Shown: positions 1 through 64,000 of the stretch, piece after piece
How the letters are laid out: each line of letters starts with the position of its first letter
Numbering within the stretch: position 1 is the stretch's first letter
Assembly: GCA_026706485.1 (NCBI GenBank)
Contig: JAPOYR010000008.1
Coordinates: 42,558 to 106,557, forward strand
Direction of reading: 5' to 3'
DNA from: Chloroflexota bacterium
Lineage (GTDB): Bacteria > Chloroflexota > UBA11872
DNA length: 64,000 bases
Program-made: the position numbers and the translations under genes
The notes under the pieces: generated by a model
Database searches by the model: none
Told to the model about the DNA's origin: nothing
What the model saw: the letters and a program-made list of their open reading frames with translations, nothing else

Positions 1-292
1 GGCAGTTCTTGGCGTAGTTGAGGCGCGCCCCGGGAAACCACTCCGTGCCGGGCATCCGGTCGGGCCCTTTGACACGCTCGGCGGGAGTGTCGAACTGGAT
101 GTCCGCGAACTCGGCGAAGAGACCCCAAAACGCCTCCCGCTCATCCACCGACCAGCGGTGCAACGCGGCGTAGTCGGCAAACGTCCGACCCGCGCGCGTC
201 TCAGCCTCGCGCCAGAACCGCCCAAGCAGCGTGCGCTGGCGGGCATCCGGCGACGGTCGCCACAACGGATCGGGATGTGCCGTCTGCGTCAC
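1..292 (-). CDS. Acetoacetyl-CoA synthetase / acyl-CoA ligase, N-terminal fragment (gene runs off the left edge)
   Basis: Absent from the ORF track because it is truncated. Manual minus-strand translation from GTG at 292-290 gives MTQTAHPDPLWRPSPDARQRTLLGRFWREAETRAGRTFADYAALHRWSVDEREAFWGLFAEFADIQFDTPAERVKGPDRMPGTEWFPGARLNYAKNC. This resembles the conserved N-terminus of acetoacetate-CoA ligases (HRWSV...FW ... MPG..WFPGA.LNYA.N). The GTG overlaps the glpK stop as GTGA. Confidence 0.6.
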   Translation of the reverse strand, partial: MTQTAHPDPLWRPSPDARQRTLLGRFWREAETRAGRTFADYAALHRWSVDEREAFWGLFAEFADIQFDTPAERVKGPDRMPGTEWFPGARLNYAKNC

Positions 293-1764
293 GCGTCCGG
301 CTCCTCGTCGGGCGCCCAGCGGCGAGCCCGATCGACGGCGGCCCGCCATGTCTCCCGCGACACGGCGCCCAGATCGCCGCGCGCCTCGATCACGCGATCG
401 GGCGGACGGCAACGCCGAATCTCATCCGCCGTGGCCCAGACGCCCGCCGACAGTCCCGCGAGGAACGCCGCGCCCAGGGCCGTAGTCTCCAGCTGCGCGG
501 GGCGAACCACAGGCCGACCCGCGATCGCAGCCTGCAGCTCCAGCAGCAAGTCGCTGCCCGCCGCCCCGCCGTCCACGCGCAGCGGCGCATCGCTTGGGTC
601 CATCGTGTCGAGCACGTCCGCGATCTGGTGCGCGATGGCTTCCAGCGCGGCGCGGCAGAGGTGATCGGCGGTGACTCCCGCGGTCAGCCCCACGATCACT
701 CCGCGCGCCCGCGGGTCCCAGTTGGGCGTACCCAGGCCGGCGAACGCCGGCACGATCACCGCGCCCGCGGCATCCGGCACGCGTCGCGCGCGAACCTCGC
801 ACTCCGCGGCCTGCGCGATGAGTCCCAGACCGTCGCGCAACCACTGGATCAGCGCGCCGGCCACGAACACGCTGCCCTCCCGCGCGTAAGTCACGCGTCC
901 CTCGCGGCGCCAGGCGACGGTGGTGAGCAGTCCCTCGACGTCCGCCGGCCGCTCCTCGCCGGCGACCTGCAGCAAAAACCCGCCCGTGCCGTAGGTCACC
1001 TTGGTATCGCCCGGCGCAAGGGCCAGGTGGCCGAACAACGCCGCCTGCTGGTCCCCGGCGAGACTGGTGATTGGGATGTTCGCCGGGAGGCCCGAGCCCT
1101 CGCCGGTGCGGGCGATCTCGCCGGCGGAGTCGACGATCGTCGGCAGCGCCTCGCGCGGCACGCCGAACAGCTCCAGCAATTCGTCGCACCACGTTCGCGT
1201 TGCCAGGTCCATCAGCATCGTGCGCGAGGCGTTCGAGACATCGGTGACGTACGCGCCTCCGGTCAGATTCCATAGGACCCACGTATCCACCGTGCCCAGC
1301 CGCAGGCTGCCGCGCTGCGCCGCCTCGCGCACCGGGTCATGGTGGGCCAACATCCACTCATACGCCGTGGCCGAGAAGTAGGGGTCGACCGTCAGCCCTG
1401 TCAGCGAAGCAACGCGCGGTCCCCATCCGTCCGCGCGCAACGCCTCGCACCGCGGCGCCGTGCGCCGGTCCTGCCACACGACCGCCGGCGCAAGCGGGAG
1501 TCCCGAAACGGCGTCCCACGCCACCGCCGTTTCGCGTTGATTGGTGACGCCAATGGCCGCCAGCGGCGGGTCGCCGGCGTCGGCGAGCGCAAGTTGCGCC
1601 GCGCGCTGTACGCTACGCCGGATCTCCGCCGCATCCTGCTCGACCCAGCCGGGCCGGGGGTGGTGGGCGGCGATCGGGACGCGCCCCTGACCCGCCACGG
1701 TTGCATCCGGCGCCACGACCAGCGCCGCGGTGCCGCTGGTTCCCTGGTCGATCGCAAGGATCAC
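289..1764 (-). CDS. glpK: Glycerol kinase (FGGY carbohydrate kinase family)
   Basis: 491-aa ORF. N-terminus MILAIDQGTSGT and the length and motif pattern are typical of GlpK (FGGY N- and C-domains, GDQQAALFG). Confidence 0.9.
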   Translation of the reverse strand: MILAIDQGTSGTAALVVAPDATVAGQGRVPIAAHHPRPGWVEQDAAEIRRSVQRAAQLALADAGDPPLAAIGVTNQRETAVAWDAVSGLPLAPAVVWQDRRTAPRCEALRADGWGPRVASLTGLTVDPYFSATAYEWMLAHHDPVREAAQRGSLRLGTVDTWVLWNLTGGAYVTDVSNASRTMLMDLATRTWCDELLELFGVPREALPTIVDSAGEIARTGEGSGLPANIPITSLAGDQQAALFGHLALAPGDTKVTYGTGGFLLQVAGEERPADVEGLLTTVAWRREGRVTYAREGSVFVAGALIQWLRDGLGLIAQAAECEVRARRVPDAAGAVIVPAFAGLGTPNWDPRARGVIVGLTAGVTADHLCRAALEAIAHQIADVLDTMDPSDAPLRVDGGAAGSDLLLELQAAIAGRPVVRPAQLETTALGAAFLAGLSAGVWATADEIRRCRPPDRVIEARGDLGAVSRETWRAAVDRARRWAPDEEPDA

Positions 1765-1800
1765 GGCGGTGCCTGAGTCCGAGGGGTCGGGTACGGTAGC

Positions 1801-2427
1801 ATGACGTTCAACAGGGGTTGCGCACGAGTGGTTCTCAGCGATAGGAGCCTACGCGAGGTCATCGCCTCAGGGCGCCTTCGCATCGAGCCGTTTGACGATG
1901 CCGCGGTACAGCCGTCCAGCATCGACCTGCGGCTCGGCACCGTCATGCGGGTATTCCTGAACCACACCGACACGCACATCGACCCACGCATAGATCAGGA
2001 AACGTTAACTGAGCAGGTGTCCATTCGTCCCGGTGAGCCGTTTGTGCTGCATCCCGGCGAGTTCGTCCTCGGCGGCACCATGGAGCACGTCGCCATGCCG
2101 GACGATCTGGTCGGTCGGATCGAAGGCAAGAGCTCGCTCGGACGCCTCGGCCTGATGGTGCACAGCACCGCCGGCTACGTTGATCCGGGTTTCCAGGGCA
2201 AGTTCACGCTGGAGCTGGCCAACATTGCCACCCTGCCGATCCTGCTCTGGCCCACCATGAAGATTGGTCAACTCTCCATCATGCATTTGACCACCCCTGC
2301 CGAGCGGCCCTACGGATCGCCCGGTCTCGGCAGCAAGTATCAGGGCCAGCCGGAGTCGACGCCCAGCCGGGCGCATCTGGGATTTTCCGAAGTCCCGAAC
2401 CACCATGGAGGCAACGAATCAGGATGA
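1801..2427 (+). CDS. dcd: dCTP deaminase
   Basis: The stretch LSDRSLREVIASGRLRIEPFDDAAVQPSSIDLRLG plus GKSSLGRLGL is typical of Dcd. The start may instead be the in-frame GTG at 1828 (VVLSDRSL). Confidence 0.9.
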   Translation: MTFNRGCARVVLSDRSLREVIASGRLRIEPFDDAAVQPSSIDLRLGTVMRVFLNHTDTHIDPRIDQETLTEQVSIRPGEPFVLHPGEFVLGGTMEHVAMPDDLVGRIEGKSSLGRLGLMVHSTAGYVDPGFQGKFTLELANIATLPILLWPTMKIGQLSIMHLTTPAERPYGSPGLGSKYQGQPESTPSRAHLGFSEVPNHHGGNESG

Positions 2428-2909
2428 CCGCCGAACCGCAGCAACCGTCCGCCGTCAACAACGAAGACGAGCCGTATCTGGAATCCTCCGGCGGCGTCGT
2501 CTACCGCGTGCGCCAGGGTCGCATTCAGGTGGCGCTGGTGCAGACGCAGCGCGGCGCCTGGGTCCTGCCCAAGGGCGCCGTCGAGCGCGGCGAGGCGCCC
2601 GACGACGCCGCCGTGCGTGAAGTCCTGGAGGAGACCGGCATCGTCAGCGACGTGCAGGAAAACCTGGGCGAGATTCGCTACGAGGTTCGGCCCGACCTGT
2701 GGACGGGGTTCGTGCCAAAGATCGTGCATCAATACCTGCTGCTGGCGCGCGGCGGCAACATCCGGCCCGACCCCGCCGAACACGTGGAAGCGCGTTGGGT
2801 CAGCGTGTCGGACGCCATTCGCATGCTGCATCACGCCAACGAGCGCACGGTCATGGTGCGCGCCGAGGAAAGTCTGCGGCGGATGGTGCCCGAGGGCGCC
2901 ACACCCTAG
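2424..2909 (+). CDS. NUDIX hydrolase
   Basis: Nudix box present: LPKGAVERGEAPDDAAVREVLEETGI (G-x5-E-x7-REUxEExGU). ATGA overlap with the dcd stop. Confidence 0.85.
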   Translation: MTAEPQQPSAVNNEDEPYLESSGGVVYRVRQGRIQVALVQTQRGAWVLPKGAVERGEAPDDAAVREVLEETGIVSDVQENLGEIRYEVRPDLWTGFVPKIVHQYLLLARGGNIRPDPAEHVEARWVSVSDAIRMLHHANERTVMVRAEESLRRMVPEGATP

Positions 2910-2921
2910 GAGACGCCCTCG

Positions 2922-4523
2922 CTGCATCGCCGCGACGTCCTCAAGCTTGGCGCGGCGGCCATTGGAGCGTTCGCCGCCGCCAGCGGGCGATCGGTCACCC
3001 CTGCCGGCGCCGTGGGCGGCACGCTCCGGCTGGAGACCAGGACGCCGGAAACCATCGACCCGGCCATCGTGCGCGATGCGGGCTCCGCCGAGTTTTCCAT
3101 GGCGGTCTTTGCCGGGCTCACGCGCATCAACGCCGATTTGCGCCCCGAGCCGGCCCTCGCGCGTGATTGGGAGGTCAGCGACGACGGGCACACCTATCGG
3201 TTCGAGCTCCGCGACGGTCTCCGGTTTCACGACGGGCGGCCGCTGACCGCCGACGACGTGCGCTGGTCGTGGGAGCGCGCGCTCCATCCCGCCACGCAAT
3301 CGCCCACGGCCGCCGTCATGCTGGGCAACATCGAAGGCGCCGACGCGGTGCGCAATGGCGACGCCGACGCCTTGAGCGGCGTGCGCGTGCTCGGCGACCG
3401 GTTGCTCGACGTGCGCCTGGTGCAACGCGCCGCCTACTTCCCGGCGTTGGTCGCGCAGGCGCCCAGCCTCGTCGTCGACCGCGCGAATGTCGCCGCGGGA
3501 CCGGATTGGTCGTTGCGACCCAATGGCTCGGGGCCCTACCGGCTCACCTCGTTCAGCCCGCGATCGGAGGTCGTGCTGGAGTCGGCGCCGACCTACCACC
3601 CGCGGCAATCGGGCCCGGCGACCATCCGCTTCACCGAGCTCGACCCGGGCGAATCGCTGCTCCGCTACGAGCAAGACCAGTTGGACATCGTCCGGGTCGG
3701 CGGTTCCAACATCGATCGCTTCTCGGACCCACGCGAGCCGCGCGCGGCCGAGCTGCGTCGAGCGCCGGAGCTCGCGCTGACGTACCTCGGGTTCAACTCG
3801 TCGCGGCCGCCGTTCGACGATCCCCATGCCCGCCGCGCCTTCGCGCATGCCATCGACCGTCCGCGCATCAATCGCGTGAGCCTGAGGGGTCACCACACCG
3901 AGGCGCGCGGCATCCTGCCGCCCGGCATGGCCGGATACCGCGCGGACTATGCGGGTCTGCCGTTCGATCTCGACGCCGCGCGACGGGAGCTCCGGCTCTC
4001 GCGGCACGGGCCCATCGAGGAGTGGCCCGAGCTCGTCCTGGCCACGTCGGGGTCCGGCCTGACGGCAGGACCGGTAACTCGCGCCATCGTGGAACCGTGG
4101 CGGGACCAGCTGGGCGTCGACATTTCGGTCGAGCAACTCGACTTTCTGGACTACCTGGATCTCCTGGACACGTTCACCGCCGCCGACAGCCCGCGACACC
4201 TCTTTCTGTCGAGTTGGATCGCCGATTTCCCGGATCCGTTCAACTTCCTGGACATGCTGTACGGGTCGAAGCGCCCGAACAACTACGGCGGATTCAATGA
4301 CGGCTTCGTGGACCTGCTGCTCGAGTTGGCGAGCAGCGAGCCCCGGCACGAGCGGCGCCTGGCGCTCTATCGGCTGGCGGAGTCGCGCCTCGTGGAGCGC
4401 GGCGCCGCCGTTCCCCTCTACCACCGCGTGTCGCACGTGCTCGTGCAACCATGGGTGACGCAATACCCCGGTCAACCCGTGGTGCGTGAATGGCTCACCG
4501 ACGTTGAGATCGCGCCCCGCTAG
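2922..4523 (+). CDS. ABC transporter substrate-binding protein, family 5 (Dpp/Opp-like), Tat-signal precursor
   Basis: The ORF-track entry 3012..4523 shows an SBP_bac_5-like sequence. The in-frame upstream codons encode HRRDVLKLGAAAIGAFAAASG (twin-arginine signal) directly after the TAG at 2907. The only possible initiator is CTG at 2922, preceded by AGGAG at 2908-2912. The 5' end is therefore uncertain. Confidence 0.75.
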   Translation: MHRRDVLKLGAAAIGAFAAASGRSVTPAGAVGGTLRLETRTPETIDPAIVRDAGSAEFSMAVFAGLTRINADLRPEPALARDWEVSDDGHTYRFELRDGLRFHDGRPLTADDVRWSWERALHPATQSPTAAVMLGNIEGADAVRNGDADALSGVRVLGDRLLDVRLVQRAAYFPALVAQAPSLVVDRANVAAGPDWSLRPNGSGPYRLTSFSPRSEVVLESAPTYHPRQSGPATIRFTELDPGESLLRYEQDQLDIVRVGGSNIDRFSDPREPRAAELRRAPELALTYLGFNSSRPPFDDPHARRAFAHAIDRPRINRVSLRGHHTEARGILPPGMAGYRADYAGLPFDLDAARRELRLSRHGPIEEWPELVLATSGSGLTAGPVTRAIVEPWRDQLGVDISVEQLDFLDYLDLLDTFTAADSPRHLFLSSWIADFPDPFNFLDMLYGSKRPNNYGGFNDGFVDLLLELASSEPRHERRLALYRLAESRLVERGAAVPLYHRVSHVLVQPWVTQYPGQPVVREWLTDVEIAPR

Positions 4524-6129
4524 CCCCAGGCTGCCGCGCCGGCGCGTCCTGGCCGGCCTTGGCGCCGTGGCCGGCGCCTCGGTCCTGGCCGCCTGCGGCG
4601 AACCCGGCGACGGGCGACCGTCCGCCGACGCCGGCAAGATCGAGCTCTGGATGCGCGAGCCGCTCACGCTCGATCCCGCGCTGGCCTCCACGCCCAACGA
4701 GTTCACCATCCTCAACGCGCTGTTCGAGCCGCTGGTCGCGGTCAGCAGCGACGGGCTGCCAACGCCGGCGGCGGCCGCGAGCTGGGACGTGAGCAACGCC
4801 GGACACACCGTCACGTTCAAGATCCGCCCGGAGGCCCGCTGGATGACCGGCGAACCGCTCACGGCGGACGCCTTCGCCTGGGCCTGGCGCCGAAACCTCG
4901 ATCCGCAGATCGGCGGCGCGTTCAACTATCTCCTCTTCCCCGTACGCGGCGCCCGCGACTACGCCTATGGGCTCTATGAGGATCCCGCAGTGGTCGCCGT
5001 GGGCGCGCCCGACGACTCGACCCTCAGCGTCGGGCTTGCCGAGCCGTCCCCCGGGTTTCCCGCCCGGGTCGCGGCACCCATTTTCTATCCCCTGCCCGAA
5101 GGCGAAATCCGGTCCTATGGCTCGACCTGGACGCAGCCGCGACGACTGCGTGGCAACGGCCAGTATCAGCTGGTGCAGTGGGATCAAGGCCTCGGCCTCA
5201 CGCTGTTTCGCAACGAGCACTATTGGGGCGATCCGGGGACCTTCGGCGAAGTGGTGGTGCGGTTTCCGGAGGAAGACGGCTCGCCGTTGCTGGCGTTTCG
5301 CGGCGGCGCCGTGGACGTGGCGCCGGTGAGCGGCGCCGCCTATCGCTCCGCGCGCGGCGACGACCAGCTGCGCGATCGCCTGCGTCTCTTCGAGCGCGGC
5401 GGCAGCTGGTTCCTCGTGTTCAACACCGCCAAGCCTCCCTGGAATCGGGCGGAGGTTCGCCGGGCGCTGGGCATGGTGCTGGACCGCGAGGAAATGGCGG
5501 CGGCCGTATTCGAGGAACCGACGCTTCCGGGCTGGACCATCGTGCCGCCGAGCACGCTCCCGCGAGAGATTGCCCAACCGGGCCCGGACGTGGATGCCGC
5601 GCGGGGCTTGCTCTCGCAGGCAGGCTTCCCCGACGGCCAGGGCCTGCCGCCCCTCCGATTCACGTTTCACACCACCGACACGTGGAAGCGCCTGACCGCC
5701 TACCTTGCCGCGACGTGGCGCGAGACGCTGGGCGTCGACGTCCAGCCGGACGAGCGGTCGTGGCGCGATTTCCTGTCGTTCACCGACGACCCGGGCGACT
5801 TCGATTGCTACCGCGCCGGGTGGACCTCGGAGTTCGCCGATCCGGCGAACTGGTACGACACGCTGTGGCTCTCCGACGCCGACTATCTGGGCGCCCGCTG
5901 GCGAAACGCGGATTTTGACCGCCATGTGCAAGCGGCCGGAGCGGCCACGGATCCCGAAGCGCGGCGCAACGCCTACCGTGCCGCCGACGCGGTGCTCCAA
6001 GCCGAGCAGCCGGCCATTGGCATCGGGCATCACGCCGACGCCTATCTGTTGCACCCGCGCATCACGGGATTCGGCATCGACCCAGTGACCGGCGCGATCG
6101 ACCTGCGGGCCATCGTCGTCAGCAACTAA
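4486..6129 (+). CDS. ABC transporter substrate-binding protein, family 5, Tat/lipoprotein signal
   Basis: 547-aa ORF with PRRRVLAGLGAVAGASVLAACG (RR motif plus lipobox Cys) followed by an SBP_bac_5-like body. Alternative starts are TTG 4504 or CTG 4531. No permease or ATPase genes are adjacent. Confidence 0.8.
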   Translation: MNGSPTLRSRPASPRLPRRRVLAGLGAVAGASVLAACGEPGDGRPSADAGKIELWMREPLTLDPALASTPNEFTILNALFEPLVAVSSDGLPTPAAAASWDVSNAGHTVTFKIRPEARWMTGEPLTADAFAWAWRRNLDPQIGGAFNYLLFPVRGARDYAYGLYEDPAVVAVGAPDDSTLSVGLAEPSPGFPARVAAPIFYPLPEGEIRSYGSTWTQPRRLRGNGQYQLVQWDQGLGLTLFRNEHYWGDPGTFGEVVVRFPEEDGSPLLAFRGGAVDVAPVSGAAYRSARGDDQLRDRLRLFERGGSWFLVFNTAKPPWNRAEVRRALGMVLDREEMAAAVFEEPTLPGWTIVPPSTLPREIAQPGPDVDAARGLLSQAGFPDGQGLPPLRFTFHTTDTWKRLTAYLAATWRETLGVDVQPDERSWRDFLSFTDDPGDFDCYRAGWTSEFADPANWYDTLWLSDADYLGARWRNADFDRHVQAAGAATDPEARRNAYRAADAVLQAEQPAIGIGHHADAYLLHPRITGFGIDPVTGAIDLRAIVVSN

Positions 6130-6241
6130 GCCGCAGCCTCCGCCGTAGGGGCGGCCCTCGTGGCCGCCCGCGCCCCGTTCCAATCACCGAGGTCGTTCCA
6201 GCCGGGCTCGCGATGGCGCGTCGACCGTGAATGAGAACCGG

Positions 6242-7408
6242 CTACGAACCAGCGCCCTCCGCCTCCCGCCGCATCAGCGCCCGAATGGCGATCAAGGTCA
6301 CCACCGTTGCCGCCATCACGGCGGGAGCGATCAACATCGCGCCGCGCAGCGTCCACGCATCGGCTGCGCCTCCGATCCCCAGCGACGCCCCGATGCCGCC
6401 CAGCCCCAGAATTGCGATCACCGCGCCCAGCATGGCCCCCGCGTCGGCCGGTCGATGCCGCGCCGCCAATGCCAGCAGGGAGGGAATCAGCGCACCGCTC
6501 GCCACGCCGGCCAGCGCCGCACCGGCCACCGCCATCCACGCCTCCGCGGCCAGCGCGGCCAACAGCGCCGCCAGCGCGGTCGCGACCGAGGCGCCGATCA
6601 GCCACGTCATCAGGTCCAGTCGCCCGCTGAGCCAGGCCCCCAGCAATCGACCGACGAATCCGCCCACCCAGTACAGCGTCACCAACGACGCCGCCGCGGC
6701 ACGATCGAGCGCGAAGGCGTACTCGAGAAATGGCGCGAAGAACCCGGCGAGCCCGGTTTCCAGCACCACTACCAGCGCCGACGCCAGACCGATCAGCAGC
6801 AACACCGGCGCCGCGGCCGCCCGAATCACCCCTCGCAGGGAGGTCGGTCGCTCAACGGTGGGCGCGCTCGGAATGCGGGTGAACGCCGCCGCCACGCTCG
6901 CGGCCAGCAGCGCGCTCAGCACCACCGGCGGGCGCCAGCCCCAATCGAGGACGAACGAGCCGCCCACGATGGCCGGCGCGACAATCGCCCCGCCCGCGAA
7001 TCCGAGCTGCGCCAGATTCAGGTCCCGCACCGAAAGCGCGGCTCCGGCACGGGCGATCAGCGCCGTGACGGCAACCTCCGTCGCGCCCCACCCGACCGAC
7101 GCAACCGCCAGCCCCGCCAGAAACGAAAGATACGCGGGGCTCACCCCGGCGAGCAGCATGCCCAGGGCCGCGACGGCCGACGCAACGATGATGCTCGGAC
7201 GGGTTCCGACCCGGTCCGAGATCGGCCCGCCCACCAGCGAGCCAACCGTGTAGCCCAAACCGACCGCCGCCAGGGCCATGCCCGCACCGATGTATTCGAG
7301 CACGAACTCTTCACGGATGGCTTCCAGCGCGGGACCAAGGGCATTGAACGCCACGCCCAGCGACGCGTAGAACCAACCGCTGGCGAGCAGGATCCGCCGG
7401 CGGTTCAC
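6242..7408 (-). CDS. MFS transporter
   Basis: 388-aa polytopic hydrophobic protein (about 12 predicted helices). It has an MFS-like loop motif and two-fold pseudo-symmetry. Confidence 0.75.
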   Translation of the reverse strand: MNRRRILLASGWFYASLGVAFNALGPALEAIREEFVLEYIGAGMALAAVGLGYTVGSLVGGPISDRVGTRPSIIVASAVAALGMLLAGVSPAYLSFLAGLAVASVGWGATEVAVTALIARAGAALSVRDLNLAQLGFAGGAIVAPAIVGGSFVLDWGWRPPVVLSALLAASVAAAFTRIPSAPTVERPTSLRGVIRAAAAPVLLLIGLASALVVVLETGLAGFFAPFLEYAFALDRAAAASLVTLYWVGGFVGRLLGAWLSGRLDLMTWLIGASVATALAALLAALAAEAWMAVAGAALAGVASGALIPSLLALAARHRPADAGAMLGAVIAILGLGGIGASLGIGGAADAWTLRGAMLIAPAVMAATVVTLIAIRALMRREAEGAGS

Positions 7409-7462
7409 GGGCGACGGCGGGATTCGCCCGTCAGACGGCGAGCGGCGCTTGCGCGCGGCGCG

Positions 7463-8695
7463 TCAATGGGCGTAAGCGCCGGATTCGACGATCGATCCGT
7501 CCTTGCCGAAGTCGAATGACGCGCCACCGGCGACCACTTCGCAGCTCTCGGGCAGGTCGGGCAACGCCGCCTCGCTGAGCCAAAAGGTTTCCAGCTCCAT
7601 GGTGGAGGCAATGCGAGCCACGCGCAGCGGTTCGAGTGACGAGCGCTTCGCCAACGAAAGCCCCATCGCCACGCACTCGCGGTCGTTGGGCAGCGTCAGC
7701 GGCACCTTGGCCATGCCCACGGCCATGCTCGTGAGCACGTTGGCATATGTCGGCACCGGGTCGATGTCATCCGTCAGCTTGCGGCTCGTCAGGTCCGCCA
7801 TGCCGATCCCAACCGCGTTCCCGTGCGATTGCTCGGTCAGGCCCAGCACCGCCAGCCAGCGATAGTCCGGCTCGTGCGGCAACTCTGGGAATCGCCGCCA
7901 CATGCCGATCACGTTCGGGTCCATGCCGGTACCGGAAACGTTCTTGCCCATGCGATCGACCACCAGTAGATCGAGGCCGTCGAGCGGGAGGCGCGGGAGC
8001 ACGCCGCGGGCGACTTCAAGCAGCTCACGGTCGGTGGCCTCGAAGGCTTCCGGTCCGACGACCGCGAGCCGATGGGGGCGGTCGAAGGCGTTCTCAACCA
8101 GCCCCACGCCCATGCACACCGGCGCCTCCGCCAGCGCGACCCGCGCCGCTGCCGGAATCGTGGTTGCCAGATCGTGCGCGTGGATGGTCTCGGCGCCGCG
8201 GCGGTTGCCCAGCCCGATGGCGAGCATTTTGCACAGGCCGCTCTCGACGGTTCCGCGAAACGACGTGTGCGGCTTGATCCGCCCGATGACCACGATGCCG
8301 TCCGCGGCCGCCGCGGCCGAATCCAGGTGCACCCGGACGCCGTCGTCGGTCGCCCCGAGCTCGACGGTATCCATGGTCGCCTGCACCGGCACGCCCAGCG
8401 AAGCTTCGCTGATGCCGTATCCGGCCAGCACTTCCGCCTGTCCGGCGGCCGCGCCCCCGCCGTGGCTCCCCATCGCCGGAACGATGAACGGCTCGGCCTC
8501 CAGCGAGCGAACCGCCTCGCTCACGATTCTGGCCACCCGCGCCACCGGCGACACGCCGCGCGAACCGACGGCGATGGCGATGCGGGAACCCGAACCGACG
8601 CCCTGCGCCGTGAGCACGGATCGAGATTCGGCCGCCAGCCGCCGGTCGAAATCCGGCACCTCGGAGGCATCGAATTGCTGCCGCACCAGGTGCAT
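7463..8695 (-). CDS. LarA-like (DUF2088 / lactate-racemase N-terminal domain) family protein, tentative
   Basis: Motifs AMGSHGGGAAAGQAEVLAGYGI and GKNVSGTGMDPNVIG match, from memory, proteins annotated as lactate racemase domain-containing. The ORF-track start (8791) lies inside a family-B repeat (translates LRFLAALGMT), so I moved the start to the ATG at 8695 (MHLVRQQF). Confidence 0.55.
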   Translation of the reverse strand: MHLVRQQFDASEVPDFDRRLAAESRSVLTAQGVGSGSRIAIAVGSRGVSPVARVARIVSEAVRSLEAEPFIVPAMGSHGGGAAAGQAEVLAGYGISEASLGVPVQATMDTVELGATDDGVRVHLDSAAAAADGIVVIGRIKPHTSFRGTVESGLCKMLAIGLGNRRGAETIHAHDLATTIPAAARVALAEAPVCMGVGLVENAFDRPHRLAVVGPEAFEATDRELLEVARGVLPRLPLDGLDLLVVDRMGKNVSGTGMDPNVIGMWRRFPELPHEPDYRWLAVLGLTEQSHGNAVGIGMADLTSRKLTDDIDPVPTYANVLTSMAVGMAKVPLTLPNDRECVAMGLSLAKRSSLEPLRVARIASTMELETFWLSEAALPDLPESCEVVAGGASFDFGKDGSIVESGAYAH

Positions 8696-8747
8696 GCGCG
8701 GCGGTGTCGCGTGATCGTTAACGGCCACGTCGGGAGTGTAGCCATCC

Positions 8748-8899
8748 GTCATTCCGAGCGCAGCGAGGAATCTAAGGGGCCGGACAGACACTCAGCGCAT
8801 CCCGCGTTCTCCGGCATCGCCTAGGTGGCGATCCGGTCCCTCGCCCTTGATGGAAATCCTTGCGCCCCTTCCGTCATTCCCGCGAAGGCGGGAATCCAC
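8748..8899. repeat. Intergenic repeat cluster: family B (8748-8777) and family C (8873-8899)
   Basis: GTCATTCCGAGCGCAGCGAGGAATCTAAGG and GTCATTCCCGCGAAGGCGGGAATCCAC. Both recur many times in the window in both orientations. Confidence 0.9.
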
Positions 8900-9011
8900 G
8901 CCGGCGATTCAACGGGGGAGTGGAGGGCGCCGACCAGTGTTGGCTCACCACGCGCTCCTTTGAGGTCAAAGCCACCAACTACCCGCACCCCGATGCACTA
9001 CCCTTGCCGCC

Positions 9012-9752
9012 ATGCGCGTGGCCGTTGTCACCGACATTCACGGGAATCTGGGCGCCTTCTTCGCCGTGCTGGCGGACCTCAAGACCCAGGCGCCCGATCA
9101 GGTGATCTTCGGCGGTGATGCGGCGCTTTTTGGCGCGCACGCGCTCGAGTGCTGGCAGCGGGTGCTGGAGCTCGGCTGGCCCCTGGTCCAGGGAAACACC
9201 GACCGCTACCTGGCAAACCCGCGCCCCGCCCTGGAGGCCATGCGCCGGACATCCCCAGCGGCGGCGGAGCACTTGGAGCGCAACCTCGCCTGGGCGCGGG
9301 CGCGGCTCGGCGAACGCCTGATTGAACGCATGGCCTCGATGCGCACCGTCATTCGCGTGCCGTCGTCCGCCGGCCCGATGCTTGTGGTTCACGCCTCACC
9401 CGGCAACGACGAGGCCGGCATCACTCCCGACACGTCGGACGAGCAGGTGGACGCCCAACTCGCCTCGGTGGACGCACGGGTGCTGGTCTGCGGCCACACC
9501 CACCGCGCCTTCGTGCGGCACGTGGGTCAGCTGCTCCTCGTCAACTGCGGCTCGGTGGGTCGCACCTACGACGGTCAACCGGGGCAAGCCACCTACGCCG
9601 TGCTGGACGACGGGTCGGGCCGCTGGTCCGCCACCATCCGGCGCGTGCCCTACGACGAGCGCGCGGCGCACCGCAACACTCGCGCCCGTGGCGTGCCGTT
9701 GTCCGAGCCCTTTCTGGATTCCCTGCTGACGGCGCGCGACCCCGCCGCCTAG
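9012..9752 (+). CDS. Metallophosphoesterase family protein (calcineurin-like)
   Basis: Motifs DIHGN, GGD, GNTD, VVHASPGND, CGHTH and NCGSVG appear in the canonical order. Confidence 0.85.
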   Translation: MRVAVVTDIHGNLGAFFAVLADLKTQAPDQVIFGGDAALFGAHALECWQRVLELGWPLVQGNTDRYLANPRPALEAMRRTSPAAAEHLERNLAWARARLGERLIERMASMRTVIRVPSSAGPMLVVHASPGNDEAGITPDTSDEQVDAQLASVDARVLVCGHTHRAFVRHVGQLLLVNCGSVGRTYDGQPGQATYAVLDDGSGRWSATIRRVPYDERAAHRNTRARGVPLSEPFLDSLLTARDPAA

Positions 9753-9818
9753 CAGCGTGCAACGGCGTTCCACGCACCTGATGCTCAACCACGACGCCCG
9801 CCCCGACTACCGAGCACC

Positions 9819-10652
9819 TTGACCAACGTCCTGCGGTCCCGCGGCCTATGGGCGGGACTCGGCCTGACGGCCGCGGTCGTGGCGCTGCTCGTCACCGTCG
9901 AGCCCGTCCGGCTCGCCGTCCACCACGTGCTCAACGGACTGCGCGAGCAGCCCATCAACATTGAAGCCGGCGCCGACGCGCCAACCGTCGCCGCCACTCC
10001 CGCGACCACGACCGACTTGGCGCCGGACACCTTCGTAATCACAGAGATCGAGGCGCCGGTCTATCTGGACCTCGGCGCGACCGACCCCCTGCCCGATCTC
10101 TCATTCCAGCCGATGGAGTTGGACGCTCCGGCCGGGTTCGCGGTTGCGGCCGAGCGGACGCTGCGGCAGGGCGGCGCCTGGCGCATTGACGTCGACTTCG
10201 AGCAGCTGCAGAGCTTCCTGGCGGGGTCGCAGGTGCGCGTGCCGCTGCCCGAACGGCTGCGCACGCGCGCGGTGAGCGTCCAGGGGCCCGACATGCTGAT
10301 CACCACTTGGACGAACGGAGCGCGAAGGGACAACGACCTGGTGCTCGTCCAATTCGCCACGCCGCTGGTATCCGCGCCGCCCGAGGTCGATCTCGAGCTG
10401 ATCAGCCAGGCCCTCGTGCGCGAGTTCCTGCCACCCGTGCTCGCACGTCGAGTCGAGCTGAGCGAGATCGCGCTGTACCGCGACATCCTCGGGCTCGAAC
10501 CGCTCAGCGACGACGCCGAGCCGCAATCGCTGCAGCTGCCCGACGGGCGCGCCCTCGTCTTCTGGCGAGCCGAGGACTCCTACGCGGCGCTCATGGGACC
10601 GCTCGGCCCCGAGGCGCTGCGGCGCCTGGCCGGCATCGAGCCCGGAGCCTAG
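9819..10652 (+). CDS. Hypothetical membrane-anchored protein
   Basis: 277-aa ORF with one N-terminal TM helix (LWAGLGLTAAVVALLV). It lies 2 nt upstream of the ABC ATPase. I recognised no family. Confidence 0.55.
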   Translation: MTNVLRSRGLWAGLGLTAAVVALLVTVEPVRLAVHHVLNGLREQPINIEAGADAPTVAATPATTTDLAPDTFVITEIEAPVYLDLGATDPLPDLSFQPMELDAPAGFAVAAERTLRQGGAWRIDVDFEQLQSFLAGSQVRVPLPERLRTRAVSVQGPDMLITTWTNGARRDNDLVLVQFATPLVSAPPEVDLELISQALVREFLPPVLARRVELSEIALYRDILGLEPLSDDAEPQSLQLPDGRALVFWRAEDSYAALMGPLGPEALRRLAGIEPGA

Positions 10653-10654
10653 GC

Positions 10655-11566
10655 GTGGACCAGGCCGCCATCCGCGCCACCGGCTTGCGCAAGTCCTTCG
10701 GGGACACACACGCGGTGCGCGGCATCGACCTGGACGTTCCTCGGGGCGAGGTCTTTGGCTTCCTCGGCCCTAACGGCGCGGGCAAGAGCACCGTGGTCAA
10801 GATCATTCTCGGCTTGGTGCAAGCCAGCGCTGGCGAGGTGACCGTGCTCGGTCATCCCGCCGGCAGCCTCGCCGCGCGGCGGCAGATCGGATTCCTGCCC
10901 GAGACGTTTCGCTTTCACCACTGGATGCACGCGTCCGAGTTCCTCGACTTTCACGGTCGCCTCGCCGGTCTTGATCGGGACACTCGTAGCAAGCGGACGC
11001 TGGAGATGCTCGAGCTCGTGGGACTCGCGCACCGTCGCCGCGACCGCCTGGCAACGTTCTCCAAGGGCATGCACCAGCGCATCGGCTTGGCGCAGGCCCT
11101 GCTGGCGGAACCGCCCCTGGTCGTGCTGGACGAGCCGACCTCCGCGCTCGATCCCATCGGCCGGCGCGACGTGCGCGACATCATCCGCGACCTTCGGGCG
11201 GTGGGCATCACCGTGTTTCTCAATTCCCACTTGCTCTCGGAGGTCGAGCAGGTGTGCGACCAGGTCGCCATCATCAACCGCGGTCGCATCGTGGCCGCCG
11301 GCGACCTGCGTGAGCTGCTGGCGGCGCGCGAGGTGGAGCTGCGCCTTGGGGAGGGCGCCGAGGCGGCCCTGCGGGCAGGCGGGGTCCAGCCGGTGTCGGC
11401 ACAGCCGGCTGACGGCCGCTACGTCCTCACGGCCGCCGGCGACGAGGACATCGCCCGCATCACCGCCCATCTCGCCGGCGCCGGCGTCTCCATCTACGAG
11501 GTCCAGGTCCGCTCCAACAGCCTGGAGGACCTGTTCGTGCGCCTCGCGGACGCCACCGACCAATGA
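10655..11566 (+). CDS. ABC transporter ATP-binding protein (ABC-2/DrrA-like)
   Basis: Carries Walker A GPNGAGKST, the signature FSKGMHQRIGLAQAL and Walker B LVVLDEPTSALD. The ORF-track start (10307) overlaps the previous gene; the in-frame GTG at 10655 (VDQAAIRATGLRKSFG) is the plausible start. Confidence 0.9.
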   Translation: MDQAAIRATGLRKSFGDTHAVRGIDLDVPRGEVFGFLGPNGAGKSTVVKIILGLVQASAGEVTVLGHPAGSLAARRQIGFLPETFRFHHWMHASEFLDFHGRLAGLDRDTRSKRTLEMLELVGLAHRRRDRLATFSKGMHQRIGLAQALLAEPPLVVLDEPTSALDPIGRRDVRDIIRDLRAVGITVFLNSHLLSEVEQVCDQVAIINRGRIVAAGDLRELLAAREVELRLGEGAEAALRAGGVQPVSAQPADGRYVLTAAGDEDIARITAHLAGAGVSIYEVQVRSNSLEDLFVRLADATDQ

Positions 11567-12402
11567 ACCTCTGGGTCATCGCCGACCACACGCTCCGCGA
11601 GGCCGTGCGCCGCCGCGTGGTGCTCGCCGCCACGGTCGTCATCGGCGGCTTCCTGGCGCTCTACGCGGTGGGCGTGTGGTTTGGCTACCGCGACATCTCC
11701 ACGGATCCCGACCTCACGATGTCGATGCAACGGGTGATCGTGGGCTTCATGCTGCAGGGCGGCATGTGGAGCCTCAATTTCGTCGCCTCGCTGCTCGCCA
11801 TTTTCCTCGCGGTGGGATCCATCTCCGGCGAGATCGACCAGGGCACCATGCACGCCGTGGCCGCTCGGCCGGTGCGCCGCGCGCACATTGTGCTGGGCAA
11901 GTTCCTGGGCAATCTCATGCTCCTCACCGTCTTCATCGGCGTCTCGACCGCGATCATGATTGCCGTCGTCTCGATCATCACCGGGCAGTACGCCGAGCGT
12001 GCCTGGACGGCGCCCTTCGCCATGCTGTTCGCCGCCGCCATCTTGCTGGCTCTCACCATCGCGGGCAGCACGCGGCTGGGCACGCTGGCCAACGGCGTGG
12101 TGGTGTTCACGCTTTACGCGGTGGCGCTGGTCGGCGGCGTGATCGAGCAGATCGGCAACTTTCTCGACAATCCCGTCACGTTCGACATCGGCATCGCCAC
12201 GAGTGTGCTGCTGCCCACGCGGGCGCTTTGGGACCTCGCCGGCGCACAGTTGGCCCAGGAGTCGGGGGCGGCGGGCGGTATGACGGGAGGCCCGTTCAGC
12301 TCACTGAATCCTCCGTCCGGCTGGATGCTGTTGGTGGCCGGTGTGTACTTGGTGCTGGCGCTGGCTTACGCAATTCGCGGCTTCCAACGTCGAGACATCT
12401 GA
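11563..12402 (+). CDS. ABC-2 type transporter permease
   Basis: 279-aa protein with about 6 TM helices and an ATGA overlap with the ATPase gene. Confidence 0.8.
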   Translation: MNLWVIADHTLREAVRRRVVLAATVVIGGFLALYAVGVWFGYRDISTDPDLTMSMQRVIVGFMLQGGMWSLNFVASLLAIFLAVGSISGEIDQGTMHAVAARPVRRAHIVLGKFLGNLMLLTVFIGVSTAIMIAVVSIITGQYAERAWTAPFAMLFAAAILLALTIAGSTRLGTLANGVVVFTLYAVALVGGVIEQIGNFLDNPVTFDIGIATSVLLPTRALWDLAGAQLAQESGAAGGMTGGPFSSLNPPSGWMLLVAGVYLVLALAYAIRGFQRRDI

Positions 12403-12449
12403 CCGCCCCTCTACAATGCCCGCCATCAAGGCGGAACCGGTGGGTCCAC

Positions 12450-13724
12450 ATGGCTGATCCCCTGCGCGTCGCGGCCGTGGGCTGCGGCGACCACATGGTT
12501 GCCCGGCTGCTGCCGTCGATTCACGACGCTTCCGAGGTCGTACTCACGGCGGCCGTGGACACCGACCCGACGGCGACGCGAGAAGTCGCGCTCGGCGGCG
12601 TTCAGGCCTTCCACGACGCCGAGTCCATGGCCGCGAGCGGCGTCGCCGACGCGGCCGTGATCGCCGTGCCCCACGACGCGTTGGCAGACACGGCGCTGAC
12701 GTGCATCAACGCCGGTCTTCACGTGCTCGTCGAGAAGCCCCTGGCTCGAAACCGCGCCGAGGCCGAAGGCGTCGCCGCGGCGGCGCGCGAGCGCGGCGTC
12801 GTCGTCATGCCCGGCTACTGCCTCCGCTTCCATCCCGCCCGCACGCATCTGCGCGACCTGCTGGCGCGCGGTCTGACCGGTGAAATCGTCGGCATCGTCG
12901 CGTTCAAGGGCGGTCCGCCGCTGAAAGGCTGGCTGGCCGAGCCCGCGCGCGGCGGCGGACAACTCGCCTTCGTCGGCAGCCACCTCGTCGACCAGGTGCT
13001 GTGGCTGCACCGCGCCCGGGTCGTGAGCGTGAGCGCGCGCGTCGTGAATCGCCACGACACCGGCAGCGACGAAACCTCCTCGATCCTGATGACGTTCGAC
13101 GACGACGTGACAGCCGCGCTTGTGGTCTCGCAGGCATCGCCCGCGCACGGCGACGTAATCGACCTGGTCGGCCGCGCCGGCCGCCTGCGCAGCGACGTGT
13201 TTGCCGCCACGGTGGAAGTCAACGCCACCGCCAGTCGCACCTTCGACCGCCCCGCCACCCTGCATCACTTCGGCGACCCGTGGCAGGCCATGTTCGACGG
13301 CGAGATCGCCGAGTTTGCCCGCGTGGTGCGTCAGCGCACCGCGCCGGTCGTCACCAGCCTCGACGCCATCCGCACTCTCGCCGTGCTGGACGCGGTGCGC
13401 GAAGCGGCCGAGGCGGGCGGGTCCGTCGCCGTCGACGATCCATGGGACGGGCGCGGCCCACGGTCCGTCTCCCGGCGCGGTCCCGCGCGCATGCGGCTGC
13501 AGCTCACCTACCCCGCCGACAAGATCCAATCGCCGATCGTCAACGAGCTCGCACGGCGCTTCGACCTGCGGCTCGATATCCGCCGCGCGGACATCGACGG
13601 AGGCATCGGCTGGGTCCAGTTGCTGGTCGAAGGCGACCACGACGAGATCGACGCCGCCGTCGAGTGGACCGAGGCCCAGGGAATCCGCGTGGACCCGGTG
13701 GAAGGCGAGATCGTCGGCGGCTAG
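12450..13724 (+). CDS. Gfo/Idh/MocA-family oxidoreductase with C-terminal NIL domain
   Basis: This is the last 425 codons of the 917-aa track ORF. The N-terminus reads MADPLRVAAVGCGDHMVARLLPSI (Rossmann) with EKPLA. The C-terminal 78 aa, MRLQLTYPADKIQSPIVNELARRFDLRLDIRRADIDGGIGWVQLLVEGDHDEIDAAVEWTEAQGIRVDP, look like a NIL domain. No stop separates the two parts. Confidence 0.75.
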   Translation: MADPLRVAAVGCGDHMVARLLPSIHDASEVVLTAAVDTDPTATREVALGGVQAFHDAESMAASGVADAAVIAVPHDALADTALTCINAGLHVLVEKPLARNRAEAEGVAAAARERGVVVMPGYCLRFHPARTHLRDLLARGLTGEIVGIVAFKGGPPLKGWLAEPARGGGQLAFVGSHLVDQVLWLHRARVVSVSARVVNRHDTGSDETSSILMTFDDDVTAALVVSQASPAHGDVIDLVGRAGRLRSDVFAATVEVNATASRTFDRPATLHHFGDPWQAMFDGEIAEFARVVRQRTAPVVTSLDAIRTLAVLDAVREAAEAGGSVAVDDPWDGRGPRSVSRRGPARMRLQLTYPADKIQSPIVNELARRFDLRLDIRRADIDGGIGWVQLLVEGDHDEIDAAVEWTEAQGIRVDPVEGEIVGG

Positions 13725-13764
13725 CGACTTCGATCGCAATAGCTCGAAACGACTCGAGAGCTTC

Positions 13765-13818
13765 ACCCCAATCCGTTCGCCCTGAGCCTGTCGAAGGGGT
13801 GCCGAACGGATTGGGGTG
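13765..13818. repeat. Perfect 16-bp inverted repeat hairpin (family E-related); possible bidirectional terminator
   Basis: CACCCCAATCCGTTCG (13765-13780) pairs with CGAACGGATTGGGGTG (13803-13818) across a 22-nt loop. It sits between convergent genes. Confidence 0.6.
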
Positions 13819-13855
13819 CATGTCCGCCGTGGGTCATGTGATGCCTGGGGGCGTT

Positions 13856-14953
13856 CTACCGGTCGGAGCCGTCCATCACCGCCCGATAGAACGCCGCCGT
13901 CGCCTCGGCAATCCGCGCATGGGTGAATTCCGCCAGCACGCGCGCTCGTCCCGCCTCGGCAAGCCGCCCGCGCTCGTCGGCATGCTCGCGCAAGTCGACC
14001 AACGCCTGCTTGAGCGCCTCCACGTCGCCGGCGGGAACAATTCGTCCCGCCTCGCCCACCACCGCCGGAAGCTCGCCCGCGTCGGACACGATCACCGGCG
14101 CCCCGCAGGCCATGGCCTCGATGGCCGCGCGCCCGAACTGCTCGGTCCAGCCTCGCCGTCCCAGCGTCGGCAGCACTAGCACGTCAAGCCCCTGGTAGAA
14201 GTCCGGCATCGCGGCGCTGGGCAGCGCGCCCAGCAAACGCACGCGGTTGTCGCCCGCCGTCTGCCCGCGAATCGCCTCCTGCAGCGGTCCCGTGCCGGCG
14301 ACGAGCAGCTCCACGTCGCCGTCGATCCGCCGCACCGCCTCCAGCAGCAGCTCGATGCCCTTCGCCTCGATCAACCGACCGGCATATCCAATGCGAAACG
14401 TGGCGCCGGGTTCACGGTCGCCGGGCGCAAAGAGTTCGGGATCCACGCCGAATTGCGGGATGACCGCCAGCCGGCCCCCGAAGCCCTTGGCCCGCAGCAC
14501 CTCGGCCGCCGTCGGAGTCCCGGCGATGCCCGCGGCGCGCCCGAAGACGTAGCGCTCGAACCACGCGAACGGCGGTGGATATCGCCGCCGGATGTTCTGC
14601 CAGGCGAAAAAAACCACCCGCGCACCGCGACTGCGAGCGACGCGGCAGGCATGCACGGTCGCCGCGTTGTAGGGCTCTTCGTCGATGTGCACGATATCGG
14701 GCCGGAACTCCTCGACGGCGCCCGCGAGCCCCGGCCACCAGTGCAGGTGAAAGCGCCCGTTCAGCCGGAGCGGCTGGTAGCGCAGGCCGTATCGTGCGGG
14801 CGTGACCGGCTCGGCGCGCTGCCGCCGCCCGCTCTCGACCCAGGAATCGGGCGCCAGCGCCAGCAGATCGACCTCGGGCTGCGCGCCCAGGGCTTCGAGC
14901 TTGGCGTGATAGGCGCCCACCACCAGCGCCTTCGACGCCATGAGAATCTTCAT
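13856..14953 (-). CDS. Glycosyltransferase family 4
   Basis: GT-B group 1 C-terminal motifs are present (LVLPTLGRRGWTEQFGRAAIEAMACGAPVIVSD). The start was moved to ATG 14953 (MKILMASK), which overlaps the upstream stop as ATGA. Confidence 0.85.
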   Translation of the reverse strand: MKILMASKALVVGAYHAKLEALGAQPEVDLLALAPDSWVESGRRQRAEPVTPARYGLRYQPLRLNGRFHLHWWPGLAGAVEEFRPDIVHIDEEPYNAATVHACRVARSRGARVVFFAWQNIRRRYPPPFAWFERYVFGRAAGIAGTPTAAEVLRAKGFGGRLAVIPQFGVDPELFAPGDREPGATFRIGYAGRLIEAKGIELLLEAVRRIDGDVELLVAGTGPLQEAIRGQTAGDNRVRLLGALPSAAMPDFYQGLDVLVLPTLGRRGWTEQFGRAAIEAMACGAPVIVSDAGELPAVVGEAGRIVPAGDVEALKQALVDLREHADERGRLAEAGRARVLAEFTHARIAEATAAFYRAVMDGSDR

Positions 14954-16008
14954 CCCGCCGCCTTGGCGTAAACCGCCATCGTCGCCTCTGCCGCCCGCTC
15001 CCACGTGAACTCGCGCGCCCGTGCGATGCCCGCATCACGCAGCGACGCCGCTCGGTTTGGATCGCTCAGCACGTCCGCCACGGCAGTCGTCCAGGCCGCG
15101 GCGTCATTGGGACCTGCGAATACGGCGGCGTCGCCCAGGACCTCCGGAATCGACGTCGCATCGGATGCCACGACCGGAACGCCGCACGCCATGGCCTCCA
15201 CCGGGTCCAGCCCAAACCCCTCGTAGCGCGACGGAAACACGAAGACGGCGGCGGCCCGGTAGAGGGCTGCCTTGTCCTCTTCCGGCACCTCGCCAATCAC
15301 GTTCAGCCAGGGGGCGTCTCCATGATTGCGGAACCAGTCCACGTACACCGGGCTCTGGGGGCGGGGCGCGCGTCCCGCGACGACCAGGGCAACGCCGGTC
15401 GCCGACCAAATCTCCGGCCAGGCCTGGAGCAGCACGCCCAGGTTCTTGCGAGCGTCCAGCGCCCCCAGATACAGCGCAAAGCGCGCCGGAAGACCGAAGC
15501 GCCCACGAATCGCCGCGTCGCGGCCATCCGGCGTCGGGGTGAGGCTCGTGGCGATGCCGTTGTGAATCACGTGAATCCGATCGGCCGGCACGCCCAGCAC
15601 CGTCGTCAGTTCGCGCCGGGTCCAGTGCGACACCGAGATCACGTGGCGGATACGCCGCAGCCCGGCGCGAGTCAGCAGGTTGTAGAGCCGCCGCGGTCGG
15701 CTGGCGCCGTACTCGGGCAATACGAAGGGAATGGCGTCATGCGCGGTCACGATGGCGCGCGATATGGCGATCGGCGGCGCGAGATGCGGCGCATGAAGCA
15801 CGTCGCCCGAACGGCGGGCGGCCGCGGGCCATGCCGCTTGCTCCCACCACACCTTCCCGACGCGGCCCCGCGCTCCGCTCCCAGGCACGCGCTCCACGAT
15901 CTCGATGTCCGGGTATCCCGCCCGCAGCGCGGCGACCAGATGCTCCAGGTGTTGACCGGTGCCCGTCAGCGGATATAGGCGAAAGAGGGCGTTGAGCTCG
16001 ACGCGCAC
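14950..16008 (-). CDS. Glycosyltransferase family 4
   Basis: VFVFPSRYEGFGLDPVEAMACGVPVVASD is the E-x7-E type GT4 motif. Confidence 0.85.
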   Translation of the reverse strand: MRVELNALFRLYPLTGTGQHLEHLVAALRAGYPDIEIVERVPGSGARGRVGKVWWEQAAWPAAARRSGDVLHAPHLAPPIAISRAIVTAHDAIPFVLPEYGASRPRRLYNLLTRAGLRRIRHVISVSHWTRRELTTVLGVPADRIHVIHNGIATSLTPTPDGRDAAIRGRFGLPARFALYLGALDARKNLGVLLQAWPEIWSATGVALVVAGRAPRPQSPVYVDWFRNHGDAPWLNVIGEVPEEDKAALYRAAAVFVFPSRYEGFGLDPVEAMACGVPVVASDATSIPEVLGDAAVFAGPNDAAAWTTAVADVLSDPNRAASLRDAGIARAREFTWERAAEATMAVYAKAAG

Positions 16009-16023
16009 CGGAGGCTGGTGCGC

Positions 16024-16695
16024 CTAGCGGTTTTCGTTGATGCCGAACCGCCGGTAGACGCCCAGCGCCGTGGCGTCGTCTCCACTAAAGGCGACCTTGA
16101 GCGTCAGCAGCGCCGCGATCACGGCCCCGCCGATGGCGAACGTCCACGAGCCCTGCATGAGCCCGAACACCACCGGGATCGCCGCGTGAAGCACGCGGGC
16201 CGCGGGCACGTTGCGCCGGATGGCCAGAATCGCCGCCAGCCACACCCCAAAGAGCACCAGCAGCATGAGCGGGGCGGCTACCAGCAGCGCCCAACCCACC
16301 GTGGTGCTGCCGCGGCTCCCGCGAAACTTGGCGAAGAGCTGCCACATGTTGCCCGCGGTGAGCCCCGCCATGGCAACCATGAGACCGACGTCGTCCCGCA
16401 TCGGCACCCACCAGTCGGCCGGATACTGCCATCCCCAGGGAAACCATCCCTCGGGAAACCACCCCGCCAGAAACACGGTGAGCGCCGCCAAGATGCCGTG
16501 GCCGACGATCGTGAGCAGGCCGGGCAGCTTGCCCACGTTGAACATCGTGTTGAGCACGCCCAGGTTGCCGGAGCCGATCCGTCGCAGGTCCGTCCGCTTC
16601 AGCACGGCGGACATGATCAATGCGACCGGCACGCTGCCAAGCAGGTAGGCCACAACGCCCAGGACGGCGTAGCTCAGAATGTCGGGAGGTGTCAT
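16024..16695 (-). CDS. PlsY-family (glycerol-3-phosphate acyltransferase-like) membrane protein, divergent
   Basis: YLLGSVPVALIMS...DLRRIGSGNLGVLNT matches PlsY motifs 1 and 2. The motif 3 region reads AGNMWQLFAKFRGSRGST rather than the usual GH.FP.F..FKGGKGVAT. Confidence 0.65.
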   Translation of the reverse strand: MTPPDILSYAVLGVVAYLLGSVPVALIMSAVLKRTDLRRIGSGNLGVLNTMFNVGKLPGLLTIVGHGILAALTVFLAGWFPEGWFPWGWQYPADWWVPMRDDVGLMVAMAGLTAGNMWQLFAKFRGSRGSTTVGWALLVAAPLMLLVLFGVWLAAILAIRRNVPAARVLHAAIPVVFGLMQGSWTFAIGGAVIAALLTLKVAFSGDDATALGVYRRFGINENR

Positions 16696-16716
16696 ACGCC
16701 TTGCCTCGGCCGCAGT

Positions 16717-17892
16717 CTACCGCTTCGCGGCGATCCCGCTGCCCTGGGGCGACGGCTCACCGCGGCGCGCCTCGGCGTACACGTCGAGCATCTGCCGCGC
16801 CGAGCGGGACCACGAAAAGTCCTCGAGCCGGCGCCTCCCGCGCTCCATCAGCTCCGCGCGCCGATCCGCATCCCGCACCACGCGCACGATGCCGGCGGCG
16901 ATTGACTCGGGATCGTGCGGGTCCACCAGCTCCGCCGCATCTCCCGCCGCCTCGAGCATCCCGGATTCGTTGGACGTCACCACCGGGGCGCCGCAGGCGA
17001 ACGCCTCCAGGATCGGAAGGCCAAAGCCCTCCGCAAAGCTCGGATACACCAGCACGGCCGCCCGGCGATAGAGCGCTCGCAGCGTCGCGTCGCTGGTTTG
17101 GCCGACGAATCGAACGCCGGGCGGTCCGGCCGACTCGATGTCGGCGAACACCCGCTCGCACAGCCAGCCCTCGCGTCCCACATGTACCACCGGCAACTGC
17201 CGGCCCAGTTGCCGCGCGCTCAACGCGGCCGCGCGGGCCAGCCCCCCGAGATTCTTCCGTGGATGAATCGTGCCCACGCTCAGCAGGTATTCCTCGGGCA
17301 GCCGCAGCCGTCGTCGCACCGCGGCCAGCTCCTCCGCGCCGTCACGCTCGTGGAAATCCGCGCTGACCGCGTTCGGCACCACCCGGATCCGGTGCGGGCG
17401 CACGCCGTAGCGCGTCATCAGGTCCCGGCGCGTGGTCTCGGAGACCGCGACGACCAATCGCGCCCGGTCGATCGACCATGGCACCGCGGATTCCAGAAAC
17501 CGCCGCTGCGCCGGGTGCGCGTCCTCGGGCCGGGTGGCAAACGCCAGGTCGTGCACGGTGACCACGCCGGCGGCCGCGATGCGCGGCGGGAGGACGAAGT
17601 CCGGCCCGTGCATCACATGCAGAGGACCCAGCAGCGTCTCGATGGGCAGCGGCAATCGCGCCTTGTACCAGCCCGCCAGCATGACCCGAGGACTGAGCGG
17701 CAACCGCCGCAGCTTGACGCGCTCGTGCACGCCGAGCGCATCGGCCTCGGGCACCGGCCCGCGGTGGGCATAGACCAGGCGCAGGTCCGGACAGTCCGGC
17801 AGCCGCAGCATCGCGTTCACCAGCTCGCGCGTCGCGCGGCCGATGCCTTCCCGTTGGGTGGCGGCGGACGTGTAGTCGATGCCGACCCGCAC
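16717..17892 (-). CDS. Glycosyltransferase family 4
   Basis: VLVYPSFAEGFGLPILEAFACGAPVVTSN. The start was moved to the in-frame GTG at 17892 (VRVGIDYT) to avoid overlap with the upstream gene. Confidence 0.85.
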   Translation of the reverse strand: MRVGIDYTSAATQREGIGRATRELVNAMLRLPDCPDLRLVYAHRGPVPEADALGVHERVKLRRLPLSPRVMLAGWYKARLPLPIETLLGPLHVMHGPDFVLPPRIAAAGVVTVHDLAFATRPEDAHPAQRRFLESAVPWSIDRARLVVAVSETTRRDLMTRYGVRPHRIRVVPNAVSADFHERDGAEELAAVRRRLRLPEEYLLSVGTIHPRKNLGGLARAAALSARQLGRQLPVVHVGREGWLCERVFADIESAGPPGVRFVGQTSDATLRALYRRAAVLVYPSFAEGFGLPILEAFACGAPVVTSNESGMLEAAGDAAELVDPHDPESIAAGIVRVVRDADRRAELMERGRRRLEDFSWSRSARQMLDVYAEARRGEPSPQGSGIAAKR

Positions 17893-17900
17893 GGGTTGCC

Positions 17901-18935
17901 CTACCGCTTCATTCGCGTCAACGCAAACATCGCCGCGCCGGTGACCGTGACGCACCAATAGGAAATGAACCGGTCGATGATCGCCACCACCCCCGCCGGC
18001 CCGGCGCTCACGCCGCCGGCCACCCGCAGCAGGCCGATGATCCCGCCATCAACCGCTCCCAGGCCGCCGGGGGTCGGAAACGCCAGCAGCAGCGACGCGG
18101 CCGCGCCGCTGAAGAAGATCGTGCCCAGGCCCAGCTCGAGCCCAACCGCCCGCGTCACCAGGGTCAGCCGGCCCATCTCCGCCGTCCAGATGACGAAGCT
18201 CAACAGCCAGAGTGAGGGTCCGCTGCGCCAGGTCCAGCTATCGAAGACGCCGCTGTGAAAGCGCTCGTAGATCTCCCCCACCCGCTTCGGAAAGCGTCGG
18301 AAAATCGGGCTGCCGAACAGCAGCATGGCGAACACCGCCGCGGCGAGCACGGCCAGCACCACGACCGCCACCACGATGATCCGGCCCACGTCCTCGCCAA
18401 CCTCCGCCTGCTGCAGCACGAACACCGAGCTCACCAGCACGATCAGAATCAGGCTCACCACGTCGAGCACGCGTTCGGTGAACACCGTCCCCAGCGTGCG
18501 CGTGAGCGACGTGCCGTAGTTGGCGCGGGCCATGTAGGCCCGGTAGACGTCGCCCATCTTGAGCGGAATCACGCCGTTCACGAACCACGAGATGTAGAGG
18601 ATCTGAAACAGGCCCCACATCGTGTATTTCGGCGTCGTCTCCTCATGCTTGACCGCGTTGTTCAGCAAGATGCGCCAGCGCAAGGTCCGCAGCGGAAAGT
18701 TCGAAGCGTAGACCACGAAGGCGGCCACGATCAGCCACGGATTGGCGCGCGACAGCCGATCCAGGATTTCCTCGATCGACAGGTCGTTCAGGAACCACAC
18801 CAGCACCAGCAGCGCCGCGGCGATCGCAAAGCTGAGCAGCGTCCGGACGCTCAGAAAGCCGCGGCGAAGGGCCGGGCGGGCGACCAGCGGCCCCTCCGGT
18901 TCGGCGCCCTCCGGCGGGATCTCCCGCTCGTTCAT
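17901..18935 (-). CDS. UPF0104 / LPG-synthase-TM (flippase-like) membrane protein
   Basis: A polytopic protein. The region ANPWLIVAAFVVYASNFPLRTLRWRILL is characteristic of this family. The ATG at 18935 overlaps the upstream stop as ATGA. Confidence 0.75.
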   Translation of the reverse strand: MNEREIPPEGAEPEGPLVARPALRRGFLSVRTLLSFAIAAALLVLVWFLNDLSIEEILDRLSRANPWLIVAAFVVYASNFPLRTLRWRILLNNAVKHEETTPKYTMWGLFQILYISWFVNGVIPLKMGDVYRAYMARANYGTSLTRTLGTVFTERVLDVVSLILIVLVSSVFVLQQAEVGEDVGRIIVVAVVVLAVLAAAVFAMLLFGSPIFRRFPKRVGEIYERFHSGVFDSWTWRSGPSLWLLSFVIWTAEMGRLTLVTRAVGLELGLGTIFFSGAAASLLLAFPTPGGLGAVDGGIIGLLRVAGGVSAGPAGVVAIIDRFISYWCVTVTGAAMFALTRMKR

Positions 18936-20599
18936 GACGCCGCTCCCGTGCCCGGAGGCGCCTGCCGGCGACGGTGATCCCACTCAATGGCGTAGCTCAG
19001 TCCAATGAAGAGCGCGAAGACGAGACCCATGCCGTTCACGAACAAGCTGTCCACCAGGTTGTGCAACGAAAACGCGACCATACCGCCCAGCGCCCCGATC
19101 GTCGCCCACTCCCATGGCGCACCCCGCGCCCAATGCACCGCGCGGACGCAACGCCAGATCGCCCAGACGCTGAGCGCCAGAAACGCGACCGCCGCCGGCA
19201 ATCCGGCCTCGGCCGCGAAGTTCAGATAGATGTTGTGCGCATGCCCCGGCAACTGCAAGAACGGCTCGAAGTTGAACCTGGAGTACGCCTGGTCGTAGTT
19301 GCCCGCGCCCACACCGATCAGCGGCGCGCTCATGAACATCCGCCAGCCGGCCTCCCACTGGGCCAGCCGCTCGCTGATGGCGAAGTCGTCGTCCACCACG
19401 ATGCGCAAGGCGTCGCGAACCTCCGTTCGGCCTTCCACCGCCGCGCGCGCCGGATCGGGAAGCGCCCGTTCCAGGCCCCCCGTGAGCTGCCAGCCGGCGA
19501 AGGCCAGGAACCCGGCCACGATCAGCGCGACCGTCGCCGCGCCCAGTACGCGGACCCGCGGCATCGCCGCCAGCAGCACCACGGCCGTGCTCCCAATCAT
19601 TCCAATCCAGGCTCCTCGCGATCGGCTGATCACCAGCGCTACCAGCACCAGCAGCCAGAGCGCGGCGATCCACGGCCGTCGCGACCGCCGGGCATAGATC
19701 GCCCCGGCCAGCAGCAACGGCAAGTGCAATCCAAGGTAACCCCCGAAGGGATTGGGCTGCTCGAAGGTTCCAAACGACCGGATCAGACCGCCCACGTTGA
19801 ACGCCGCCGGCCCGATGCCCGTTATCGCCTGCACCAGCCCCACCGCGGCCTCCGCCGTCACGGCCACTCCGACCAGCCACGCCACGGCGATCCTGGCGTC
19901 GGCGTGCCGCAGCACATCCGCCAGCAGCACGACCGCCACGGCCACCTGCAGCCACTTGATGGTCTCCTTGAGCACTGGCGCCGGATCGGGGGCCAGCACG
20001 CCGGTGACACTCAACCACGCGGCAAAGACGACTATCGCCAGCGCCAGCCGGGGAATCTCGATCCGCCCGCGGCCGTGCCCCCCAAGCCACACCACCAGCG
20101 CCGCCCCCAATGCAAAGTCGCTCAGCCCCACCACCGACGGCCCGAGGGCAATCTCGCCCAGTCCGCGAAACGGGACCAGGGCCACGGCCGCGGCCGCCAG
20201 CATGGCCGTCGTGGACCGCGCGTCCGGCAGCTTGCCGGCGATGCGCAGTCCTCCGACCAGCACCACCCCGCCGAGCGCCACGAGCGCCATGCTCAGCAGC
20301 GCCGGCGGCGTTTGCACGATCGCCACGGCCACGAACCCGACAACCGCCAGGGCCGCCAGCCAACGCAGCCCGCGCGCTCGATCTTGCGCCGTCCACCACG
20401 CGGCGGCCGCCAGCGCCGCCCCAAGCACCGGCGGCGCCACCTGCAACACGCCGCCAAGCTCCGCCGCCGCCAGTGCTCCGTAAATCCCGGACACCACGAC
20501 GGCGGCCAGCGCCAGCAACAGCTGCGGCGTCCAGGCCGAGACGAGGGCGCTTGGGCTAGTTCGGCTCAGCAAGCGCCAGATGCTCGCGGTACCAGTCAA
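18932..20599 (-). CDS. O-antigen ligase / polymerase-like (Wzy_C) membrane protein
   Basis: 555-aa polytopic protein with a Wzy_C-like loop: GHAHNIYLNFAAEAGLPAAVAFL. Confidence 0.75.
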   Translation of the reverse strand: MTGTASIWRLLSRTSPSALVSAWTPQLLLALAAVVVSGIYGALAAAELGGVLQVAPPVLGAALAAAAWWTAQDRARGLRWLAALAVVGFVAVAIVQTPPALLSMALVALGGVVLVGGLRIAGKLPDARSTTAMLAAAAVALVPFRGLGEIALGPSVVGLSDFALGAALVVWLGGHGRGRIEIPRLALAIVVFAAWLSVTGVLAPDPAPVLKETIKWLQVAVAVVLLADVLRHADARIAVAWLVGVAVTAEAAVGLVQAITGIGPAAFNVGGLIRSFGTFEQPNPFGGYLGLHLPLLLAGAIYARRSRRPWIAALWLLVLVALVISRSRGAWIGMIGSTAVVLLAAMPRVRVLGAATVALIVAGFLAFAGWQLTGGLERALPDPARAAVEGRTEVRDALRIVVDDDFAISERLAQWEAGWRMFMSAPLIGVGAGNYDQAYSRFNFEPFLQLPGHAHNIYLNFAAEAGLPAAVAFLALSVWAIWRCVRAVHWARGAPWEWATIGALGGMVAFSLHNLVDSLFVNGMGLVFALFIGLSYAIEWDHRRRQAPPGTGAAS

Positions 20600-21512
20600 C
20601 CGTCCGACGCAATCCGTCGGCGGGCGCCACCTGCGGCTGCCAGGCCAGCACCTCGCGCGCGCGGCCGATGTCGGGACGCCGCCGCTGCGGATCGTCCGGG
20701 CGGGCCGGCACGTGGCGAATCTCGGACGACGAGTCCGCGATGTCGCGAATCCAATCCGCGTACTCCGCCACCGAGTGCTCGCTGGGATTGCCCAGGTTGA
20801 AGACCTGGCCGTCGGTGGCGGGCCGATACATCGCGCGGGAAATGCCCTCGGCCATGTCGGTCACAAAGCACAGGCTCCGCGTCTGGCTGCCGTCGCCCAC
20901 CACCGTCAGCGGCTCGCCGCGCAGGGCGTTGGTCACGAACTCGATCGACATGCGCCCGTCCCCCACACGCATGCGGGGACCGTAGGTATTGAAAATCCGC
21001 ACCACGCGCGCATTCAGCCCGTGCATGCGGCGTCGCATCATCACCAGCGCCTCGGCGAAGCGCTTGCTCTCGTCGTAGGGCGAGCGCAGCCCGATCGGGT
21101 TCACGTTGCCAAAGTAGGTCTCGCGCTGGGGGTGCTCCAGGGGATCGCCGTAGATCTCCGAGGTCGACGCCAGCAGCAGGCGCGCGCCGTCTCGCTGCGC
21201 CAGGTCACAAAGGTTGCGCGCACCGAGCGCGTTCACCCACATGATCTCCTCGGGAATGCGGTCGAAGTCCGTCGGGCTGGCCGGACTCGCCAGGTGAAAC
21301 ACCGCGTCCACCGGCTCTTCAACGTCCAGCGGCTCGCAAACGTCATGCTCGATCAACTGGAAGTCGGGTCGTCCCGCCAGGTGCGCCACGTTCTCGGGAC
21401 GCCCGGTCAGAAAGCTGTCCACCGCAATCACGCGGCGACCGGACGCGAGCAGACCGTCACAGAGATGCGAGCCGATGAAGCCGGCACCCCCGGCCACGAG
21501 TGCCGTGTTCAC
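20556..21512 (-). CDS. UDP-glucuronate decarboxylase (UDP-xylose synthase), SDR family
   Basis: ALVAGGAGFIGSHLCDGLL, YDESKR and overall similarity to the UXS/ArnA decarboxylase domain. Confidence 0.9.
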   Translation of the reverse strand: MNTALVAGGAGFIGSHLCDGLLASGRRVIAVDSFLTGRPENVAHLAGRPDFQLIEHDVCEPLDVEEPVDAVFHLASPASPTDFDRIPEEIMWVNALGARNLCDLAQRDGARLLLASTSEIYGDPLEHPQRETYFGNVNPIGLRSPYDESKRFAEALVMMRRRMHGLNARVVRIFNTYGPRMRVGDGRMSIEFVTNALRGEPLTVVGDGSQTRSLCFVTDMAEGISRAMYRPATDGQVFNLGNPSEHSVAEYADWIRDIADSSSEIRHVPARPDDPQRRRPDIGRAREVLAWQPQVAPADGLRRTVDWYREHLALAEPN

Positions 21513-22230
21513 GCGGACTTGGGGTCCTCACCGAAAAAACGTCGTTTGGAACCCCTTCCCTTTTCAAGGAGACCTTTGCGTAATCCCTCCCGCGGTGCCT
21601 GGAGCGCAGGTCCGACCCCCTCTCCCCTGGAGGGAGAGGGTTGGGGTGAGGGGGATCCGCAGCTCGGGCGAGGGGTATCGACCGTTCTTACAAAAGTCTG
21701 TTCGAGGGAAGAGGTTGGGATGGGGGTCATCGAGTGATATTCCAGGTGGGGCCGTTTGGTGCCCTCTCGCAGATGGCTGCGGGCGCCGGCATCACGCGGA
21801 ATTGTTCAGACCTTCCCTAGGCGCCGCGCACCGACCACGCCAGCGCCATCCTGCGGGCGTCCATTCTATAAGGTCGGCGCCGAAGTCTCTCAACGACCGT
21901 CCGTCACTCCGGCGGAAGCCGGAGTCCAGGAATCCGGCTCGGTGGCCCGCGCTGCGTGCAGCGTGGGACCGGACACCCCTAATCTGAGGGTCCTCCGGGT
22001 AACTTCGGAGAAACGCCCATCGCCCCGCTCGTGGTGAGCCTGTAGCCGCTCGTGGTGAGCCCGTCGAACCACAGCGGCGACGACAGCTCAGAGCGGATGC
22101 GACGACCGGATCATGGAGGGGCGGTTCGCAAACCGCCCTGTCGTGGACTGAACAACCCGCTTCGGCTCAGTTCGCTGTCGGTTGTTACCTTCAAGTCGAG
22201 CAACCACCTCGCTAGCCGCCTGCACCCCAA
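21513..22230. repeat. 718-bp intergenic repeat mosaic (families G, C-variant, A, E x2, F)
   Basis: Units found: G at about 21616-21652; C-variant GTCACTCCGGCGGAAGCCGGAGTCCAG at 21903-21929; A at about 21951-21980; a tandem E pair at 22027-22072; F at 22118-22138. Confidence 0.85.
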
Positions 22231-24264
22231 GTGGAACCCCCCGACGACCTCGCGCTGACTCCACCGGAGAAGCACATGTGGCAAGCCGTCATGGGCGGCC
22301 AGCTTTGCACTTTCGGCAACGACGATCCGCGTGAACTTCTCTTCGACGACGAATGGGGACCGGAGCGCACCGTCCGGGGATTCGTGCTGGCGGCACTCCT
22401 CGTACGACTTCCGCCATGCGGAGCACCAGCAGTTCCACAAGTTGTGATCCAGGGTGCCCAAGTGACCGGTATGGTCGATCTGGATCTTCCCGATGAAATC
22501 GTCGGTATCCACCTTGATCACGCTCAGACCATGACAGCCCTCCTATTTGAGTCCTGCCTTTTCGATACTGATCTCTATTTCAGTTTAGGACAATTACACA
22601 GTCTATCTATAAGTCGCTGCGTCTTGTCGTCAATAAATGCCGAGGGAGTCTGGATTAAGGGTCGCCTGCAAATCACTGAGTCATTGATAAAGGGAGTCGT
22701 CAACCTGATAGACGCTGAGGTCAGCAGATCGGTAGTTATTTCGGACCTCGCAGTAACTGGGGAAAACGGGGTAGCAATAAATGCCTATGGCCTCAAAGTA
22801 GGCGGCAGCGCATTTCTATGTGACCACTCGATCGCAATCGGAAAGGTCCATCTCATGAGTGCGTCGATCGGTGGCAATTTAGGCTGCAATCAGGCAACGA
22901 TCTATAATCTCGAAGGTCAGGCGCCCAACGCTGACGGCGCAAACATCCGGGGTAGCGTATTGCTGCAAGACGGCTTTCAAGCGACCGGCGAAATGCGATT
23001 CATCAGCGCACGAATCGGCGGCAAAATGATATGCGACGGAGCGAGCTTCAACGCACCCTATGCGGGCGATGCACTCGTAGCCGACACACTGAACGTCCAT
23101 GACGATGTATCGCTCGCTTCAGGATTTCAGGCCACTGGATCGGTGCGGCTGCGAAATGCGCATATCGGTGGAAATCTCATCTGCGAAGGAGGACGATTCG
23201 ATAATCCCGGACGCGTCTCACTCAGCATCGACGGATCCAAGATCAACGGCTCAGTCAACCTTTCTCTAGATGCCAAAGCTGGCTTCTATGCTGCTGGCGA
23301 GGTGCGGCTTCCAGGCGCATATATCGGCGGTGGACTTGTCTGCAAAGGTGGCCGAATCGAGAATGGCGGAGATCATGCCCTCCTCGCTGATGGTACCGAC
23401 ATCCGAGGCGGCGCGTTTCTACTAGACGGCTTTCACGCGGTGGGTGAGGTAAGGTTCGTCAGTGCTCACCTTGGTCGACATCTCGAAGTCATAGATGCAG
23501 TATTCTCTAGTAAGACTAATTCATCCCAAGTCTATGCCAGTGGTCTCATTCTGCAGAATGCTCGCATGGATATATTCTTTTTGCATGGTCCGAGTCTGCG
23601 AATCTTTGGGGAATTGGATCTGCGAGCTGCGCGAATCCGCGTGCTCAACGATGATCCCGAACGCCTATTCGCAAGCAGTACGACGCTAGGTCTCGATGGC
23701 TTTGTCTACGAGCAATTTGCTTTGGATTCGCCCCCAGACCTCAATACCCGCCTGCGGTGGCTTGAGATCCAACGACCGGGCTATCACCCTCAGCCATTCG
23801 ACCAGCTTGCGGCCGTCTTTCGGAGCAACGGTCAGGACCATGAAGCTACGCAAGTGTTGATCGCCAAGCGTCGAAAGCGTCGGGGAACGCTTCCCAATCG
23901 GTGGCACAAGAGCTGGGACAGATTCTTGGATTGCTCGGTGCGTTACGGCTGGCAGCCGTGGCGGCCGCTGGTGCTCGGAGTCGGTGTATTTCTGGTTGCG
24001 CTTGCACTCGTCTTTGGTGCGGACCGGGCGGGCGTTGTCACCAGCCTCTCGGACACGCCATCACCGTACGACTGGTTCATCCACACGCTTGATGTGTTCC
24101 TTCCGGTTGTTGACCTGGGCGTCGAGTCGCGGTGGGTCATCAATGCTGAAAGCGGCGGCGGCGCCCTGGCAGTCGTGTGGTCTCTGTGGATTCTGAAGCT
24201 GGTGGGCTGGGGCACGATCACGCTTGCCCTGGCCGCCGTCACCCGAATCGTGCAGCGCGAGTAG
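22231..24264 (+). CDS. Beta-solenoid-like repeat protein with C-terminal transmembrane domain (unknown function) on a low-GC island
   Basis: 677-aa ORF in a stretch that is clearly AT-richer than its flanks. It has five or more ~49-aa repeats (DG.NIRGSV.L.DGF.A.GE.R...A.IGG.L.C.G..F.N) and then three hydrophobic helices (PLVLGVGVFLVALALVFGA; IHTLDVFLPVV; ALAVVWSLWILKLVGWGTITLALAAV). Start is GTG 22231 or ATG 22276. Confidence 0.8.
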   Translation: MEPPDDLALTPPEKHMWQAVMGGQLCTFGNDDPRELLFDDEWGPERTVRGFVLAALLVRLPPCGAPAVPQVVIQGAQVTGMVDLDLPDEIVGIHLDHAQTMTALLFESCLFDTDLYFSLGQLHSLSISRCVLSSINAEGVWIKGRLQITESLIKGVVNLIDAEVSRSVVISDLAVTGENGVAINAYGLKVGGSAFLCDHSIAIGKVHLMSASIGGNLGCNQATIYNLEGQAPNADGANIRGSVLLQDGFQATGEMRFISARIGGKMICDGASFNAPYAGDALVADTLNVHDDVSLASGFQATGSVRLRNAHIGGNLICEGGRFDNPGRVSLSIDGSKINGSVNLSLDAKAGFYAAGEVRLPGAYIGGGLVCKGGRIENGGDHALLADGTDIRGGAFLLDGFHAVGEVRFVSAHLGRHLEVIDAVFSSKTNSSQVYASGLILQNARMDIFFLHGPSLRIFGELDLRAARIRVLNDDPERLFASSTTLGLDGFVYEQFALDSPPDLNTRLRWLEIQRPGYHPQPFDQLAAVFRSNGQDHEATQVLIAKRRKRRGTLPNRWHKSWDRFLDCSVRYGWQPWRPLVLGVGVFLVALALVFGADRAGVVTSLSDTPSPYDWFIHTLDVFLPVVDLGVESRWVINAESGGGALAVVWSLWILKLVGWGTITLALAAVTRIVQRE

Positions 24265-24309
24265 ACGTAGGTCTTGGCCGCGCCAATTTTGTGCACAGCC
24301 ACACTCTCC

Positions 24310-24846
24310 ATGACCCCGCACCCACCTAACACCCCCCTCCCAGCCCTCCTGGTCCTGGGCTCGAACCTGGGCGATCGGATGGGTCACTTGCGCTTCGCGG
24401 TGGCGGGGTTGGGGATGGTTGGACGCATCGATGCCGTGTCGCCGGTCTACGAGTCGCCGCCGGCCGGGCATATCCACCAGGGCCCGTTTCTGAACCTGGC
24501 GCTGCGGCTCACGACCGGGCTGGGGCCGGTGCGGCTCTTGATGTGGGGCAAGGGCCTCGAATTCGCCGCTGGGCGTCGGCCGGGCATCCCCTACGGCCCG
24601 CGCCCGCTGGATGTGGACATTGTGAGCCTGGGAGCGCTGACCATTGCGAACGGGCGCGTGACCATTCCGCACCCCCGCGTCGCCGAGCGGCCGTTCATGG
24701 CGGCCCCGCTGGCCGACATTGCCCCACGCGAGACGTTGGCGGGCCACGACGCGACGCTGGCCGAGCTCGACCGCCGGCTTGGCCGCGAGGACCTCACGCC
24801 GGTAGCGGGTCCGGATGCCGTGTGGACGAGGCAGTGCCTTTCCTGA
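24310..24846 (+). CDS. folK: 2-amino-4-hydroxy-6-hydroxymethyldihydropteridine diphosphokinase
   Basis: LLVLGSNLGDR...VSPVYESPP...RPLDVDIV...IPHPRVAERPFMAAPLADI are HPPK motifs. The start was taken at the ATG at 24310. Confidence 0.85.
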   Translation: MTPHPPNTPLPALLVLGSNLGDRMGHLRFAVAGLGMVGRIDAVSPVYESPPAGHIHQGPFLNLALRLTTGLGPVRLLMWGKGLEFAAGRRPGIPYGPRPLDVDIVSLGALTIANGRVTIPHPRVAERPFMAAPLADIAPRETLAGHDATLAELDRRLGREDLTPVAGPDAVWTRQCLS

Positions 24847-24916
24847 GCGAAGCCTTCGACGGAGTCGTTTGCGTCGCCCCTCCGTCGTTCCGGCGGCGCC
24901 TGTCCCCGCGAGTGGA

Positions 24917-25122
24917 GACCCTTGCAGAATCCAGCCGCGCTTGGGGATGACCGGGCGCCCTCTGTCCGCGCCCAGGTTCAATGAAGGGTGGATTCCCGCC
25001 TTCGCGGGAATGACGAAGGGTTACGCCAACGCCTTCGAGGGCGGAGGCCGGAAGCCAGTTCGGTCGAGTTTGGATGCACGCCGGATGCCTGGCGTCGGGC
25101 GGGTCTGAGGCCCGCCCCTACC
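24917..25122. repeat. Repeat cluster: composite D-C module (24917-25014) and family F (25094-25122)
   Basis: The same D-then-C arrangement recurs at 48188-48284 and 49776-49873. Confidence 0.9.
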
Positions 25123-25187
25123 GGATTTCAACAAGGTCTCAAGAGGGGAGAGGCGAACGGACCGCGGCGACCAAGCCGAAATACGTC

Positions 25188-26291
25188 ATGCGCCGGCCTA
25201 AGCGAGCCACCAGCGGGGATCGCGCTGGCGCACCTTCGGCCTGTGAAATAATCCGCCGCCCCCGCGCCTCCCGAAAGCCGCCTCGCATTCGCACGGAACC
25301 AGACCTCCCCGCCGCGCGACGCCGCGTGATCGATGCCCTTCATCGCGCGCGGCGTCCCTTGGTGCTGTCGCACCGGGATTCGGACGCCGACAGCCTGGGC
25401 TCCGCGCTGGCGCTCGGCGGCGCCTTTGCCCAGCTTGGCGTGGAGGCGGTGTTGGCCGTCCACCAGCCGGACCGCATTGCCCCGCCCTTGAACGAGCTTC
25501 CGGGCGCGGCCGCCGTCGTTCCCCTCACCGCCGAGCTTGGGGCCGCGCACCGCGACGTGATCTTCGTCGTCGATACCGCCAGTCCCGCGCTCTTGGGCGG
25601 CGAGCCAACCACACGTGACGCGCTCTTGAGCAGCCGGCCCGTCGTCAACATCGACCACCACGACTCCAACCAGCACTACGGCGCCGTCAACTACGTGGAG
25701 ACCGCCGCCGCGGCCACGGCCGAGGTTTTGTGGGGGCTGCTGACGGAGGCCCGCATCCCGCTGACGGCGGACATGGCGACCAATCTGCAAGCGGGCCTGG
25801 TCGGCGACACGCTCGGGTTCCAAATCGCCGACACCTCGCCTCGCACGCTGCGGGCAGCGGCCGGCTTGCTGGAAGCCGGCGGCGCGACGCACGGCCTCCC
25901 GCGGCGCGTGCTCAATGCGCGCACCATCCCGGCCACGCGCCTGTATGGCGCCGCCCTGGCGGCGGTGCAAACCACGGCCGACGGTCGCATCGTCTGGACC
26001 TGCGTCACCCAGGCCATGGCGGCCTCGGTGGATGCCAGCGTGCACTACTCGCACGGATTGCCCAATGCCCTTCAGGAAGTCGTGGGCGCGGAGATTGCAG
26101 CGGTGTTCTATGAGCTCGACACCAAGAGGACTCGCGCCAGCCTGCGTTCCACCGGGCGCCCGATTCGGGAAGTCGCCGAGGAGTACGGCGGGGGCGGCCA
26201 CCAGCTCGCGGCCGGCCTCACGATTCAGCAGCCGATCGAGGCCGCTCAGCGCCTGGTGATTGACCGTCTCCAGGCCCTGCTCGGGAGCTGA
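25188..26291 (+). CDS. DHH/DHHA1 phosphoesterase (NrnA-like oligoribonuclease / pAp phosphatase)
   Basis: SHRDSDADSLGS, NIDHHDSN and GGGHQLAAG motifs. The track start (25074) lies in a family-F repeat, so I used ATG 25188. Confidence 0.85.
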   Translation: MRRPKRATSGDRAGAPSACEIIRRPRASRKPPRIRTEPDLPAARRRVIDALHRARRPLVLSHRDSDADSLGSALALGGAFAQLGVEAVLAVHQPDRIAPPLNELPGAAAVVPLTAELGAAHRDVIFVVDTASPALLGGEPTTRDALLSSRPVVNIDHHDSNQHYGAVNYVETAAAATAEVLWGLLTEARIPLTADMATNLQAGLVGDTLGFQIADTSPRTLRAAAGLLEAGGATHGLPRRVLNARTIPATRLYGAALAAVQTTADGRIVWTCVTQAMAASVDASVHYSHGLPNALQEVVGAEIAAVFYELDTKRTRASLRSTGRPIREVAEEYGGGGHQLAAGLTIQQPIEAAQRLVIDRLQALLGS

Positions 26292-26423
26292 GCGCCTCCA
26301 TCGAGGCGGCATTGGCGATTGCTAGACTCAGCGGGCGCGCGGTAAAGGGACCCGCGCCATTCCCTGTCCCGTAGTCCGTCCACACGACTCAGTGGGCGGG
26401 GGCACGGCCTAGAGGCGAGGTCG

Positions 26424-27137
26424 ATGCGCAAACGGCTCTCCCGGCTGGCGCCGATCATCATCTTGGGCGTCACGGCATGGCTGCTCGCCGCCTGCGGTGA
26501 CTCCGAGGTCGTCGCCGAACCGGTGACGGTGACGCCAACGCCGACGGTTGTCGAGATCACCGTCGCCCCGACCGCGCCCCCCACACCCGCTCCAACGCCC
26601 GAGCCCCAGCAAACGCCGAACATCCAAACGCCAACCGCGTCGCCACAGAACCGCACCGCCACGCCCCTGCCAACCGCGCCCGTCACGCCGACCGCCGCGC
26701 CGCCGTCGACACCCGCGCCGGTCGCCACCCCGGCGCCCACCGCGCCGCCACCGTCCGCCAACAGAACCCCGACCGCCATCGTCCCCCCGCCCGACGCGCG
26801 AGCCGCCGTGGGTCGCGTGGACACGGCCGAGGGAGTGGACGGCCTCCAGCGCCCCGTGGGTGAAACCAGCACCTTCGAGCCCAACCAGCGGGTCTACATC
26901 GCCGTCGAGTTCCTCAACGTCACGGCCGGCGCCGAGCTCGGCTTTTCCTGGCAGGCCGCCGAAGGCTGCCGCGGCAGCTACTCCCTGCCGGCCCGGTCGC
27001 CCATGCGGCGCGGCTTCTTTGGGTTCTACATCGACGAGACCGAATGCCTTGGCCGCTATTTCGTCCAGATCCTGGTGGACGGTGTGGCCCACGCCGGAAT
27101 CACGTTCTCCATCGGAGCCGCCCAGCCCAGCGGTTGA
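26424..27137 (+). CDS. Lipoprotein with Pro/Thr-rich linker, unknown function
   Basis: Signal plus lipobox (IIILGVTAWLLAACG), a long PT-rich low-complexity linker and a ~100-aa C-terminal globular domain. Confidence 0.6.
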   Translation: MRKRLSRLAPIIILGVTAWLLAACGDSEVVAEPVTVTPTPTVVEITVAPTAPPTPAPTPEPQQTPNIQTPTASPQNRTATPLPTAPVTPTAAPPSTPAPVATPAPTAPPPSANRTPTAIVPPPDARAAVGRVDTAEGVDGLQRPVGETSTFEPNQRVYIAVEFLNVTAGAELGFSWQAAEGCRGSYSLPARSPMRRGFFGFYIDETECLGRYFVQILVDGVAHAGITFSIGAAQPSG

Positions 27138-27199
27138 CCCCTGACGCCGCCGATGGTTTGCTGCGTACATCCCCGCTCCACGACTGCCCGAGGTGCCCC

Positions 27200-28306
27200 G
27201 TGAAGGTGACGCGCGTTTCCGCCGAGGTCTACGCCAAGCCGCATGACCCGCCGATCACCAACGGCAAGTACACCTACACCCACTCCAAGAACGTCGTCGT
27301 CCGCATCCAGACCGACGAGGGCATCGAGGGCGTCGGCATTTGCGGCGGTCTCGGCCTCCCGTCCGGGCGCGACGTGCTGGTCACCGTCATCGATAACATG
27401 TCCGAGGCCGTCATCGGCGAAGACCCGTTCAACGTCGAGCGCATCTGGGACCGGCTCTACCAGCCCAAGATCTTCGGTCGCAAGGGCCTCACCACGCGCG
27501 CGCTTTCGGCCATCGACATCGCCCTGTGGGACGTGATTGCCCGAGCCGTGGAGCTTCCGCTCTACCGGCTCCTGGGCGGCTACACCGACGAGGTGCGCGC
27601 CTACATCGCCGGCGGCTACTACGCCGAGGGCAAGGGCATTCCCGAGCTGCAGGACGAGATGCTCGGCTATGTCGAGCAAGGCGCCACCGCCGTCAAGATG
27701 AAGATCGGCGCAGTGTCGCTGCGCGAGGACGAGCGCCGCGTGGCGGCCGTGCGCGACGCCATCGGCGACGAGGTGGACCTGCTGGTGGACGCCAACAATG
27801 CCTACGTCACGGCCGACGCCGTGCGCATGGCCCGCATCCTTGAGTCCTACGACGCCTTTTGGTTCGAGGAGCCCGTCTCGCCCGACAACATGGCCGGCAG
27901 CGCCGCCGTCGCCAATTCCTCCAGCGTGCCCGTCGCCGCCGGTGAGAACGAGTACACCCGCTGGGGCTTTCGCGAGCTGTTCGAGTCCGACGCAGTGCGC
28001 ATCGCCAATCCCGACGCCATGGTCCTTGGCGGCATCACGGAATACCGCCGCATCGCCGCCCTGGCCTCGGCCTACGAGATCCCCATCGCCCCGCACGGCC
28101 TGCAGGAGATTCACATTCACCTGCTGGCCGCATTCCCGTTCCCGCTGATCCTCGAGTACTACAACCCCAACGTGGCCGGTCTCAACGAAGTCATGTTCCA
28201 CGAGAAGCTGGAGCTCACGGACCGCGGCACTGTGATGCTGCCGCAGGGGCCCGGGCTGGGCGTCGAGTTCAACTGGGACGCCCTGCGGCAATACCGCGAG
28301 GAGTGA
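27200..28306 (+). CDS. Enolase-superfamily (mandelate racemase/muconate lactonizing enzyme) acid-sugar dehydratase-like
   Basis: KMKIG, DANNAY and FEEP motifs in order. In-frame GTG at 27200 (VKVTRVSAEVY) taken as the start. Confidence 0.85.
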   Translation: MKVTRVSAEVYAKPHDPPITNGKYTYTHSKNVVVRIQTDEGIEGVGICGGLGLPSGRDVLVTVIDNMSEAVIGEDPFNVERIWDRLYQPKIFGRKGLTTRALSAIDIALWDVIARAVELPLYRLLGGYTDEVRAYIAGGYYAEGKGIPELQDEMLGYVEQGATAVKMKIGAVSLREDERRVAAVRDAIGDEVDLLVDANNAYVTADAVRMARILESYDAFWFEEPVSPDNMAGSAAVANSSSVPVAAGENEYTRWGFRELFESDAVRIANPDAMVLGGITEYRRIAALASAYEIPIAPHGLQEIHIHLLAAFPFPLILEYYNPNVAGLNEVMFHEKLELTDRGTVMLPQGPGLGVEFNWDALRQYREE

Positions 28307-29199
28307 CTCCCGACGGGCTCGGCGACATCGAGCTGCGTCCCGCCCGTGAGGGCGATATCACCCAGTTCGACCGGCTGTGGGCCGAGGCCGAGCGGGAAGA
28401 CCCGTCGCCCGACGACGATTCCCTGCCGCTCTACGCCCACGAGCTGACCACCGGCGCCGTCTGGGTCGCCGCGCGCGGCGACCGCGTCGTCGGCATGGCG
28501 GCCGCGCTGATCCGCGGCGACGTGGCCGTGCTGGCGGAGCTGGCCGTCGCGGCCGACGTGCAGGACCGCGGCATTGGACGGCGCCTGCTGGCGGCCGTCA
28601 TGCCCGCCGACGTCCCCGAGCGCTTCACGCTGAGCTCGAGGGACCGGCGCGCCGTCGGTCTCTACGCCCGCGTCGGCATGACGCCGCGCTGGCCGGTCTA
28701 CGAGTTGCGCGCGGAGCAATTCGACCTCCAGTCGCTGGACGGCGGTGTCGAGGCCGCGGTGGCCGCCGTGGACGACCCGGCGTTCATTGCCTGGGACGCG
28801 CGCGTCGGCAAGCGTCACCGACCGCAGGACCTCACCTTCGTGGCCAACGAGGTGGCCGCGCAGCCGCTGTGGTTCCGGCGCGGCGGCGCGACCGTGGGCT
28901 ATGGCCTCGTGGCCCAGCGCATGGCGGACGAACCGAAGCAGTCGGGCACGTACGCCCTCGGCCCGCTCGGGGTTGGCGACCCCGCCGACGCCGGCGCCTG
29001 CGTGGCGGCCGCGCTGAAGTGGGCCCGGCCGCGGGCGCGGGCGGTGCGCCTTGACGTGCCCGCCCCGCACCCAGCCCTTGCCCCATTGCTGGAAGCCGGA
29101 TTCCGCATCGTGGAGGACGACCAGGTGTTCTGCTGCAGCAGCGCGGCGACCGCCGCCGACCTGGCGTCGTACCTCCCTACCTTCGTCGAGATCTACTAG
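28303..29199 (+). CDS. GNAT-family N-acetyltransferase with extra C-terminal domain
   Basis: LAVAADVQDRGIGRRLL (acetyl-CoA binding Q/RxxGxG/A). ATGA-type overlap with the upstream gene. Confidence 0.7.
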   Translation: MTPDGLGDIELRPAREGDITQFDRLWAEAEREDPSPDDDSLPLYAHELTTGAVWVAARGDRVVGMAAALIRGDVAVLAELAVAADVQDRGIGRRLLAAVMPADVPERFTLSSRDRRAVGLYARVGMTPRWPVYELRAEQFDLQSLDGGVEAAVAAVDDPAFIAWDARVGKRHRPQDLTFVANEVAAQPLWFRRGGATVGYGLVAQRMADEPKQSGTYALGPLGVGDPADAGACVAAALKWARPRARAVRLDVPAPHPALAPLLEAGFRIVEDDQVFCCSSAATAADLASYLPTFVEIY

Positions 29200-29291
29200 A
29201 CGCTCGTCAGACCGACGCCTGCCCGGCCTCCGGTTCGACCACGCGCGAGCCGTGTGGAACTATCACCCGGTTCGATCCCGACGCGAGTGCG

Positions 29292-30092
29292 ATGCGACCA
29301 AACACACTGCGTGAATTGCTCAACACCGGCCAGCCGTCGGTCGGCACCCACATCCTGGTCTCATGGCCGGGCGTGGTGGAACTCGTCGGACAGACCGGCG
29401 TCATCGACTACGTGGAGTTCGTGGGCGAATACGCGCCCTACGACCTCTATTCGCTGGAGAACATCGGGCGGGCCATCGAGCTGTTCGACCACCTCAGCGG
29501 CATGATGAAAGTCGAACAGGAGCCGCGGACGCACCTCGCGATTCGCTCCATCGGCTCGGGCATCCAGAACATCCTCTTTGCCGATGTGCACTCGGCCGAA
29601 GAGGCGGCGGACTGCGTGGCGGCGGTGCGCGCCGAAACACCGTCCACCGGCGGGCGGCACGGGGCCGGTTCCCGGCGCGACGTGGGCTACGGCTGGGAAA
29701 GCGCCGGCGGGGGGAAGGCCTTCGTCCAGGCGCTCGAAGATTCCGTGGTGGCGCTGATGATCGAGAAGGACGGCGCCGTCAAGGACATCGAGAACATCCT
29801 CGCCGTCAAGGGCGTCGACATGCTCCAGTTCGGTCCTGCCGACTACGCCATGAGCATCGATCTTCCCGGCGAATACTGGCATCCCCGCTGTAAGGCGGCG
29901 GAGGAGCACATCATCAAGACCGCGCTTGCCATGGGCAAGCACCCGCGCGCCGAGATCAGCTCGCCCGACCAGGCCAAGTACTACCTGGACCAGGGCGTGC
30001 GCCACTTCTCGATCGGCACCGACGTCCAGATTCTGCGCGACTGGTGGGCGCAGAACGCGGAGGGCGTGCGGGACGCGATCGCCGGGCACTAG
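29292..30092 (+). CDS. HpcH/HpaI-family 2-keto-3-deoxy-acid aldolase
   Basis: The N-terminus MRPNTLRELLNTGQPSVGTHI and the length match HpcH/RhmA/GarL-type aldolases. Pairing with an enolase-superfamily dehydratase resembles the rhmD/rhmA logic. Confidence 0.8.
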   Translation: MRPNTLRELLNTGQPSVGTHILVSWPGVVELVGQTGVIDYVEFVGEYAPYDLYSLENIGRAIELFDHLSGMMKVEQEPRTHLAIRSIGSGIQNILFADVHSAEEAADCVAAVRAETPSTGGRHGAGSRRDVGYGWESAGGGKAFVQALEDSVVALMIEKDGAVKDIENILAVKGVDMLQFGPADYAMSIDLPGEYWHPRCKAAEEHIIKTALAMGKHPRAEISSPDQAKYYLDQGVRHFSIGTDVQILRDWWAQNAEGVRDAIAGH

Positions 30093-30108
30093 GCCCGAGG
30101 CAATCTCG

Positions 30109-30756
30109 GTGCACGCCGTCGTAGCGCTCGGCGGTGACGCCGAGCCGACCCACGTCCGGCGGGCGCTCGCGCGCGCGCAGATTGTCATCGCCGCCGACGG
30201 CGGCGCCGCCCACGTTGAGGCTGCCCGGGGCGTCTGCGACGTGATCGTTGGAGATCAGGACTCGGTTCCGGCCGCGACCCTCGACCGAGCGCGCGCCGCC
30301 GGCGCGGACATCCGCGATTTCCCCACCGCCAAGGACGCCACGGACGGTGAGCTGGCGCTGCGCGAGGCCCTGAGCCGTGGAGCTACGTCCATCACCATCG
30401 TCGGCGCGTTGGGCGGACCGCGGGTGGATCACCTGCTGGCCAACGTCGGGCTGCTGGCGCACCCGGACCTGCGCGACGTCGACGCCGTGATCGAGGACGC
30501 CGCGCATCGGATCTGGCTCGTCGGCGGATCGTCGGCCTGGCGCGGCGCGGCCGGCGACTGCGTGACCCTGCTCGCCGTCGGCGGCGACGCACACGGCGTC
30601 ACCACCCAGGGTCTTCGCTATGCCCTGCGGGACGGTGTGCTCCCGCACGGCTCCAGCCTCGGGGTCAGCAACGAAATGACCGATCCGCAAGCCGAAGTCT
30701 CCGTCGCCCGCGGCTCCGTGCTCGTGATCCACGAGTATCGCCGAGCCGCCGGCTAA
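30109..30756 (+). CDS. Thiamine pyrophosphokinase
   Basis: AADGGA...VGDQDS...KDATDGELAL...GALGGPRVDHLLANV are canonical TPK motifs. The in-frame GTG at 30109 is the start. Confidence 0.8.
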   Translation: MHAVVALGGDAEPTHVRRALARAQIVIAADGGAAHVEAARGVCDVIVGDQDSVPAATLDRARAAGADIRDFPTAKDATDGELALREALSRGATSITIVGALGGPRVDHLLANVGLLAHPDLRDVDAVIEDAAHRIWLVGGSSAWRGAAGDCVTLLAVGGDAHGVTTQGLRYALRDGVLPHGSSLGVSNEMTDPQAEVSVARGSVLVIHEYRRAAG

Positions 30757-30766
30757 GGCGTACATC

Positions 30767-30910
30767 GGTGGCCCGCGCTGCGTGCAGCGTGGGAGTTCGC
30801 GCCGGCCTGACGACCTGACTCCCTGACGTGCCATTCCCAACGCCGTGAGGATTCCGCGGACGCTGGGCCCGCCCCCGGCCTCTTAAGTTTCTCGCTCCGC
30901 TCGAAATGAC
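30767..30910. repeat. Repeat cluster: family A (30767-30796) and family B variant (30882-30910)
   Basis: GGTGGCCCGCGCTGCGTGCAGCGTGGGAG and CTTAAGTTTCTCGCTCCGCTCGAAATGAC. Confidence 0.85.
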
Positions 30911-31030
30911 ATGGCGAGGGCTGAAAATGACAGCGGTGTTGCCATGTAAAAAAAGTCCACGCCCGCAATGTGCGGTGTAGAATCTTGGGCCGGGGGGCAA
31001 TGGCGCCCGCTCTGGTGAATCTGGAGGCCG

Positions 31031-31360
31031 ATGATGGGATCCAGGAAGAAAGTCCTCGTGGGGACCGCAGCGCTCGCCGCCGCCGTCGGGACGCTACTTG
31101 GTATATGGCTTTGGCTGCTGTATTCGCCCATCCCGCCACCTACCGAAGCCGTGTCCATCCCCAGCGCTACCGCGGCGATCCAGCAATCGGGCGTCTCGGC
31201 GAGCGGCTTCGCCGCAGGGGTGGCGGCCATGCTGGTGGGCGTGATCTACGTCAGCGCCGTCGCGGCGATCCTGTGGTTTCTGCTCGCGTTGGCCTGGCGG
31301 GCCTTCGTGCACCTCGGGCATCGGCACCGGGAATACGAACGGCGGCACACGGGCGTCTGA
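31031..31360 (+). CDS. Small two-TM membrane protein, hypothetical
   Basis: 109-aa ORF with GGAGG 5 nt upstream of ATG and two hydrophobic helices. It sits between repeat clusters. Confidence 0.5.
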   Translation: MMGSRKKVLVGTAALAAAVGTLLGIWLWLLYSPIPPPTEAVSIPSATAAIQQSGVSASGFAAGVAAMLVGVIYVSAVAAILWFLLALAWRAFVHLGHRHREYERRHTGV

Positions 31361-31376
31361 CGCGAGTCCAGATCCG

Positions 31377-31587
31377 GTGGCCCGCGCTGCGCGCAGCGTG
31401 GGACTGGCCGCCGCGCCCTCCCCCTCCGAGTCGTTCGCCGCCCGCCGCCGGACCGCCACGTCCGTCATTCCGAACGCCCCTCCTGTCATTCCGAACGCCC
31501 CTCCTGTCATTCCGAACGCAGTGAGGAATCTAAGGCCGCTGCGTCTTCTCCCGGCCCCTTAGATTTCTCGCTCCGCTCGAAATGACA
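31377..31587. repeat. Repeat cluster: family A, 21-bp tandem (x2.5), and a family B / inverted B pair
   Basis: A lies at 31377-31404. GTCATTCCGAACGCCCCTCCT is repeated in tandem from 31464. A full B unit at 31506-31535 faces an inverted B variant at 31558-31587. Confidence 0.9.
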
Positions 31588-31684
31588 GGGGTGAGACGCC
31601 AGACTAGCCATCCCGTAGGCCGCGAGGTTCTTCAGACGCTCGTGCACGGGCGGATGGGAGTCGGCAGACGCAGGCTCGAGCCTG

Positions 31685-32050
31685 TCAGTCCTTCGAAGAA
31701 ATCTCCGCCACCATGGTTTCGACCAGGCTGGACGGATTCGACGGAAACACCCTATCGCTGTGGAAACTCCCCTCCCGATAGTCATTCGACGTTCGCGACA
31801 GCCAGGCCATTCGCGCGCGCCACTGTCCGCCGCCGCCCCCGTTCTTGAGCAGCCGCAACACTTCGAGACGCGCCTCCGCCCGTGCGCGAAGGAAGTCACA
31901 CGCGAAGTCCTCGTCGCCGTGAATCCAGTTGTCCAGAGTCTTTCGCGTCACGCCCGCCAACGCCGCGCAATCTCCCAGCGTCAGGCCGTCGCCAGCCGCA
32001 GCCACCAATCGGCGGCGCACTTTCGGGGTGAGCTTTGTGGGTCGTGCCAT
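31685..32050 (-). CDS. Phage terminase small subunit-like HTH protein (orphan)
   Basis: MARPTKLTPKVRRRLVAAAGDGLTLGDCAALAGVTRKTLDNWIHGDEDFACDFLRARAEA matches the TerS-type N-terminal HTH pattern (RPTK.TPE ... G.S...A...GV...T...W......F...RA). ATG 32050 taken as the start. An AT-rich TACAAT-containing region lies upstream. Confidence 0.55.
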   Translation of the reverse strand: MARPTKLTPKVRRRLVAAAGDGLTLGDCAALAGVTRKTLDNWIHGDEDFACDFLRARAEARLEVLRLLKNGGGGGQWRARMAWLSRTSNDYREGSFHSDRVFPSNPSSLVETMVAEISSKD

Positions 32051-32220
32051 TGCGTTACCATTGTAATCAAATTGTATCCAGCGCCCCAAAGGCATTTTTC
32101 ACAGATCGGAATATAGTTCGTATTCGAAGTTAAAGCCCGAACGTGTATAAAAACCCCGCCCACCGCCTCGCGGGATTCCGCCCCGGCAGCCCATAGACTT
32201 GAGCGCCGGCACGGAGTTGC

Positions 32221-33993
32221 GTGAGCCGGGGGGCGCACGTGGTGGAACTGGAGCTGTTCGGCGAGCTGGCGGTCATTGGCGGACTGGCCGTGGCCACCGC
32301 GATTGGGCTGCATCGCTTCGGCCTTCCGTCGACCGTCGGCTTCCTCGTCACCGGCGCCATCGCCGGACCGCACGGCCTCCGACTGGTCGGCGACCCGGAG
32401 CACATCGAGCAAATCGCCGAACTGGGCGTGATCCTGCTCCTGTTCGCGGTTGGGCTCGAGTTCTCCCTCACGCGCCTGCGCTTCATCTGGAAGGCGGTCG
32501 CGTTCGGCGGCTCGTTGCAGGTGGGCGTCACGACGCTGGCCACGCTTGCCATTTTGGTAATCGCCGGAGACACCGTCGCGCGCGGCATTGTCTTCGGGCT
32601 TGTGGTGGCGCTCTCGAGCACGGTGGTCGTGCTGCGCGTGCTCACGGTTCGCGGCGAGCTGGATGCGCCGCACGGACGCTTCATCGTCGGGGCGCTCATC
32701 TTTCAGGACCTCTTGGTGATCCCGCTGACGTTACTGGTGCCGGCGCTGGCCGGCGGCGAGGGCACCGGAGTCGCCGTGGAGGTCGCGTGGGAGCTGCTTC
32801 GCGCGGCATTGGCGGTGGTCGCCCTGCTCGTCGTGGCGCGATTCCTGATCCCGCGAGTCTTTCGCGCCGTGGACGCCACCCGCACGCGCGAGGTCTTTCT
32901 GCTCACCGTGATCTCGATCGCCCTGGGCTCCGCCTGGCTGATGAGCCAGCTCGGGCTGTCGGTGGCCCTGGGCGCGTTCCTTGCCGGAATGCTCCTCGCC
33001 GACACCGACTACGGGCACCGCGCGACCAGCGACATCATTCCCCTGCGCGACGCATTTACCAGCTTTTTCTTCATCTCGCTCGGGATGATCTTCGATTGGC
33101 GGGTGTTCGCGGACTCCCCCCTGCTTGCGGTGCTGATCGTTCTCGGCCTCGTCTTCGGCAAGGCCCTGGTGGCCTCGCTGGCGGCGCTGGCCATGCGAAA
33201 CCCGGCGAGCGTGGCCTGGCGGTCGGGCATCTCGCTGGCGCAGTTTGGCGAGTTCGGCTACGTGGTGCTCCTGATCGGCGCCGGCGTGGGACTGGTCACC
33301 GACCTGGAGCTGCGCCTGGTTGTCACGACGGGCGTCGTCAGCATCGTGATTTCGCGGATCCTCATGCATTGGACCGGCGGCCTGCATGCGGGAGAGACCC
33401 TGCTGCGCCCGCTGGAACGGCTGCTGCGCGCCCGCGGCATGGACGAGCCGACGGCGCAGGACGCCCGCCTCAGCGACCACGTGGTGATCGCGGGCTACGG
33501 CGTCGCGGGCCGGCTGCTCGCGCGCACGCTGGCACAGGCGGACGTGCCCTATGTGGTCCTGGAGGTCGACCCCGACCGCGTGCGTGAGGGTCAGCGCGAG
33601 CACGCGCACGTCTACTACGGCGACGTCACCAGCCACGAGGCGCTCGAGCACGCGCGTCTCAGTCACGCGCGCGTGCTGGTCATGCTGGTCAACGACCGCG
33701 TGGCCATGCGCCGCGGCATCGGACTCGCGCGGGCCGATTGCCCGGACGTCCCGATCCTCGCGCGCACTCGCTACCTGTCCGACCGCGACGATCTGGTCGC
33801 CCTGGGAGCCGACCACGTCGTGTGCGAGGAGGTGGAAGGCGGCACCGAGATGACCGCGCGCGTGCTCAAATCCCTGGGTCTCGCCACGCCCGCCATCTAC
33901 GACGAGATCAACACCGCGCTCGGCTCATCGACCGACGAGTTTCTCACCGGGGCGATGGACGACTGGACCGAAGCCACCGATCGAACGCCGTGA
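32221..33993 (+). CDS. CPA2-family monovalent cation:proton antiporter with RCK/TrkA-N domain (Kef-type)
   Basis: A Na_H exchanger-like membrane domain followed by VVIAGYGVAGRLLARTL (Rossmann GxGxxG of the RCK domain). Confidence 0.9.
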   Translation: MSRGAHVVELELFGELAVIGGLAVATAIGLHRFGLPSTVGFLVTGAIAGPHGLRLVGDPEHIEQIAELGVILLLFAVGLEFSLTRLRFIWKAVAFGGSLQVGVTTLATLAILVIAGDTVARGIVFGLVVALSSTVVVLRVLTVRGELDAPHGRFIVGALIFQDLLVIPLTLLVPALAGGEGTGVAVEVAWELLRAALAVVALLVVARFLIPRVFRAVDATRTREVFLLTVISIALGSAWLMSQLGLSVALGAFLAGMLLADTDYGHRATSDIIPLRDAFTSFFFISLGMIFDWRVFADSPLLAVLIVLGLVFGKALVASLAALAMRNPASVAWRSGISLAQFGEFGYVVLLIGAGVGLVTDLELRLVVTTGVVSIVISRILMHWTGGLHAGETLLRPLERLLRARGMDEPTAQDARLSDHVVIAGYGVAGRLLARTLAQADVPYVVLEVDPDRVREGQREHAHVYYGDVTSHEALEHARLSHARVLVMLVNDRVAMRRGIGLARADCPDVPILARTRYLSDRDDLVALGADHVVCEEVEGGTEMTARVLKSLGLATPAIYDEINTALGSSTDEFLTGAMDDWTEATDRTP

Positions 33994-34115
33994 CCGACCT
34001 TCAGTCAGGGGCCAAAACGGCGCATTCGTGCGATGCCGCGGGCAGAGGCTTAGAATTAGGCGAGTGACCGTGCCGCGATCGCCGTGATCGCCACGCGCAG
34101 CGAGTAGCGCCTCAT

Positions 34116-34997
34116 ATGGAAAAGAACACTCTCACCGTCAAGCGCGGGCTGGCCCAGATGCTCAAGGGCGGCGTCATCATGGACGTCGTCACGGCCGAAC
34201 AGGCCAAGATTGCCGAGGACGCCGGCGCGGCGGCCGTCATGGCCCTCGAGCGCGTGCCCGCCGACATTCGCGCCCACGGCGGCGTGGCGCGCATGGCCGA
34301 TCCCGAGAAGATCATCGAGATCCAGGCGGCGGTGACCATCCCGGTGATGGCCAAGTGCCGCATCGGCCACTTCGTCGAAGCCGAATTGCTTCAGGCCCTG
34401 GGCGTGGACTACGTCGACGAGTCCGAGGTCCTGACGCCGGCGGACGAGGCGCACCACGTGGACAAGCACGGGTTCGACGTGCCGTTCGTCTGCGGCTGCC
34501 GCAACATCGGCGAGGCGCTGCGCCGCATTGGCGAGGGCGCCGCCATGATCCGCACCAAGGGCGAGGCCGGCACCGGCGACGTGGTCGAGGCCGTGCGCCA
34601 CATGCGCGCGGTCATGGGCGATCTGCGCCGGCTCACCACCATGCGCGAGGACGAGCTGGCGACTTTCGCCAAGGACGTGCAGGCGCCGCTGGACCTGGTC
34701 GCGTCGGTAGCCCGCGAGGGCCGCCTGCCGGTGGTGAACTTCGCCGCGGGCGGCGTGGCCACGCCGGCGGACGCGGCGCTGATGATGCGGCTCGGCGCCG
34801 ACGGCGTTTTCGTGGGCAGCGGCATCTTCAAGTCCAGCGACCCCGCCATTCGCGCCAAGGCCGTGGTGGAAGCCACCACCCACTACCAGGACGCCGGCAT
34901 CATCGCCACCGCCTCCCGCGGCCTCGGCGAGCCCATGACGGGCATTGCCCGCGACACCCTCGCGCCGGAGGAGCTCCTCGCAACCCGTGGGTGGTAG
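34116..34997 (+). CDS. pdxS: Pyridoxal 5'-phosphate synthase lyase subunit
   Basis: [41 protein letters not shown] and the rest of the protein are highly conserved PdxS sequence. Confidence 0.95.
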
Positions 34998-35009
34998 GCC
35001 GCCGCGCGC

Positions 35010-35588
35010 GTGACCCCCGTCATCGGTGTGCTGGCCCTGCAGGGCGATTTCGCCGAGCACACCGCCATGCTGCGCGGGCTCGGGGTCGAATCGCGCGAGG
35101 TGCGCGTACCCCGCGACCTGGAGGGTATTGACGGGCTGGTGATTCCAGGCGGCGAGAGCACGACGATCGGCAAGCTGCTGGAGATGTACGCGCTGCTGGA
35201 GCCGGTCCGCGATCTCGGCGCGTCCGGGTTTCCAATCTGGGGAACCTGCGCCGGGTTGATTCTGCTCGCCAAGGACGTGGGGAAGTCGCAGCCGCTGCTA
35301 GGCCTGATGGACATGACGGTCGAGCGCAACGCCTTCGGTCGCCAAATCGACAGCTTCGAGACCGAGCTCGACGTCGAGGGCGTGCCGGGCGGCGCGTTTC
35401 ACGCGGTGTTCATTCGCGCGCCGATTGTTGGCAGCGTGGGCGACGCGGTGGACGTGCTCGCGAGGCTGGACGACGGCCGCATCGTCGCGGTGCGGCAAGG
35501 CAACCTGCTTGGCACGGCCTTCCATCCCGAGCTGACTGCCGACGCGCGCCTGCACCGCCTCTTCGTCGACATGGCGCACGCCGCATGA
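35010..35588 (+). CDS. pdxT: Pyridoxal 5'-phosphate synthase glutaminase subunit
   Basis: IGVLALQGDF, GTCAG (catalytic Cys) and FHPE. Confidence 0.95.
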   Translation: MTPVIGVLALQGDFAEHTAMLRGLGVESREVRVPRDLEGIDGLVIPGGESTTIGKLLEMYALLEPVRDLGASGFPIWGTCAGLILLAKDVGKSQPLLGLMDMTVERNAFGRQIDSFETELDVEGVPGGAFHAVFIRAPIVGSVGDAVDVLARLDDGRIVAVRQGNLLGTAFHPELTADARLHRLFVDMAHAA

Positions 35589-35609
35589 GCGACGCCGGCT
35601 CCACGCTCC

Positions 35610-35759
35610 GGTGGCCCAGGCTGCGTGCAGCCTGGGAGTTTTCCCCGGCCAGGAATCGCCCCCTCGTCCCCGCATCAGGATTGGAACACTCGATGTCTTT
35701 GTTCGGCGAGGAGACGTCTGCGAGTCCTTGTAAGGGCGGGTTTGAAACCCGCCCCTACC
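35610..35759. repeat. Repeat cluster: family A variant (35610-35640) and family F (35731-35759)
   Basis: GGTGGCCCAGGCTGCGTGCAGCCTGGGAG and GGGCGGGTTTGAAACCCGCCCCTACC. Confidence 0.85.
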
Positions 35760-35778
35760 GCGGGCAGGCGGCAACCGC

Positions 35779-36783
35779 ATGAACGTCACCGGCTCCACAC
35801 TCGGTCCCTGGCACATTCCGACCATTGTCGGGACCTTCGTGCTGGCCAATCTGCCGCGCGTGGACGTGGTCACCTACCAGGGTCGCCATGTGCCGGCGCT
35901 CATGGCCGCCGGCGCCGCGCTGCCCACCGTGGCGCCCGACCTGCAAGCGGTTGGGGCCTGGACCGGCGCGCGTCTGCGTGGATTCGGCCTGCTGCGCTGC
36001 GCCCCGGCGGCGCGCCGCGCCAGCGTCGAGGCCCTGACTCTGCTGGCGCCGCGTGTATCAGCTACATCCGGCGACCCAGCCGGCCCGCTCCAACTGGAAA
36101 CCGCCGAGGCCATGCTGCAGCGGCTTGCCGGATGCGCCGCCGCCCAGGGACGTCCGATCCTCGCGGCGCGCCTGTGGGAGAACAGCCCGTACGCCTCGGC
36201 CTTCACCGCCGGCGGCTTCTCCTCCGCGGCCATCGAGCACGAGTACGAGCGAGCGCCGGGCCCGGTGAGCGCCGTGCCGGAGATCGACGGACTGCGACCG
36301 CAGGAAGCCCCCGATGCCTGGGACGTGATGCAGCTCTATCGCGCCACCACGCCTGCCGCCGTGCAACGCGCCGAAGCGCGCACCATGGAGGAAATGGAAC
36401 AACCGCCGCCGCGCAGCGCCGGCCTCTGGCGGTGGCTGAGCGACGTTGCCATCGAACGCCACGTGGTCGCCGACGAGCACGGACTCGTCGCCTGGCTGGA
36501 GCTGCGCATGGACGCCGGGGAGAGTCATCGGCTGACGCTCATGCTCCACCCGCGTGGCCACCACCAGGCGCGCGCGCTGCTGCACTGGGCGCTGTGGCGA
36601 TTGGGCGCCGCGGCGCCGCGTCCCGTGCGCATTCAGATCCGCGAACCCGACTCGCCGATCGGCTCGGCCCTCGACGCGCTGGGATTCACGCACGCCAACA
36701 GCCACGCGCTCATGGTCAGGGAGGTGGCGGTGCCGGCGGCGGCGCAGGTGCGCGGCGTCGTGCTGGACGGAGCGCCCGGATAG
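35779..36783 (+). CDS. Hypothetical protein, possibly tandem GNAT-like folds
   Basis: 334-aa ORF ending 3 nt before the next gene. It shows weak acyl-CoA N-acyltransferase-like segments but no clear motif. Confidence 0.5.
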   Translation: MNVTGSTLGPWHIPTIVGTFVLANLPRVDVVTYQGRHVPALMAAGAALPTVAPDLQAVGAWTGARLRGFGLLRCAPAARRASVEALTLLAPRVSATSGDPAGPLQLETAEAMLQRLAGCAAAQGRPILAARLWENSPYASAFTAGGFSSAAIEHEYERAPGPVSAVPEIDGLRPQEAPDAWDVMQLYRATTPAAVQRAEARTMEEMEQPPPRSAGLWRWLSDVAIERHVVADEHGLVAWLELRMDAGESHRLTLMLHPRGHHQARALLHWALWRLGAAAPRPVRIQIREPDSPIGSALDALGFTHANSHALMVREVAVPAAAQVRGVVLDGAPG

Positions 36784-36786
36784 CCC

Positions 36787-38265
36787 ATGGAAGCAACGAC
36801 CACGCCCCCCGCCGCCGCCAACGGCCCGGTGCCGCATCCCGCGGCGTCCGACGGCGAGGAACTCGAGCGGCTCCTGGCGGCGCTTCCGCCCTCAATTCGG
36901 GATGCCCTCCAGGCGCTGCCCGACTGGGACACCCTGGTCGAGATCGTGCTCGATGTCGGCCGCTTTCCGGAGGCCCGGCTGGACGCCCGGTCGGTGGCGC
37001 TGCTGGAGCGCGAGGTCACGGGCGACGACTTGGATCAAGTCGTCGCAACCGTGGGCGCCTTTACGGCCGACAATCGCGCCGGCATCGCCCGCACACTGCA
37101 TCGGTTCTCGGCGCTGCGCAATCGCTCGGGGCGCATCGTCGGTCTCACCATCCGGCGCGGACGCGCCCTGCACGGCACGACGCACGTGGTGGCGGACATC
37201 ATCACGTCGCGGCGCAACCTGCTGCTGCTCGGCCCGCCGGGCGTCGGAAAAACCACCATGCTGCGCGAGATCGCGCGCGTGCTCGCCAACGACGCGGACC
37301 GCCGGGTCGTCGTGGTTGACACCTCGAACGAGATCGCGGGCGACGGCGACATTCCCCACGCCGGCATTGGGCGGGCGCGCCGCATGCAGGTGGCGCAACC
37401 CGACCTGCAGCACCGCGTCATGATCGAGGCGGTCGAGAATCACATGCCGGAAGTCGTTGTCGTCGATGAAATCGGCACCGAGGCCGAGGCCCGCGCCGCC
37501 CGCACCATCGCCGAGCGGGGCGTGCAGCTCGTGGCCACCGCCCACGGCCAAACGCTCGAAAACGTGCTACTCAACCCGTTGCTGGCCGACCTGGTCGGCG
37601 GTGTCGAGGCGGTGACGCTGGGCGACGAGGAGGCGCGCCGCCGCGGCACGCAGAAGACCGTGCTGGAGCGCCGCGCGCCGCCCAGCTTTCACACGCTCAT
37701 CGAGCTGCACAGCCGCGACTCGTTCGTGATCTACACCGACGTGGCCGAGACGGTCGACGCCGTGCTGCGCGGCCTGCCGGCCCCCGGCGAGCGCCGCGTG
37801 CGCCTGGCCGACGGGCGCACCGAGCGCGAGACGTTCAGCGAGCCGCCGCAAGACTCCGAGCGTCCCGCCGCAGCCGTACGCGGACCGGGAGCCTCGCCGC
37901 GCAGCCGCGCATCCTCGGGAACCTTGCAGATTCTCCCGTTCGGCGTCGGGCGCAATCGGCTGGAACAAGCCATCATCAATACCGGCATCGACGCGCGCCT
38001 CGCGCGCGACCTTGGCGGCGCCGACATCGTGATGACGCTGCGCAGCTTCTACCGGCGCCGCCCCCGCCTGCTGCGCGACGCCGAGGCCCGCGGCACGCCG
38101 GTCTACGTGCTGCGCAGCAACACCGTCTTGCAGATGGAGTCGTGCCTGATGGAGATGGTCGAGGACGGCGCAACGGTCGACGGCGACGCGCCGTCGCGAA
38201 TCGGCTCAGGCGCCGCGGGACCGTCGCAGCGGCTGCGCCTGGCGCTGACAAAGCCCCGCTCGTGA
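36787..38265 (+). CDS. Ycf45 / SpoIIIAA-like AAA ATPase with C-terminal R3H-like domain
   Basis: Walker A LLLLGPPGVGKTTMLREIAR and Walker B VVVVDEIG. The pattern DTSNEIAGDGDIPH...ATAHG is typical of ycf45-family proteins. Confidence 0.8.
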   Translation: MEATTTPPAAANGPVPHPAASDGEELERLLAALPPSIRDALQALPDWDTLVEIVLDVGRFPEARLDARSVALLEREVTGDDLDQVVATVGAFTADNRAGIARTLHRFSALRNRSGRIVGLTIRRGRALHGTTHVVADIITSRRNLLLLGPPGVGKTTMLREIARVLANDADRRVVVVDTSNEIAGDGDIPHAGIGRARRMQVAQPDLQHRVMIEAVENHMPEVVVVDEIGTEAEARAARTIAERGVQLVATAHGQTLENVLLNPLLADLVGGVEAVTLGDEEARRRGTQKTVLERRAPPSFHTLIELHSRDSFVIYTDVAETVDAVLRGLPAPGERRVRLADGRTERETFSEPPQDSERPAAAVRGPGASPRSRASSGTLQILPFGVGRNRLEQAIINTGIDARLARDLGGADIVMTLRSFYRRRPRLLRDAEARGTPVYVLRSNTVLQMESCLMEMVEDGATVDGDAPSRIGSGAAGPSQRLRLALTKPRS

Positions 38266-39218
38266 CCGTCGACGGCCGGCGGCGCGGGCTGTTCATCGCC
38301 TTCGAAGGGCCCGAAGGCAGCGGCAAATCCACCCAGGCGCAGCTGCTGGCTCAGCGACTGCGATGGGCTGGACTTGACGTGCTGCTGACCCGCGAGCCCG
38401 GAGGAACCGATTTCGGTGAACGGTTGCGGGAGCTGATGTTGGATGAACGGTCGTTGCCGGACATGCAACCGCGGGTGCAAGCACTTCTTATGCTCGCGGC
38501 GCGTGCCCAGCACGTCGCCGAGCGCATCCGTCCGTGGCTGCGAAGTCGGGGCGTAGTGATTTGCGACCGTTTCTCGGGGTCGACAATCGCCTATCAGGGA
38601 GCTGGTTTCGGCCTCGACACCAGAACTCTGGATGCGATGAACAGGTTTGCAGCGTTTGGCGTGCGTCCAGACTTGACGGTGCTATTGGACCTGGATGTGC
38701 GGCTCGGTCTTGCGCGCAGCTATCGACAGCGCGGCGACGATTGGGAGAAGGCCGGCGGTATGAACGCGGAGAAACTAGATTTTCACACCCGCGTGCGGAA
38801 CAGCTATCTGGATCAAGCAATATGGCAGGACTGGAAGGTGCTCGACGCTTCGAGGCCGCGGGATGAGTTGCATGTAGCTGTTTGGCACATCGCAGCTCAG
38901 CAGATCGCCACGCGCAAACTGCGTGTAGCGGATGCGGTACAGCCCCCGCTTCCATTGGGAGGGCAGAGTGAGGCGTTGGCGCTCGATGCGTGGAGGAAAG
39001 CACTGGTTAACGCCGGCATGCTGCAACCATTGACCGCAGTGCAGCCTCCGCTGCCATTGGGGGCATGGGGCGAGGAGTTGGCGCTCGAAGCATGGAAAGA
39101 CGCACTAGCTAGCGCAGGCATGCTGCCGCCCGCAATTCCACAACAGCGCACCCTGCCACTGGATGTGTCTCTGGAGTGGTCCCCCGAGCCGCCGACTGAT
39201 CAAGCCGGTCCCGCGTGA
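38262..39218 (+). CDS. tmk: Thymidylate kinase with ~110-aa C-terminal extension
   Basis: FIAFEGPEGSGKSTQ (P-loop) and TREPGGT. GTG 38262 overlaps the previous stop as GTGA. The extension contains a 34-aa tandem duplication (38937-39125). Confidence 0.8.
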   Translation: MTVDGRRRGLFIAFEGPEGSGKSTQAQLLAQRLRWAGLDVLLTREPGGTDFGERLRELMLDERSLPDMQPRVQALLMLAARAQHVAERIRPWLRSRGVVICDRFSGSTIAYQGAGFGLDTRTLDAMNRFAAFGVRPDLTVLLDLDVRLGLARSYRQRGDDWEKAGGMNAEKLDFHTRVRNSYLDQAIWQDWKVLDASRPRDELHVAVWHIAAQQIATRKLRVADAVQPPLPLGGQSEALALDAWRKALVNAGMLQPLTAVQPPLPLGAWGEELALEAWKDALASAGMLPPAIPQQRTLPLDVSLEWSPEPPTDQAGPA

Positions 39219-39544
39219 AGCTTTTCATCATCATCGTGCAACAGCAGGACGCCGACGGGCTGGCGGAGCTGATGCGCGACGCCGACCTCCGCTTTACCCG
39301 CATCGATTCGGCGGGCGGCTTTCTGCAACAGGGCAATGTGACGTTCCTGACCGGCGTCGACGACGAGCGCATCGGCGAGCTGATGGCCCTGATCAAGCGC
39401 GGGGCCACCACCCGTGTGCAGATGGTGAGCCCCATCCCCGCCATGGTCGAACCCGGCGAGCTAGCGGTGCCCTATCCGGCGGAGGTCCAAGTCGGAGGCG
39501 CGACGATCTTTGGCTTCGACGTGGAGCGGTTCGAGCCGCTCTAG
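39215..39544 (+). CDS. darA: Cyclic-di-AMP receptor, PII-like (DarA/YaaQ family)
   Basis: MKLFIIIVQQQDADGL...SAGGFLQQGNVTFLTGVDDERI...VGGATIFGFDVERF aligns along its full length with my recollection of B. subtilis YaaQ. The position after tmk is conserved as in Firmicutes. Confidence 0.85.
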   Translation: MKLFIIIVQQQDADGLAELMRDADLRFTRIDSAGGFLQQGNVTFLTGVDDERIGELMALIKRGATTRVQMVSPIPAMVEPGELAVPYPAEVQVGGATIFGFDVERFEPL

Positions 39545-39551
39545 CGGCAGC

Positions 39552-40757
39552 TCAGGCTCGGGCGCCGGCCAGCCAGTCGGACATGCGCCTGACGCCCTCC
39601 CGCAGGTTCTCCCGCGAGTTGGCGTAGGACAGCCGCAGCGAGTCGCGCCCCACGTCGCCGAACGCGCTGCCGGCCAGCACGGCCACACCTGCCTCGTCCA
39701 GGAGCCCGGCGGCGATCTCGTCCGCGTCGCGATCGAAGCCCGAGAGCTGCGGAAATACGTAAAAGGCACCTGCTGGCCGCTGGCACGACACGCCGGGGAT
39801 GGCGTTGAGGCCGTCGACGACCTGGTCGCGGCGCGCCTTGAACTCGGCGACCATTTCCGCGGCAGCGTCCTGCGGTCCCTGCAGAGCCTCGATGCCGGCG
39901 ATCTGAATGAAGCTGGCCGTGCAGCTGGTGATGTTCGTCTGCAACTGCGAGAAGGCGGAGGCGAGATCGGCCGGCATGACGCCGTAGCCCATGCGCCAGC
40001 CGGTCATGGCATAGGTCTTGGAAAAACCGTCGAGGATGATCGTGCGGTCGCGCATGCCGGGTTCGGCGGCGATGGACGCGTGCTCGATCTCCCCGTACAT
40101 GATGCGGCAGTAGATCTCGTCGGAGAGCACGTAGGCGTCGTGATCGACCAGCAGCTCGCCAATGGCCCGGATGTCGGTGGGCTCCAGCACGCCGCCGGTC
40201 GGGTTTTGGGGCGAGTTGAGAATCAGCAGCTTGGTGCGCGGCGAGAGCTTGTCACGCAGCTCATCGAGGTCGAGCCGGAACTCGCGCTCCGGGCGCAATG
40301 CCAGCGGTACCGGGGTCGCGCCGACGAAGTCGACGACCGACTCGTAGATGGGGAAGCCGGGGTCGGGATAGAGCACTTCATCGCCGGGCCCGCACAGCGC
40401 CGTGATGGCGAAATACATGATCGGCTTGGCGCCCGGGGTGACGACGACCTCGTCGGGATCGACGACGATGCCCCGGGTCTCGCCGACGTGGGAGGCGATG
40501 GCGGCGCGAGTTTCGGGCAGCCCGGCCGAGGGGCCGTAGTGGGTGAATCCGTCATCGAGCGCGCGCTTGGCGGCTTCGATAATGTTGGCGGGGGTGTCGA
40601 AATCCGGCTCACCGATTTCGAGGTGAATGACGTCGCGGCCCTGGGCTTCGAGCTGTCGGGCGCGAGCCAGCACGGCGAATGCCGTCTCGGTGCCCAGCCG
40701 CCCCATGGCGGGCGCCAGGCCGGGATGCGTGAGCAACGCCACACTTGCCTCCTGCAC
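39552..40757 (-). CDS. Pyridoxal-phosphate-dependent aminotransferase, class I (aspartate aminotransferase-like)
   Basis: LEIGEPDFDTP, NSPQNPTG and FSKTYAMTGWRMGY (PLP lysine). Confidence 0.9.
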   Translation of the reverse strand: MQEASVALLTHPGLAPAMGRLGTETAFAVLARARQLEAQGRDVIHLEIGEPDFDTPANIIEAAKRALDDGFTHYGPSAGLPETRAAIASHVGETRGIVVDPDEVVVTPGAKPIMYFAITALCGPGDEVLYPDPGFPIYESVVDFVGATPVPLALRPEREFRLDLDELRDKLSPRTKLLILNSPQNPTGGVLEPTDIRAIGELLVDHDAYVLSDEIYCRIMYGEIEHASIAAEPGMRDRTIILDGFSKTYAMTGWRMGYGVMPADLASAFSQLQTNITSCTASFIQIAGIEALQGPQDAAAEMVAEFKARRDQVVDGLNAIPGVSCQRPAGAFYVFPQLSGFDRDADEIAAGLLDEAGVAVLAGSAFGDVGRDSLRLSYANSRENLREGVRRMSDWLAGARA

Positions 40758-40810
40758 AGGTGAACCAGACGGGCGGCCGACGAAGCCGCGACAACGAGGG
40801 CGATTCTAGC

Positions 40811-41812
40811 GTGCCGCATTCCGAGGCCACGGACTCCGGGTCGAGCGCGCCGGCGGCGCGGCGCATGCGGTCGGAGGACGTGGACTCGGTAGCGCACGTG
40901 CTCACGCAGGCGTTCGCGCCGCCGCCCGGCACGAGCCCTCCGGGACCGCGCACGCTGGTTTCCAACCACCTGGCCGATCGCTGGCACGCCCAGTGCGCCG
41001 GGTCGTGGGTGGTGGACGCGCCCGGATTTGGCCCCGTGGGCGCGGTCTTCGCCGTGGTCGAACCGGATGTCGGGTGGATCGGGGGACTCGGGGTTCATCC
41101 GGCATATCGCGGCGTGGGCGTGGGACGCGCGCTGACGACGGCGGCGCTTGGGTTCCTGGACGATGCCGGCTGCGCCATGGTTGGACTGGAAGCGTCGCCG
41201 AACGATGGCGTGGCGCTGGGCGCCTATGCGCGGCGCGGCCTGCGTCTGGTGGACGTCACGCTGCGCCTGCGGGCGAGCGCCGCGGCGCTGGCGACATCGG
41301 GCGTGGCTGTCGAACTCGAGGTTCGGTCGGTGCCCAAGGCAACGGCGTTGGATGGACCCGCGCTGGTCGAGCCGGGCGGTTCGCGAACCGCCCCTACTTC
41401 CTCGGATGAGAGGTTGGAATCCGATCCCTCACGCGCTGCTGAGGACCGCGTGGAGCTTCACGCGGCGGTACCGCTGTCGGGGGCCGCTTTCGCGGTTGTG
41501 GGGCCGGGTACATGCCTTGTGTGTGATCCCGAGGCCGTCCCCGCTGGCGAAGTCCTGGAGGCGCGGCTCGGGTCCTTGGGCCGCGACGGTCACTCGGTCG
41601 CGGCCGCGTGCCGTGGCCTCGGGCGCCTGGCCGTGACCAGGCAGTTGCGTTATGTCGAGTTGGATCTTGCGGTGGGGTCGGGAGCGGGGCTGGCCGAGGT
41701 GTCGCGCCTCGGATTTCAAACAGTCGCCAGCACGGTCCGGCTGGCCCGGCCGGCGGCGGCCTACCGCCGGGAATCGGACGATGGGCTGGAGATCGGGCGC
41801 TGGTCGCTTTAG
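40811..41812 (+). CDS. GNAT-family acetyltransferase with second domain; contains an embedded family-F repeat
   Basis: GLGVHPAYRGVGVGRALT is the GNAT motif A. The start is uncertain (GTG 40811 or ATG 40865). The family-F palindrome at 41374-41397 lies in-frame within the ORF. Confidence 0.6.
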   Translation: MPHSEATDSGSSAPAARRMRSEDVDSVAHVLTQAFAPPPGTSPPGPRTLVSNHLADRWHAQCAGSWVVDAPGFGPVGAVFAVVEPDVGWIGGLGVHPAYRGVGVGRALTTAALGFLDDAGCAMVGLEASPNDGVALGAYARRGLRLVDVTLRLRASAAALATSGVAVELEVRSVPKATALDGPALVEPGGSRTAPTSSDERLESDPSRAAEDRVELHAAVPLSGAAFAVVGPGTCLVCDPEAVPAGEVLEARLGSLGRDGHSVAAACRGLGRLAVTRQLRYVELDLAVGSGAGLAEVSRLGFQTVASTVRLARPAAAYRRESDDGLEIGRWSL

Positions 41813-41851
41813 AGCAATGTCACATTCAAACTGGCACACAATGAAGAACCA

Positions 41852-41924
41852 GCCCGTTCGTGGTGAGCCTGTCGAACCACGACCGGCGACCAACGCCCTT
41901 CGACAAGCTCAGGGCGAACGGGCG
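41852..41924. repeat. Family E hairpin between convergent genes (possible terminator)
   Basis: GCCCGTTCG (41852-41860) pairs with CGAACGGGC (41916-41924). The enclosed sequence is TGGTGAGCCTGTCGAACCAC...CCCTTCGACAAGCTCAGGG. Confidence 0.7.
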
Positions 41925-41929
41925 TGTAG

Positions 41930-42697
41930 CTAATCCAGCGCCTTGGTCGCCACCGCGATGAGGCGGTCGCCTTCGCCGTCGTAGGGATCGAGCGCCCAGG
42001 TGCCGTAGGTTTCGATCCGCTCGAATCCGGCGCAGCGCAGGGCCAACTCCAGCTCGAATCGATGTACGTAGCGCAGGGGCATGCGGCTCACGCGTCGCTG
42101 CACGCGGCCGTCGCCATCGAGCGTGTCGTAGATGTGCAGGGCGTCGATGCGTTGCGCGCCGGGGTCGACCTCCCACGACACGAAGTGCGTGACCGTCATT
42201 CCCTCGGCATCCGTGAAGCTGCCTTGGGTCCGCAGCACGCCGTCCCACGCCGCCAGCCGATCGAGCGTGGGATTGAAGACGTCGACGGCCAGGATGCCGC
42301 CCGGCTCGAGCACGTCGTTCACACTTTCCAGCGTGTCGAGCTGATCCTGGGTCGATTCCAAGTGCAGGAATGAGTCCAGCGCGCAGAACACCGCGCCAAA
42401 GCGGACGCGCGACGACAAGCGCCGCATGTCGCCCGGCTCGAGCTCGATCTCCAGGCCACGCTCCTCCGCTCGTCGGCGGGCGATGGCGAGGAGCGCCGGC
42501 GACGCGTCGATGCCGTGCACCGCGAATCCAGCCGCCGCCAAAGCCGTGCCCACGCGCGCCGTGCCGCACGCCAGGTCCAGAATCGGTCCGCCGGCGCGCT
42601 CCGCCAGGTGGGCGTACATCGGGAGATCGTCGTCCCAGTCGTCATGCTCGGCCGCATAGAGCTCGGCAATGGCCGCGTAGGGATCGGGTGTGCTCAC
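41930..42697 (-). CDS. Class I SAM-dependent methyltransferase
   Basis: ILDLACGTARVG (motif I), VHGIDASP, DMRRL. The in-frame GTG 42697 overlaps the upstream stop as GTGA. Confidence 0.8.
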   Translation of the reverse strand: MSTPDPYAAIAELYAAEHDDWDDDLPMYAHLAERAGGPILDLACGTARVGTALAAAGFAVHGIDASPALLAIARRRAEERGLEIELEPGDMRRLSSRVRFGAVFCALDSFLHLESTQDQLDTLESVNDVLEPGGILAVDVFNPTLDRLAAWDGVLRTQGSFTDAEGMTVTHFVSWEVDPGAQRIDALHIYDTLDGDGRVQRRVSRMPLRYVHRFELELALRCAGFERIETYGTWALDPYDGEGDRLIAVATKALD

Positions 42698-43407
42698 CGG
42701 CCAAAGGGCATGCGCCGGATGAGCAACTCGGCGCTGATGACGACCAGGACAATCAGAATCACCGCCGCCGGGGTTGCGACGCTGTTCACCGCCGCGGTCG
42801 CCACCGCCAGGGCGCCCACGGCGACCAGGACGGCCTGCCGGGTGACGGTCAACGCCGGCGGTCGCGGCGCTGAGGCGTCGTCTCCGGTTCGCAGCCAGGC
42901 GCCGATGGCCCAGGCAAAGAAAAAGGCTCCGAAGCCGGACAGGGCCACGAAGGCCAAGACGTTTTCGGTCCGGTCCGGCGAGGTGAAGACCAGCACGTAG
43001 CCCAGCAATGCGAGCGTGACCAGTCCACCCAGCCACATGAGGCCGGAAGTGACCCGGGTGAAATCGCGCGCTGCGCGTGGGCCAGTGCTGCGCGCCCGGT
43101 AGCCGCGTGGGGCCGGCGTTGCGAGGTCAAGTGTGGACTGCGGCGCGCCATCGTCCTTTGCGGCGGGTGGCTTGGCGGGGGACTCTTCAGCGGACTTGGC
43201 AGCCGACGCCCCAGCGCCGGGCTTCGGCTCGGGCTTGGGCTTGGGCTTGGCAGCCTTCGAGGCCGGCCGGTCCTTGTCATCCTCGGCAGCCGGCGGCGCC
43301 TCCCGCCGGATGACGAGCGAACCCTCAGCCAACGGCCTTGAGCCAGCGGGCGTCGGCCGCTTCGTCCGGCGACGGCGCCGACGCGCCGTCAACGATGTCC
43401 GCCACAC
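42694..43407 (-). CDS. Membrane protein with Lys/Pro/Ala-rich disordered N-terminus, unknown function
   Basis: About four C-terminal hydrophobic helices. The listed start would overlap the SbcC-like gene by 83 nt, so the true start is uncertain. Confidence 0.5.
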   Translation of the reverse strand: MWRTSLTARRRRRRTKRPTPAGSRPLAEGSLVIRREAPPAAEDDKDRPASKAAKPKPKPEPKPGAGASAAKSAEESPAKPPAAKDDGAPQSTLDLATPAPRGYRARSTGPRAARDFTRVTSGLMWLGGLVTLALLGYVLVFTSPDRTENVLAFVALSGFGAFFFAWAIGAWLRTGDDASAPRPPALTVTRQAVLVAVGALAVATAAVNSVATPAAVILIVLVVISAELLIRRMPFGR

Positions 43408-46330
43408 GGTCGAATCCTGCGCTGGTCAATCCGCCCGGCGCCGACGTGGCGATGACCTGCGGAAAGTACTGCTGGAAGTCGCCGTGGGGCAGCGCCTCGA
43501 GCACGGGCGCCACGGCTTCGACGTCAGCGGCGTCGAGCCAGAGGAACGCGGGCGCAAAGGGCGCGTCGTGGGGTCGGACGGCACTGAGAAAGGCCACGCC
43601 AACGGCAAGCTCGATCCGGTCGCGCAACGCGTCGCCGACCTCCCCGAGTGGCTTCCAGGCTTCGGGGGCTTCGTCCCAGACATGCACCGCCTGGTCCTGG
43701 GAGATCCGAACGTCCCAGTACATCCCGCCCGTCACCCGGCCAATGATCCGGCGCAGGGCGGCCTCCGTGGACTGCCGGACGCCATTTGCCAGCGCATCGA
43801 GCGCATGGGTCATCAGGCGCGAGGCGGCGGCCCGCACGCGACGCCGGTCGACGAGGTCGTCGAGCGCCGCGCGCGCCGCATCCAGATCGACGTCGTGACG
43901 CACGGCGCCGGTCCGGAGCTCGAGCTGTCGAATCTGCGCGTCGAACTCCCGTCGCGCGGCTCGGGCCCGCTGCATCCGTCGGCGAGCGCCGCCCGCGTCT
44001 TCCAATCGATCCTGGTCCAGGTCGGGGAATACGGCCCGAACTTCCGAAGCGGTCGGGGAGTCGTCGCCGTGCGCGCCCGTCGCCCGCACGGCGCCGGCCA
44101 GCTCCGTCGTCGCCCGCGACACACCGCCCTGCGCGACCCGCGCCGTCTCGGACGCTTCGGTCAAGCCCGAGGCTGCCCGCAATTCGCCCACCGCAGCCAC
44201 GACGTCGACCAGGGCAGCCAGTCCGTCGAGGCGGTCGATGGCTGCGTCCGGTGGTTGGCCCTGCGGCAATCCGGCGTCGGTGGCCACCAGCGCGTCGATG
44301 GCCTGGGCGATTCCGGGCAATGCGTTCTCGGCCGCGTGGAGCTTCCACGCCGCGCGCTGCCGGCCCGCCTCGAGGTCGGCTCCGCGGTCCAGGCGCTCTT
44401 GCATGGCGTTCAGCTCGCGCCGCTGGGCGTCGCGGGCGTTGACCAGCGCCGGGTGGTCGTCCGGCAGATCGAGGGACCGGGCCAGCTCCCCCGCGTGGCC
44501 GCGGGCGCGCCCGCTGGCCTCGATCTGGCTGCGGAGCTCGGCCTCCGCGGCCGCCGCGCGCTCTTCCACGCCCGAGCGTTCCAGCGCGTCGACACGGGCG
44601 CGCAACCGGTGCACCTCGCGCTCGGCGTGGGCCAACTCTCGCTGGGTGCGGGTGCACTCGGACTCGAGGTCGTCGGTCGAGACCGAGCTGTCACCGTCGG
44701 CAATGCGGCGCAATCGCGCGGTGGCGCTGTCACGCAGGATGCGCGCGCGCTCCGCCGATAGGGGGATCTCGAGGCCGAGGCGCTCCAGTTCGCGCTCGAT
44801 TCCGGCGCGCTGCTTGCGGCTGACCGCCAGGCGGGCGGCGTGTTGCTCGCTGTCGCGTTGGTCGTGATCAAGCTCGGCTAGTTGGTCCAGAAGCTCCGCC
44901 TCGTGGGCGAGATCGGCCCGCTGGCTCCACAGCGACCAGGCGCCCGCGGCCGCGCCGGCGACGACCACCACCATGCCCAGCACGGCCAGCGGCCCCGTGC
45001 CGGAGAAGCCGATGGTCGCCAGGACGATGCCGAAAGCGACGCCGACGGCCGCCAGCATCAGGCGGTTTCGGCGGCGCTGAGCTTCGATGGTCAGCGACCG
45101 TAGGTCTTGCCTGATGCGAGTGGTCTCGCGCGTCAGGTCCGAGGGGTCGACCTCGTCGCCCGCGTGATCGGGCTCGGCAAGGAGGATGTCGCCGAGCCGG
45201 CTCCACAGGCGGTGCGCGGCGGGGAGGTGCTCGTCTTCGTGGGCGCGTTGGCGCAGGGTCCGGGCCCGCTCGGCGCCGGCCTGGGCCTTGGCCTGCACCA
45301 CCTCGGCCTCGACCAGGTTGGAGCGGGCCTGTCGGAGTTCATGGGCGGTCCGGTGGTGATGGTCGCGCTTCGTCCGGGCGCGGTCGGCGGCTTCCGACGC
45401 CGCGGCGCCCGCGGTGGCGGCGTCACAGGCCTGATCGAGAGCCGCCAGTCGCTCGGCGCCGATCCGGGCGCGCTGCGCCAGGGACGCGAGATCGCCCAGC
45501 CGGGCATCCAATCGCCCGATGTGCTCCCGCGCGCGGGCGGCTTCCGCGGCGCTGCGCGCGTGATCCGCCCAGAGCGAGGCAAGCTCGCGGTACCGGGCAG
45601 CGCGGTCGCGCTCGTCAAGGAATTGCCCGCGTAGCACGCGGAATCTGCGCTCGGAAGCGTCGGCCTCCGCCGCGCGCTCCGATGCCGCGGTGAGCGCCTG
45701 CAAGGCCTGGCGCACACGCCAGCGCTGCAGCGCACGATCCAGCCGGTCGATCTCGTCCTCGTTGGCCGACGCCCGGGCCACCGCCTGCGCCAGCTCGACG
45801 CGCGCCCGCGCCACGGCCTCTTCCTCGTGGTGCGCCGGGCTTTCGGCGAACTCGACTTCCATTTCCTGGATGCGCCGCTCGCCGAGCAGACGGCGCAGCA
45901 GCGCTCGAATCTCGGCGGCCGGCGGCAATTCGGAACGGGGCTCCGGCCGCACCAGCAATTCCAGCGTCGCTCGATCGAGTCCCAGCATCCTGTCGAGCGC
46001 CGCGCGTACCTGAGCCTCGCCGTGGATCGGCGCTGAGCGCGGTCCGCGGTTGATGAACAGCTCCGCCTCGTCCCCGCCGGTGGCCCGCAGGGTGCGCCGC
46101 ACGGTGAGCGGTCGTCCACCGGCGGCGAGCGCGCACTCCACCATCGCCCCGTCGGACCGGGCGCGCATGCCGTCGGGCGGGCCGTAGAGGCAGGTCAGCA
46201 GCGCCGCCTTCAACGCCTGCGCCTGGTCAGGCGGACCCGTGATCAGGTGATGGCCCTGCGGCTGAAACTCCAGGTCCACCCGGTGCATGGCGCCAAGCTC
46301 GCGGACCGTCAGCCGCTCCAGGAGAATCAT
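43325..46330 (-). CDS. SbcC/Rad50-like SMC-fold protein with long coiled coil and degenerate ATPase motifs
   Basis: 1001 aa. The N-terminus LLERLTVRELGAMHRVDLEFQPQGHHLITGPPDQAQALKAALLTCLYG aligns to the Rad50/SbcC head, but Walker A GP.G.GKS/T reads GPPDQAQA. The middle is rich in heptad-like AEL/R segments. The C-terminus reads AFLWLDAAD (Walker B without the catalytic E) and has no LSGG or H-loop. Confidence 0.75.
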   Translation of the reverse strand: MILLERLTVRELGAMHRVDLEFQPQGHHLITGPPDQAQALKAALLTCLYGPPDGMRARSDGAMVECALAAGGRPLTVRRTLRATGGDEAELFINRGPRSAPIHGEAQVRAALDRMLGLDRATLELLVRPEPRSELPPAAEIRALLRRLLGERRIQEMEVEFAESPAHHEEEAVARARVELAQAVARASANEDEIDRLDRALQRWRVRQALQALTAASERAAEADASERRFRVLRGQFLDERDRAARYRELASLWADHARSAAEAARAREHIGRLDARLGDLASLAQRARIGAERLAALDQACDAATAGAAASEAADRARTKRDHHHRTAHELRQARSNLVEAEVVQAKAQAGAERARTLRQRAHEDEHLPAAHRLWSRLGDILLAEPDHAGDEVDPSDLTRETTRIRQDLRSLTIEAQRRRNRLMLAAVGVAFGIVLATIGFSGTGPLAVLGMVVVVAGAAAGAWSLWSQRADLAHEAELLDQLAELDHDQRDSEQHAARLAVSRKQRAGIERELERLGLEIPLSAERARILRDSATARLRRIADGDSSVSTDDLESECTRTQRELAHAEREVHRLRARVDALERSGVEERAAAAEAELRSQIEASGRARGHAGELARSLDLPDDHPALVNARDAQRRELNAMQERLDRGADLEAGRQRAAWKLHAAENALPGIAQAIDALVATDAGLPQGQPPDAAIDRLDGLAALVDVVAAVGELRAASGLTEASETARVAQGGVSRATTELAGAVRATGAHGDDSPTASEVRAVFPDLDQDRLEDAGGARRRMQRARAARREFDAQIRQLELRTGAVRHDVDLDAARAALDDLVDRRRVRAAASRLMTHALDALANGVRQSTEAALRRIIGRVTGGMYWDVRISQDQAVHVWDEAPEAWKPLGEVGDALRDRIELAVGVAFLSAVRPHDAPFAPAFLWLDAADVEAVAPVLEALPHGDFQQYFPQVIATSAPGGLTSAGFDRVADIVDGASAPSPDEAADARWLKAVG

Positions 46331-47445
46331 GCGACGCGGCTTTCGGCGCGTCGCCGAAAGCCATCGACGACCAACCGGCGCGCCCGAGCGACGGTGTCCG
46401 CGTCGTCCGCCGGCGCGGCGCCGGCGGTCAGGTGCTCGGCCGCGCGACGCACCTCCACCACGAACGAACGCGTCGGGCGTGCGTCGGCCGGTCCGGTTGT
46501 AATGTCGAGTTGTGACAGGTCAAGGTGTACCAGCGTGCCGTCGGCGGATGCCCGGCGGCTCAGATCGGCCACCCGGCAGCGATGCCACAGCTCGCGCGAG
46601 AACGCTCCCACGAATTCAAGCGTCACCAGCGGGGCGTCTCCAATGAGCGGCGTCACTCGCTCACGAATGACTCCGGCAGGGTCGCGATCGGCCAGCTCCC
46701 CCGCGGTGAAGGTGACCACGACGGGCGAGACACCCGCAAGCTCGCGAAACTCCGCGGCAATCACGCCGCCCTGATCCAGATCCACCAGGGCGAATCCCGC
46801 CTCCGGGCGACGCTCGGCCACCGCCGGGGCGGACCACCCGGGGCAGATCAGGAAAACATTTTCGAGTTGACGCTGGCCGGGATCCGGCCGGTTGCCGAGG
46901 ACGATGACGTCGGCGGCCATGGCCTCTGGGCGCTGCAGCGCGTCCGAGTCGCTGGTCAGCGCGATGCGGAGGGTTGGATGATGAGGCGCAGGATCGGCAT
47001 GGCCAAACGCCGAAGGCGCGCCAACGTCGAGCGCGATTCCGGCAACGTCGACGGTCCGGCTCCGGATGCCGCCGTCGGGCCGCACGCCGGCCAAAAGCCC
47101 AAGCTCCTCGAGGAAGGCAATGCCGGTGCTGCCGGTCGCGGGATTCTCGGCATCGTCGAGCGCGATGGCCACGATTCCGGCGTCGCGCGCGCGACCGAGA
47201 CACTGGGAAGCAAAGCGAATATCGTCGAGTCCCGGCTCCGACTGCGCGAAGAGGCCGCCGGCGATGAGCATGAGGTCAGCGTCGTCGGCGATTGCTTGCT
47301 CGACGACAGCGGCGAAACTGCGCCTCGAGTGCGCCTGGAAGAGCGCAAGCTGCTCGGCGTTGAGAGATGGAGGCACGGCCCCGATGAGGTTGCCCGCGGT
47401 CAGCACGGCACGTATTGATTCGGCCGATCCCCGCAGGAACCGCAT
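46327..47445 (-). CDS. SbcD/Mre11-like protein with all metal-binding motifs substituted
   Basis: Architecture is MRFL....(motif I)...DADLMLIAGGLF(motif II)...GIVAIALDDAEN(motif III)...VIVLGNRPD(motif V). The canonical residues D-x-H, GD, GNHD and GH-x-H are all replaced. ATGA overlap with the SbcC-like start. Confidence 0.65.
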   Translation of the reverse strand: MRFLRGSAESIRAVLTAGNLIGAVPPSLNAEQLALFQAHSRRSFAAVVEQAIADDADLMLIAGGLFAQSEPGLDDIRFASQCLGRARDAGIVAIALDDAENPATGSTGIAFLEELGLLAGVRPDGGIRSRTVDVAGIALDVGAPSAFGHADPAPHHPTLRIALTSDSDALQRPEAMAADVIVLGNRPDPGQRQLENVFLICPGWSAPAVAERRPEAGFALVDLDQGGVIAAEFRELAGVSPVVVTFTAGELADRDPAGVIRERVTPLIGDAPLVTLEFVGAFSRELWHRCRVADLSRRASADGTLVHLDLSQLDITTGPADARPTRSFVVEVRRAAEHLTAGAAPADDADTVARARRLVVDGFRRRAESRVA

Positions 47446-47451
47446 ACGCAG

Positions 47452-48057
47452 CTACGCCATCCCCTGCCTCCCAGGTGCGGCGACGAAATGCGCCTGACTT
47501 GACAGAATATCACCGCCCGCTGGCGACGACCAGATCGAGGGCTCCTCGGCCCCTCGGCTGGGCGCCAGTTTCAAGCTGATGCCACATCCGTCCTGGACGT
47601 AGGTGCGGCGTCCGTCCCGGATCATGAGCGTGTGACCGCGCCAGCGGCGGCGGAAGTGCCGCAACACCAGGTCGACGACCGGAAACTGGAAGCGCCACTC
47701 GGCGACGAGCTGGCGCGGACCCGGTCCGCGGGTGAAGCGCAAGTCACGCCGCGCGGCGTGCACTTCGCGGTAGACCTGATGCCCCCAGCTCAAGGCCAGC
47801 TGGGCTTCGCGCGAACCGCGACCCAGCACGAACGAGGCGCCGTGCTCCAGCACCTGGCCGGCCACGGCGCGCAGCACCCGATCGCGATCAGGCGCGGGAT
47901 GGCGCAGGGCGTAGCCGTAGAGACGTGCGAGCCGCGCCAGGCGCCGGCGGTCGCGGCGCACAGCCGCCAGTCGCGACCGCACCACGTCCGGTCCGCCGCC
48001 GCGCTCGTCGGCAACCTGCCGCAGCAGGGCAAAGAACGTGTCGGGCACGCGGCTCAT
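47452..48057 (-). CDS. DUF4130-like protein (TIGR03915-type putative DNA-metabolism protein), tentative
   Basis: The C-terminal segment VYREVHAARRDLRFTRG...LVAEWRFQFPVVDLVLRHFRRRWRGHTLMIRDGRRTYV follows the DUF4130 pattern as I recall it (R.EVHR..G.LRF ... P.......L..HF..R.....W.I.D.RR). ATG 48057 (MSRVPDTFF) taken as the start. Confidence 0.5.
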   Translation of the reverse strand: MSRVPDTFFALLRQVADERGGGPDVVRSRLAAVRRDRRRLARLARLYGYALRHPAPDRDRVLRAVAGQVLEHGASFVLGRGSREAQLALSWGHQVYREVHAARRDLRFTRGPGPRQLVAEWRFQFPVVDLVLRHFRRRWRGHTLMIRDGRRTYVQDGCGISLKLAPSRGAEEPSIWSSPAGGDILSSQAHFVAAPGRQGMA

Positions 48058-48157
48058 GCTGGCCTCCAATCGAATTCGGCGCCCACGCTTGGGGACGTGT
48101 CCAGCACCGACTTCATAACTGCGCACGTGGTCGACGAACCAGAGTCATGCCGGCGGT

Positions 48158-48284
48158 CCCCCTCACCCCAACCCTTTGCCACGGAAGACGCTTGCAGAAT
48201 CCAGCCGGAGTTGGGGACAACCGGGCGCATCCGTTCCGCCGTCGGGTTCAGTGAGGGGTGGATTCCCGCCTTCGCGGGAATGAC
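48158..48284. repeat. Repeat cluster: G fragment and composite D-C module
   Basis: CCCCTCACCCCAACCC; then CTTGCAGAATCCAGCCGGAGTTGGGGACAACCGGGCGC ... GTGGATTCCCGCCTTCGCGGGAATGAC. Confidence 0.9.
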
Positions 48285-48307
48285 GGAAGGGTTAGACGAC
48301 GATCGCA

Positions 48308-49549
48308 TCATCCGAGCACCGCGTCGCGCCAGGCGTATCGACTCGAGCTCATGCGCGCCCGGCTGGCGAGCAGCGACGCGGGCGCCAGGACGGCGTCGCC
48401 GAATCGCTGTCGGACCTGGTCCTGCGCCTCGTCCAGCCGCCGCCGCTCACGCGTCTCCGCCGGCCGCAGCGGCAACTGGCAGTAGTCAAAGCTCTCGAGC
48501 GCGGTGGCGTGAACTCCCACCAGGCGGTAGACATCATCGGCGCGCGCCACGCGCAGAAACAGCTCGCGAGCCAACGCGAAGATGGCCGCGCCGATATCCA
48601 CGGCCGCCCCGGCGGTCGTCTGTCGGGTGATGGTGCGGAAGTCGGCGTAGCGCACCTTGACGCTGACGGTGCGCGCGCGGAGGTGCTTGGCACGCAGCCG
48701 CTGACCCACGTGCTCGGCAAGCTGCTGCAGGTAGTCCACCACAACCGTCCTGTCATCGACATCGCGGTCGAAGGTGACCTCGTTGCCCACCGAGCGGCGA
48801 CCGCGCGCGGGAGTCACGGCCCGCGGGTCGATGCCACGCGACCGCACGGCGGCTTGGGCGGCGGTCCCGCCAAAGCCGGCGTGGACCCGCTCCGGGTCGA
48901 TGCAAGCGAGGTCACCGATGGTGGTCACGCCATGCCGTCCGAGCTTGGCCGCCGTCTTGGGGCCAATGCCCCAGACCATGCGGACGGGCAGCGGGTCGAG
49001 GAAGGCCGACTCCGCGCCGGGAAGGATGACGCGGCAGCCGTCGGGCTTGGCAACCTGAGAAGCGATCTTGGCCACCGACTTCGTGGCCGCCACGCCGACG
49101 GATATGGGGAGGTCTTCGCGTTGACGCACGGTCGCTCGCAGGTGATTGGCAATTTCGGCCGGCGTCCCATAGCGGCGCTCGCAGCCGGTGACGTCGAGGA
49201 AGGCCTCGTCCAGCGACAGCGGCTCGACGAGCGGCGTGTAGGTGCGAAACAAGTCCATCACCCGGCTCGACACGTCGGCGTAGAGGTCCATGCGACCGGG
49301 AACGAACTCGGCCTGCGGGCAGAGGCGGGCGGCCTGGCGCGAGGGCATGGCGGAGCGCACGCCGAACGCGCGCGCTTCATAGGAAGCCGCCGTGACCACG
49401 CCGCGTCCGTCGCGCGAGCCGCCGACGACTACCGGCTTGCCGCGCAGCTCCGGCCGCTCGCGCTGCTCGACGGCCGCGTAGAAGGCGTCCATGTCGGCGT
49501 GCATGACCACCCGGTGACCATTCCAGGCGTCTGAGCCGAGATCCTGCAT
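48308..49549 (-). CDS. dinB: DNA polymerase IV (Y-family)
   Basis: MHADMDAFYAAVEQRERPELRGKPVVVGG and SLDEAFLDV. The alternative start ATG 49504 is equally plausible. Confidence 0.9.
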   Translation of the reverse strand: MQDLGSDAWNGHRVVMHADMDAFYAAVEQRERPELRGKPVVVGGSRDGRGVVTAASYEARAFGVRSAMPSRQAARLCPQAEFVPGRMDLYADVSSRVMDLFRTYTPLVEPLSLDEAFLDVTGCERRYGTPAEIANHLRATVRQREDLPISVGVAATKSVAKIASQVAKPDGCRVILPGAESAFLDPLPVRMVWGIGPKTAAKLGRHGVTTIGDLACIDPERVHAGFGGTAAQAAVRSRGIDPRAVTPARGRRSVGNEVTFDRDVDDRTVVVDYLQQLAEHVGQRLRAKHLRARTVSVKVRYADFRTITRQTTAGAAVDIGAAIFALARELFLRVARADDVYRLVGVHATALESFDYCQLPLRPAETRERRRLDEAQDQVRQRFGDAVLAPASLLASRARMSSSRYAWRDAVLG

Positions 49550-49579
49550 GTGCGCGTCGACTGCGGTCGGTGTGCGGGA

Positions 49580-49617
49580 ATAATACCAGACAACAACCGA
49601 ACGAACAAATAGCGAAC
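49580..49617 (-). promoter_or_regulatory. Candidate dinB promoter with overlapping direct-repeat SOS box (GTTC-N7-GTTC)
   Basis: The minus strand reads CTGTTCGCTATTTGTTCGTTCGGTTGTTGTCTGGTATTATTCC. GTTCGCTATTTGTTC lies at 49617-49603. TTGTTC (-35), a 17-nt spacer and TATTAT (-10, 49585-49580) follow. Confidence 0.4.
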
Positions 49618-49686
49618 AGGCGGATGGCGCGTCACCGCGCCGTGGGGGTTGGACTCCGGCAGCCTCCGATGTGGCGGCCGGAGAAT

Positions 49687-50022
49687 CCCCTCACCCCGAC
49701 TCTCGCCCCGTGGGAGAGGGAGCGGATGCAGCCGGCTTGCGCGTGTGCCCGTCTCACCGACCCTCTCCCCGTTGGAGACCCGTGCAGATTCCAGCCCGGT
49801 TTGGGGATGAGCGGGCGCATCCTGTCCGTCCCCAGGTTCAATGAAGGGTGGATTCCCGCCTTCGCGGGAGTGACGATTGGTTTCGCAGAAGCGTCCTTAC
49901 CATTGGAAGGCATCGCACCGCCTCTGGAGCCTCACCTCTGTCATTTCGAGCGGAGCGAGAAATCTAATGGGCGCGGGAGGATTCACAGCGTGCTTAGATT
50001 CCTCGCTTGCGCTCGGAATGAC
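49687..50022. repeat. Repeat mosaic between dinB and lexA (G, D-C composite, B variant, inverted B)
   Basis: G at 49687-49722; D at 49776-49820; C at 49848-49873; B variant at 49939-49968; inverted B at 49993-50022. Confidence 0.9.
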
Positions 50023-50056
50023 AGACTGCGGGAATGCCGCGCGACGAACTCTCGGC

Positions 50057-50695
50057 CTAAAGGCTCCGCAGGATGGCGACGGCGTGGCCGCGGACGCGCA
50101 CGTCGCGGGCGTAGATGGGGTCGTAGTCGGCGTTGGCGGGCTGCAGGCGCACGCGCCCGTTCTCGCGGAAGAGGCGCTTGAGCGTGGCGGTGCCGTCGTC
50201 CAGCATGGCCACGGCGATCTGTCCGTCCCGCACGGCCTCGGTGGGCGCGACGATCACCAGGTCGCCGTCGCAGATGTGGTCGTCGATCATGCTGTCGCCG
50301 CGCACGCGCAGCGCATAGGTGTCGCTCGCGGGCGCGAGGCCGGAGGCCACCGGGACGGTGTCGATGCGCTCCTCGTAGGCGTCGATCGGCAGACCGGCGG
50401 CAATCTCGCCGATGATCGGCACGTGGACCACGCCGGCGTCGGCGCCGTTATCGAGGATCTCGATGCCGTGCGACTGGCCGGTGCGCCGGATGTAGCCCTT
50501 GCGCTCCAGGGCGTCCAGGTGCTGCTGCACGGTGGCCGGCGCCAGACCGACGATGCCGCCAACCTCGCGAACACTGGGCGTGTAGCCCTCGTCGCGCACG
50601 AAGCGCTCGATGGTGACCAGCACGCGATGCTGTCGTTGAGTGAGCGGGCCGCCCATGGGCGACATCCTCCGCGACGCGCGACGCGGCATGACCAA
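50057..50695 (-). CDS. lexA: LexA repressor (S24 peptidase)
   Basis: N-terminal winged helix (LTQRQHRVLVTIERFVRDEGYTPSVREV), the cleavage-site region, and catalytic VRGDSM ... TLKR. The start could be any of the ATGs between 50695 and 50656. Confidence 0.9.
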   Translation of the reverse strand: MVMPRRASRRMSPMGGPLTQRQHRVLVTIERFVRDEGYTPSVREVGGIVGLAPATVQQHLDALERKGYIRRTGQSHGIEILDNGADAGVVHVPIIGEIAAGLPIDAYEERIDTVPVASGLAPASDTYALRVRGDSMIDDHICDGDLVIVAPTEAVRDGQIAVAMLDDGTATLKRLFRENGRVRLQPANADYDPIYARDVRVRGHAVAILRSL

Positions 50696-50727
50696 CGGTC
50701 ACGCGCCAGATGATTCCACGCACGGCC

Positions 50728-50757
50728 AACCTACCAGACAGAATGCGAACGCGTCAA
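50728..50757 (-). promoter_or_regulatory. Candidate lexA promoter with SOS-box-like GTTC-N7-GTCT
   Basis: The minus strand reads TTGACGCGTTCGCATTCTGTCTGGTAGGTT. TTGACG (-35) and TAGGTT (-10) are separated by 18 nt. GTTCGCATTCTGTCT (50750-50736) shares GTTCGC..T.TGT with the dinB box. Confidence 0.35.
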
Positions 50758-50789
50758 CACTGCTTCAAGAAACTCGGCCCATCCCGACG

Positions 50790-51191
50790 TTACGCCTGTA
50801 GCTCGTCCATTGCCTCGATGACGAGCATCGCGCCGGAGCGAACCCGGCGCAGGGCCGAATCGTCGGGGTCGTCGATGCGTCCAACGGGCGCAATCGGGCT
50901 TGCGGCGCGCGGCTCGGATCCACGGCTGGCCGGCGTGGGACCGAAGAAGATGCAGATCGCGCGACCCGGCGGCCAGATCGCCAGGTCGCCCACCGCCGCA
51001 ACGTCCGTGGCGTCGTCCGGCAGGTCCACGCCGACGCCGATGCCGGCGTAGATTTCGTCGCCCCAAACACTCGCCCGCACGTTCAGCGGCAGGGCCTGCC
51101 ACACGGCGTCCGCCGCCGGCGTGTCGTGCAGGCGCGCCTGGACCGAGTAGTCACCCACCCGGATCAGAACGAGCCGTGTCGAAATGCTCAG
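50790..51191 (-). CDS. Cyclophilin-like fold protein (TM1367-like / DUF3830-type)
   Basis: RVGDYSVQARLHDTPAADAVWQALPL...SVWGDEIY...VGDLAIWPPGRAICIFFG matches the cyclophilin-like family pattern. The track start (51356) overlaps GH15 by 169 nt. Likely starts are CTG 51191 (CTGA overlap), ATT 51185 or GTG 51158. Confidence 0.6.
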   Translation of the reverse strand: MSISTRLVLIRVGDYSVQARLHDTPAADAVWQALPLNVRASVWGDEIYAGIGVGVDLPDDATDVAAVGDLAIWPPGRAICIFFGPTPASRGSEPRAASPIAPVGRIDDPDDSALRRVRSGAMLVIEAMDELQA

Positions 51192-53167
51192 CCGCCCTGA
51201 CCGCGGAGCTCGCGCGCCCGGGCCACGTACGTCTGCACGGTGGCAGCAAACTCGGCGTGGCTCCAGGTGAGCGGGCTCACGCTGAGGGGCTGCCCGGTGA
51301 GCGGGTGCACCTGCTCCGCCAGGGTGCCGCTGGGGAGAGCGCGGTCGACCACCCAACGCATCAGCTCGTGCGCGCGCTCCAGGTCAGCCATGGTCTGGGC
51401 CGCCGCCGCTTCCCACTGCGCCAGCCACAGGGTGCAGATGAACCACGGATTGCCGGGAATGCGCTCGATGTCGTCCGAGACGCGGTGGTAGTAGTCGTCC
51501 TCGTAGCGCGCCACGCCGCCGATGTCGGTCTTGACCCAGAGCCGATCGCGCAGCGAGTGCATGGTGGATACGCAGCGCGAATCCGTCGGCTCGCAGAGCC
51601 CGAAACGCCAGACGCCGGTGACGCTGGCGTCGATGGTCAGATCGGGAACCAGCGTGCCGTCGTCGGCGACCTCCAGGCGACGGATGAAGCGCCGCTCACC
51701 TTCGTCGTAGAGGTGCTCGAAGGCGGCCTCGCGGATCTCGGCCGCGGCGGTGTCGTACTCATCGGCCGCCGCCTGTTCGCCGAACCCACGGGCGAACGCG
51801 GCGGCCGCTCGCAATCCGCCATACACGCTCGCGACGGTGAACGTGTGGATGCCGTAGCGCTCCTCCCATAGGTCCCAGGAGGGCGCGGGCAGCCCGGTCT
51901 CCCGATGCCGGAAACGAACCATGAAGTCGGCGGCGCGCTTGATGAGCGGCGCATACAAGGGCTTGACGACCTCGGTGTCCTTGAAGCGCTCGTCGTAGGC
52001 GCCGAGGGCCCACAGCACCAGGGAGGTCTCGTCCTCCTGGATCGGCAGGATGCGGTTGCCGTCCGCGTCCGCCCAGGGATGCCAGCTGCTGCCCGGCGTT
52101 CCGTCGGGGTTGTACTTGTGCAGCATGAAGCCGCCCGGCTGGATCGTGCGGAGGCAGAAATCGAAGAAGCGCCGCGCCAGCTCGCGGTGGTCGCCCTGGA
52201 TCAGCACCTGAACCACCAGGGCGCCGTCCCGCGGCCACATATAGGTGTAGGTATCGCGGCCGAACTGCAGGATGTCGCTGTCGTTAGCCGCGATGATCGC
52301 GCCGTCGTCGTCGGTTTGGGTGCGGACGATGAGCATGCTGCGGCGGTAGAGATCGCGGACGGCCGGATCGAGGCCGGTGAAGTCCAGGTCCTCGCGGGTG
52401 ACCCAGTGGCGCCAGTAGTGGTTGGTGCGTTCGATCAGGGCGTCGGGACCGCGCCGCACGACCATGTCGTTCTCGTCCTTGACGGCAAAGAACTCGTCGC
52501 CGACCGCCAGCCAGTAGTGCGCCACCGCGTCGCCACCCGCGGGCACGCGCACATCCACGCCGCCGGTGCTGTCGACCAGCCCTTGAGCGATGGCGTTGCC
52601 GGAGAGATTGCCGTCCTCGGCGTCGCGCCAGGTGCCCTCCAATCCGTGCAGATGCTTGGTGCCCGTGCTCACCGCGTCGAATCCCGGCTGCTCGCCGGCC
52701 CATGCGTTGGCCATGAACAGCACGTCCCGCTTGTGATGCACGATGCCGCGCGTGAGGGGATCGAAATAGGTCGTGTCGCCCACGCCGTCGCGGAACAGGT
52801 AGAAATCGTGATGGAAGAAGAGCTTGACGTGACGCGGGGCGCCCCGGAGGTCGCGCACGACCATGCGCCGAACGTAGATCGGTCGATGGAAGTCAACCGC
52901 GTCGGCGCAAATCAGCTCGAGCCCGAGGTCGTCGTTGACCAGGCGAACGTCGCTGACCAGGGTGTCCGGGCGGTAGCGCAGCGTGCCGTTCCAGGTTCGC
53001 GCGGTGATCCAGGCGAACGCGCCGTCGACCCAGATGCCGAACCGAAACGGATCGTGGCCGGCATGGTTCCACAGCCCCACGTGAGGGAAATAGATATCGC
53101 GGACGCGATAGTCGCCATCGAACGCGACCAGCAGGCGGCCATTGCCAATCGCCAAGTCACGCGGCAT
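51188..53167 (-). CDS. Glycoside hydrolase family 15 (glucoamylase/trehalase-like)
   Basis: 659 aa. The N-terminal beta-sandwich (IGNGRLLVAFDGDYRVRDIYFPHVG) plus an (alpha/alpha)6 catalytic domain (WPRDGA, LAEQV) is typical of bacterial and archaeal GH15. Confidence 0.88.
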   Translation of the reverse strand: MPRDLAIGNGRLLVAFDGDYRVRDIYFPHVGLWNHAGHDPFRFGIWVDGAFAWITARTWNGTLRYRPDTLVSDVRLVNDDLGLELICADAVDFHRPIYVRRMVVRDLRGAPRHVKLFFHHDFYLFRDGVGDTTYFDPLTRGIVHHKRDVLFMANAWAGEQPGFDAVSTGTKHLHGLEGTWRDAEDGNLSGNAIAQGLVDSTGGVDVRVPAGGDAVAHYWLAVGDEFFAVKDENDMVVRRGPDALIERTNHYWRHWVTREDLDFTGLDPAVRDLYRRSMLIVRTQTDDDGAIIAANDSDILQFGRDTYTYMWPRDGALVVQVLIQGDHRELARRFFDFCLRTIQPGGFMLHKYNPDGTPGSSWHPWADADGNRILPIQEDETSLVLWALGAYDERFKDTEVVKPLYAPLIKRAADFMVRFRHRETGLPAPSWDLWEERYGIHTFTVASVYGGLRAAAAFARGFGEQAAADEYDTAAAEIREAAFEHLYDEGERRFIRRLEVADDGTLVPDLTIDASVTGVWRFGLCEPTDSRCVSTMHSLRDRLWVKTDIGGVARYEDDYYHRVSDDIERIPGNPWFICTLWLAQWEAAAAQTMADLERAHELMRWVVDRALPSGTLAEQVHPLTGQPLSVSPLTWSHAEFAATVQTYVARARELRGQGG

Positions 53168-53235
53168 CGCTTGCCCCTTCCACGCCGGAGGGAATCGCGG
53201 GTGGCCGCATTATGGCAGTGAGCTTCGGCACGTTT

Positions 53236-53470
53236 GGTAGGGAGAGTCGCGAACCGCCCGAGGTCGACCTTCGCAATTCGGGTAGGGGCGGGTCTTAGAC
53301 CCGCCCGACGCCAAGCATCCGGCGCGCGCCCCGAGTTCAGTCAAGGTGGATTCCCGCCTTCGCGGGAATGACAGATGCAACGTAGCCCGCGACCGAGCGG
53401 TGGCCCGCGCTGCGTGCGGCGTGGGACCCTTGGAAGACATCCCATGCTGCGCGCAGCATGGGCCACCGGA
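53236..53470. repeat. Repeat mosaic (F fragment, F, C, A and inverted A)
   Basis: F at 53282-53308; C at 53346-53372; A at 53399-53427; inverted A at 53441-53470. Confidence 0.9.
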
Positions 53471-53493
53471 GCAGCGTGCCGGAGAGCAAGCCG

Positions 53494-54462
53494 ATGCCAG
53501 CCATCATTCCCGTCGTCATCGATACCGACCCGGGCGTCGACGACGCGTTGGCCCTGGCGTTGGCGCTGGCCTCGCCCGAGCTCTCCGTGCGCGCGGTGAC
53601 GACCGTGGCGGGGAACGTGGACCTGGCGACGGGCACAGCGAACGCCGACTATCTGCTGCGCATCCTGGCGCCCGGTGCGCCCATCCGGCTGTCCCAGGGC
53701 TGCGCCAAGCCGCAGGCGCGCGAGCTGGTGACGGCGGAAGAGGTTCACGGTTCCGACGGGCTGGCCGGAATCACCGGCCATGAACGCTGGCGGCGGACGC
53801 GCCCTGAACCGCCGGACATCCTGGCTGACGCCGTGGACGTGATCATCGAGGAGGTCGGCGCCTCACCCGAACCCCTGACGGTGATCGCCCTGGGTCCGCT
53901 GACGAACGTCGCCGCCGCGCTCCGGCGCGACCCCGCGGCCATGCGCCGAGCGGGGGCCATCGTGGCCATGGGCGGCTCGCTGTACGCCGGCGGCAACGTG
54001 ACCCCGCACGCGGAGTTCAACTTCTATGTGGATCCCGAGGCGGCGGACATGGTGCTGGCCTCCGGCGTACCGGTGATCGTGACGCCGCTGGACGTGACGC
54101 ACCAGTTGGCCGTGAGCGACGCGACCGTCGAGTCGCGCCTGTTTTCGCGCTCGGAGCCCCGGAGCGCCTTCCTGGGCGAGCTGATCCGCCGCGCCCGCGC
54201 CGAGCAGTTCACCGGGCGCGGCGGCAAGCTGCTGCTGCACGATCCGGCGGCGGTGGGAACGCTGCTCTGGCCGGAACTCTTCACGATGCAGTCGCACCCA
54301 CTGACGGTCGAATGCGGCGACGGAGACCTACGCGGCGCGATGCGGCCCGCCGCGGACGACGACTCTGGAGCGGGGCGGATGGCGGCCCAGGTGGCCGTCG
54401 ACGTCGCGGCGGATTCGGTTGTGGGCCGGATCGTCGAGCGGCTGGTCGCCGGCGGCGGCTAG
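53494..54462 (+). CDS. Nucleoside hydrolase (IUNH family)
   Basis: VVIDTDPGVDDALALALAL is the N-terminal aspartate cluster fingerprint. Start taken at ATG 53494. Confidence 0.85.
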   Translation: MPAIIPVVIDTDPGVDDALALALALASPELSVRAVTTVAGNVDLATGTANADYLLRILAPGAPIRLSQGCAKPQARELVTAEEVHGSDGLAGITGHERWRRTRPEPPDILADAVDVIIEEVGASPEPLTVIALGPLTNVAAALRRDPAAMRRAGAIVAMGGSLYAGGNVTPHAEFNFYVDPEAADMVLASGVPVIVTPLDVTHQLAVSDATVESRLFSRSEPRSAFLGELIRRARAEQFTGRGGKLLLHDPAAVGTLLWPELFTMQSHPLTVECGDGDLRGAMRPAADDDSGAGRMAAQVAVDVAADSVVGRIVERLVAGGG

Positions 54463-54567
54463 CCACACTTACACCCAGCCTCGATCCAACGCCCGCCGCC
54501 CGTGGCAATCGCGCGGCGGGCGCGGCAGAATGGGCCGTGGGCTGGTGACGACGCACGGGGGAACAAG

Positions 54568-55194
54568 ATGATGCGGCGAATGGTCGTCGTTGCACTGGCG
54601 CTGGCGATCGCGATGGTGGTGGCCGCCTGCGGCGAATCCGAGCCCGAAGGGCCGCCGACGTTCGCGTCCTACCCGGAGATGGGGATCGACCCCAAGCGGC
54701 CCTATAGCGTCATCGTCACCACCGACGTCGGGCGCATGACGTTCATCCTGCTGCCGGCGGAAGCGCCGCTGGCGGTCAACAGCTTCACGTTCCTCCTCAA
54801 CGAGGGGTTCTACACGGGCATGGAGTTCTATCGCGTGCTGCCGGGCGTGCTGGCCGAAACCGGCGATCCAACCGGCACCGGAACGGGCGGGCCCGGCTAC
54901 ACCTACGAGCTCGAGGCGCCGCAACGGCCCTACGCGCGCGGTCTCCTGGCAATGGCGCCCAACGGGGCCGACAACTCCAACGGATCGCGGTTCTACATCC
55001 TCCTGGGCGACCTGGACGCGAGCGACGCGGTCTCGGGCGACCACACGATCTTCGGCCACCTCAAGGAGGACCACGCCCCATCGGCCACCACGCTGACGAA
55101 GATCGAGAACTCGCAGGTGCCGGTCGCGATCCGGGAAGTGAAGGCCATCGAAGGCTGTCTGCCGAACGTGAGCATGTGGACGCAGGGCTGCTAG
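54568..55194 (+). CDS. Peptidyl-prolyl cis-trans isomerase, cyclophilin type, lipoprotein
   Basis: Signal plus lipobox MMRRMVVVALALAIAMVVAACG, then FYRVLPGVLAETGDPTGTGTGGPGY and NSNGSRFYI. Confidence 0.9.
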   Translation: MMRRMVVVALALAIAMVVAACGESEPEGPPTFASYPEMGIDPKRPYSVIVTTDVGRMTFILLPAEAPLAVNSFTFLLNEGFYTGMEFYRVLPGVLAETGDPTGTGTGGPGYTYELEAPQRPYARGLLAMAPNGADNSNGSRFYILLGDLDASDAVSGDHTIFGHLKEDHAPSATTLTKIENSQVPVAIREVKAIEGCLPNVSMWTQGC

Positions 55195-55244
55195 AGGATT
55201 GACCGACCGCCACTGCACCACGCACCGGGCAAGATCTACCGGTC

Positions 55245-55865
55245 GTGAACGCCTCTAGGCCTACGTTCGCGAAATCAGAGGAGACCAAGGTGGGAGATTC
55301 GAACGGCGCGGCGCTCTACCGAACCGGCGACGAGCTGGAAGCCGGCCTGGACCATTTGCGGGAGTCGCCGGCGGACGGAGGTCCCGTGCGCATGATCGTG
55401 CGGCGACCCGAGGTCGATGCGCGCGAGGTGATCGCGGAGGGTGAGCTCGACACCGAAACCGGACTGGTCGGGGACAGCTGGAAGGACCGCGGCAGCACGG
55501 TCACCCCCACTGGGGGTCCGAACCCGGCGGCGCAAATCACGATCATCAACTCCCGCCTGCTCGACCTGCTCGCGCAGTCCGAGGAGCGTTGGCCGCTGGC
55601 GGGCGATCAGCTCGTGATCGACATCGACATGAGCGAGGAGAACCTTCCGCCGGGATCGCAACTCGCCATCGGGTCGGCGGTGATCGAGATTTCCAAGGAA
55701 CCGCACACGGGGTGCGCCAAGTTCGCCGCGCGGTTCGGACACGATGCGCTGCGTTTCATCAGCACGCCGCTGGGACGGCAGATGCGGATGCGCGGCATCA
55801 ACACGCGCGTGGTGCAGTCGGGGAGGGTGCGCGTGGGGGACACGGCGACGAAGGTTTTGCCGTAG
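55245..55865 (+). CDS. MOSC domain-containing protein
   Basis: GLVGDSW ... LAIGSAVIEISKEPHTGCAKF (conserved Cys). The start is uncertain (GTG 55290 is possible). Confidence 0.75.
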   Translation: MNASRPTFAKSEETKVGDSNGAALYRTGDELEAGLDHLRESPADGGPVRMIVRRPEVDAREVIAEGELDTETGLVGDSWKDRGSTVTPTGGPNPAAQITIINSRLLDLLAQSEERWPLAGDQLVIDIDMSEENLPPGSQLAIGSAVIEISKEPHTGCAKFAARFGHDALRFISTPLGRQMRMRGINTRVVQSGRVRVGDTATKVLP

Positions 55866-55957
55866 GTCAGCCGGACCCACTGGCCCCTGAGGGCGGGTCG
55901 CGGGCGCCGAGCTCGCACTGCATAGACTTGCCGCGATCTGTGGGCCGAGGGTTTGCC

Positions 55958-56575
55958 ATGTCGCTGCAGTGGATTACACCTTTCAGGCGGACTGGTTGCG
56001 AGCGGCTACACGCCGACGGGCAGCCAGTCTCGGAATCAAATGACCTTTTGCAATTCTGGCAATGGATGGGCTCCGACCTTGTCGCGAACACCCAGCGTGC
56101 CGTAGTGGCCGAATACATCGTTGGAGTTGCCGTGGGCGATGCCTGTCTTATGAGTGGGACACGGGACCCGTGGGGCAACTACGACCTCACGAGTACCCAC
56201 GAGGTCAGGATCGAGGTCAAATCCGCGGCGTATGTTCAATATTGGAGGCAGGCCAGGGAATCGACACCAACTTTCGATATCGCAAAGACTCTCGCTTTTG
56301 ATCCTGAAACTGATCAATTTTCGGACACCCCAACGCGTTCCGCGGATGTCTACGTGTTTTGCTTGCACACCCATCGTGCTAGCGATCCGGTCGAAGCCAT
56401 TGATCCTCTGAACGTTTCGCAGTGGGAGTTCTATGTGCTGTCGACCGCTGCACTAGAGGATCATTTCGGCGATCAGAAGACCGTCCGTCTTGGATCGCTA
56501 TATCGGATCGGAGCCCGACCGGTCCGATTCGAGGATCTAGGCAGTGCCGTCGATGGAGCGTTCCGTGGCGACTGA
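55958..56575 (+). CDS. PD-(D/E)XK nuclease-fold protein (restriction-endonuclease-like), orphan
   Basis: ATG 55958 lies within the 328-aa track ORF. The motif order is AEYIV ... NYDL ... IEVKS (E ... D ... E-x-K). Local GC is visibly lower than the flanks. Confidence 0.55.
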   Translation: MSLQWITPFRRTGCERLHADGQPVSESNDLLQFWQWMGSDLVANTQRAVVAEYIVGVAVGDACLMSGTRDPWGNYDLTSTHEVRIEVKSAAYVQYWRQARESTPTFDIAKTLAFDPETDQFSDTPTRSADVYVFCLHTHRASDPVEAIDPLNVSQWEFYVLSTAALEDHFGDQKTVRLGSLYRIGARPVRFEDLGSAVDGAFRGD

Positions 56576-56638
56576 TAGTCTGGCGCGCTCCGCGGGCAGA
56601 CGCCCCGCGCTCACGCCTAGATCGGAAAAGGCGCCTCG

Positions 56639-57172
56639 CTAAGGTCGCCGAGCTTGTAGCCGCAGCGTCCACACTTCGTCGCCCTCGCTGGTCCGTTCGC
56701 CGGTGCGACGCATGCCTACGTTCGCAGCGACTCGCTGGGATGCGGTGTTCTCGGGGTGGATCGTCGCTCGGACTTCTCTCGGGTTGAAGAACTCCAGCAG
56801 CCAGGCGGCGATGCGCTGCGCGGCCTCGGTTGCATAGCCCTGTTTCCGAAAGCGTCGTCCGACTAGCCAGGCCATGTCGGCCCACTGTTCGGTCACGGTC
56901 GCTTGCATGCGCCCGACCGCGGTTTGGTCGTCCTTCAGCCGAAGCGTCCAGTTCAGCCAGACTTCGGCGCCGTCCGGCGACCGCCGGCGCTCCCAGCGGC
57001 GGATTCGCGCTCGGACTCGCGGAAGGCTCACGTCAGGTCCGTCGTCGGCAGGTGCGTCGGAGTCGAGGATCCGAAGCTCGTGCAGCTCCGCGGCGTCGCT
57101 TTCGGTCATTGGCGCAAGCAGCAGACGCTCGGTTTCCAGGGTCCATTCGTCGTCGGCGGGGACGTTGAGCAC
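56639..57172 (-). CDS. GNAT-family N-acetyltransferase (RimJ/RimL-like)
   Basis: LETERLLLAPMTESDAAELHEL ... RFRKQGYATEAA ... NTASQRVAANVGM. Confidence 0.8.
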   Translation of the reverse strand: MLNVPADDEWTLETERLLLAPMTESDAAELHELRILDSDAPADDGPDVSLPRVRARIRRWERRRSPDGAEVWLNWTLRLKDDQTAVGRMQATVTEQWADMAWLVGRRFRKQGYATEAAQRIAAWLLEFFNPREVRATIHPENTASQRVAANVGMRRTGERTSEGDEVWTLRLQARRP

Positions 57173-57332
57173 CTAGTGACCTTGCCGGCTTCGGCAGGGA
57201 TTGACCTGCAATGGCATCGTCGGGGCGCGTCTTTGCCTAGAGGCACTCCGCACTCTACGCGCACTGGCGTTGACACTGGGAAAGCGCCGTCTCTAAAGTC
57301 GCGGTGCTTGCGAACCGCGCGCGTGGGGCTCT

Positions 57333-58337
57333 ATGTCTGAGAAGACCGCCGGCCACAAGATCCTGATCACGGACATCGCCTGGCCCAGCACGGCGCCGGA
57401 GCGCGAGGTGCTCGCCGAGCTCGACGCGGAGGTGATCGAGTCGGATAGCCCCGACGAGGATCGGCTGATCGAGCTGGCGCAGGACGTAACGGGGATCCTC
57501 ACCTGCTTCGCCAAGGTCACCGAGCGCGTGATCGCCGCCTCGCCCCGCCTGGGGGTGGTCGGGCGCACCGGCGTGGGCACGGACAACATCGACGTGGACG
57601 CCTGCACCCGGCGCGGCATTCCGGTGACCTACGTGCCCGACTACGCCATCGAAGAGGTGGCCGACCACGCCATGGCGCTGCTGATGGCGCTGTCCCGCAA
57701 GATCGTGGCGCTGGACCGGCTCACCAAGGCGGACCGCTGGGAGACCAAGCCCGCGCGCCCCATCTACCGGATGCGCGGGCGCACCCTGGGCATCCTGGGC
57801 TACGGTCGCATCGGCCACGCGCTGGCGCTGCGCGCGATTCCCCACGGGCTCAAGATCCTGGTCTACGACCCCTACATCACGGCCGACCGCGTGGCCGACA
57901 TTGGGGCCGAGCTGGTGGACAAGGAGCGGCTGCTGGCCGAGTCGGACGCGATTTCGGTGCACGCTCCGCTGACGCCCGAAACCCACCACGTGATCGGCGA
58001 GACCGAGCTGCAGGCCATGAAGCCGGATGCCTTTCTGATCAACACTGCCCGGGGGCCGCTGATCGACGAATACGCGCTCGCCCGCGCGCTGTCCGAGGGC
58101 TGGATCGCGGGCGCGGGCATCGACGTGCTGCAGGCCGAGCCGCCGCCGGACGGCCACCCCCTGCTCGCGGAGCCCAACGCCATCGTCACGCCCCACGCGG
58201 CGTTCATGTCCGAGGAATCGGTCCTAGAGCTCGAGCGCCGCGCGGCGCTGGCCGTCGTGCGCGTCCTCCAAGGCCGCATGCCCGAGTTCATCTGGAATCG
58301 AGAAGTGCTGGAGCAGGTGAGGCTGGCCGAAGGGTAG
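57333..58337 (+). CDS. D-isomer-specific 2-hydroxyacid dehydrogenase (CtBP/PGDH-like)
   Basis: GRTLGILGYGRIGHALA (NAD binding), NTARG and TPHAAF. Confidence 0.9.
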   Translation: MSEKTAGHKILITDIAWPSTAPEREVLAELDAEVIESDSPDEDRLIELAQDVTGILTCFAKVTERVIAASPRLGVVGRTGVGTDNIDVDACTRRGIPVTYVPDYAIEEVADHAMALLMALSRKIVALDRLTKADRWETKPARPIYRMRGRTLGILGYGRIGHALALRAIPHGLKILVYDPYITADRVADIGAELVDKERLLAESDAISVHAPLTPETHHVIGETELQAMKPDAFLINTARGPLIDEYALARALSEGWIAGAGIDVLQAEPPPDGHPLLAEPNAIVTPHAAFMSEESVLELERRAALAVVRVLQGRMPEFIWNREVLEQVRLAEG

Positions 58338-58416
58338 GCGGCGCGCCGAGCGTCTCGCACACTTCCACAGCTCGATTCTCAGCAGAGGAAGGATGCTTGC
58401 CGATAGGGCCATATCC

Positions 58417-58436
58417 GACTAGTCTTAAGTCTAGTC
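58417..58436 (+). promoter_or_regulatory. Candidate VapB operator
   Basis: GACTAGTCTTAAGTCTAGTC contains CTAGTC-N6-CTAGTC and is a 9/10 imperfect palindrome. It ends 24 nt upstream of the vapB ATG. Confidence 0.35.
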
Positions 58437-58460
58437 AGAGTGATCATTCACGGAGGCGAC

Positions 58461-58721
58461 ATGGGTAAAGTCTGGCCAGTACAAGACGCCAAGGCGAGAT
58501 TCAGCGAGTTCCTGGCCACCAGTCTCGTGGAAGGCCCGCAAATCGTGACCAAGCGCGGCGTCGAAACCGCCGTGCTGGTGCCGATCGAGCAGTGGCGGCG
58601 ATTGGAACAGCGGACAAAGCCGGACCTCAAGCAGTTGCTGCTCACCCCGGAGGCGCGGACAGACTCGCTGACCCCGCCGCGAGCACCGCATCGCCGGCGA
58701 ATCCCCGAAGCATTCGAGTAG
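58461..58721 (+). CDS. Type II antitoxin, Phd/YefM family
   Basis: MGKVWPVQDAKARFSEFLATSLVEGPQIVTKRGVETAVLVPIEQWRRL is a classic Phd/YefM N-terminus. It lies 4 nt upstream of the PIN toxin. Confidence 0.8.
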   Translation: MGKVWPVQDAKARFSEFLATSLVEGPQIVTKRGVETAVLVPIEQWRRLEQRTKPDLKQLLLTPEARTDSLTPPRAPHRRRIPEAFE

Positions 58722-58725
58722 ACCG

Positions 58726-59133
58726 GTGTATCTCCTCGATACCAACGTAGTATCCGAGCTGCGGCGGCCGTTTCCCGATCCGTCCGTCGTGCGTTGGATC
58801 ACCGACGCGCCAGGCGAGCGACTCTTTCTGTCGGCGGTCACCGTCGGTGAAATACAGGCGGGAATCGAGATCATCCGGCAGCGAGACTCGGCGAAGGCAT
58901 CAGATCTCGAAGCCTGGCTCGGCCAGGTCCTCGCCTCCTACGGCGTCTTGCCGATGGACGCAACGGCGTTCCGCGAGTGGGCGCGCCTCAAGCACCGACA
59001 GCCGGAATCGCTGATCGAAGACGCGATGATCGCCGCCACGGCCGTGGTTCACCGCCTCAACGTGGTCACCCGCAACGTGCGGGACTTCGGGCGACTCGGC
59101 GTGACGGTCATCAATCCCTGGGAGTCTGCGTAA
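58726..59133 (+). CDS. vapC: Type II toxin VapC (PIN domain ribonuclease)
   Basis: MYLLDTNVVSELRR ... EDAMIAATA ... VVTRNVRDF shows the PIN acidic residues in canonical positions. Confidence 0.9.
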   Translation: MYLLDTNVVSELRRPFPDPSVVRWITDAPGERLFLSAVTVGEIQAGIEIIRQRDSAKASDLEAWLGQVLASYGVLPMDATAFREWARLKHRQPESLIEDAMIAATAVVHRLNVVTRNVRDFGRLGVTVINPWESA

Positions 59134-59193
59134 TCGGTCCCGTCGCTCGTAGGTCGTCCGAGAAACTCTGAGCCAAACGATCCCTAAGTCCGC

Positions 59194-59270
59194 GTAGGGG
59201 CGCCCCTAGTGGGCGCCCTCTGGTAGCCGGGGAGTATCGAAGCAGAGGGCAGCCACTAGGGCTGCCCCTA
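59194..59270. repeat. Two family-F-like palindromes between convergent TA modules
   Basis: GTAGGGGCGCCCCTAGTGGGCGCCC and AGGGCAGCCACTAGGGCTGCCCCTAC. Confidence 0.8.
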
Positions 59271-59297
59271 CACGGACGGGATGAACCAGAAACGACG

Positions 59298-59636
59298 TCA
59301 GGCGCAGCCGGTGGCTATGGCTAGGGCGCGGCAGACCTGGCGCATTTTGGTTGGGCTGAGCGAGCCGACGTAGCGGTGGAGGCGGTTTTGCTCGACGGTT
59401 TGGACGTGGTCGAGGTTGATGGCGGAGCCGTGACGTAGGCCCTCGTCCGGGCCGACGACGACCTCGCTGGGCAGGCCGCGGATGGTGGACGTGATGGGGG
59501 CGACCATTGCCGTGTGGAGCAGTGGGAGCACTTCCTGGCGCGTGAGAATGACGACCGGACGCCGCTTGTCGGGCGATCTGAATCCGTAGTGCCAGATCTC
59601 GCCGCGACGCGGTCCGGCGTCTAGTCCTGGGGCCAT
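59298..59636 (-). CDS. mazF: Type II toxin, MazF/PemK-family endoribonuclease
   Basis: RRGEIWHYGFRSPDKRRPVVILT ... APITSTIRGLPSEV ... INLDHVQTV. Confidence 0.85.
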   Translation of the reverse strand: MAPGLDAGPRRGEIWHYGFRSPDKRRPVVILTRQEVLPLLHTAMVAPITSTIRGLPSEVVVGPDEGLRHGSAINLDHVQTVEQNRLHRYVGSLSPTKMRQVCRALAIATGCA

Positions 59637-59854
59637 GCGCCCTCGCCGGCCCAGCCCTCGAACTCGGCGTCAAGCCCGGCGGCATCGCCGTAGCCCGCGC
59701 GGTATCGATGGGCGATGTCCTCGGCGTCCTTGCGGGCCAGGTAGGCGGCGGCCGCCTCTCGCAGCACGGCCGAGCGACCCCGCTCCCGGACGGCGGGGTG
59801 CGCGTCGAGCCGCTTGAGGAGCGCCTCGTCGAATGTGATCTGTATAGGTTTCAT
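59621..59854 (-). CDS. Type II antitoxin, ribbon-helix-helix (CopG-like)
   Basis: MKPIQITFDEALLKRLD....RGRSAVLREAAAAYL shows the RHH pattern. It overlaps mazF by 16 nt. Confidence 0.8.
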   Translation of the reverse strand: MKPIQITFDEALLKRLDAHPAVRERGRSAVLREAAAAYLARKDAEDIAHRYRAGYGDAAGLDAEFEGWAGEGAWPQD

Positions 59855-59984
59855 AGCTATAAAGATACTACATCACAAATAGACAGTCTGATTTGGGAGT
59901 CATTGACGCCCGGCTGCGCCTTCGCGGTTCTTCCGGCGTCGTGCGATGTCTACGGCGGCGGTGCCGCTTTCCCGCCCCTTGGAT

Positions 59985-60425
59985 TCCTCGCCTGCGGCTC
60001 GGAATGCCAATGTGGGTGGCGCAAGCGTTCTCGGTGGAATTCCCACGCTGCACCCAGCGCGGGCCACCGGGACTCGACCGCCGGGCGACCCCTCACCCTG
60101 GCCCTCTCCCTGTGGGAGAGGGGACCGGACACGGCCTTTTATTCGGCGTCGAAGTTAAACGCCGAACGTGTATAAAAACCCCGGCTTTTCAGGTTTGGGT
60201 CTCCGCTGGTCGCAACTGCCGGGCGGGCCTGCATGTGGCGTCATTTCGGCCTTGGGCCGGGATCGAGACCGCCTGGACGGCCTTGCTCTGCACGGCCCCT
60301 TAGATTCCTCGCTGCGCTCGGAATGACAGGTTGGTGGTTCAAGTGCTGGTCGTGGATTCCCCGGGCTATCCGGAAGCCGGACAACCCCTCACCCTAACCC
60401 TCGCCCTGTGGGAGAGGGGACCAGA
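59985..60425. repeat. Repeat mosaic: diverged composite B-A-G module, AT-rich motif copy 2, second composite B-x-G module
   Basis: Composite at about 59985-60135; AT-rich motif at 60140-60183; composite at about 60297-60425. The last composite supplies the final codons and the stop of the GT4 gene. Confidence 0.85.
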
Positions 60426-61647
60426 CTGCCGCATGACAGCGGGCCTCGATGGCGGATTGGTAGACGGCGAGGGTTGCGGTGGCGGAGCGTTGCCAGGTGA
60501 AGGTGGACGCGGCGCGAGTGCGGGCGTTCTTGCCCCAGGCGGCGAGGCGGTCGCGGTCCTCCAGGGCGTGGATCAGGCCCCAGGCGATGTCATCCGGGTC
60601 GGCGCCGTTGACGTGCAGGCCGGTCTGCTCCGGACCGCCCGCGACCACCTGCTCGCGGAAGCCCACCACGCCCTGCGCGCCGACGACGGCCGGCTTGCCG
60701 CAGGCCATGGCCTCGGCGGCCACGAGGCCGAACGGCTCATAGGTCGAGGGCAGCACCACCACGTCGCTGGCGACGTAGTGCGCGATGCGCTCCTGCTCGT
60801 CCACGAACTCCGTGCGCATGACCACGCGATCCGACCCCCCGGCGTGGGCGAAGGTGTCGCGCAGCTCGTGCTCCAGCTCGCCGGACCCGAGCACCACGAG
60901 CCAGGCTCCGGCGCACTGGGACGCAACCGATCCCCAGGCCGCGGCAAGCTGCCGCACGCCCTTCACCTCCGTGAGCCGGCCGATGAAAAGCGCCACCGGC
61001 GCCGCTGTCGGGATGTCGTAGCGCGCGCGCACCTCGGGACCGCCAGGGGCGAGCGGGTGATAGAGGCGCGTATCCACGCCATTCCAGACGGCCTGGACCC
61101 GGTCGTCCGGCCAGCCGTGCGCGACCAGGTCCTCGCGCATGGCTTTGCTGACGGTGACGACCGCCGCCGCCTCGTGCCCCAGGGTCAGCTCCCAGGACTG
61201 GACGATGGGCGACGACGCCACAGGCTGGCGTCCGCGCTCGGTGCTGTGCACGTGGAAGACCACCGGCGCATCGACCAGCGGCGCGAGCACGAGGCCCGAC
61301 GGCGCGGCGAGCCAGTCGTGGATCGCCACCACGTCGAAGGGCCCCCGGCGGTGGCGTTCGCGCACGCGGTCGGCCCAGAGGACGTTGGTCGCCGCGAGCT
61401 CGCCGAGCAGGGGTCCCCAGGCTTGGGCTTCGCCGTTGAGGAGCGACGAATAGAGTGGGGTGAGCTCGAGGGGGCGGGTCCAGTGAGTGCCGTCCGCCGG
61501 GTCCGGGTCGGTGGCGCGGAGGGCGGCGAAGACTTCCACCTCGTGCCCGGCGGCGCGCAGGGCCGCGACCATGGCGCCGGCGTAGGTGCCCAGGCCGCCG
61601 ACGATATGGGGCGGATATTCCCAAGTGACGATGGCGATGCGCATCAA
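60394..61647 (-). CDS. Glycosyltransferase family 4, glycogen-synthase-like
   Basis: MRIAIVTWEYPPHIVGGLGTYAGAMVAALRAAGHEVEVF and VVLPSTYEPFGLVAAEAMACGKPAVV. Confidence 0.85.
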   Translation of the reverse strand: MMRIAIVTWEYPPHIVGGLGTYAGAMVAALRAAGHEVEVFAALRATDPDPADGTHWTRPLELTPLYSSLLNGEAQAWGPLLGELAATNVLWADRVRERHRRGPFDVVAIHDWLAAPSGLVLAPLVDAPVVFHVHSTERGRQPVASSPIVQSWELTLGHEAAAVVTVSKAMREDLVAHGWPDDRVQAVWNGVDTRLYHPLAPGGPEVRARYDIPTAAPVALFIGRLTEVKGVRQLAAAWGSVASQCAGAWLVVLGSGELEHELRDTFAHAGGSDRVVMRTEFVDEQERIAHYVASDVVVLPSTYEPFGLVAAEAMACGKPAVVGAQGVVGFREQVVAGGPEQTGLHVNGADPDDIAWGLIHALEDRDRLAAWGKNARTRAASTFTWQRSATATLAVYQSAIEARCHAAVWSPLPQGEG

Positions 61648-61675
61648 GGGGTGGGCGCTTCGGAGTGCCGGATGA

Positions 61676-62267
61676 CCCTCACCCTAGCCCTCTCCCTTCC
61701 AGGGCGAGGGGACCGGATCGGCCTGTGGCGTGGCGGCGAAACGCCCGGGCCGCCGTGGTTTTTCCTTGCCCCTTAGATTCCTCGCTGCGCTCGGAATGAC
61801 AGCAGGGGGACGAGCGACCATGGGGATTCCCACGCTGCACGCAGCGCGGGCCACCGGACGGCCCCTCACCCTCGCCCTCTCCCCGTGGGAGAGGGGACCG
61901 GACCGGGCCGCGGGCGTGGCGACCATCCACCCGAGCCGCGGTGCCGCCTTCCGGCCCCTTAGATTCCTCGCTGCGCTCGGAATGACAGCAGGGGGACGAG
62001 CGACCATGGGGATTCCCACGCTGCACGCAGCGCGGGCCACCGGACGGCCCCTCATCCTCGCCCTCTCCCCGTGGGAGAGGGGACCGGACCGGCGCTTCCA
62101 GGTTGGATGGCGGGTGGATTCCCGCCTCCGCGGGAATTACGAAGGGCCAGCGGACATCGGTCATACGAACCCTGGATTCCGGCCTTCGCCGGAATGACGG
62201 CGGGGGGTGCGCAGAAGTGTCGCGAACCGTCCCCAAGGGCGTGGTTCGACAGGCTCACCACGAACGG
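61676..62267. repeat. Repeat mosaic including a 186-bp-period tandem duplication of a composite B-A-G module
   Basis: G at 61676-61716. The 138-bp units at 61769-61906 and 61955-62092 differ at one position. C variants lie at 62114-62140 and 62172-62198, and E at 62241-62267. Confidence 0.9.
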
Positions 62268-62289
62268 GAGTGGACTCAGCGCGAGTCGG

Positions 62290-63492
62290 TTAGGCAATGG
62301 CATCCAGGAAGTTGACGTAGACGCGCTGGTGCTCCCAGAGCAGGCGCTCGGTGCCCATCCACATCCACTCCTGTGGGGTGAAATAGGCCGACACGTCGGC
62401 CTCGGCGCCGACGCGGCCGACCCATTGCAGCCAGTGCAGGTTGTCGGATTGCATGAGCCAGTGGGCGATCTCGACCAGCTCCGCGTCGCCGGTCATTCGC
62501 GCCGCGCCGTAGGCCACGCTCATGAGGCGGTAGATGGCTTGCTGCGCGTGGTTGCCGAGGAAGAACTCGAGGCCGCCGCTTTCGCCCGCCCAGGTGGCCG
62601 GGAACGGCGTAAGCGGCAGGTCGTGCACCTCCTGGTCGGGCGCTTGCAGGATCTCGCTGGGCGTGACGCACGTGACGCCTTTCTCGGCGAGCGCGGCCGG
62701 CAAGGCTCTCAGGAACTCGAAAATGCCGGTGTCGCGATTGTGATGCTCGCCGAAGGTCTCGAAGTCCCACGCGAGCAGGACGAATTCGCCCGGCGCGTCG
62801 CGGACCCACTGGGCGTAGGTATCGGCCATGAGCGGCCAGCGGTCCCAACTCTGGTTCGAGAAGCGGTAGCCGACGTCGTCGCTGAGCGGAAAGTGTCGGG
62901 GCAGGATCTTGAGCGACCCGCCGTCGAAGTTGTAGCGATGCGTGGATTCGCGCCAGTCCATGACCCACTGACGCCCGTCGATGAAGGCGCCCTGATAGCC
63001 GGCGGTCTGCAGCGCGCGATAGATGTCGGCGGACATGAGCATCTCGGTGGTGTCCGCCACGACCGGCTCGACGCCGAAGCGCTTGGCCGCGCCGGATCGG
63101 GCGAACTCCATTTGCGTCGTGAACGTCGGCAGGTCGATGAGCATGGTCATGGCGTGAAACGGCTCCACGGCCACAAGCTCGGCGCGGGGATGGGCGACCA
63201 GCCCCTGCATTTCCTCCAACAACTCCGGCGCCCAGGTCTCGAACTGCTTGACGGTCGAAAGGGGAACGCCGAGCGACAGCGTCAGGCCCTCGTCGAGCAG
63301 CCGACGCCAGAGCGGCAGCGCGGGGCGATAGCACCAGCGCGCGACCTTCTGGAAGTAGTGGCGGTTGAGGTCCTGATCGAACATCAGGCGCGCCAACTCG
63401 GCGGCGGACGCGCCACGGGGCAGTTCGACCGCGGGCAGCCGTACGCGACGCGGCTGGTGCAGCACCGTGTAGATGACCAGTTGCTCGGCCAG
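62290..63492 (-). CDS. Glycoside hydrolase family 57 protein
   Basis: LHQP near the N-terminus, DFETFGEHH and a GH57-like catalytic region. The conserved first strand (LVIYTVLHQP) lies upstream of the GTG at 63465, so CTG 63492 (GGGAG 10 nt upstream) is proposed as the start. Confidence 0.75.
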   Translation of the reverse strand: MAEQLVIYTVLHQPRRVRLPAVELPRGASAAELARLMFDQDLNRHYFQKVARWCYRPALPLWRRLLDEGLTLSLGVPLSTVKQFETWAPELLEEMQGLVAHPRAELVAVEPFHAMTMLIDLPTFTTQMEFARSGAAKRFGVEPVVADTTEMLMSADIYRALQTAGYQGAFIDGRQWVMDWRESTHRYNFDGGSLKILPRHFPLSDDVGYRFSNQSWDRWPLMADTYAQWVRDAPGEFVLLAWDFETFGEHHNRDTGIFEFLRALPAALAEKGVTCVTPSEILQAPDQEVHDLPLTPFPATWAGESGGLEFFLGNHAQQAIYRLMSVAYGAARMTGDAELVEIAHWLMQSDNLHWLQWVGRVGAEADVSAYFTPQEWMWMGTERLLWEHQRVYVNFLDAIA

Positions 63493-63537
63493 AGGTCGTC
63501 AACTCCCGGGCCGATGTCGAATCCGGCCCACGTGATG

Positions 63538-64000
63538 CTACAGCCCGCGCAACCCCTGACGCTGTCCGGCGAGCTGCAACTTGCTCAGCAAGAGTGGCAG
63601 CAGCGCGTCCCAGGTGTGGAGCTGGGCGGTCTCGCGCGCGCCGGTGCGGATGCGCTCGGCCAGCTCGGGATCGTCGCGCAGCAGCCGCGCCACCTGCACG
63701 ATCTCGTCGGGGCTGCCGACATCGTCCAGGGCCACGCTGTTGCGCATGGGAATGGCGTAGTCCTCGCCGGTCGATCCGACGTAGGCGACGCCGCCCGCCG
63801 CCATGGCTTCGAGGCCGACTAGGCCGAAGGGCTCGTAGCCGCTGTTTGCGAGCACGCCGTCGGCGGCGGCGTAGAGCGCGGGCAGCGCATCGTCGGGCAG
63901 GAAGAACTCGACGTTGAGCACGGCGGCGTCGGGATCGGCGTCGGCGAGGGCCTGCGCGATGCCGGCAATCGATCGATCGTCGGTGTGCACGCCGACCGCC
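63538..64000 (-). CDS. Glycosyltransferase (GT4/GT5-like), C-terminal part; gene continues beyond the right edge
   Basis: VLANSGYEPFGLVGLEAMAAGGVAYVGSTG is a GT-B C-terminal motif. The ORF is open to the window edge. Confidence 0.75.
   Translation of the reverse strand, partial: AVGVHTDDRSIAGIAQALADADPDAAVLNVEFFLPDDALPALYAAADGVLANSGYEPFGLVGLEAMAAGGVAYVGSTGEDYAIPMRNSVALDDVGSPDEIVQVARLLRDDPELAERIRTGARETAQLHTWDALLPLLLSKLQLAGQRQGLRGL

Follow-up and report, generated by a model that had tools for sequence, protein, structure and literature searches.

In the 64,000-nucleotide stretch of Chloroflexota DNA that was analysed (the window), five genes on the minus strand, A to E, follow dinB and lexA with hardly any space between them. 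The sequence-only reading of this DNA had taken them for one tightly coupled operon encoding a DUF4130-like protein, an SbcD-like and SbcC-like pair, a polytopic membrane protein and a methyltransferase, had likened the pair to ATPase-nuclease modules, and had suggested that the genes may belong to a DNA-damage or DNA-surveillance neighbourhood. The locus thus raises the questions of which of the genes belong together, whether the pair at their centre is an enzyme, and what the encoded proteins may do.

Gene calls and junctions

All five open reading frames were recovered in an ORF check of the window (Table 1). The 6-nt gap between A and B at 47446–47451 (TAG ctgcgt ATG), the ATGA overlap of B and C at 46327–46330 and the GTGA overlap of D and E at 42694–42697 were read from the sequence as previously described. 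The C/D junction, given before as 43325–43407, is indeed an overlap, but one of 8 nt: the start of D was revised from GTG 43407 to TTG 43332, since a start codon is kept at the 8-nt overlap. In nine of the nine close-clade loci checked, the start codon of D stands precisely 7 nt ahead of the final base of the C stop, and the C/D overlap is 1 or 4 nt in the distant clade. The reading frame of A reaches back to GTG 48126; its most probable start is ATG 48057, which gives 201 residues, because homologue alignments begin there. A GGAGG lies 6 nt upstream of this ATG.

Table 1 Features of the cluster and its upstream neighbourhood (positions in the window)
Feature	Position	Strand	Description
Gene A	47452..48057	-	DUF4130-like, short, 201 aa
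Gene B	46327..47445	-	Predicted Mre11/SbcD fold, 372 aa; phosphoesterase motifs all gone
Gene C	43325..46330	-	Predicted Rad50/SbcC-fold coiled coil, 1001 aa; ATPase motifs and CxxC hook absent
TM hairpin of C	44933..45061	-	Residues ~424–466, GTGP turn, at the coiled-coil apex (predicted)
Gene D	42694..43332	-	4-TM membrane protein (predicted), 212 aa; start revised to TTG 43332
Gene E	41930..42697	-	Class I SAM-dependent methyltransferase (predicted), 255 aa; amine N-methyltransferase type
Putative B-C-D-E promoter and leader	47446..47512	-	Conserved at a fixed distance from the B start
Dispersed intergenic repeat copy	48149..48285	.	Occupies most of the dinB-A spacer
dinB (Y-family polymerase)	48308..49549	-	Upstream neighbour; IMS, IMS_HHH and IMS_C domains in orthologues
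Two tandem candidate LexA operators, dinB promoter	49588..49617	-	GTTCG-N5-TGTYY
lexA	50057..50695	-	LexA_DNA_bind and Peptidase_S24 in orthologues
Candidate LexA operator, lexA promoter	50736..50750	-	Between -35 and -10

Predicted folds and missing active sites of B and C

Protein B matches Mre11 of P. furiosus in profile searches (E=3e-6), and the top 50 Foldseek matches of its AF2 model (pLDDT 78, from a shallow alignment of 25 sequences) are all Mre11 or SbcD, the best at E 2e-12. B is thus predicted to have the Mre11 nuclease-plus-capping fold, as its earlier SbcD-like label implied. At the C terminus, where Mre11 has a helix-loop-helix for binding the base of the Rad50 coiled coil, the model places helices 328–342 and 349–371 at low pLDDT; residues S327, R333, R334, A355 and R356 near this end are invariant. 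The gene is paired with, and overlaps, the Rad50/SbcC-like gene C.

The catalytic centre of B has been dismantled. Phosphoesterase motifs I–V (DxH, GD, GNHD, H and GHxH, the two-Mn2+ site) were found in none of the 25 members of the B family. DxH is changed to GxL, GD to GG and GNHD to LDDA, neither the motif IV His nor GHxH remains, and there are deletions between motifs III and V. The window protein reads TAGNLIG, AGGLFA, ALDDAE, LTSDSD and LGNRP at the aligned motif positions. Where Mre11 has its seven metal ligands and its catalytic His, B carries Gly, Leu, Ala, Asp, Thr, Asn, Arg or Pro.

Protein C matches the N-lobe of T. maritima Rad50 (E=7e-5). Its AF2 model, computed from only 10 aligned sequences, has a pLDDT of 77 and a pTM of 0.38, the latter expected for an elongated protein; Foldseek returned Rad50, SMC5/6, MukB and JetC, and matches to the head alone were all Rad50. 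These results uphold the earlier SbcC/Rad50 assignment, and C is modelled as a Rad50-type bipartite head on a long antiparallel coiled coil. The ATPase motifs are missing from the head. Walker A (GxNEAGKS) is replaced with a one-residue deletion that removes the P-loop Lys; in the profile alignment with T. maritima Rad50, GPNGAGKS faces v-p-p-d-q-a-q of the window protein. The SGG signature is missing, Walker B keeps the Asp of its DE but not the Glu, and the H-loop His has disappeared. Alignment with active relatives places the same losses in every family member examined.

The apex of the coiled coil differs from that of Rad50 as well. The family alignment contains no conserved Cys near the apex that could form a CxxC zinc hook, and in the hook's place lies a hydrophobic two-helix transmembrane hairpin (residues 424–466) with Kyte-Doolittle peaks of 2.4 and 2.0 and the invariant residues G434, G441, P447 and G452. 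Model helices 396–442 and 446–517 span this region. The hairpin was absent from the sequence-only reading.

Since B and C lack every nuclease and ATPase motif, the earlier comparison of the pair with an ATPase-nuclease module fails. Their activity could in principle rest on non-canonical residues, with B-C acting as an SbcCD-like enzyme in an SOS repair response. The intact folds, the purifying selection described below and the adjoining lexA and dinB genes of most lineages would fit such a role. We consider it very improbable in view of the replacement of all metal-ligand and catalytic positions in B together with the deletions around them, the loss of the P-loop Lys, Walker B Glu and H-loop His in C, and the invariant residues of B and C, among which no substitute conserved His/Asp cluster is evident.

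Joint decay and purifying selection

Relatives of the pair grade stepwise from active through half-decayed to dead. Fully active pairs are those of locus L030 and P0063, P0065, P0068 and P0073. The half-decayed pairs of L028 and L033 (P0064 and P0069) carry GDAD for GNHD, SAG for SGG and DD for DE on an intact P-loop. The nearest active sequence relatives belong to a NurA-HerA-Mre11-Rad50 operon whose Rad50 has a transmembrane hairpin (L030). B and C decay together along the series, as expected for a complex.

The dead genes have not been left to drift. The dN/dS ratio is 0.12–0.33 over all five genes (A, 0.12–0.18; B, 0.20–0.28; C, 0.22–0.29), and B and C are retained under purifying selection. 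Pseudogene decay is ruled out by dN/dS values of 0.2–0.3 and by the intact reading frames of about 1000 residues in all lineages.

Accessory proteins A, D and E

Protein A, with a conserved core of residues 1–165, scores 30.9–31.2 bits against PF13566 (cut-off 27), and nine of twelve family members match, which bears out the DUF4130 assignment. The score against TIGR03915 is 30 bits, below the cut-off of 112. A thus shares the PF13566 match with DUF4130/TIGR03915 proteins, and its NCBI family is named 'DUF4130 domain-containing protein', but TIGR03915 proteins have 243 residues against about 165 in the core of A. Unlike the radical-SAM/UDG cassettes of these families, A comes without a radical-SAM partner and without a UDG domain or neighbour: in the relatives with annotation (L001, L003, L006, L029 and L038), Pfam gave no radical-SAM or UDG match over about ±10 kb, in agreement with what had been noted for the window. 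Its constant neighbour is instead the dead Mre11-Rad50-like pair. A link of DUF4130 to SOS neighbourhoods has been published (PMC3765255). By prediction, the domain is a module that binds nucleic acids and has no catalytic function.

Protein D is predicted from alignment and hydropathy to have four transmembrane helices, as expected of the polytopic membrane protein proposed before, preceded by a variable, basic N-terminal tail rich in Lys, Pro and Ala. No match to D was found in Pfam, NCBIfam or the PDB, and profile searches of the PDB with A gave nothing significant. Protein E matches Methyltransf_25 (E=2e-17) and further families, consistent with a Rossmann-type SAM-binding domain. Its nearest solved relatives, with E values down to 5e-28, are 9sot, CcbJ, YunM, CypM and dTDP-aminosugar N,N-dimethyltransferases; these amine N-methyltransferases agree with the small-molecule type suggested for E.

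Linkage of the five genes

The gene order and the B/C, C/D and D/E overlaps are found again in representatives of about 20 species, in which the identity of C falls to as little as 33%; the co-localisation that the sequence-only reading had proposed to test thus holds across genomes. Every locus of the family retains the 4-nt ATGA overlap of B and C. Tight linkage, with a translational coupling that persists over deep divergence, is confined to B-C-D-E; of the five-gene operon claimed earlier, these four genes stand, but A is linked loosely, at 6 to about 500 nt from B, and in L038 an antisense ORF lies in between.

B-C-D-E appear to have a putative promoter of their own. An extended -10-like element, TGATATTCT, is located at 47504–47512 ahead of B, followed by a conserved leader of about 58 nt that contains GGGAGGCAGGGGAT. 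Element and leader are conserved, at a constant distance from the start of B, in all lineages, even where the region is non-coding, and in L006, where A is a mere relic. In the window, the last ~35 codons of A overlap them. Structured RNA in the leader was not evident (RNAalifold, only -4.6 kcal/mol with two covarying pairs), no Rfam family reached its gathering threshold in the window, and a consensus scan for terminators gave no more hits than expected from shuffled sequence.

Gene A nevertheless accompanies the dead pair. It is located 5' of every dead B-C pair with a readable upstream flank, except for the relic in L006, and this in two different left-flank contexts; every A-family member found in the contexts examined sits upstream of B. 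The presence of A-B-C without dinB in L039 and L040 weakens the assignment of A to dinB rather than to B-E. At the other end of the cluster, E begins immediately after D (0-nt gap) even in the half-decayed locus L028, which has D and E alongside a C with a transmembrane hairpin and lacks A. L033 has neither D nor E, and its C has no hairpin. A metagenome scan with D returned only three loci, all of the same family, and no independent context for D.

Gene order by itself is weak evidence of functional linkage, because the whole neighbourhood from lexA to tmk is syntenic in these genomes. The five genes could therefore be mere neighbours by inherited synteny, A and/or E being unrelated to B-C-D. 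The flanking genes are equally syntenic, and the variable A-B spacing with its antisense ORF, the loss of A in L006 and its absence from L028, and the promoter-like element of B would all be compatible with this explanation. The C/D and D/E start-stop overlaps kept at low identity, the abutment of E and D in L028, and the position of A ahead of dead B-C in unlike flanks, and ahead of B for every A-family member found in the contexts examined, make it improbable.

Relation to lexA and dinB

The Gram-positive LexA box GAAC-N4-GTTC is absent from the lexA, dinB and A spacers, and its counts are below chance. The conserved motif GTTCG-N5-TGTYY was used instead, with LexA binding presumed; it has only three matches in the 64 kb, against 0.35 expected. 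The candidate boxes 5' of dinB occupy the same offsets in close-clade loci, and one copy is present in four of six loci scanned in the distant clade. The identity of lexA across loci is 69–100% and that of dinB 62–95%.

The candidate boxes are confined to the lexA and dinB promoters, and none was found at A or B. In L028 and L039 the cluster lies apart from lexA and dinB. The proposed link to DNA damage thus goes no further than the adjacency of lexA and dinB, and neither the candidate operators nor the distribution of the cluster supports it. The spacer between dinB and A consists mostly of a dispersed repeat, in line with its earlier description as repeats; the repeat core TCCCGCGAAGGCGGGAATCCA has seven copies in the window against 0 expected, and a 100-nt copy pair lies at 48186–48285 and 49776–49875.

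Comparison with known systems

The pair shares with Mre11-Rad50/SbcCD both predicted subunit folds and the overlapping adjacent genes with Mre11 first. Unlike Mre11-Rad50/SbcCD, it has no phosphoesterase motifs, Walker A or B, signature, H-loop or zinc hook, is predicted to be membrane-anchored, and is accompanied by different accessory genes. A likeness in layout is offered by SbcE of B. subtilis. This SbcC-like protein, whose insoluble, hydrophobic central domain contains a conserved Pro but lacks CxxC, pairs with the SbcD-like SbcF and has a role in double-strand break repair and transformation (PMC2811018). Compared by this published description of SbcE/SbcF (YhaN/YhaO), a pair that other Gram-positive bacteria have as well, C has the same layout, with P447 invariant in its hairpin and no CxxC, and in both cases the SbcC-like gene adjoins that of an SbcD-like partner. 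In SbcE, however, Walker motifs can still be recognised, and SbcF is predicted to be a nuclease, whereas B and C are devoid of every catalytic motif. The gene order differs, the cluster lacks a yhaM-like exonuclease, and it has the conserved partners D, E and A in addition. The window C does not match Pfam AAA_27 (YhaN); its half-decayed relative in L028 does so weakly (25.9 bits), in the P-loop region only. A literature search on Rv1277/Rv1278 and membrane-anchored Rad50 found nothing relevant. The cluster can be regarded as a variant of the Mre11-Rad50/SbcEF kind, and most likely serves as a non-catalytic membrane scaffold.

An SMC-fold protein, a nuclease-fold protein and a methyltransferase are also the ingredients of anti-phage or anti-plasmid defence systems of the SMC-ATPase type, such as Wadjet, Lamassu and MADS. 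E has a PADLOC match, to the methyltransferase domain of mad2 (E=5e-16), and JetC is among the Foldseek matches of C. The match of E concerns a generic domain; PADLOC gave no hits for A and B, and those for C (none below E = 0.5) and D (E = 0.04) are at chance level, so the combination corresponds to no system in PADLOC-DB, as the sequence-only reading had supposed. The dead motifs of B and C, the methyltransferase type of E, which is not that of DNA methyltransferases, the strongly conserved chromosomal synteny over about 20 species rather than a variable island, and the host-typical composition (GC 0.70–0.74, high GC3) leave a defence function with very little credibility.

Proposed role of the complex

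Based on the gene order, the sequence families and the models, a role for the complex can be proposed. We are confident of the locus anatomy and of the non-catalytic status of B-C. The whole reading, in which a membrane-anchored, non-enzymatic Mre11-Rad50 derivative and three accessory proteins form a scaffold, has in our estimate a probability of about 0.5. B and C would still assemble as B2C2 in the manner of Mre11-Rad50. The hairpin of C may hold the complex in the cytoplasmic membrane, probably packed against the four-helix protein D, and the inert head would then reach tens of nanometres into the cytoplasm, where it could serve as a passive scaffold, tether or sensor without cutting or hydrolysis. 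E may methylate a partner, which could be an amine group on a protein, the head group of a lipid or a small molecule. Genes B-E are probably transcribed from their own promoter and may also receive read-through from the presumably LexA-controlled dinB promoter. DNA or the nucleoid is the likely target of such a scaffold because of its ancestry and the DUF4130 partner A. Rad50 heads normally require ATP to dimerise and clamp DNA, so the DNA role may have been lost with catalysis, and a function as DNA tether or DNA sensor is put forward only tentatively.

If the complex no longer has any part in DNA metabolism, C could form, together with B, D and E, a membrane or cell-envelope scaffold, for example in membrane domains or division, in which E methylates a lipid head group or peptide and the adjacency to lexA and dinB is accidental. 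The complete loss of DNA-processing chemistry speaks for this alternative, as do the two integral membrane proteins among the five (by hydropathy), the resemblance of E to small-molecule and peptide amine N-methyltransferases, the loci away from lexA and dinB, and the lack of a LexA box at A and B. It is at odds with the tracking of dead B-C pairs by A, whose DUF4130 family is associated with nucleic acids and SOS contexts, with the action on DNA of SbcEF, the characterised hook-less relative with a hydrophobic centre, and with the good conservation of the C head and the B capping domain. We regard it as rather unlikely.

Returning to the membrane-anchored Mre11-Rad50 derivative, it is possible, although doubtful, that the cluster represents the first recognised pseudo-enzyme Mre11-Rad50. 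By losing both active sites in a co-ordinated way, a Chloroflexota lineage would have turned a membrane-anchored Mre11-Rad50 paralogue into a damage sensor or DNA-membrane tether that needs neither ATP nor nuclease activity, and would then have recruited a stand-alone DUF4130 protein that binds nucleic acids, a dedicated four-helix membrane partner and an amine methyltransferase, set downstream of lexA-dinB. The practical impact is limited for now, as the carriers are uncultured Chloroflexota represented only by metagenome-assembled genomes. The cluster provides a new context for DUF4130 that is independent of radical SAM. It also brings into view Rad50 relatives that have a transmembrane hairpin and no hook. 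These occur in active operons too, including NurA-HerA-Mre11-Rad50; to our knowledge, SbcEF is the only studied relative of this type and is poorly understood. The stepwise decay series constitutes a natural experiment on the origin of a pseudo-enzyme. As far as we know, all descriptions of Mre11-Rad50 present it as a nuclease machine driven by ATP. A conserved, selected and catalytically dead version would show that its architecture of long coiled coil, head and Mre11 dimer is useful apart from its chemistry.

Gene layout

The five minus-strand genes of the cluster, A to E, lie in DNA of about 70% G+C, with dinB and then lexA as their upstream neighbours. The sequence-only reading of this locus had claimed tight junctions, which hold for A/B (TAG-ctgcgt-ATG), for the ATGA overlap of B with C, and for the GTGA overlap of D with E. 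It left C and D as overlapping or abutting, and the related loci settle the question for an overlap: the D start codon lies 7 nt ahead of the last base of the C stop codon in nine of the nine close-clade loci checked. In the window this places the predicted start of D at TTG 43332, so that D has 212 residues and overlaps C by 8 nt; in the more distant clade the overlap is 1 or 4 nt. The most likely start of gene A is ATG 48057, because GGAGG precedes this codon and every homologue alignment begins there.

The spacer between dinB and A was described as filled with repeats, and most of it is indeed one copy of a dispersed intergenic repeat with the hairpin core TCCCGCGAAGGCGGGAATCCA, present seven times in the window. 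The core is part of a MITE/REP-like element of about 100-140 nt, which yields spurious ORFs translating as '...PAKAGIHP...' or '...PAFAGMT...'. The 677-residue protein encoded by a low-GC stretch of the window contains many degenerate Gly-rich repeats, has a beta-helix-like look, and carries C-terminal hydrophobic segments; its gene was possibly acquired horizontally.

Positions of features in the window and, where a locus is named, in related loci
Feature	Positions	Strand	Remark
ORF A	47452-48126	minus	ORF calling
ORF B	46327-47445	minus	ORF calling
ORF C	43325-46330	minus	ORF calling
ORF D	42694-43407	minus	ORF calling
ORF E	41930-43036	minus	ORF calling
GTTCG-N5-TGTYY, one copy	50736-50750	minus	between -35 and -10 of lexA
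GTTCG-N5-TGTYY, two tandem copies	49588-49617	minus	abut dinB -10
Extended -10-like element TGnTAnnAT	47504-47512	minus	~60 nt upstream of B start
Element with ~58-nt leader	47446-47512	minus	same position in L001, L003, L006, L028, L029, L037-L040
Repeat core	8878-8898, 24989-25009, 48259-48279, 49849-49869, 53347-53367, 62115-62135, 62173-62193
Second small palindromic repeat	49937-50025
GNAT-type acetyltransferase gene	40745-41812	plus	355 aa
Aminotransferase ORF	39552-40757	minus	divergent from GNAT ORF; starts overlap 13 nt (40745-40757)
Low-GC stretch	22231-24264	plus	G+C 0.56 vs about 0.70
A remnant	L006 8733-8870
Rad50 homologues without CxxC hook	L030 9155-11848, L031 2305-4200, L034 5430-7466

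Folds of B to E and loss of catalytic motifs

Protein B has no Pfam match and is annotated by NCBI as a hypothetical protein. The profile of its family matches Mre11 of P. furiosus (E=3e-6), and the top 50 Foldseek matches of its AlphaFold model (pLDDT 78) are all Mre11/SbcD structures (best E 2e-12). The profile of C matches the N-lobe of T. maritima Rad50 (E=7e-5). Its model (pLDDT 77) consists of a beta-rich N-lobe, a helical excursion of about 700 residues, and a C-lobe, and matches Rad50, SMC5/6, MukB, and JetC; when only the head is searched, every match is Rad50. These results establish an Mre11-type fold for B and a Rad50-type fold for C. Residues 424-466 of C form a hairpin of two strongly hydrophobic helices linked by GTGP, in which G434, G441, P447, and G452 are invariant. 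C contains no CxxC.

When B is aligned with active relatives, TADNHLG of motif I is replaced by TAGNLIG, AGDLFD of motif II by AGGLFA, GGNHD of motif III by ALDDA, and GHxH of motif V by GNRP; the conserved His of motif IV is absent, and there are deletions between motifs III and V. The loss is common to 25 of 25 family members. In C, the P-loop GxNEAGKS has one residue deleted and reads, for example, GPPDQA-Q, the signature SGG is lost, a lone Asp is left of Walker B, and the H-loop His is missing. Judged from sequence, both proteins have lost all catalytic motifs and are catalytically dead, and the reading of the pair as a still-active nuclease is unlikely.

The B profile, searched exhaustively with HMMER, gave 238 matches, which together with their genomic contexts reveal a graded series of decay. 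In the fully active members (proteins P0063, P0065, P0068, and P0073, and locus L030, a NurA-HerA-Mre11-Rad50 operon) the motifs of B and C are intact; L030 has the C hairpin and neither D nor E. The half-decayed members (P0062, P0064, and P0069, and loci L028 and L033) keep DxH, GD, and GHxH in B, with GNHD changed to GDAD, and keep the P-loop in C, with SGG changed to SAG, DE to DD, and the H-loop His lost. L028 has the hairpin and the order B'-C'-D'-E', with right-hand synteny as in the window and without lexA, dinB, or A, whereas the L033 pair lacks the hairpin, D, and E. The window family, with all motifs of B and C lost, has the hairpin, D, and E. B and C decay in parallel across the series, as would be expected if both still form one complex.

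The N-terminal tail of D varies: close-clade proteins have one rich in Lys/Pro/Ala, distant-clade proteins one rich in Arg, and L006, L028, and L029 a short tail or none. Next come a conserved LDL-x2-P-x-PRGY motif and four transmembrane helices, and D matched no known family in Pfam, NCBIfam, or the PDB. E is a class I SAM methyltransferase. The solved structures nearest to it are those of amine N-methyltransferases (CcbJ, YunM, the cypemycin N-terminal methyltransferase, and dTDP-aminosugar N,N-dimethyltransferases), and its top NCBIfam match, the daptide methyltransferase, is far under the cut-off.

The best precedent for B and C is SbcE/SbcF of B. subtilis. The SbcC-like SbcE carries a conserved proline, lacks CxxC, and has a central domain that is hydrophobic and insoluble; its partner is SbcD-like, and SbcE has roles in double-strand-break repair and transformation (PMC2811018). 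The literature searched contained no description of an Mre11-Rad50 relative that is catalytically dead or associated with D/E. The cluster belongs to the Mre11-Rad50/SbcEF kind by fold and ancestry but fails its defining catalytic features.

Distribution and selection

Searched against 5.8 billion proteins, C returned only 14 real relatives, none of which has a Pfam match. Sampling one genome per GTDB species gave 20 loci, every one of them in a Chloroflexota MAG; the labels of the isolates (COS, RHO, and Langseth) resemble what we take, from the names, to be those of marine-sponge MAGs. The order lexA-(TPR)-dinB-A-B-C-D-E occurs in every locus long enough to show it, and beyond E come a GNAT gene convergent with it, an aminotransferase gene, a CdAMP_rec gene, and tmk. 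The GNAT/aminotransferase arrangement is kept in all loci, L028 included. A defence system is an unlikely reading of the cluster.

Gene order alone says little, because the flanking genes are equally syntenic; overlaps, evolutionary rates, and selection are more informative. Even where C identity has fallen to 33%, B/C, C/D, and D/E still share overlapping start and stop codons. The evolutionary rate of B, C, and D is much higher than that of the neighbouring genes: distant-clade copies of the three have 27-42% identity to the window proteins, versus 62-77% for lexA, dinB, and the aminotransferase. The dN/dS values are 0.12-0.18 for A, 0.17-0.33 for B to E, and about 0.1 for lexA and dinB, and all five cluster genes are under purifying selection.

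Promoter elements and the attachment of gene A

The 64-kb window contains three copies of the motif GTTCG-N5-TGTYY, versus 0.35 expected. Of the 16 loci scanned, 15 conserve the lexA copy at a similar distance. The tandem pair at dinB is found again in the close clade, and four of six distant-clade loci scanned have one dinB copy. This direct-repeat-like motif resembles the alphaproteobacterial LexA box GTTC-N7-GTTC, unlike the Gram-positive palindrome GAAC-N4-GTTC, which is absent from the lexA, dinB, and A spacers. In this Chloroflexota lineage it may serve as the LexA operator.

No copy of the motif lies upstream of A or B in the 64-kb window. The extended -10-like element and leader ahead of B are kept in every lineage with a dead B-C pair, both in lineages whose corresponding region is intergenic and in L006, which has A only as a relic; in L028 the element is kept and the leader is more divergent. 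An invariant purine-rich block in the leader, GGGRGGCARGG(G)AT, is located 17-30 nt upstream of the B start codon, too far for a normal Shine-Dalgarno site, and precedes a two-codon mini-ORF (ATG GCG TAG) in some lineages. RNAalifold support for a leader structure is weak. Because the element and leader are conserved and the motif is missing at A and B, we read B-C-D-E as a coupled core with its own putative promoter. Read-through into the cluster from the putatively LexA-controlled dinB promoter may also occur.

The last ~35 residues of A are not conserved as protein, and in the close clade the A reading frame has simply run on over the B promoter and leader region. In L006, a lineage without dinB, only the last ~46 codons of A are left (41% identity). 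The surviving stretch is exactly the part overlapping the B promoter and leader, which suggests that this DNA was kept for regulation, not coding.

A matches DUF4130 just over the Pfam gathering score, as do 9 of 12 family members, and is far under the TIGR03915 cut-off; its NCBI family name is 'DUF4130 domain-containing protein'. One proposal for DUF4130 is that it binds nucleic acid, without catalysis, as the partner of a radical-SAM enzyme; the domain was also noted in SOS neighbourhoods (PMC3765255). As the sequence-only reading stated, a radical-SAM partner is missing: annotated relatives have no radical-SAM or UDG gene within about 10 kb. Its inclusion of A in the cluster is supported, since every A-family member with visible context is upstream of a dead B-C pair. 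The tight coupling claimed for A is not, as the distance between A and B ranges from 6 to about 500 nt, L038 has an antisense ORF between the genes, A is absent from L028, and only a relic of it is left in L006. A is attached only loosely. Its association with the dead pair does not depend on dinB, because A is upstream of dead pairs in the freshwater-lake contigs L039 and L040, where no dinB or lexA match was found upstream of A (about 1.6 kb searched in L039).

Proposed mechanism

Membrane segments are present in the cluster, and B, C, D, and E are coupled. According to the main rival explanation, the complex is out of DNA metabolism and now serves as a membrane or envelope scaffold. In the mechanism that we propose, B2C2 would assemble like Mre11-Rad50 and be anchored in the membrane by the C hairpin, probably beside D. 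Its role would be that of a scaffold, tether, or sensor using neither ATP nor nuclease chemistry, with nucleic-acid binding supplied by A, and E would methylate an amine.

Rad50 homologues in L030, L031, and L034 have a central transmembrane hairpin, no CxxC hook, and an intact Walker A; one belongs to a NurA-HerA-Mre11-Rad50 operon. Therefore, membrane-anchored Rad50 proteins without a hook seem to be a wider, little-studied class.
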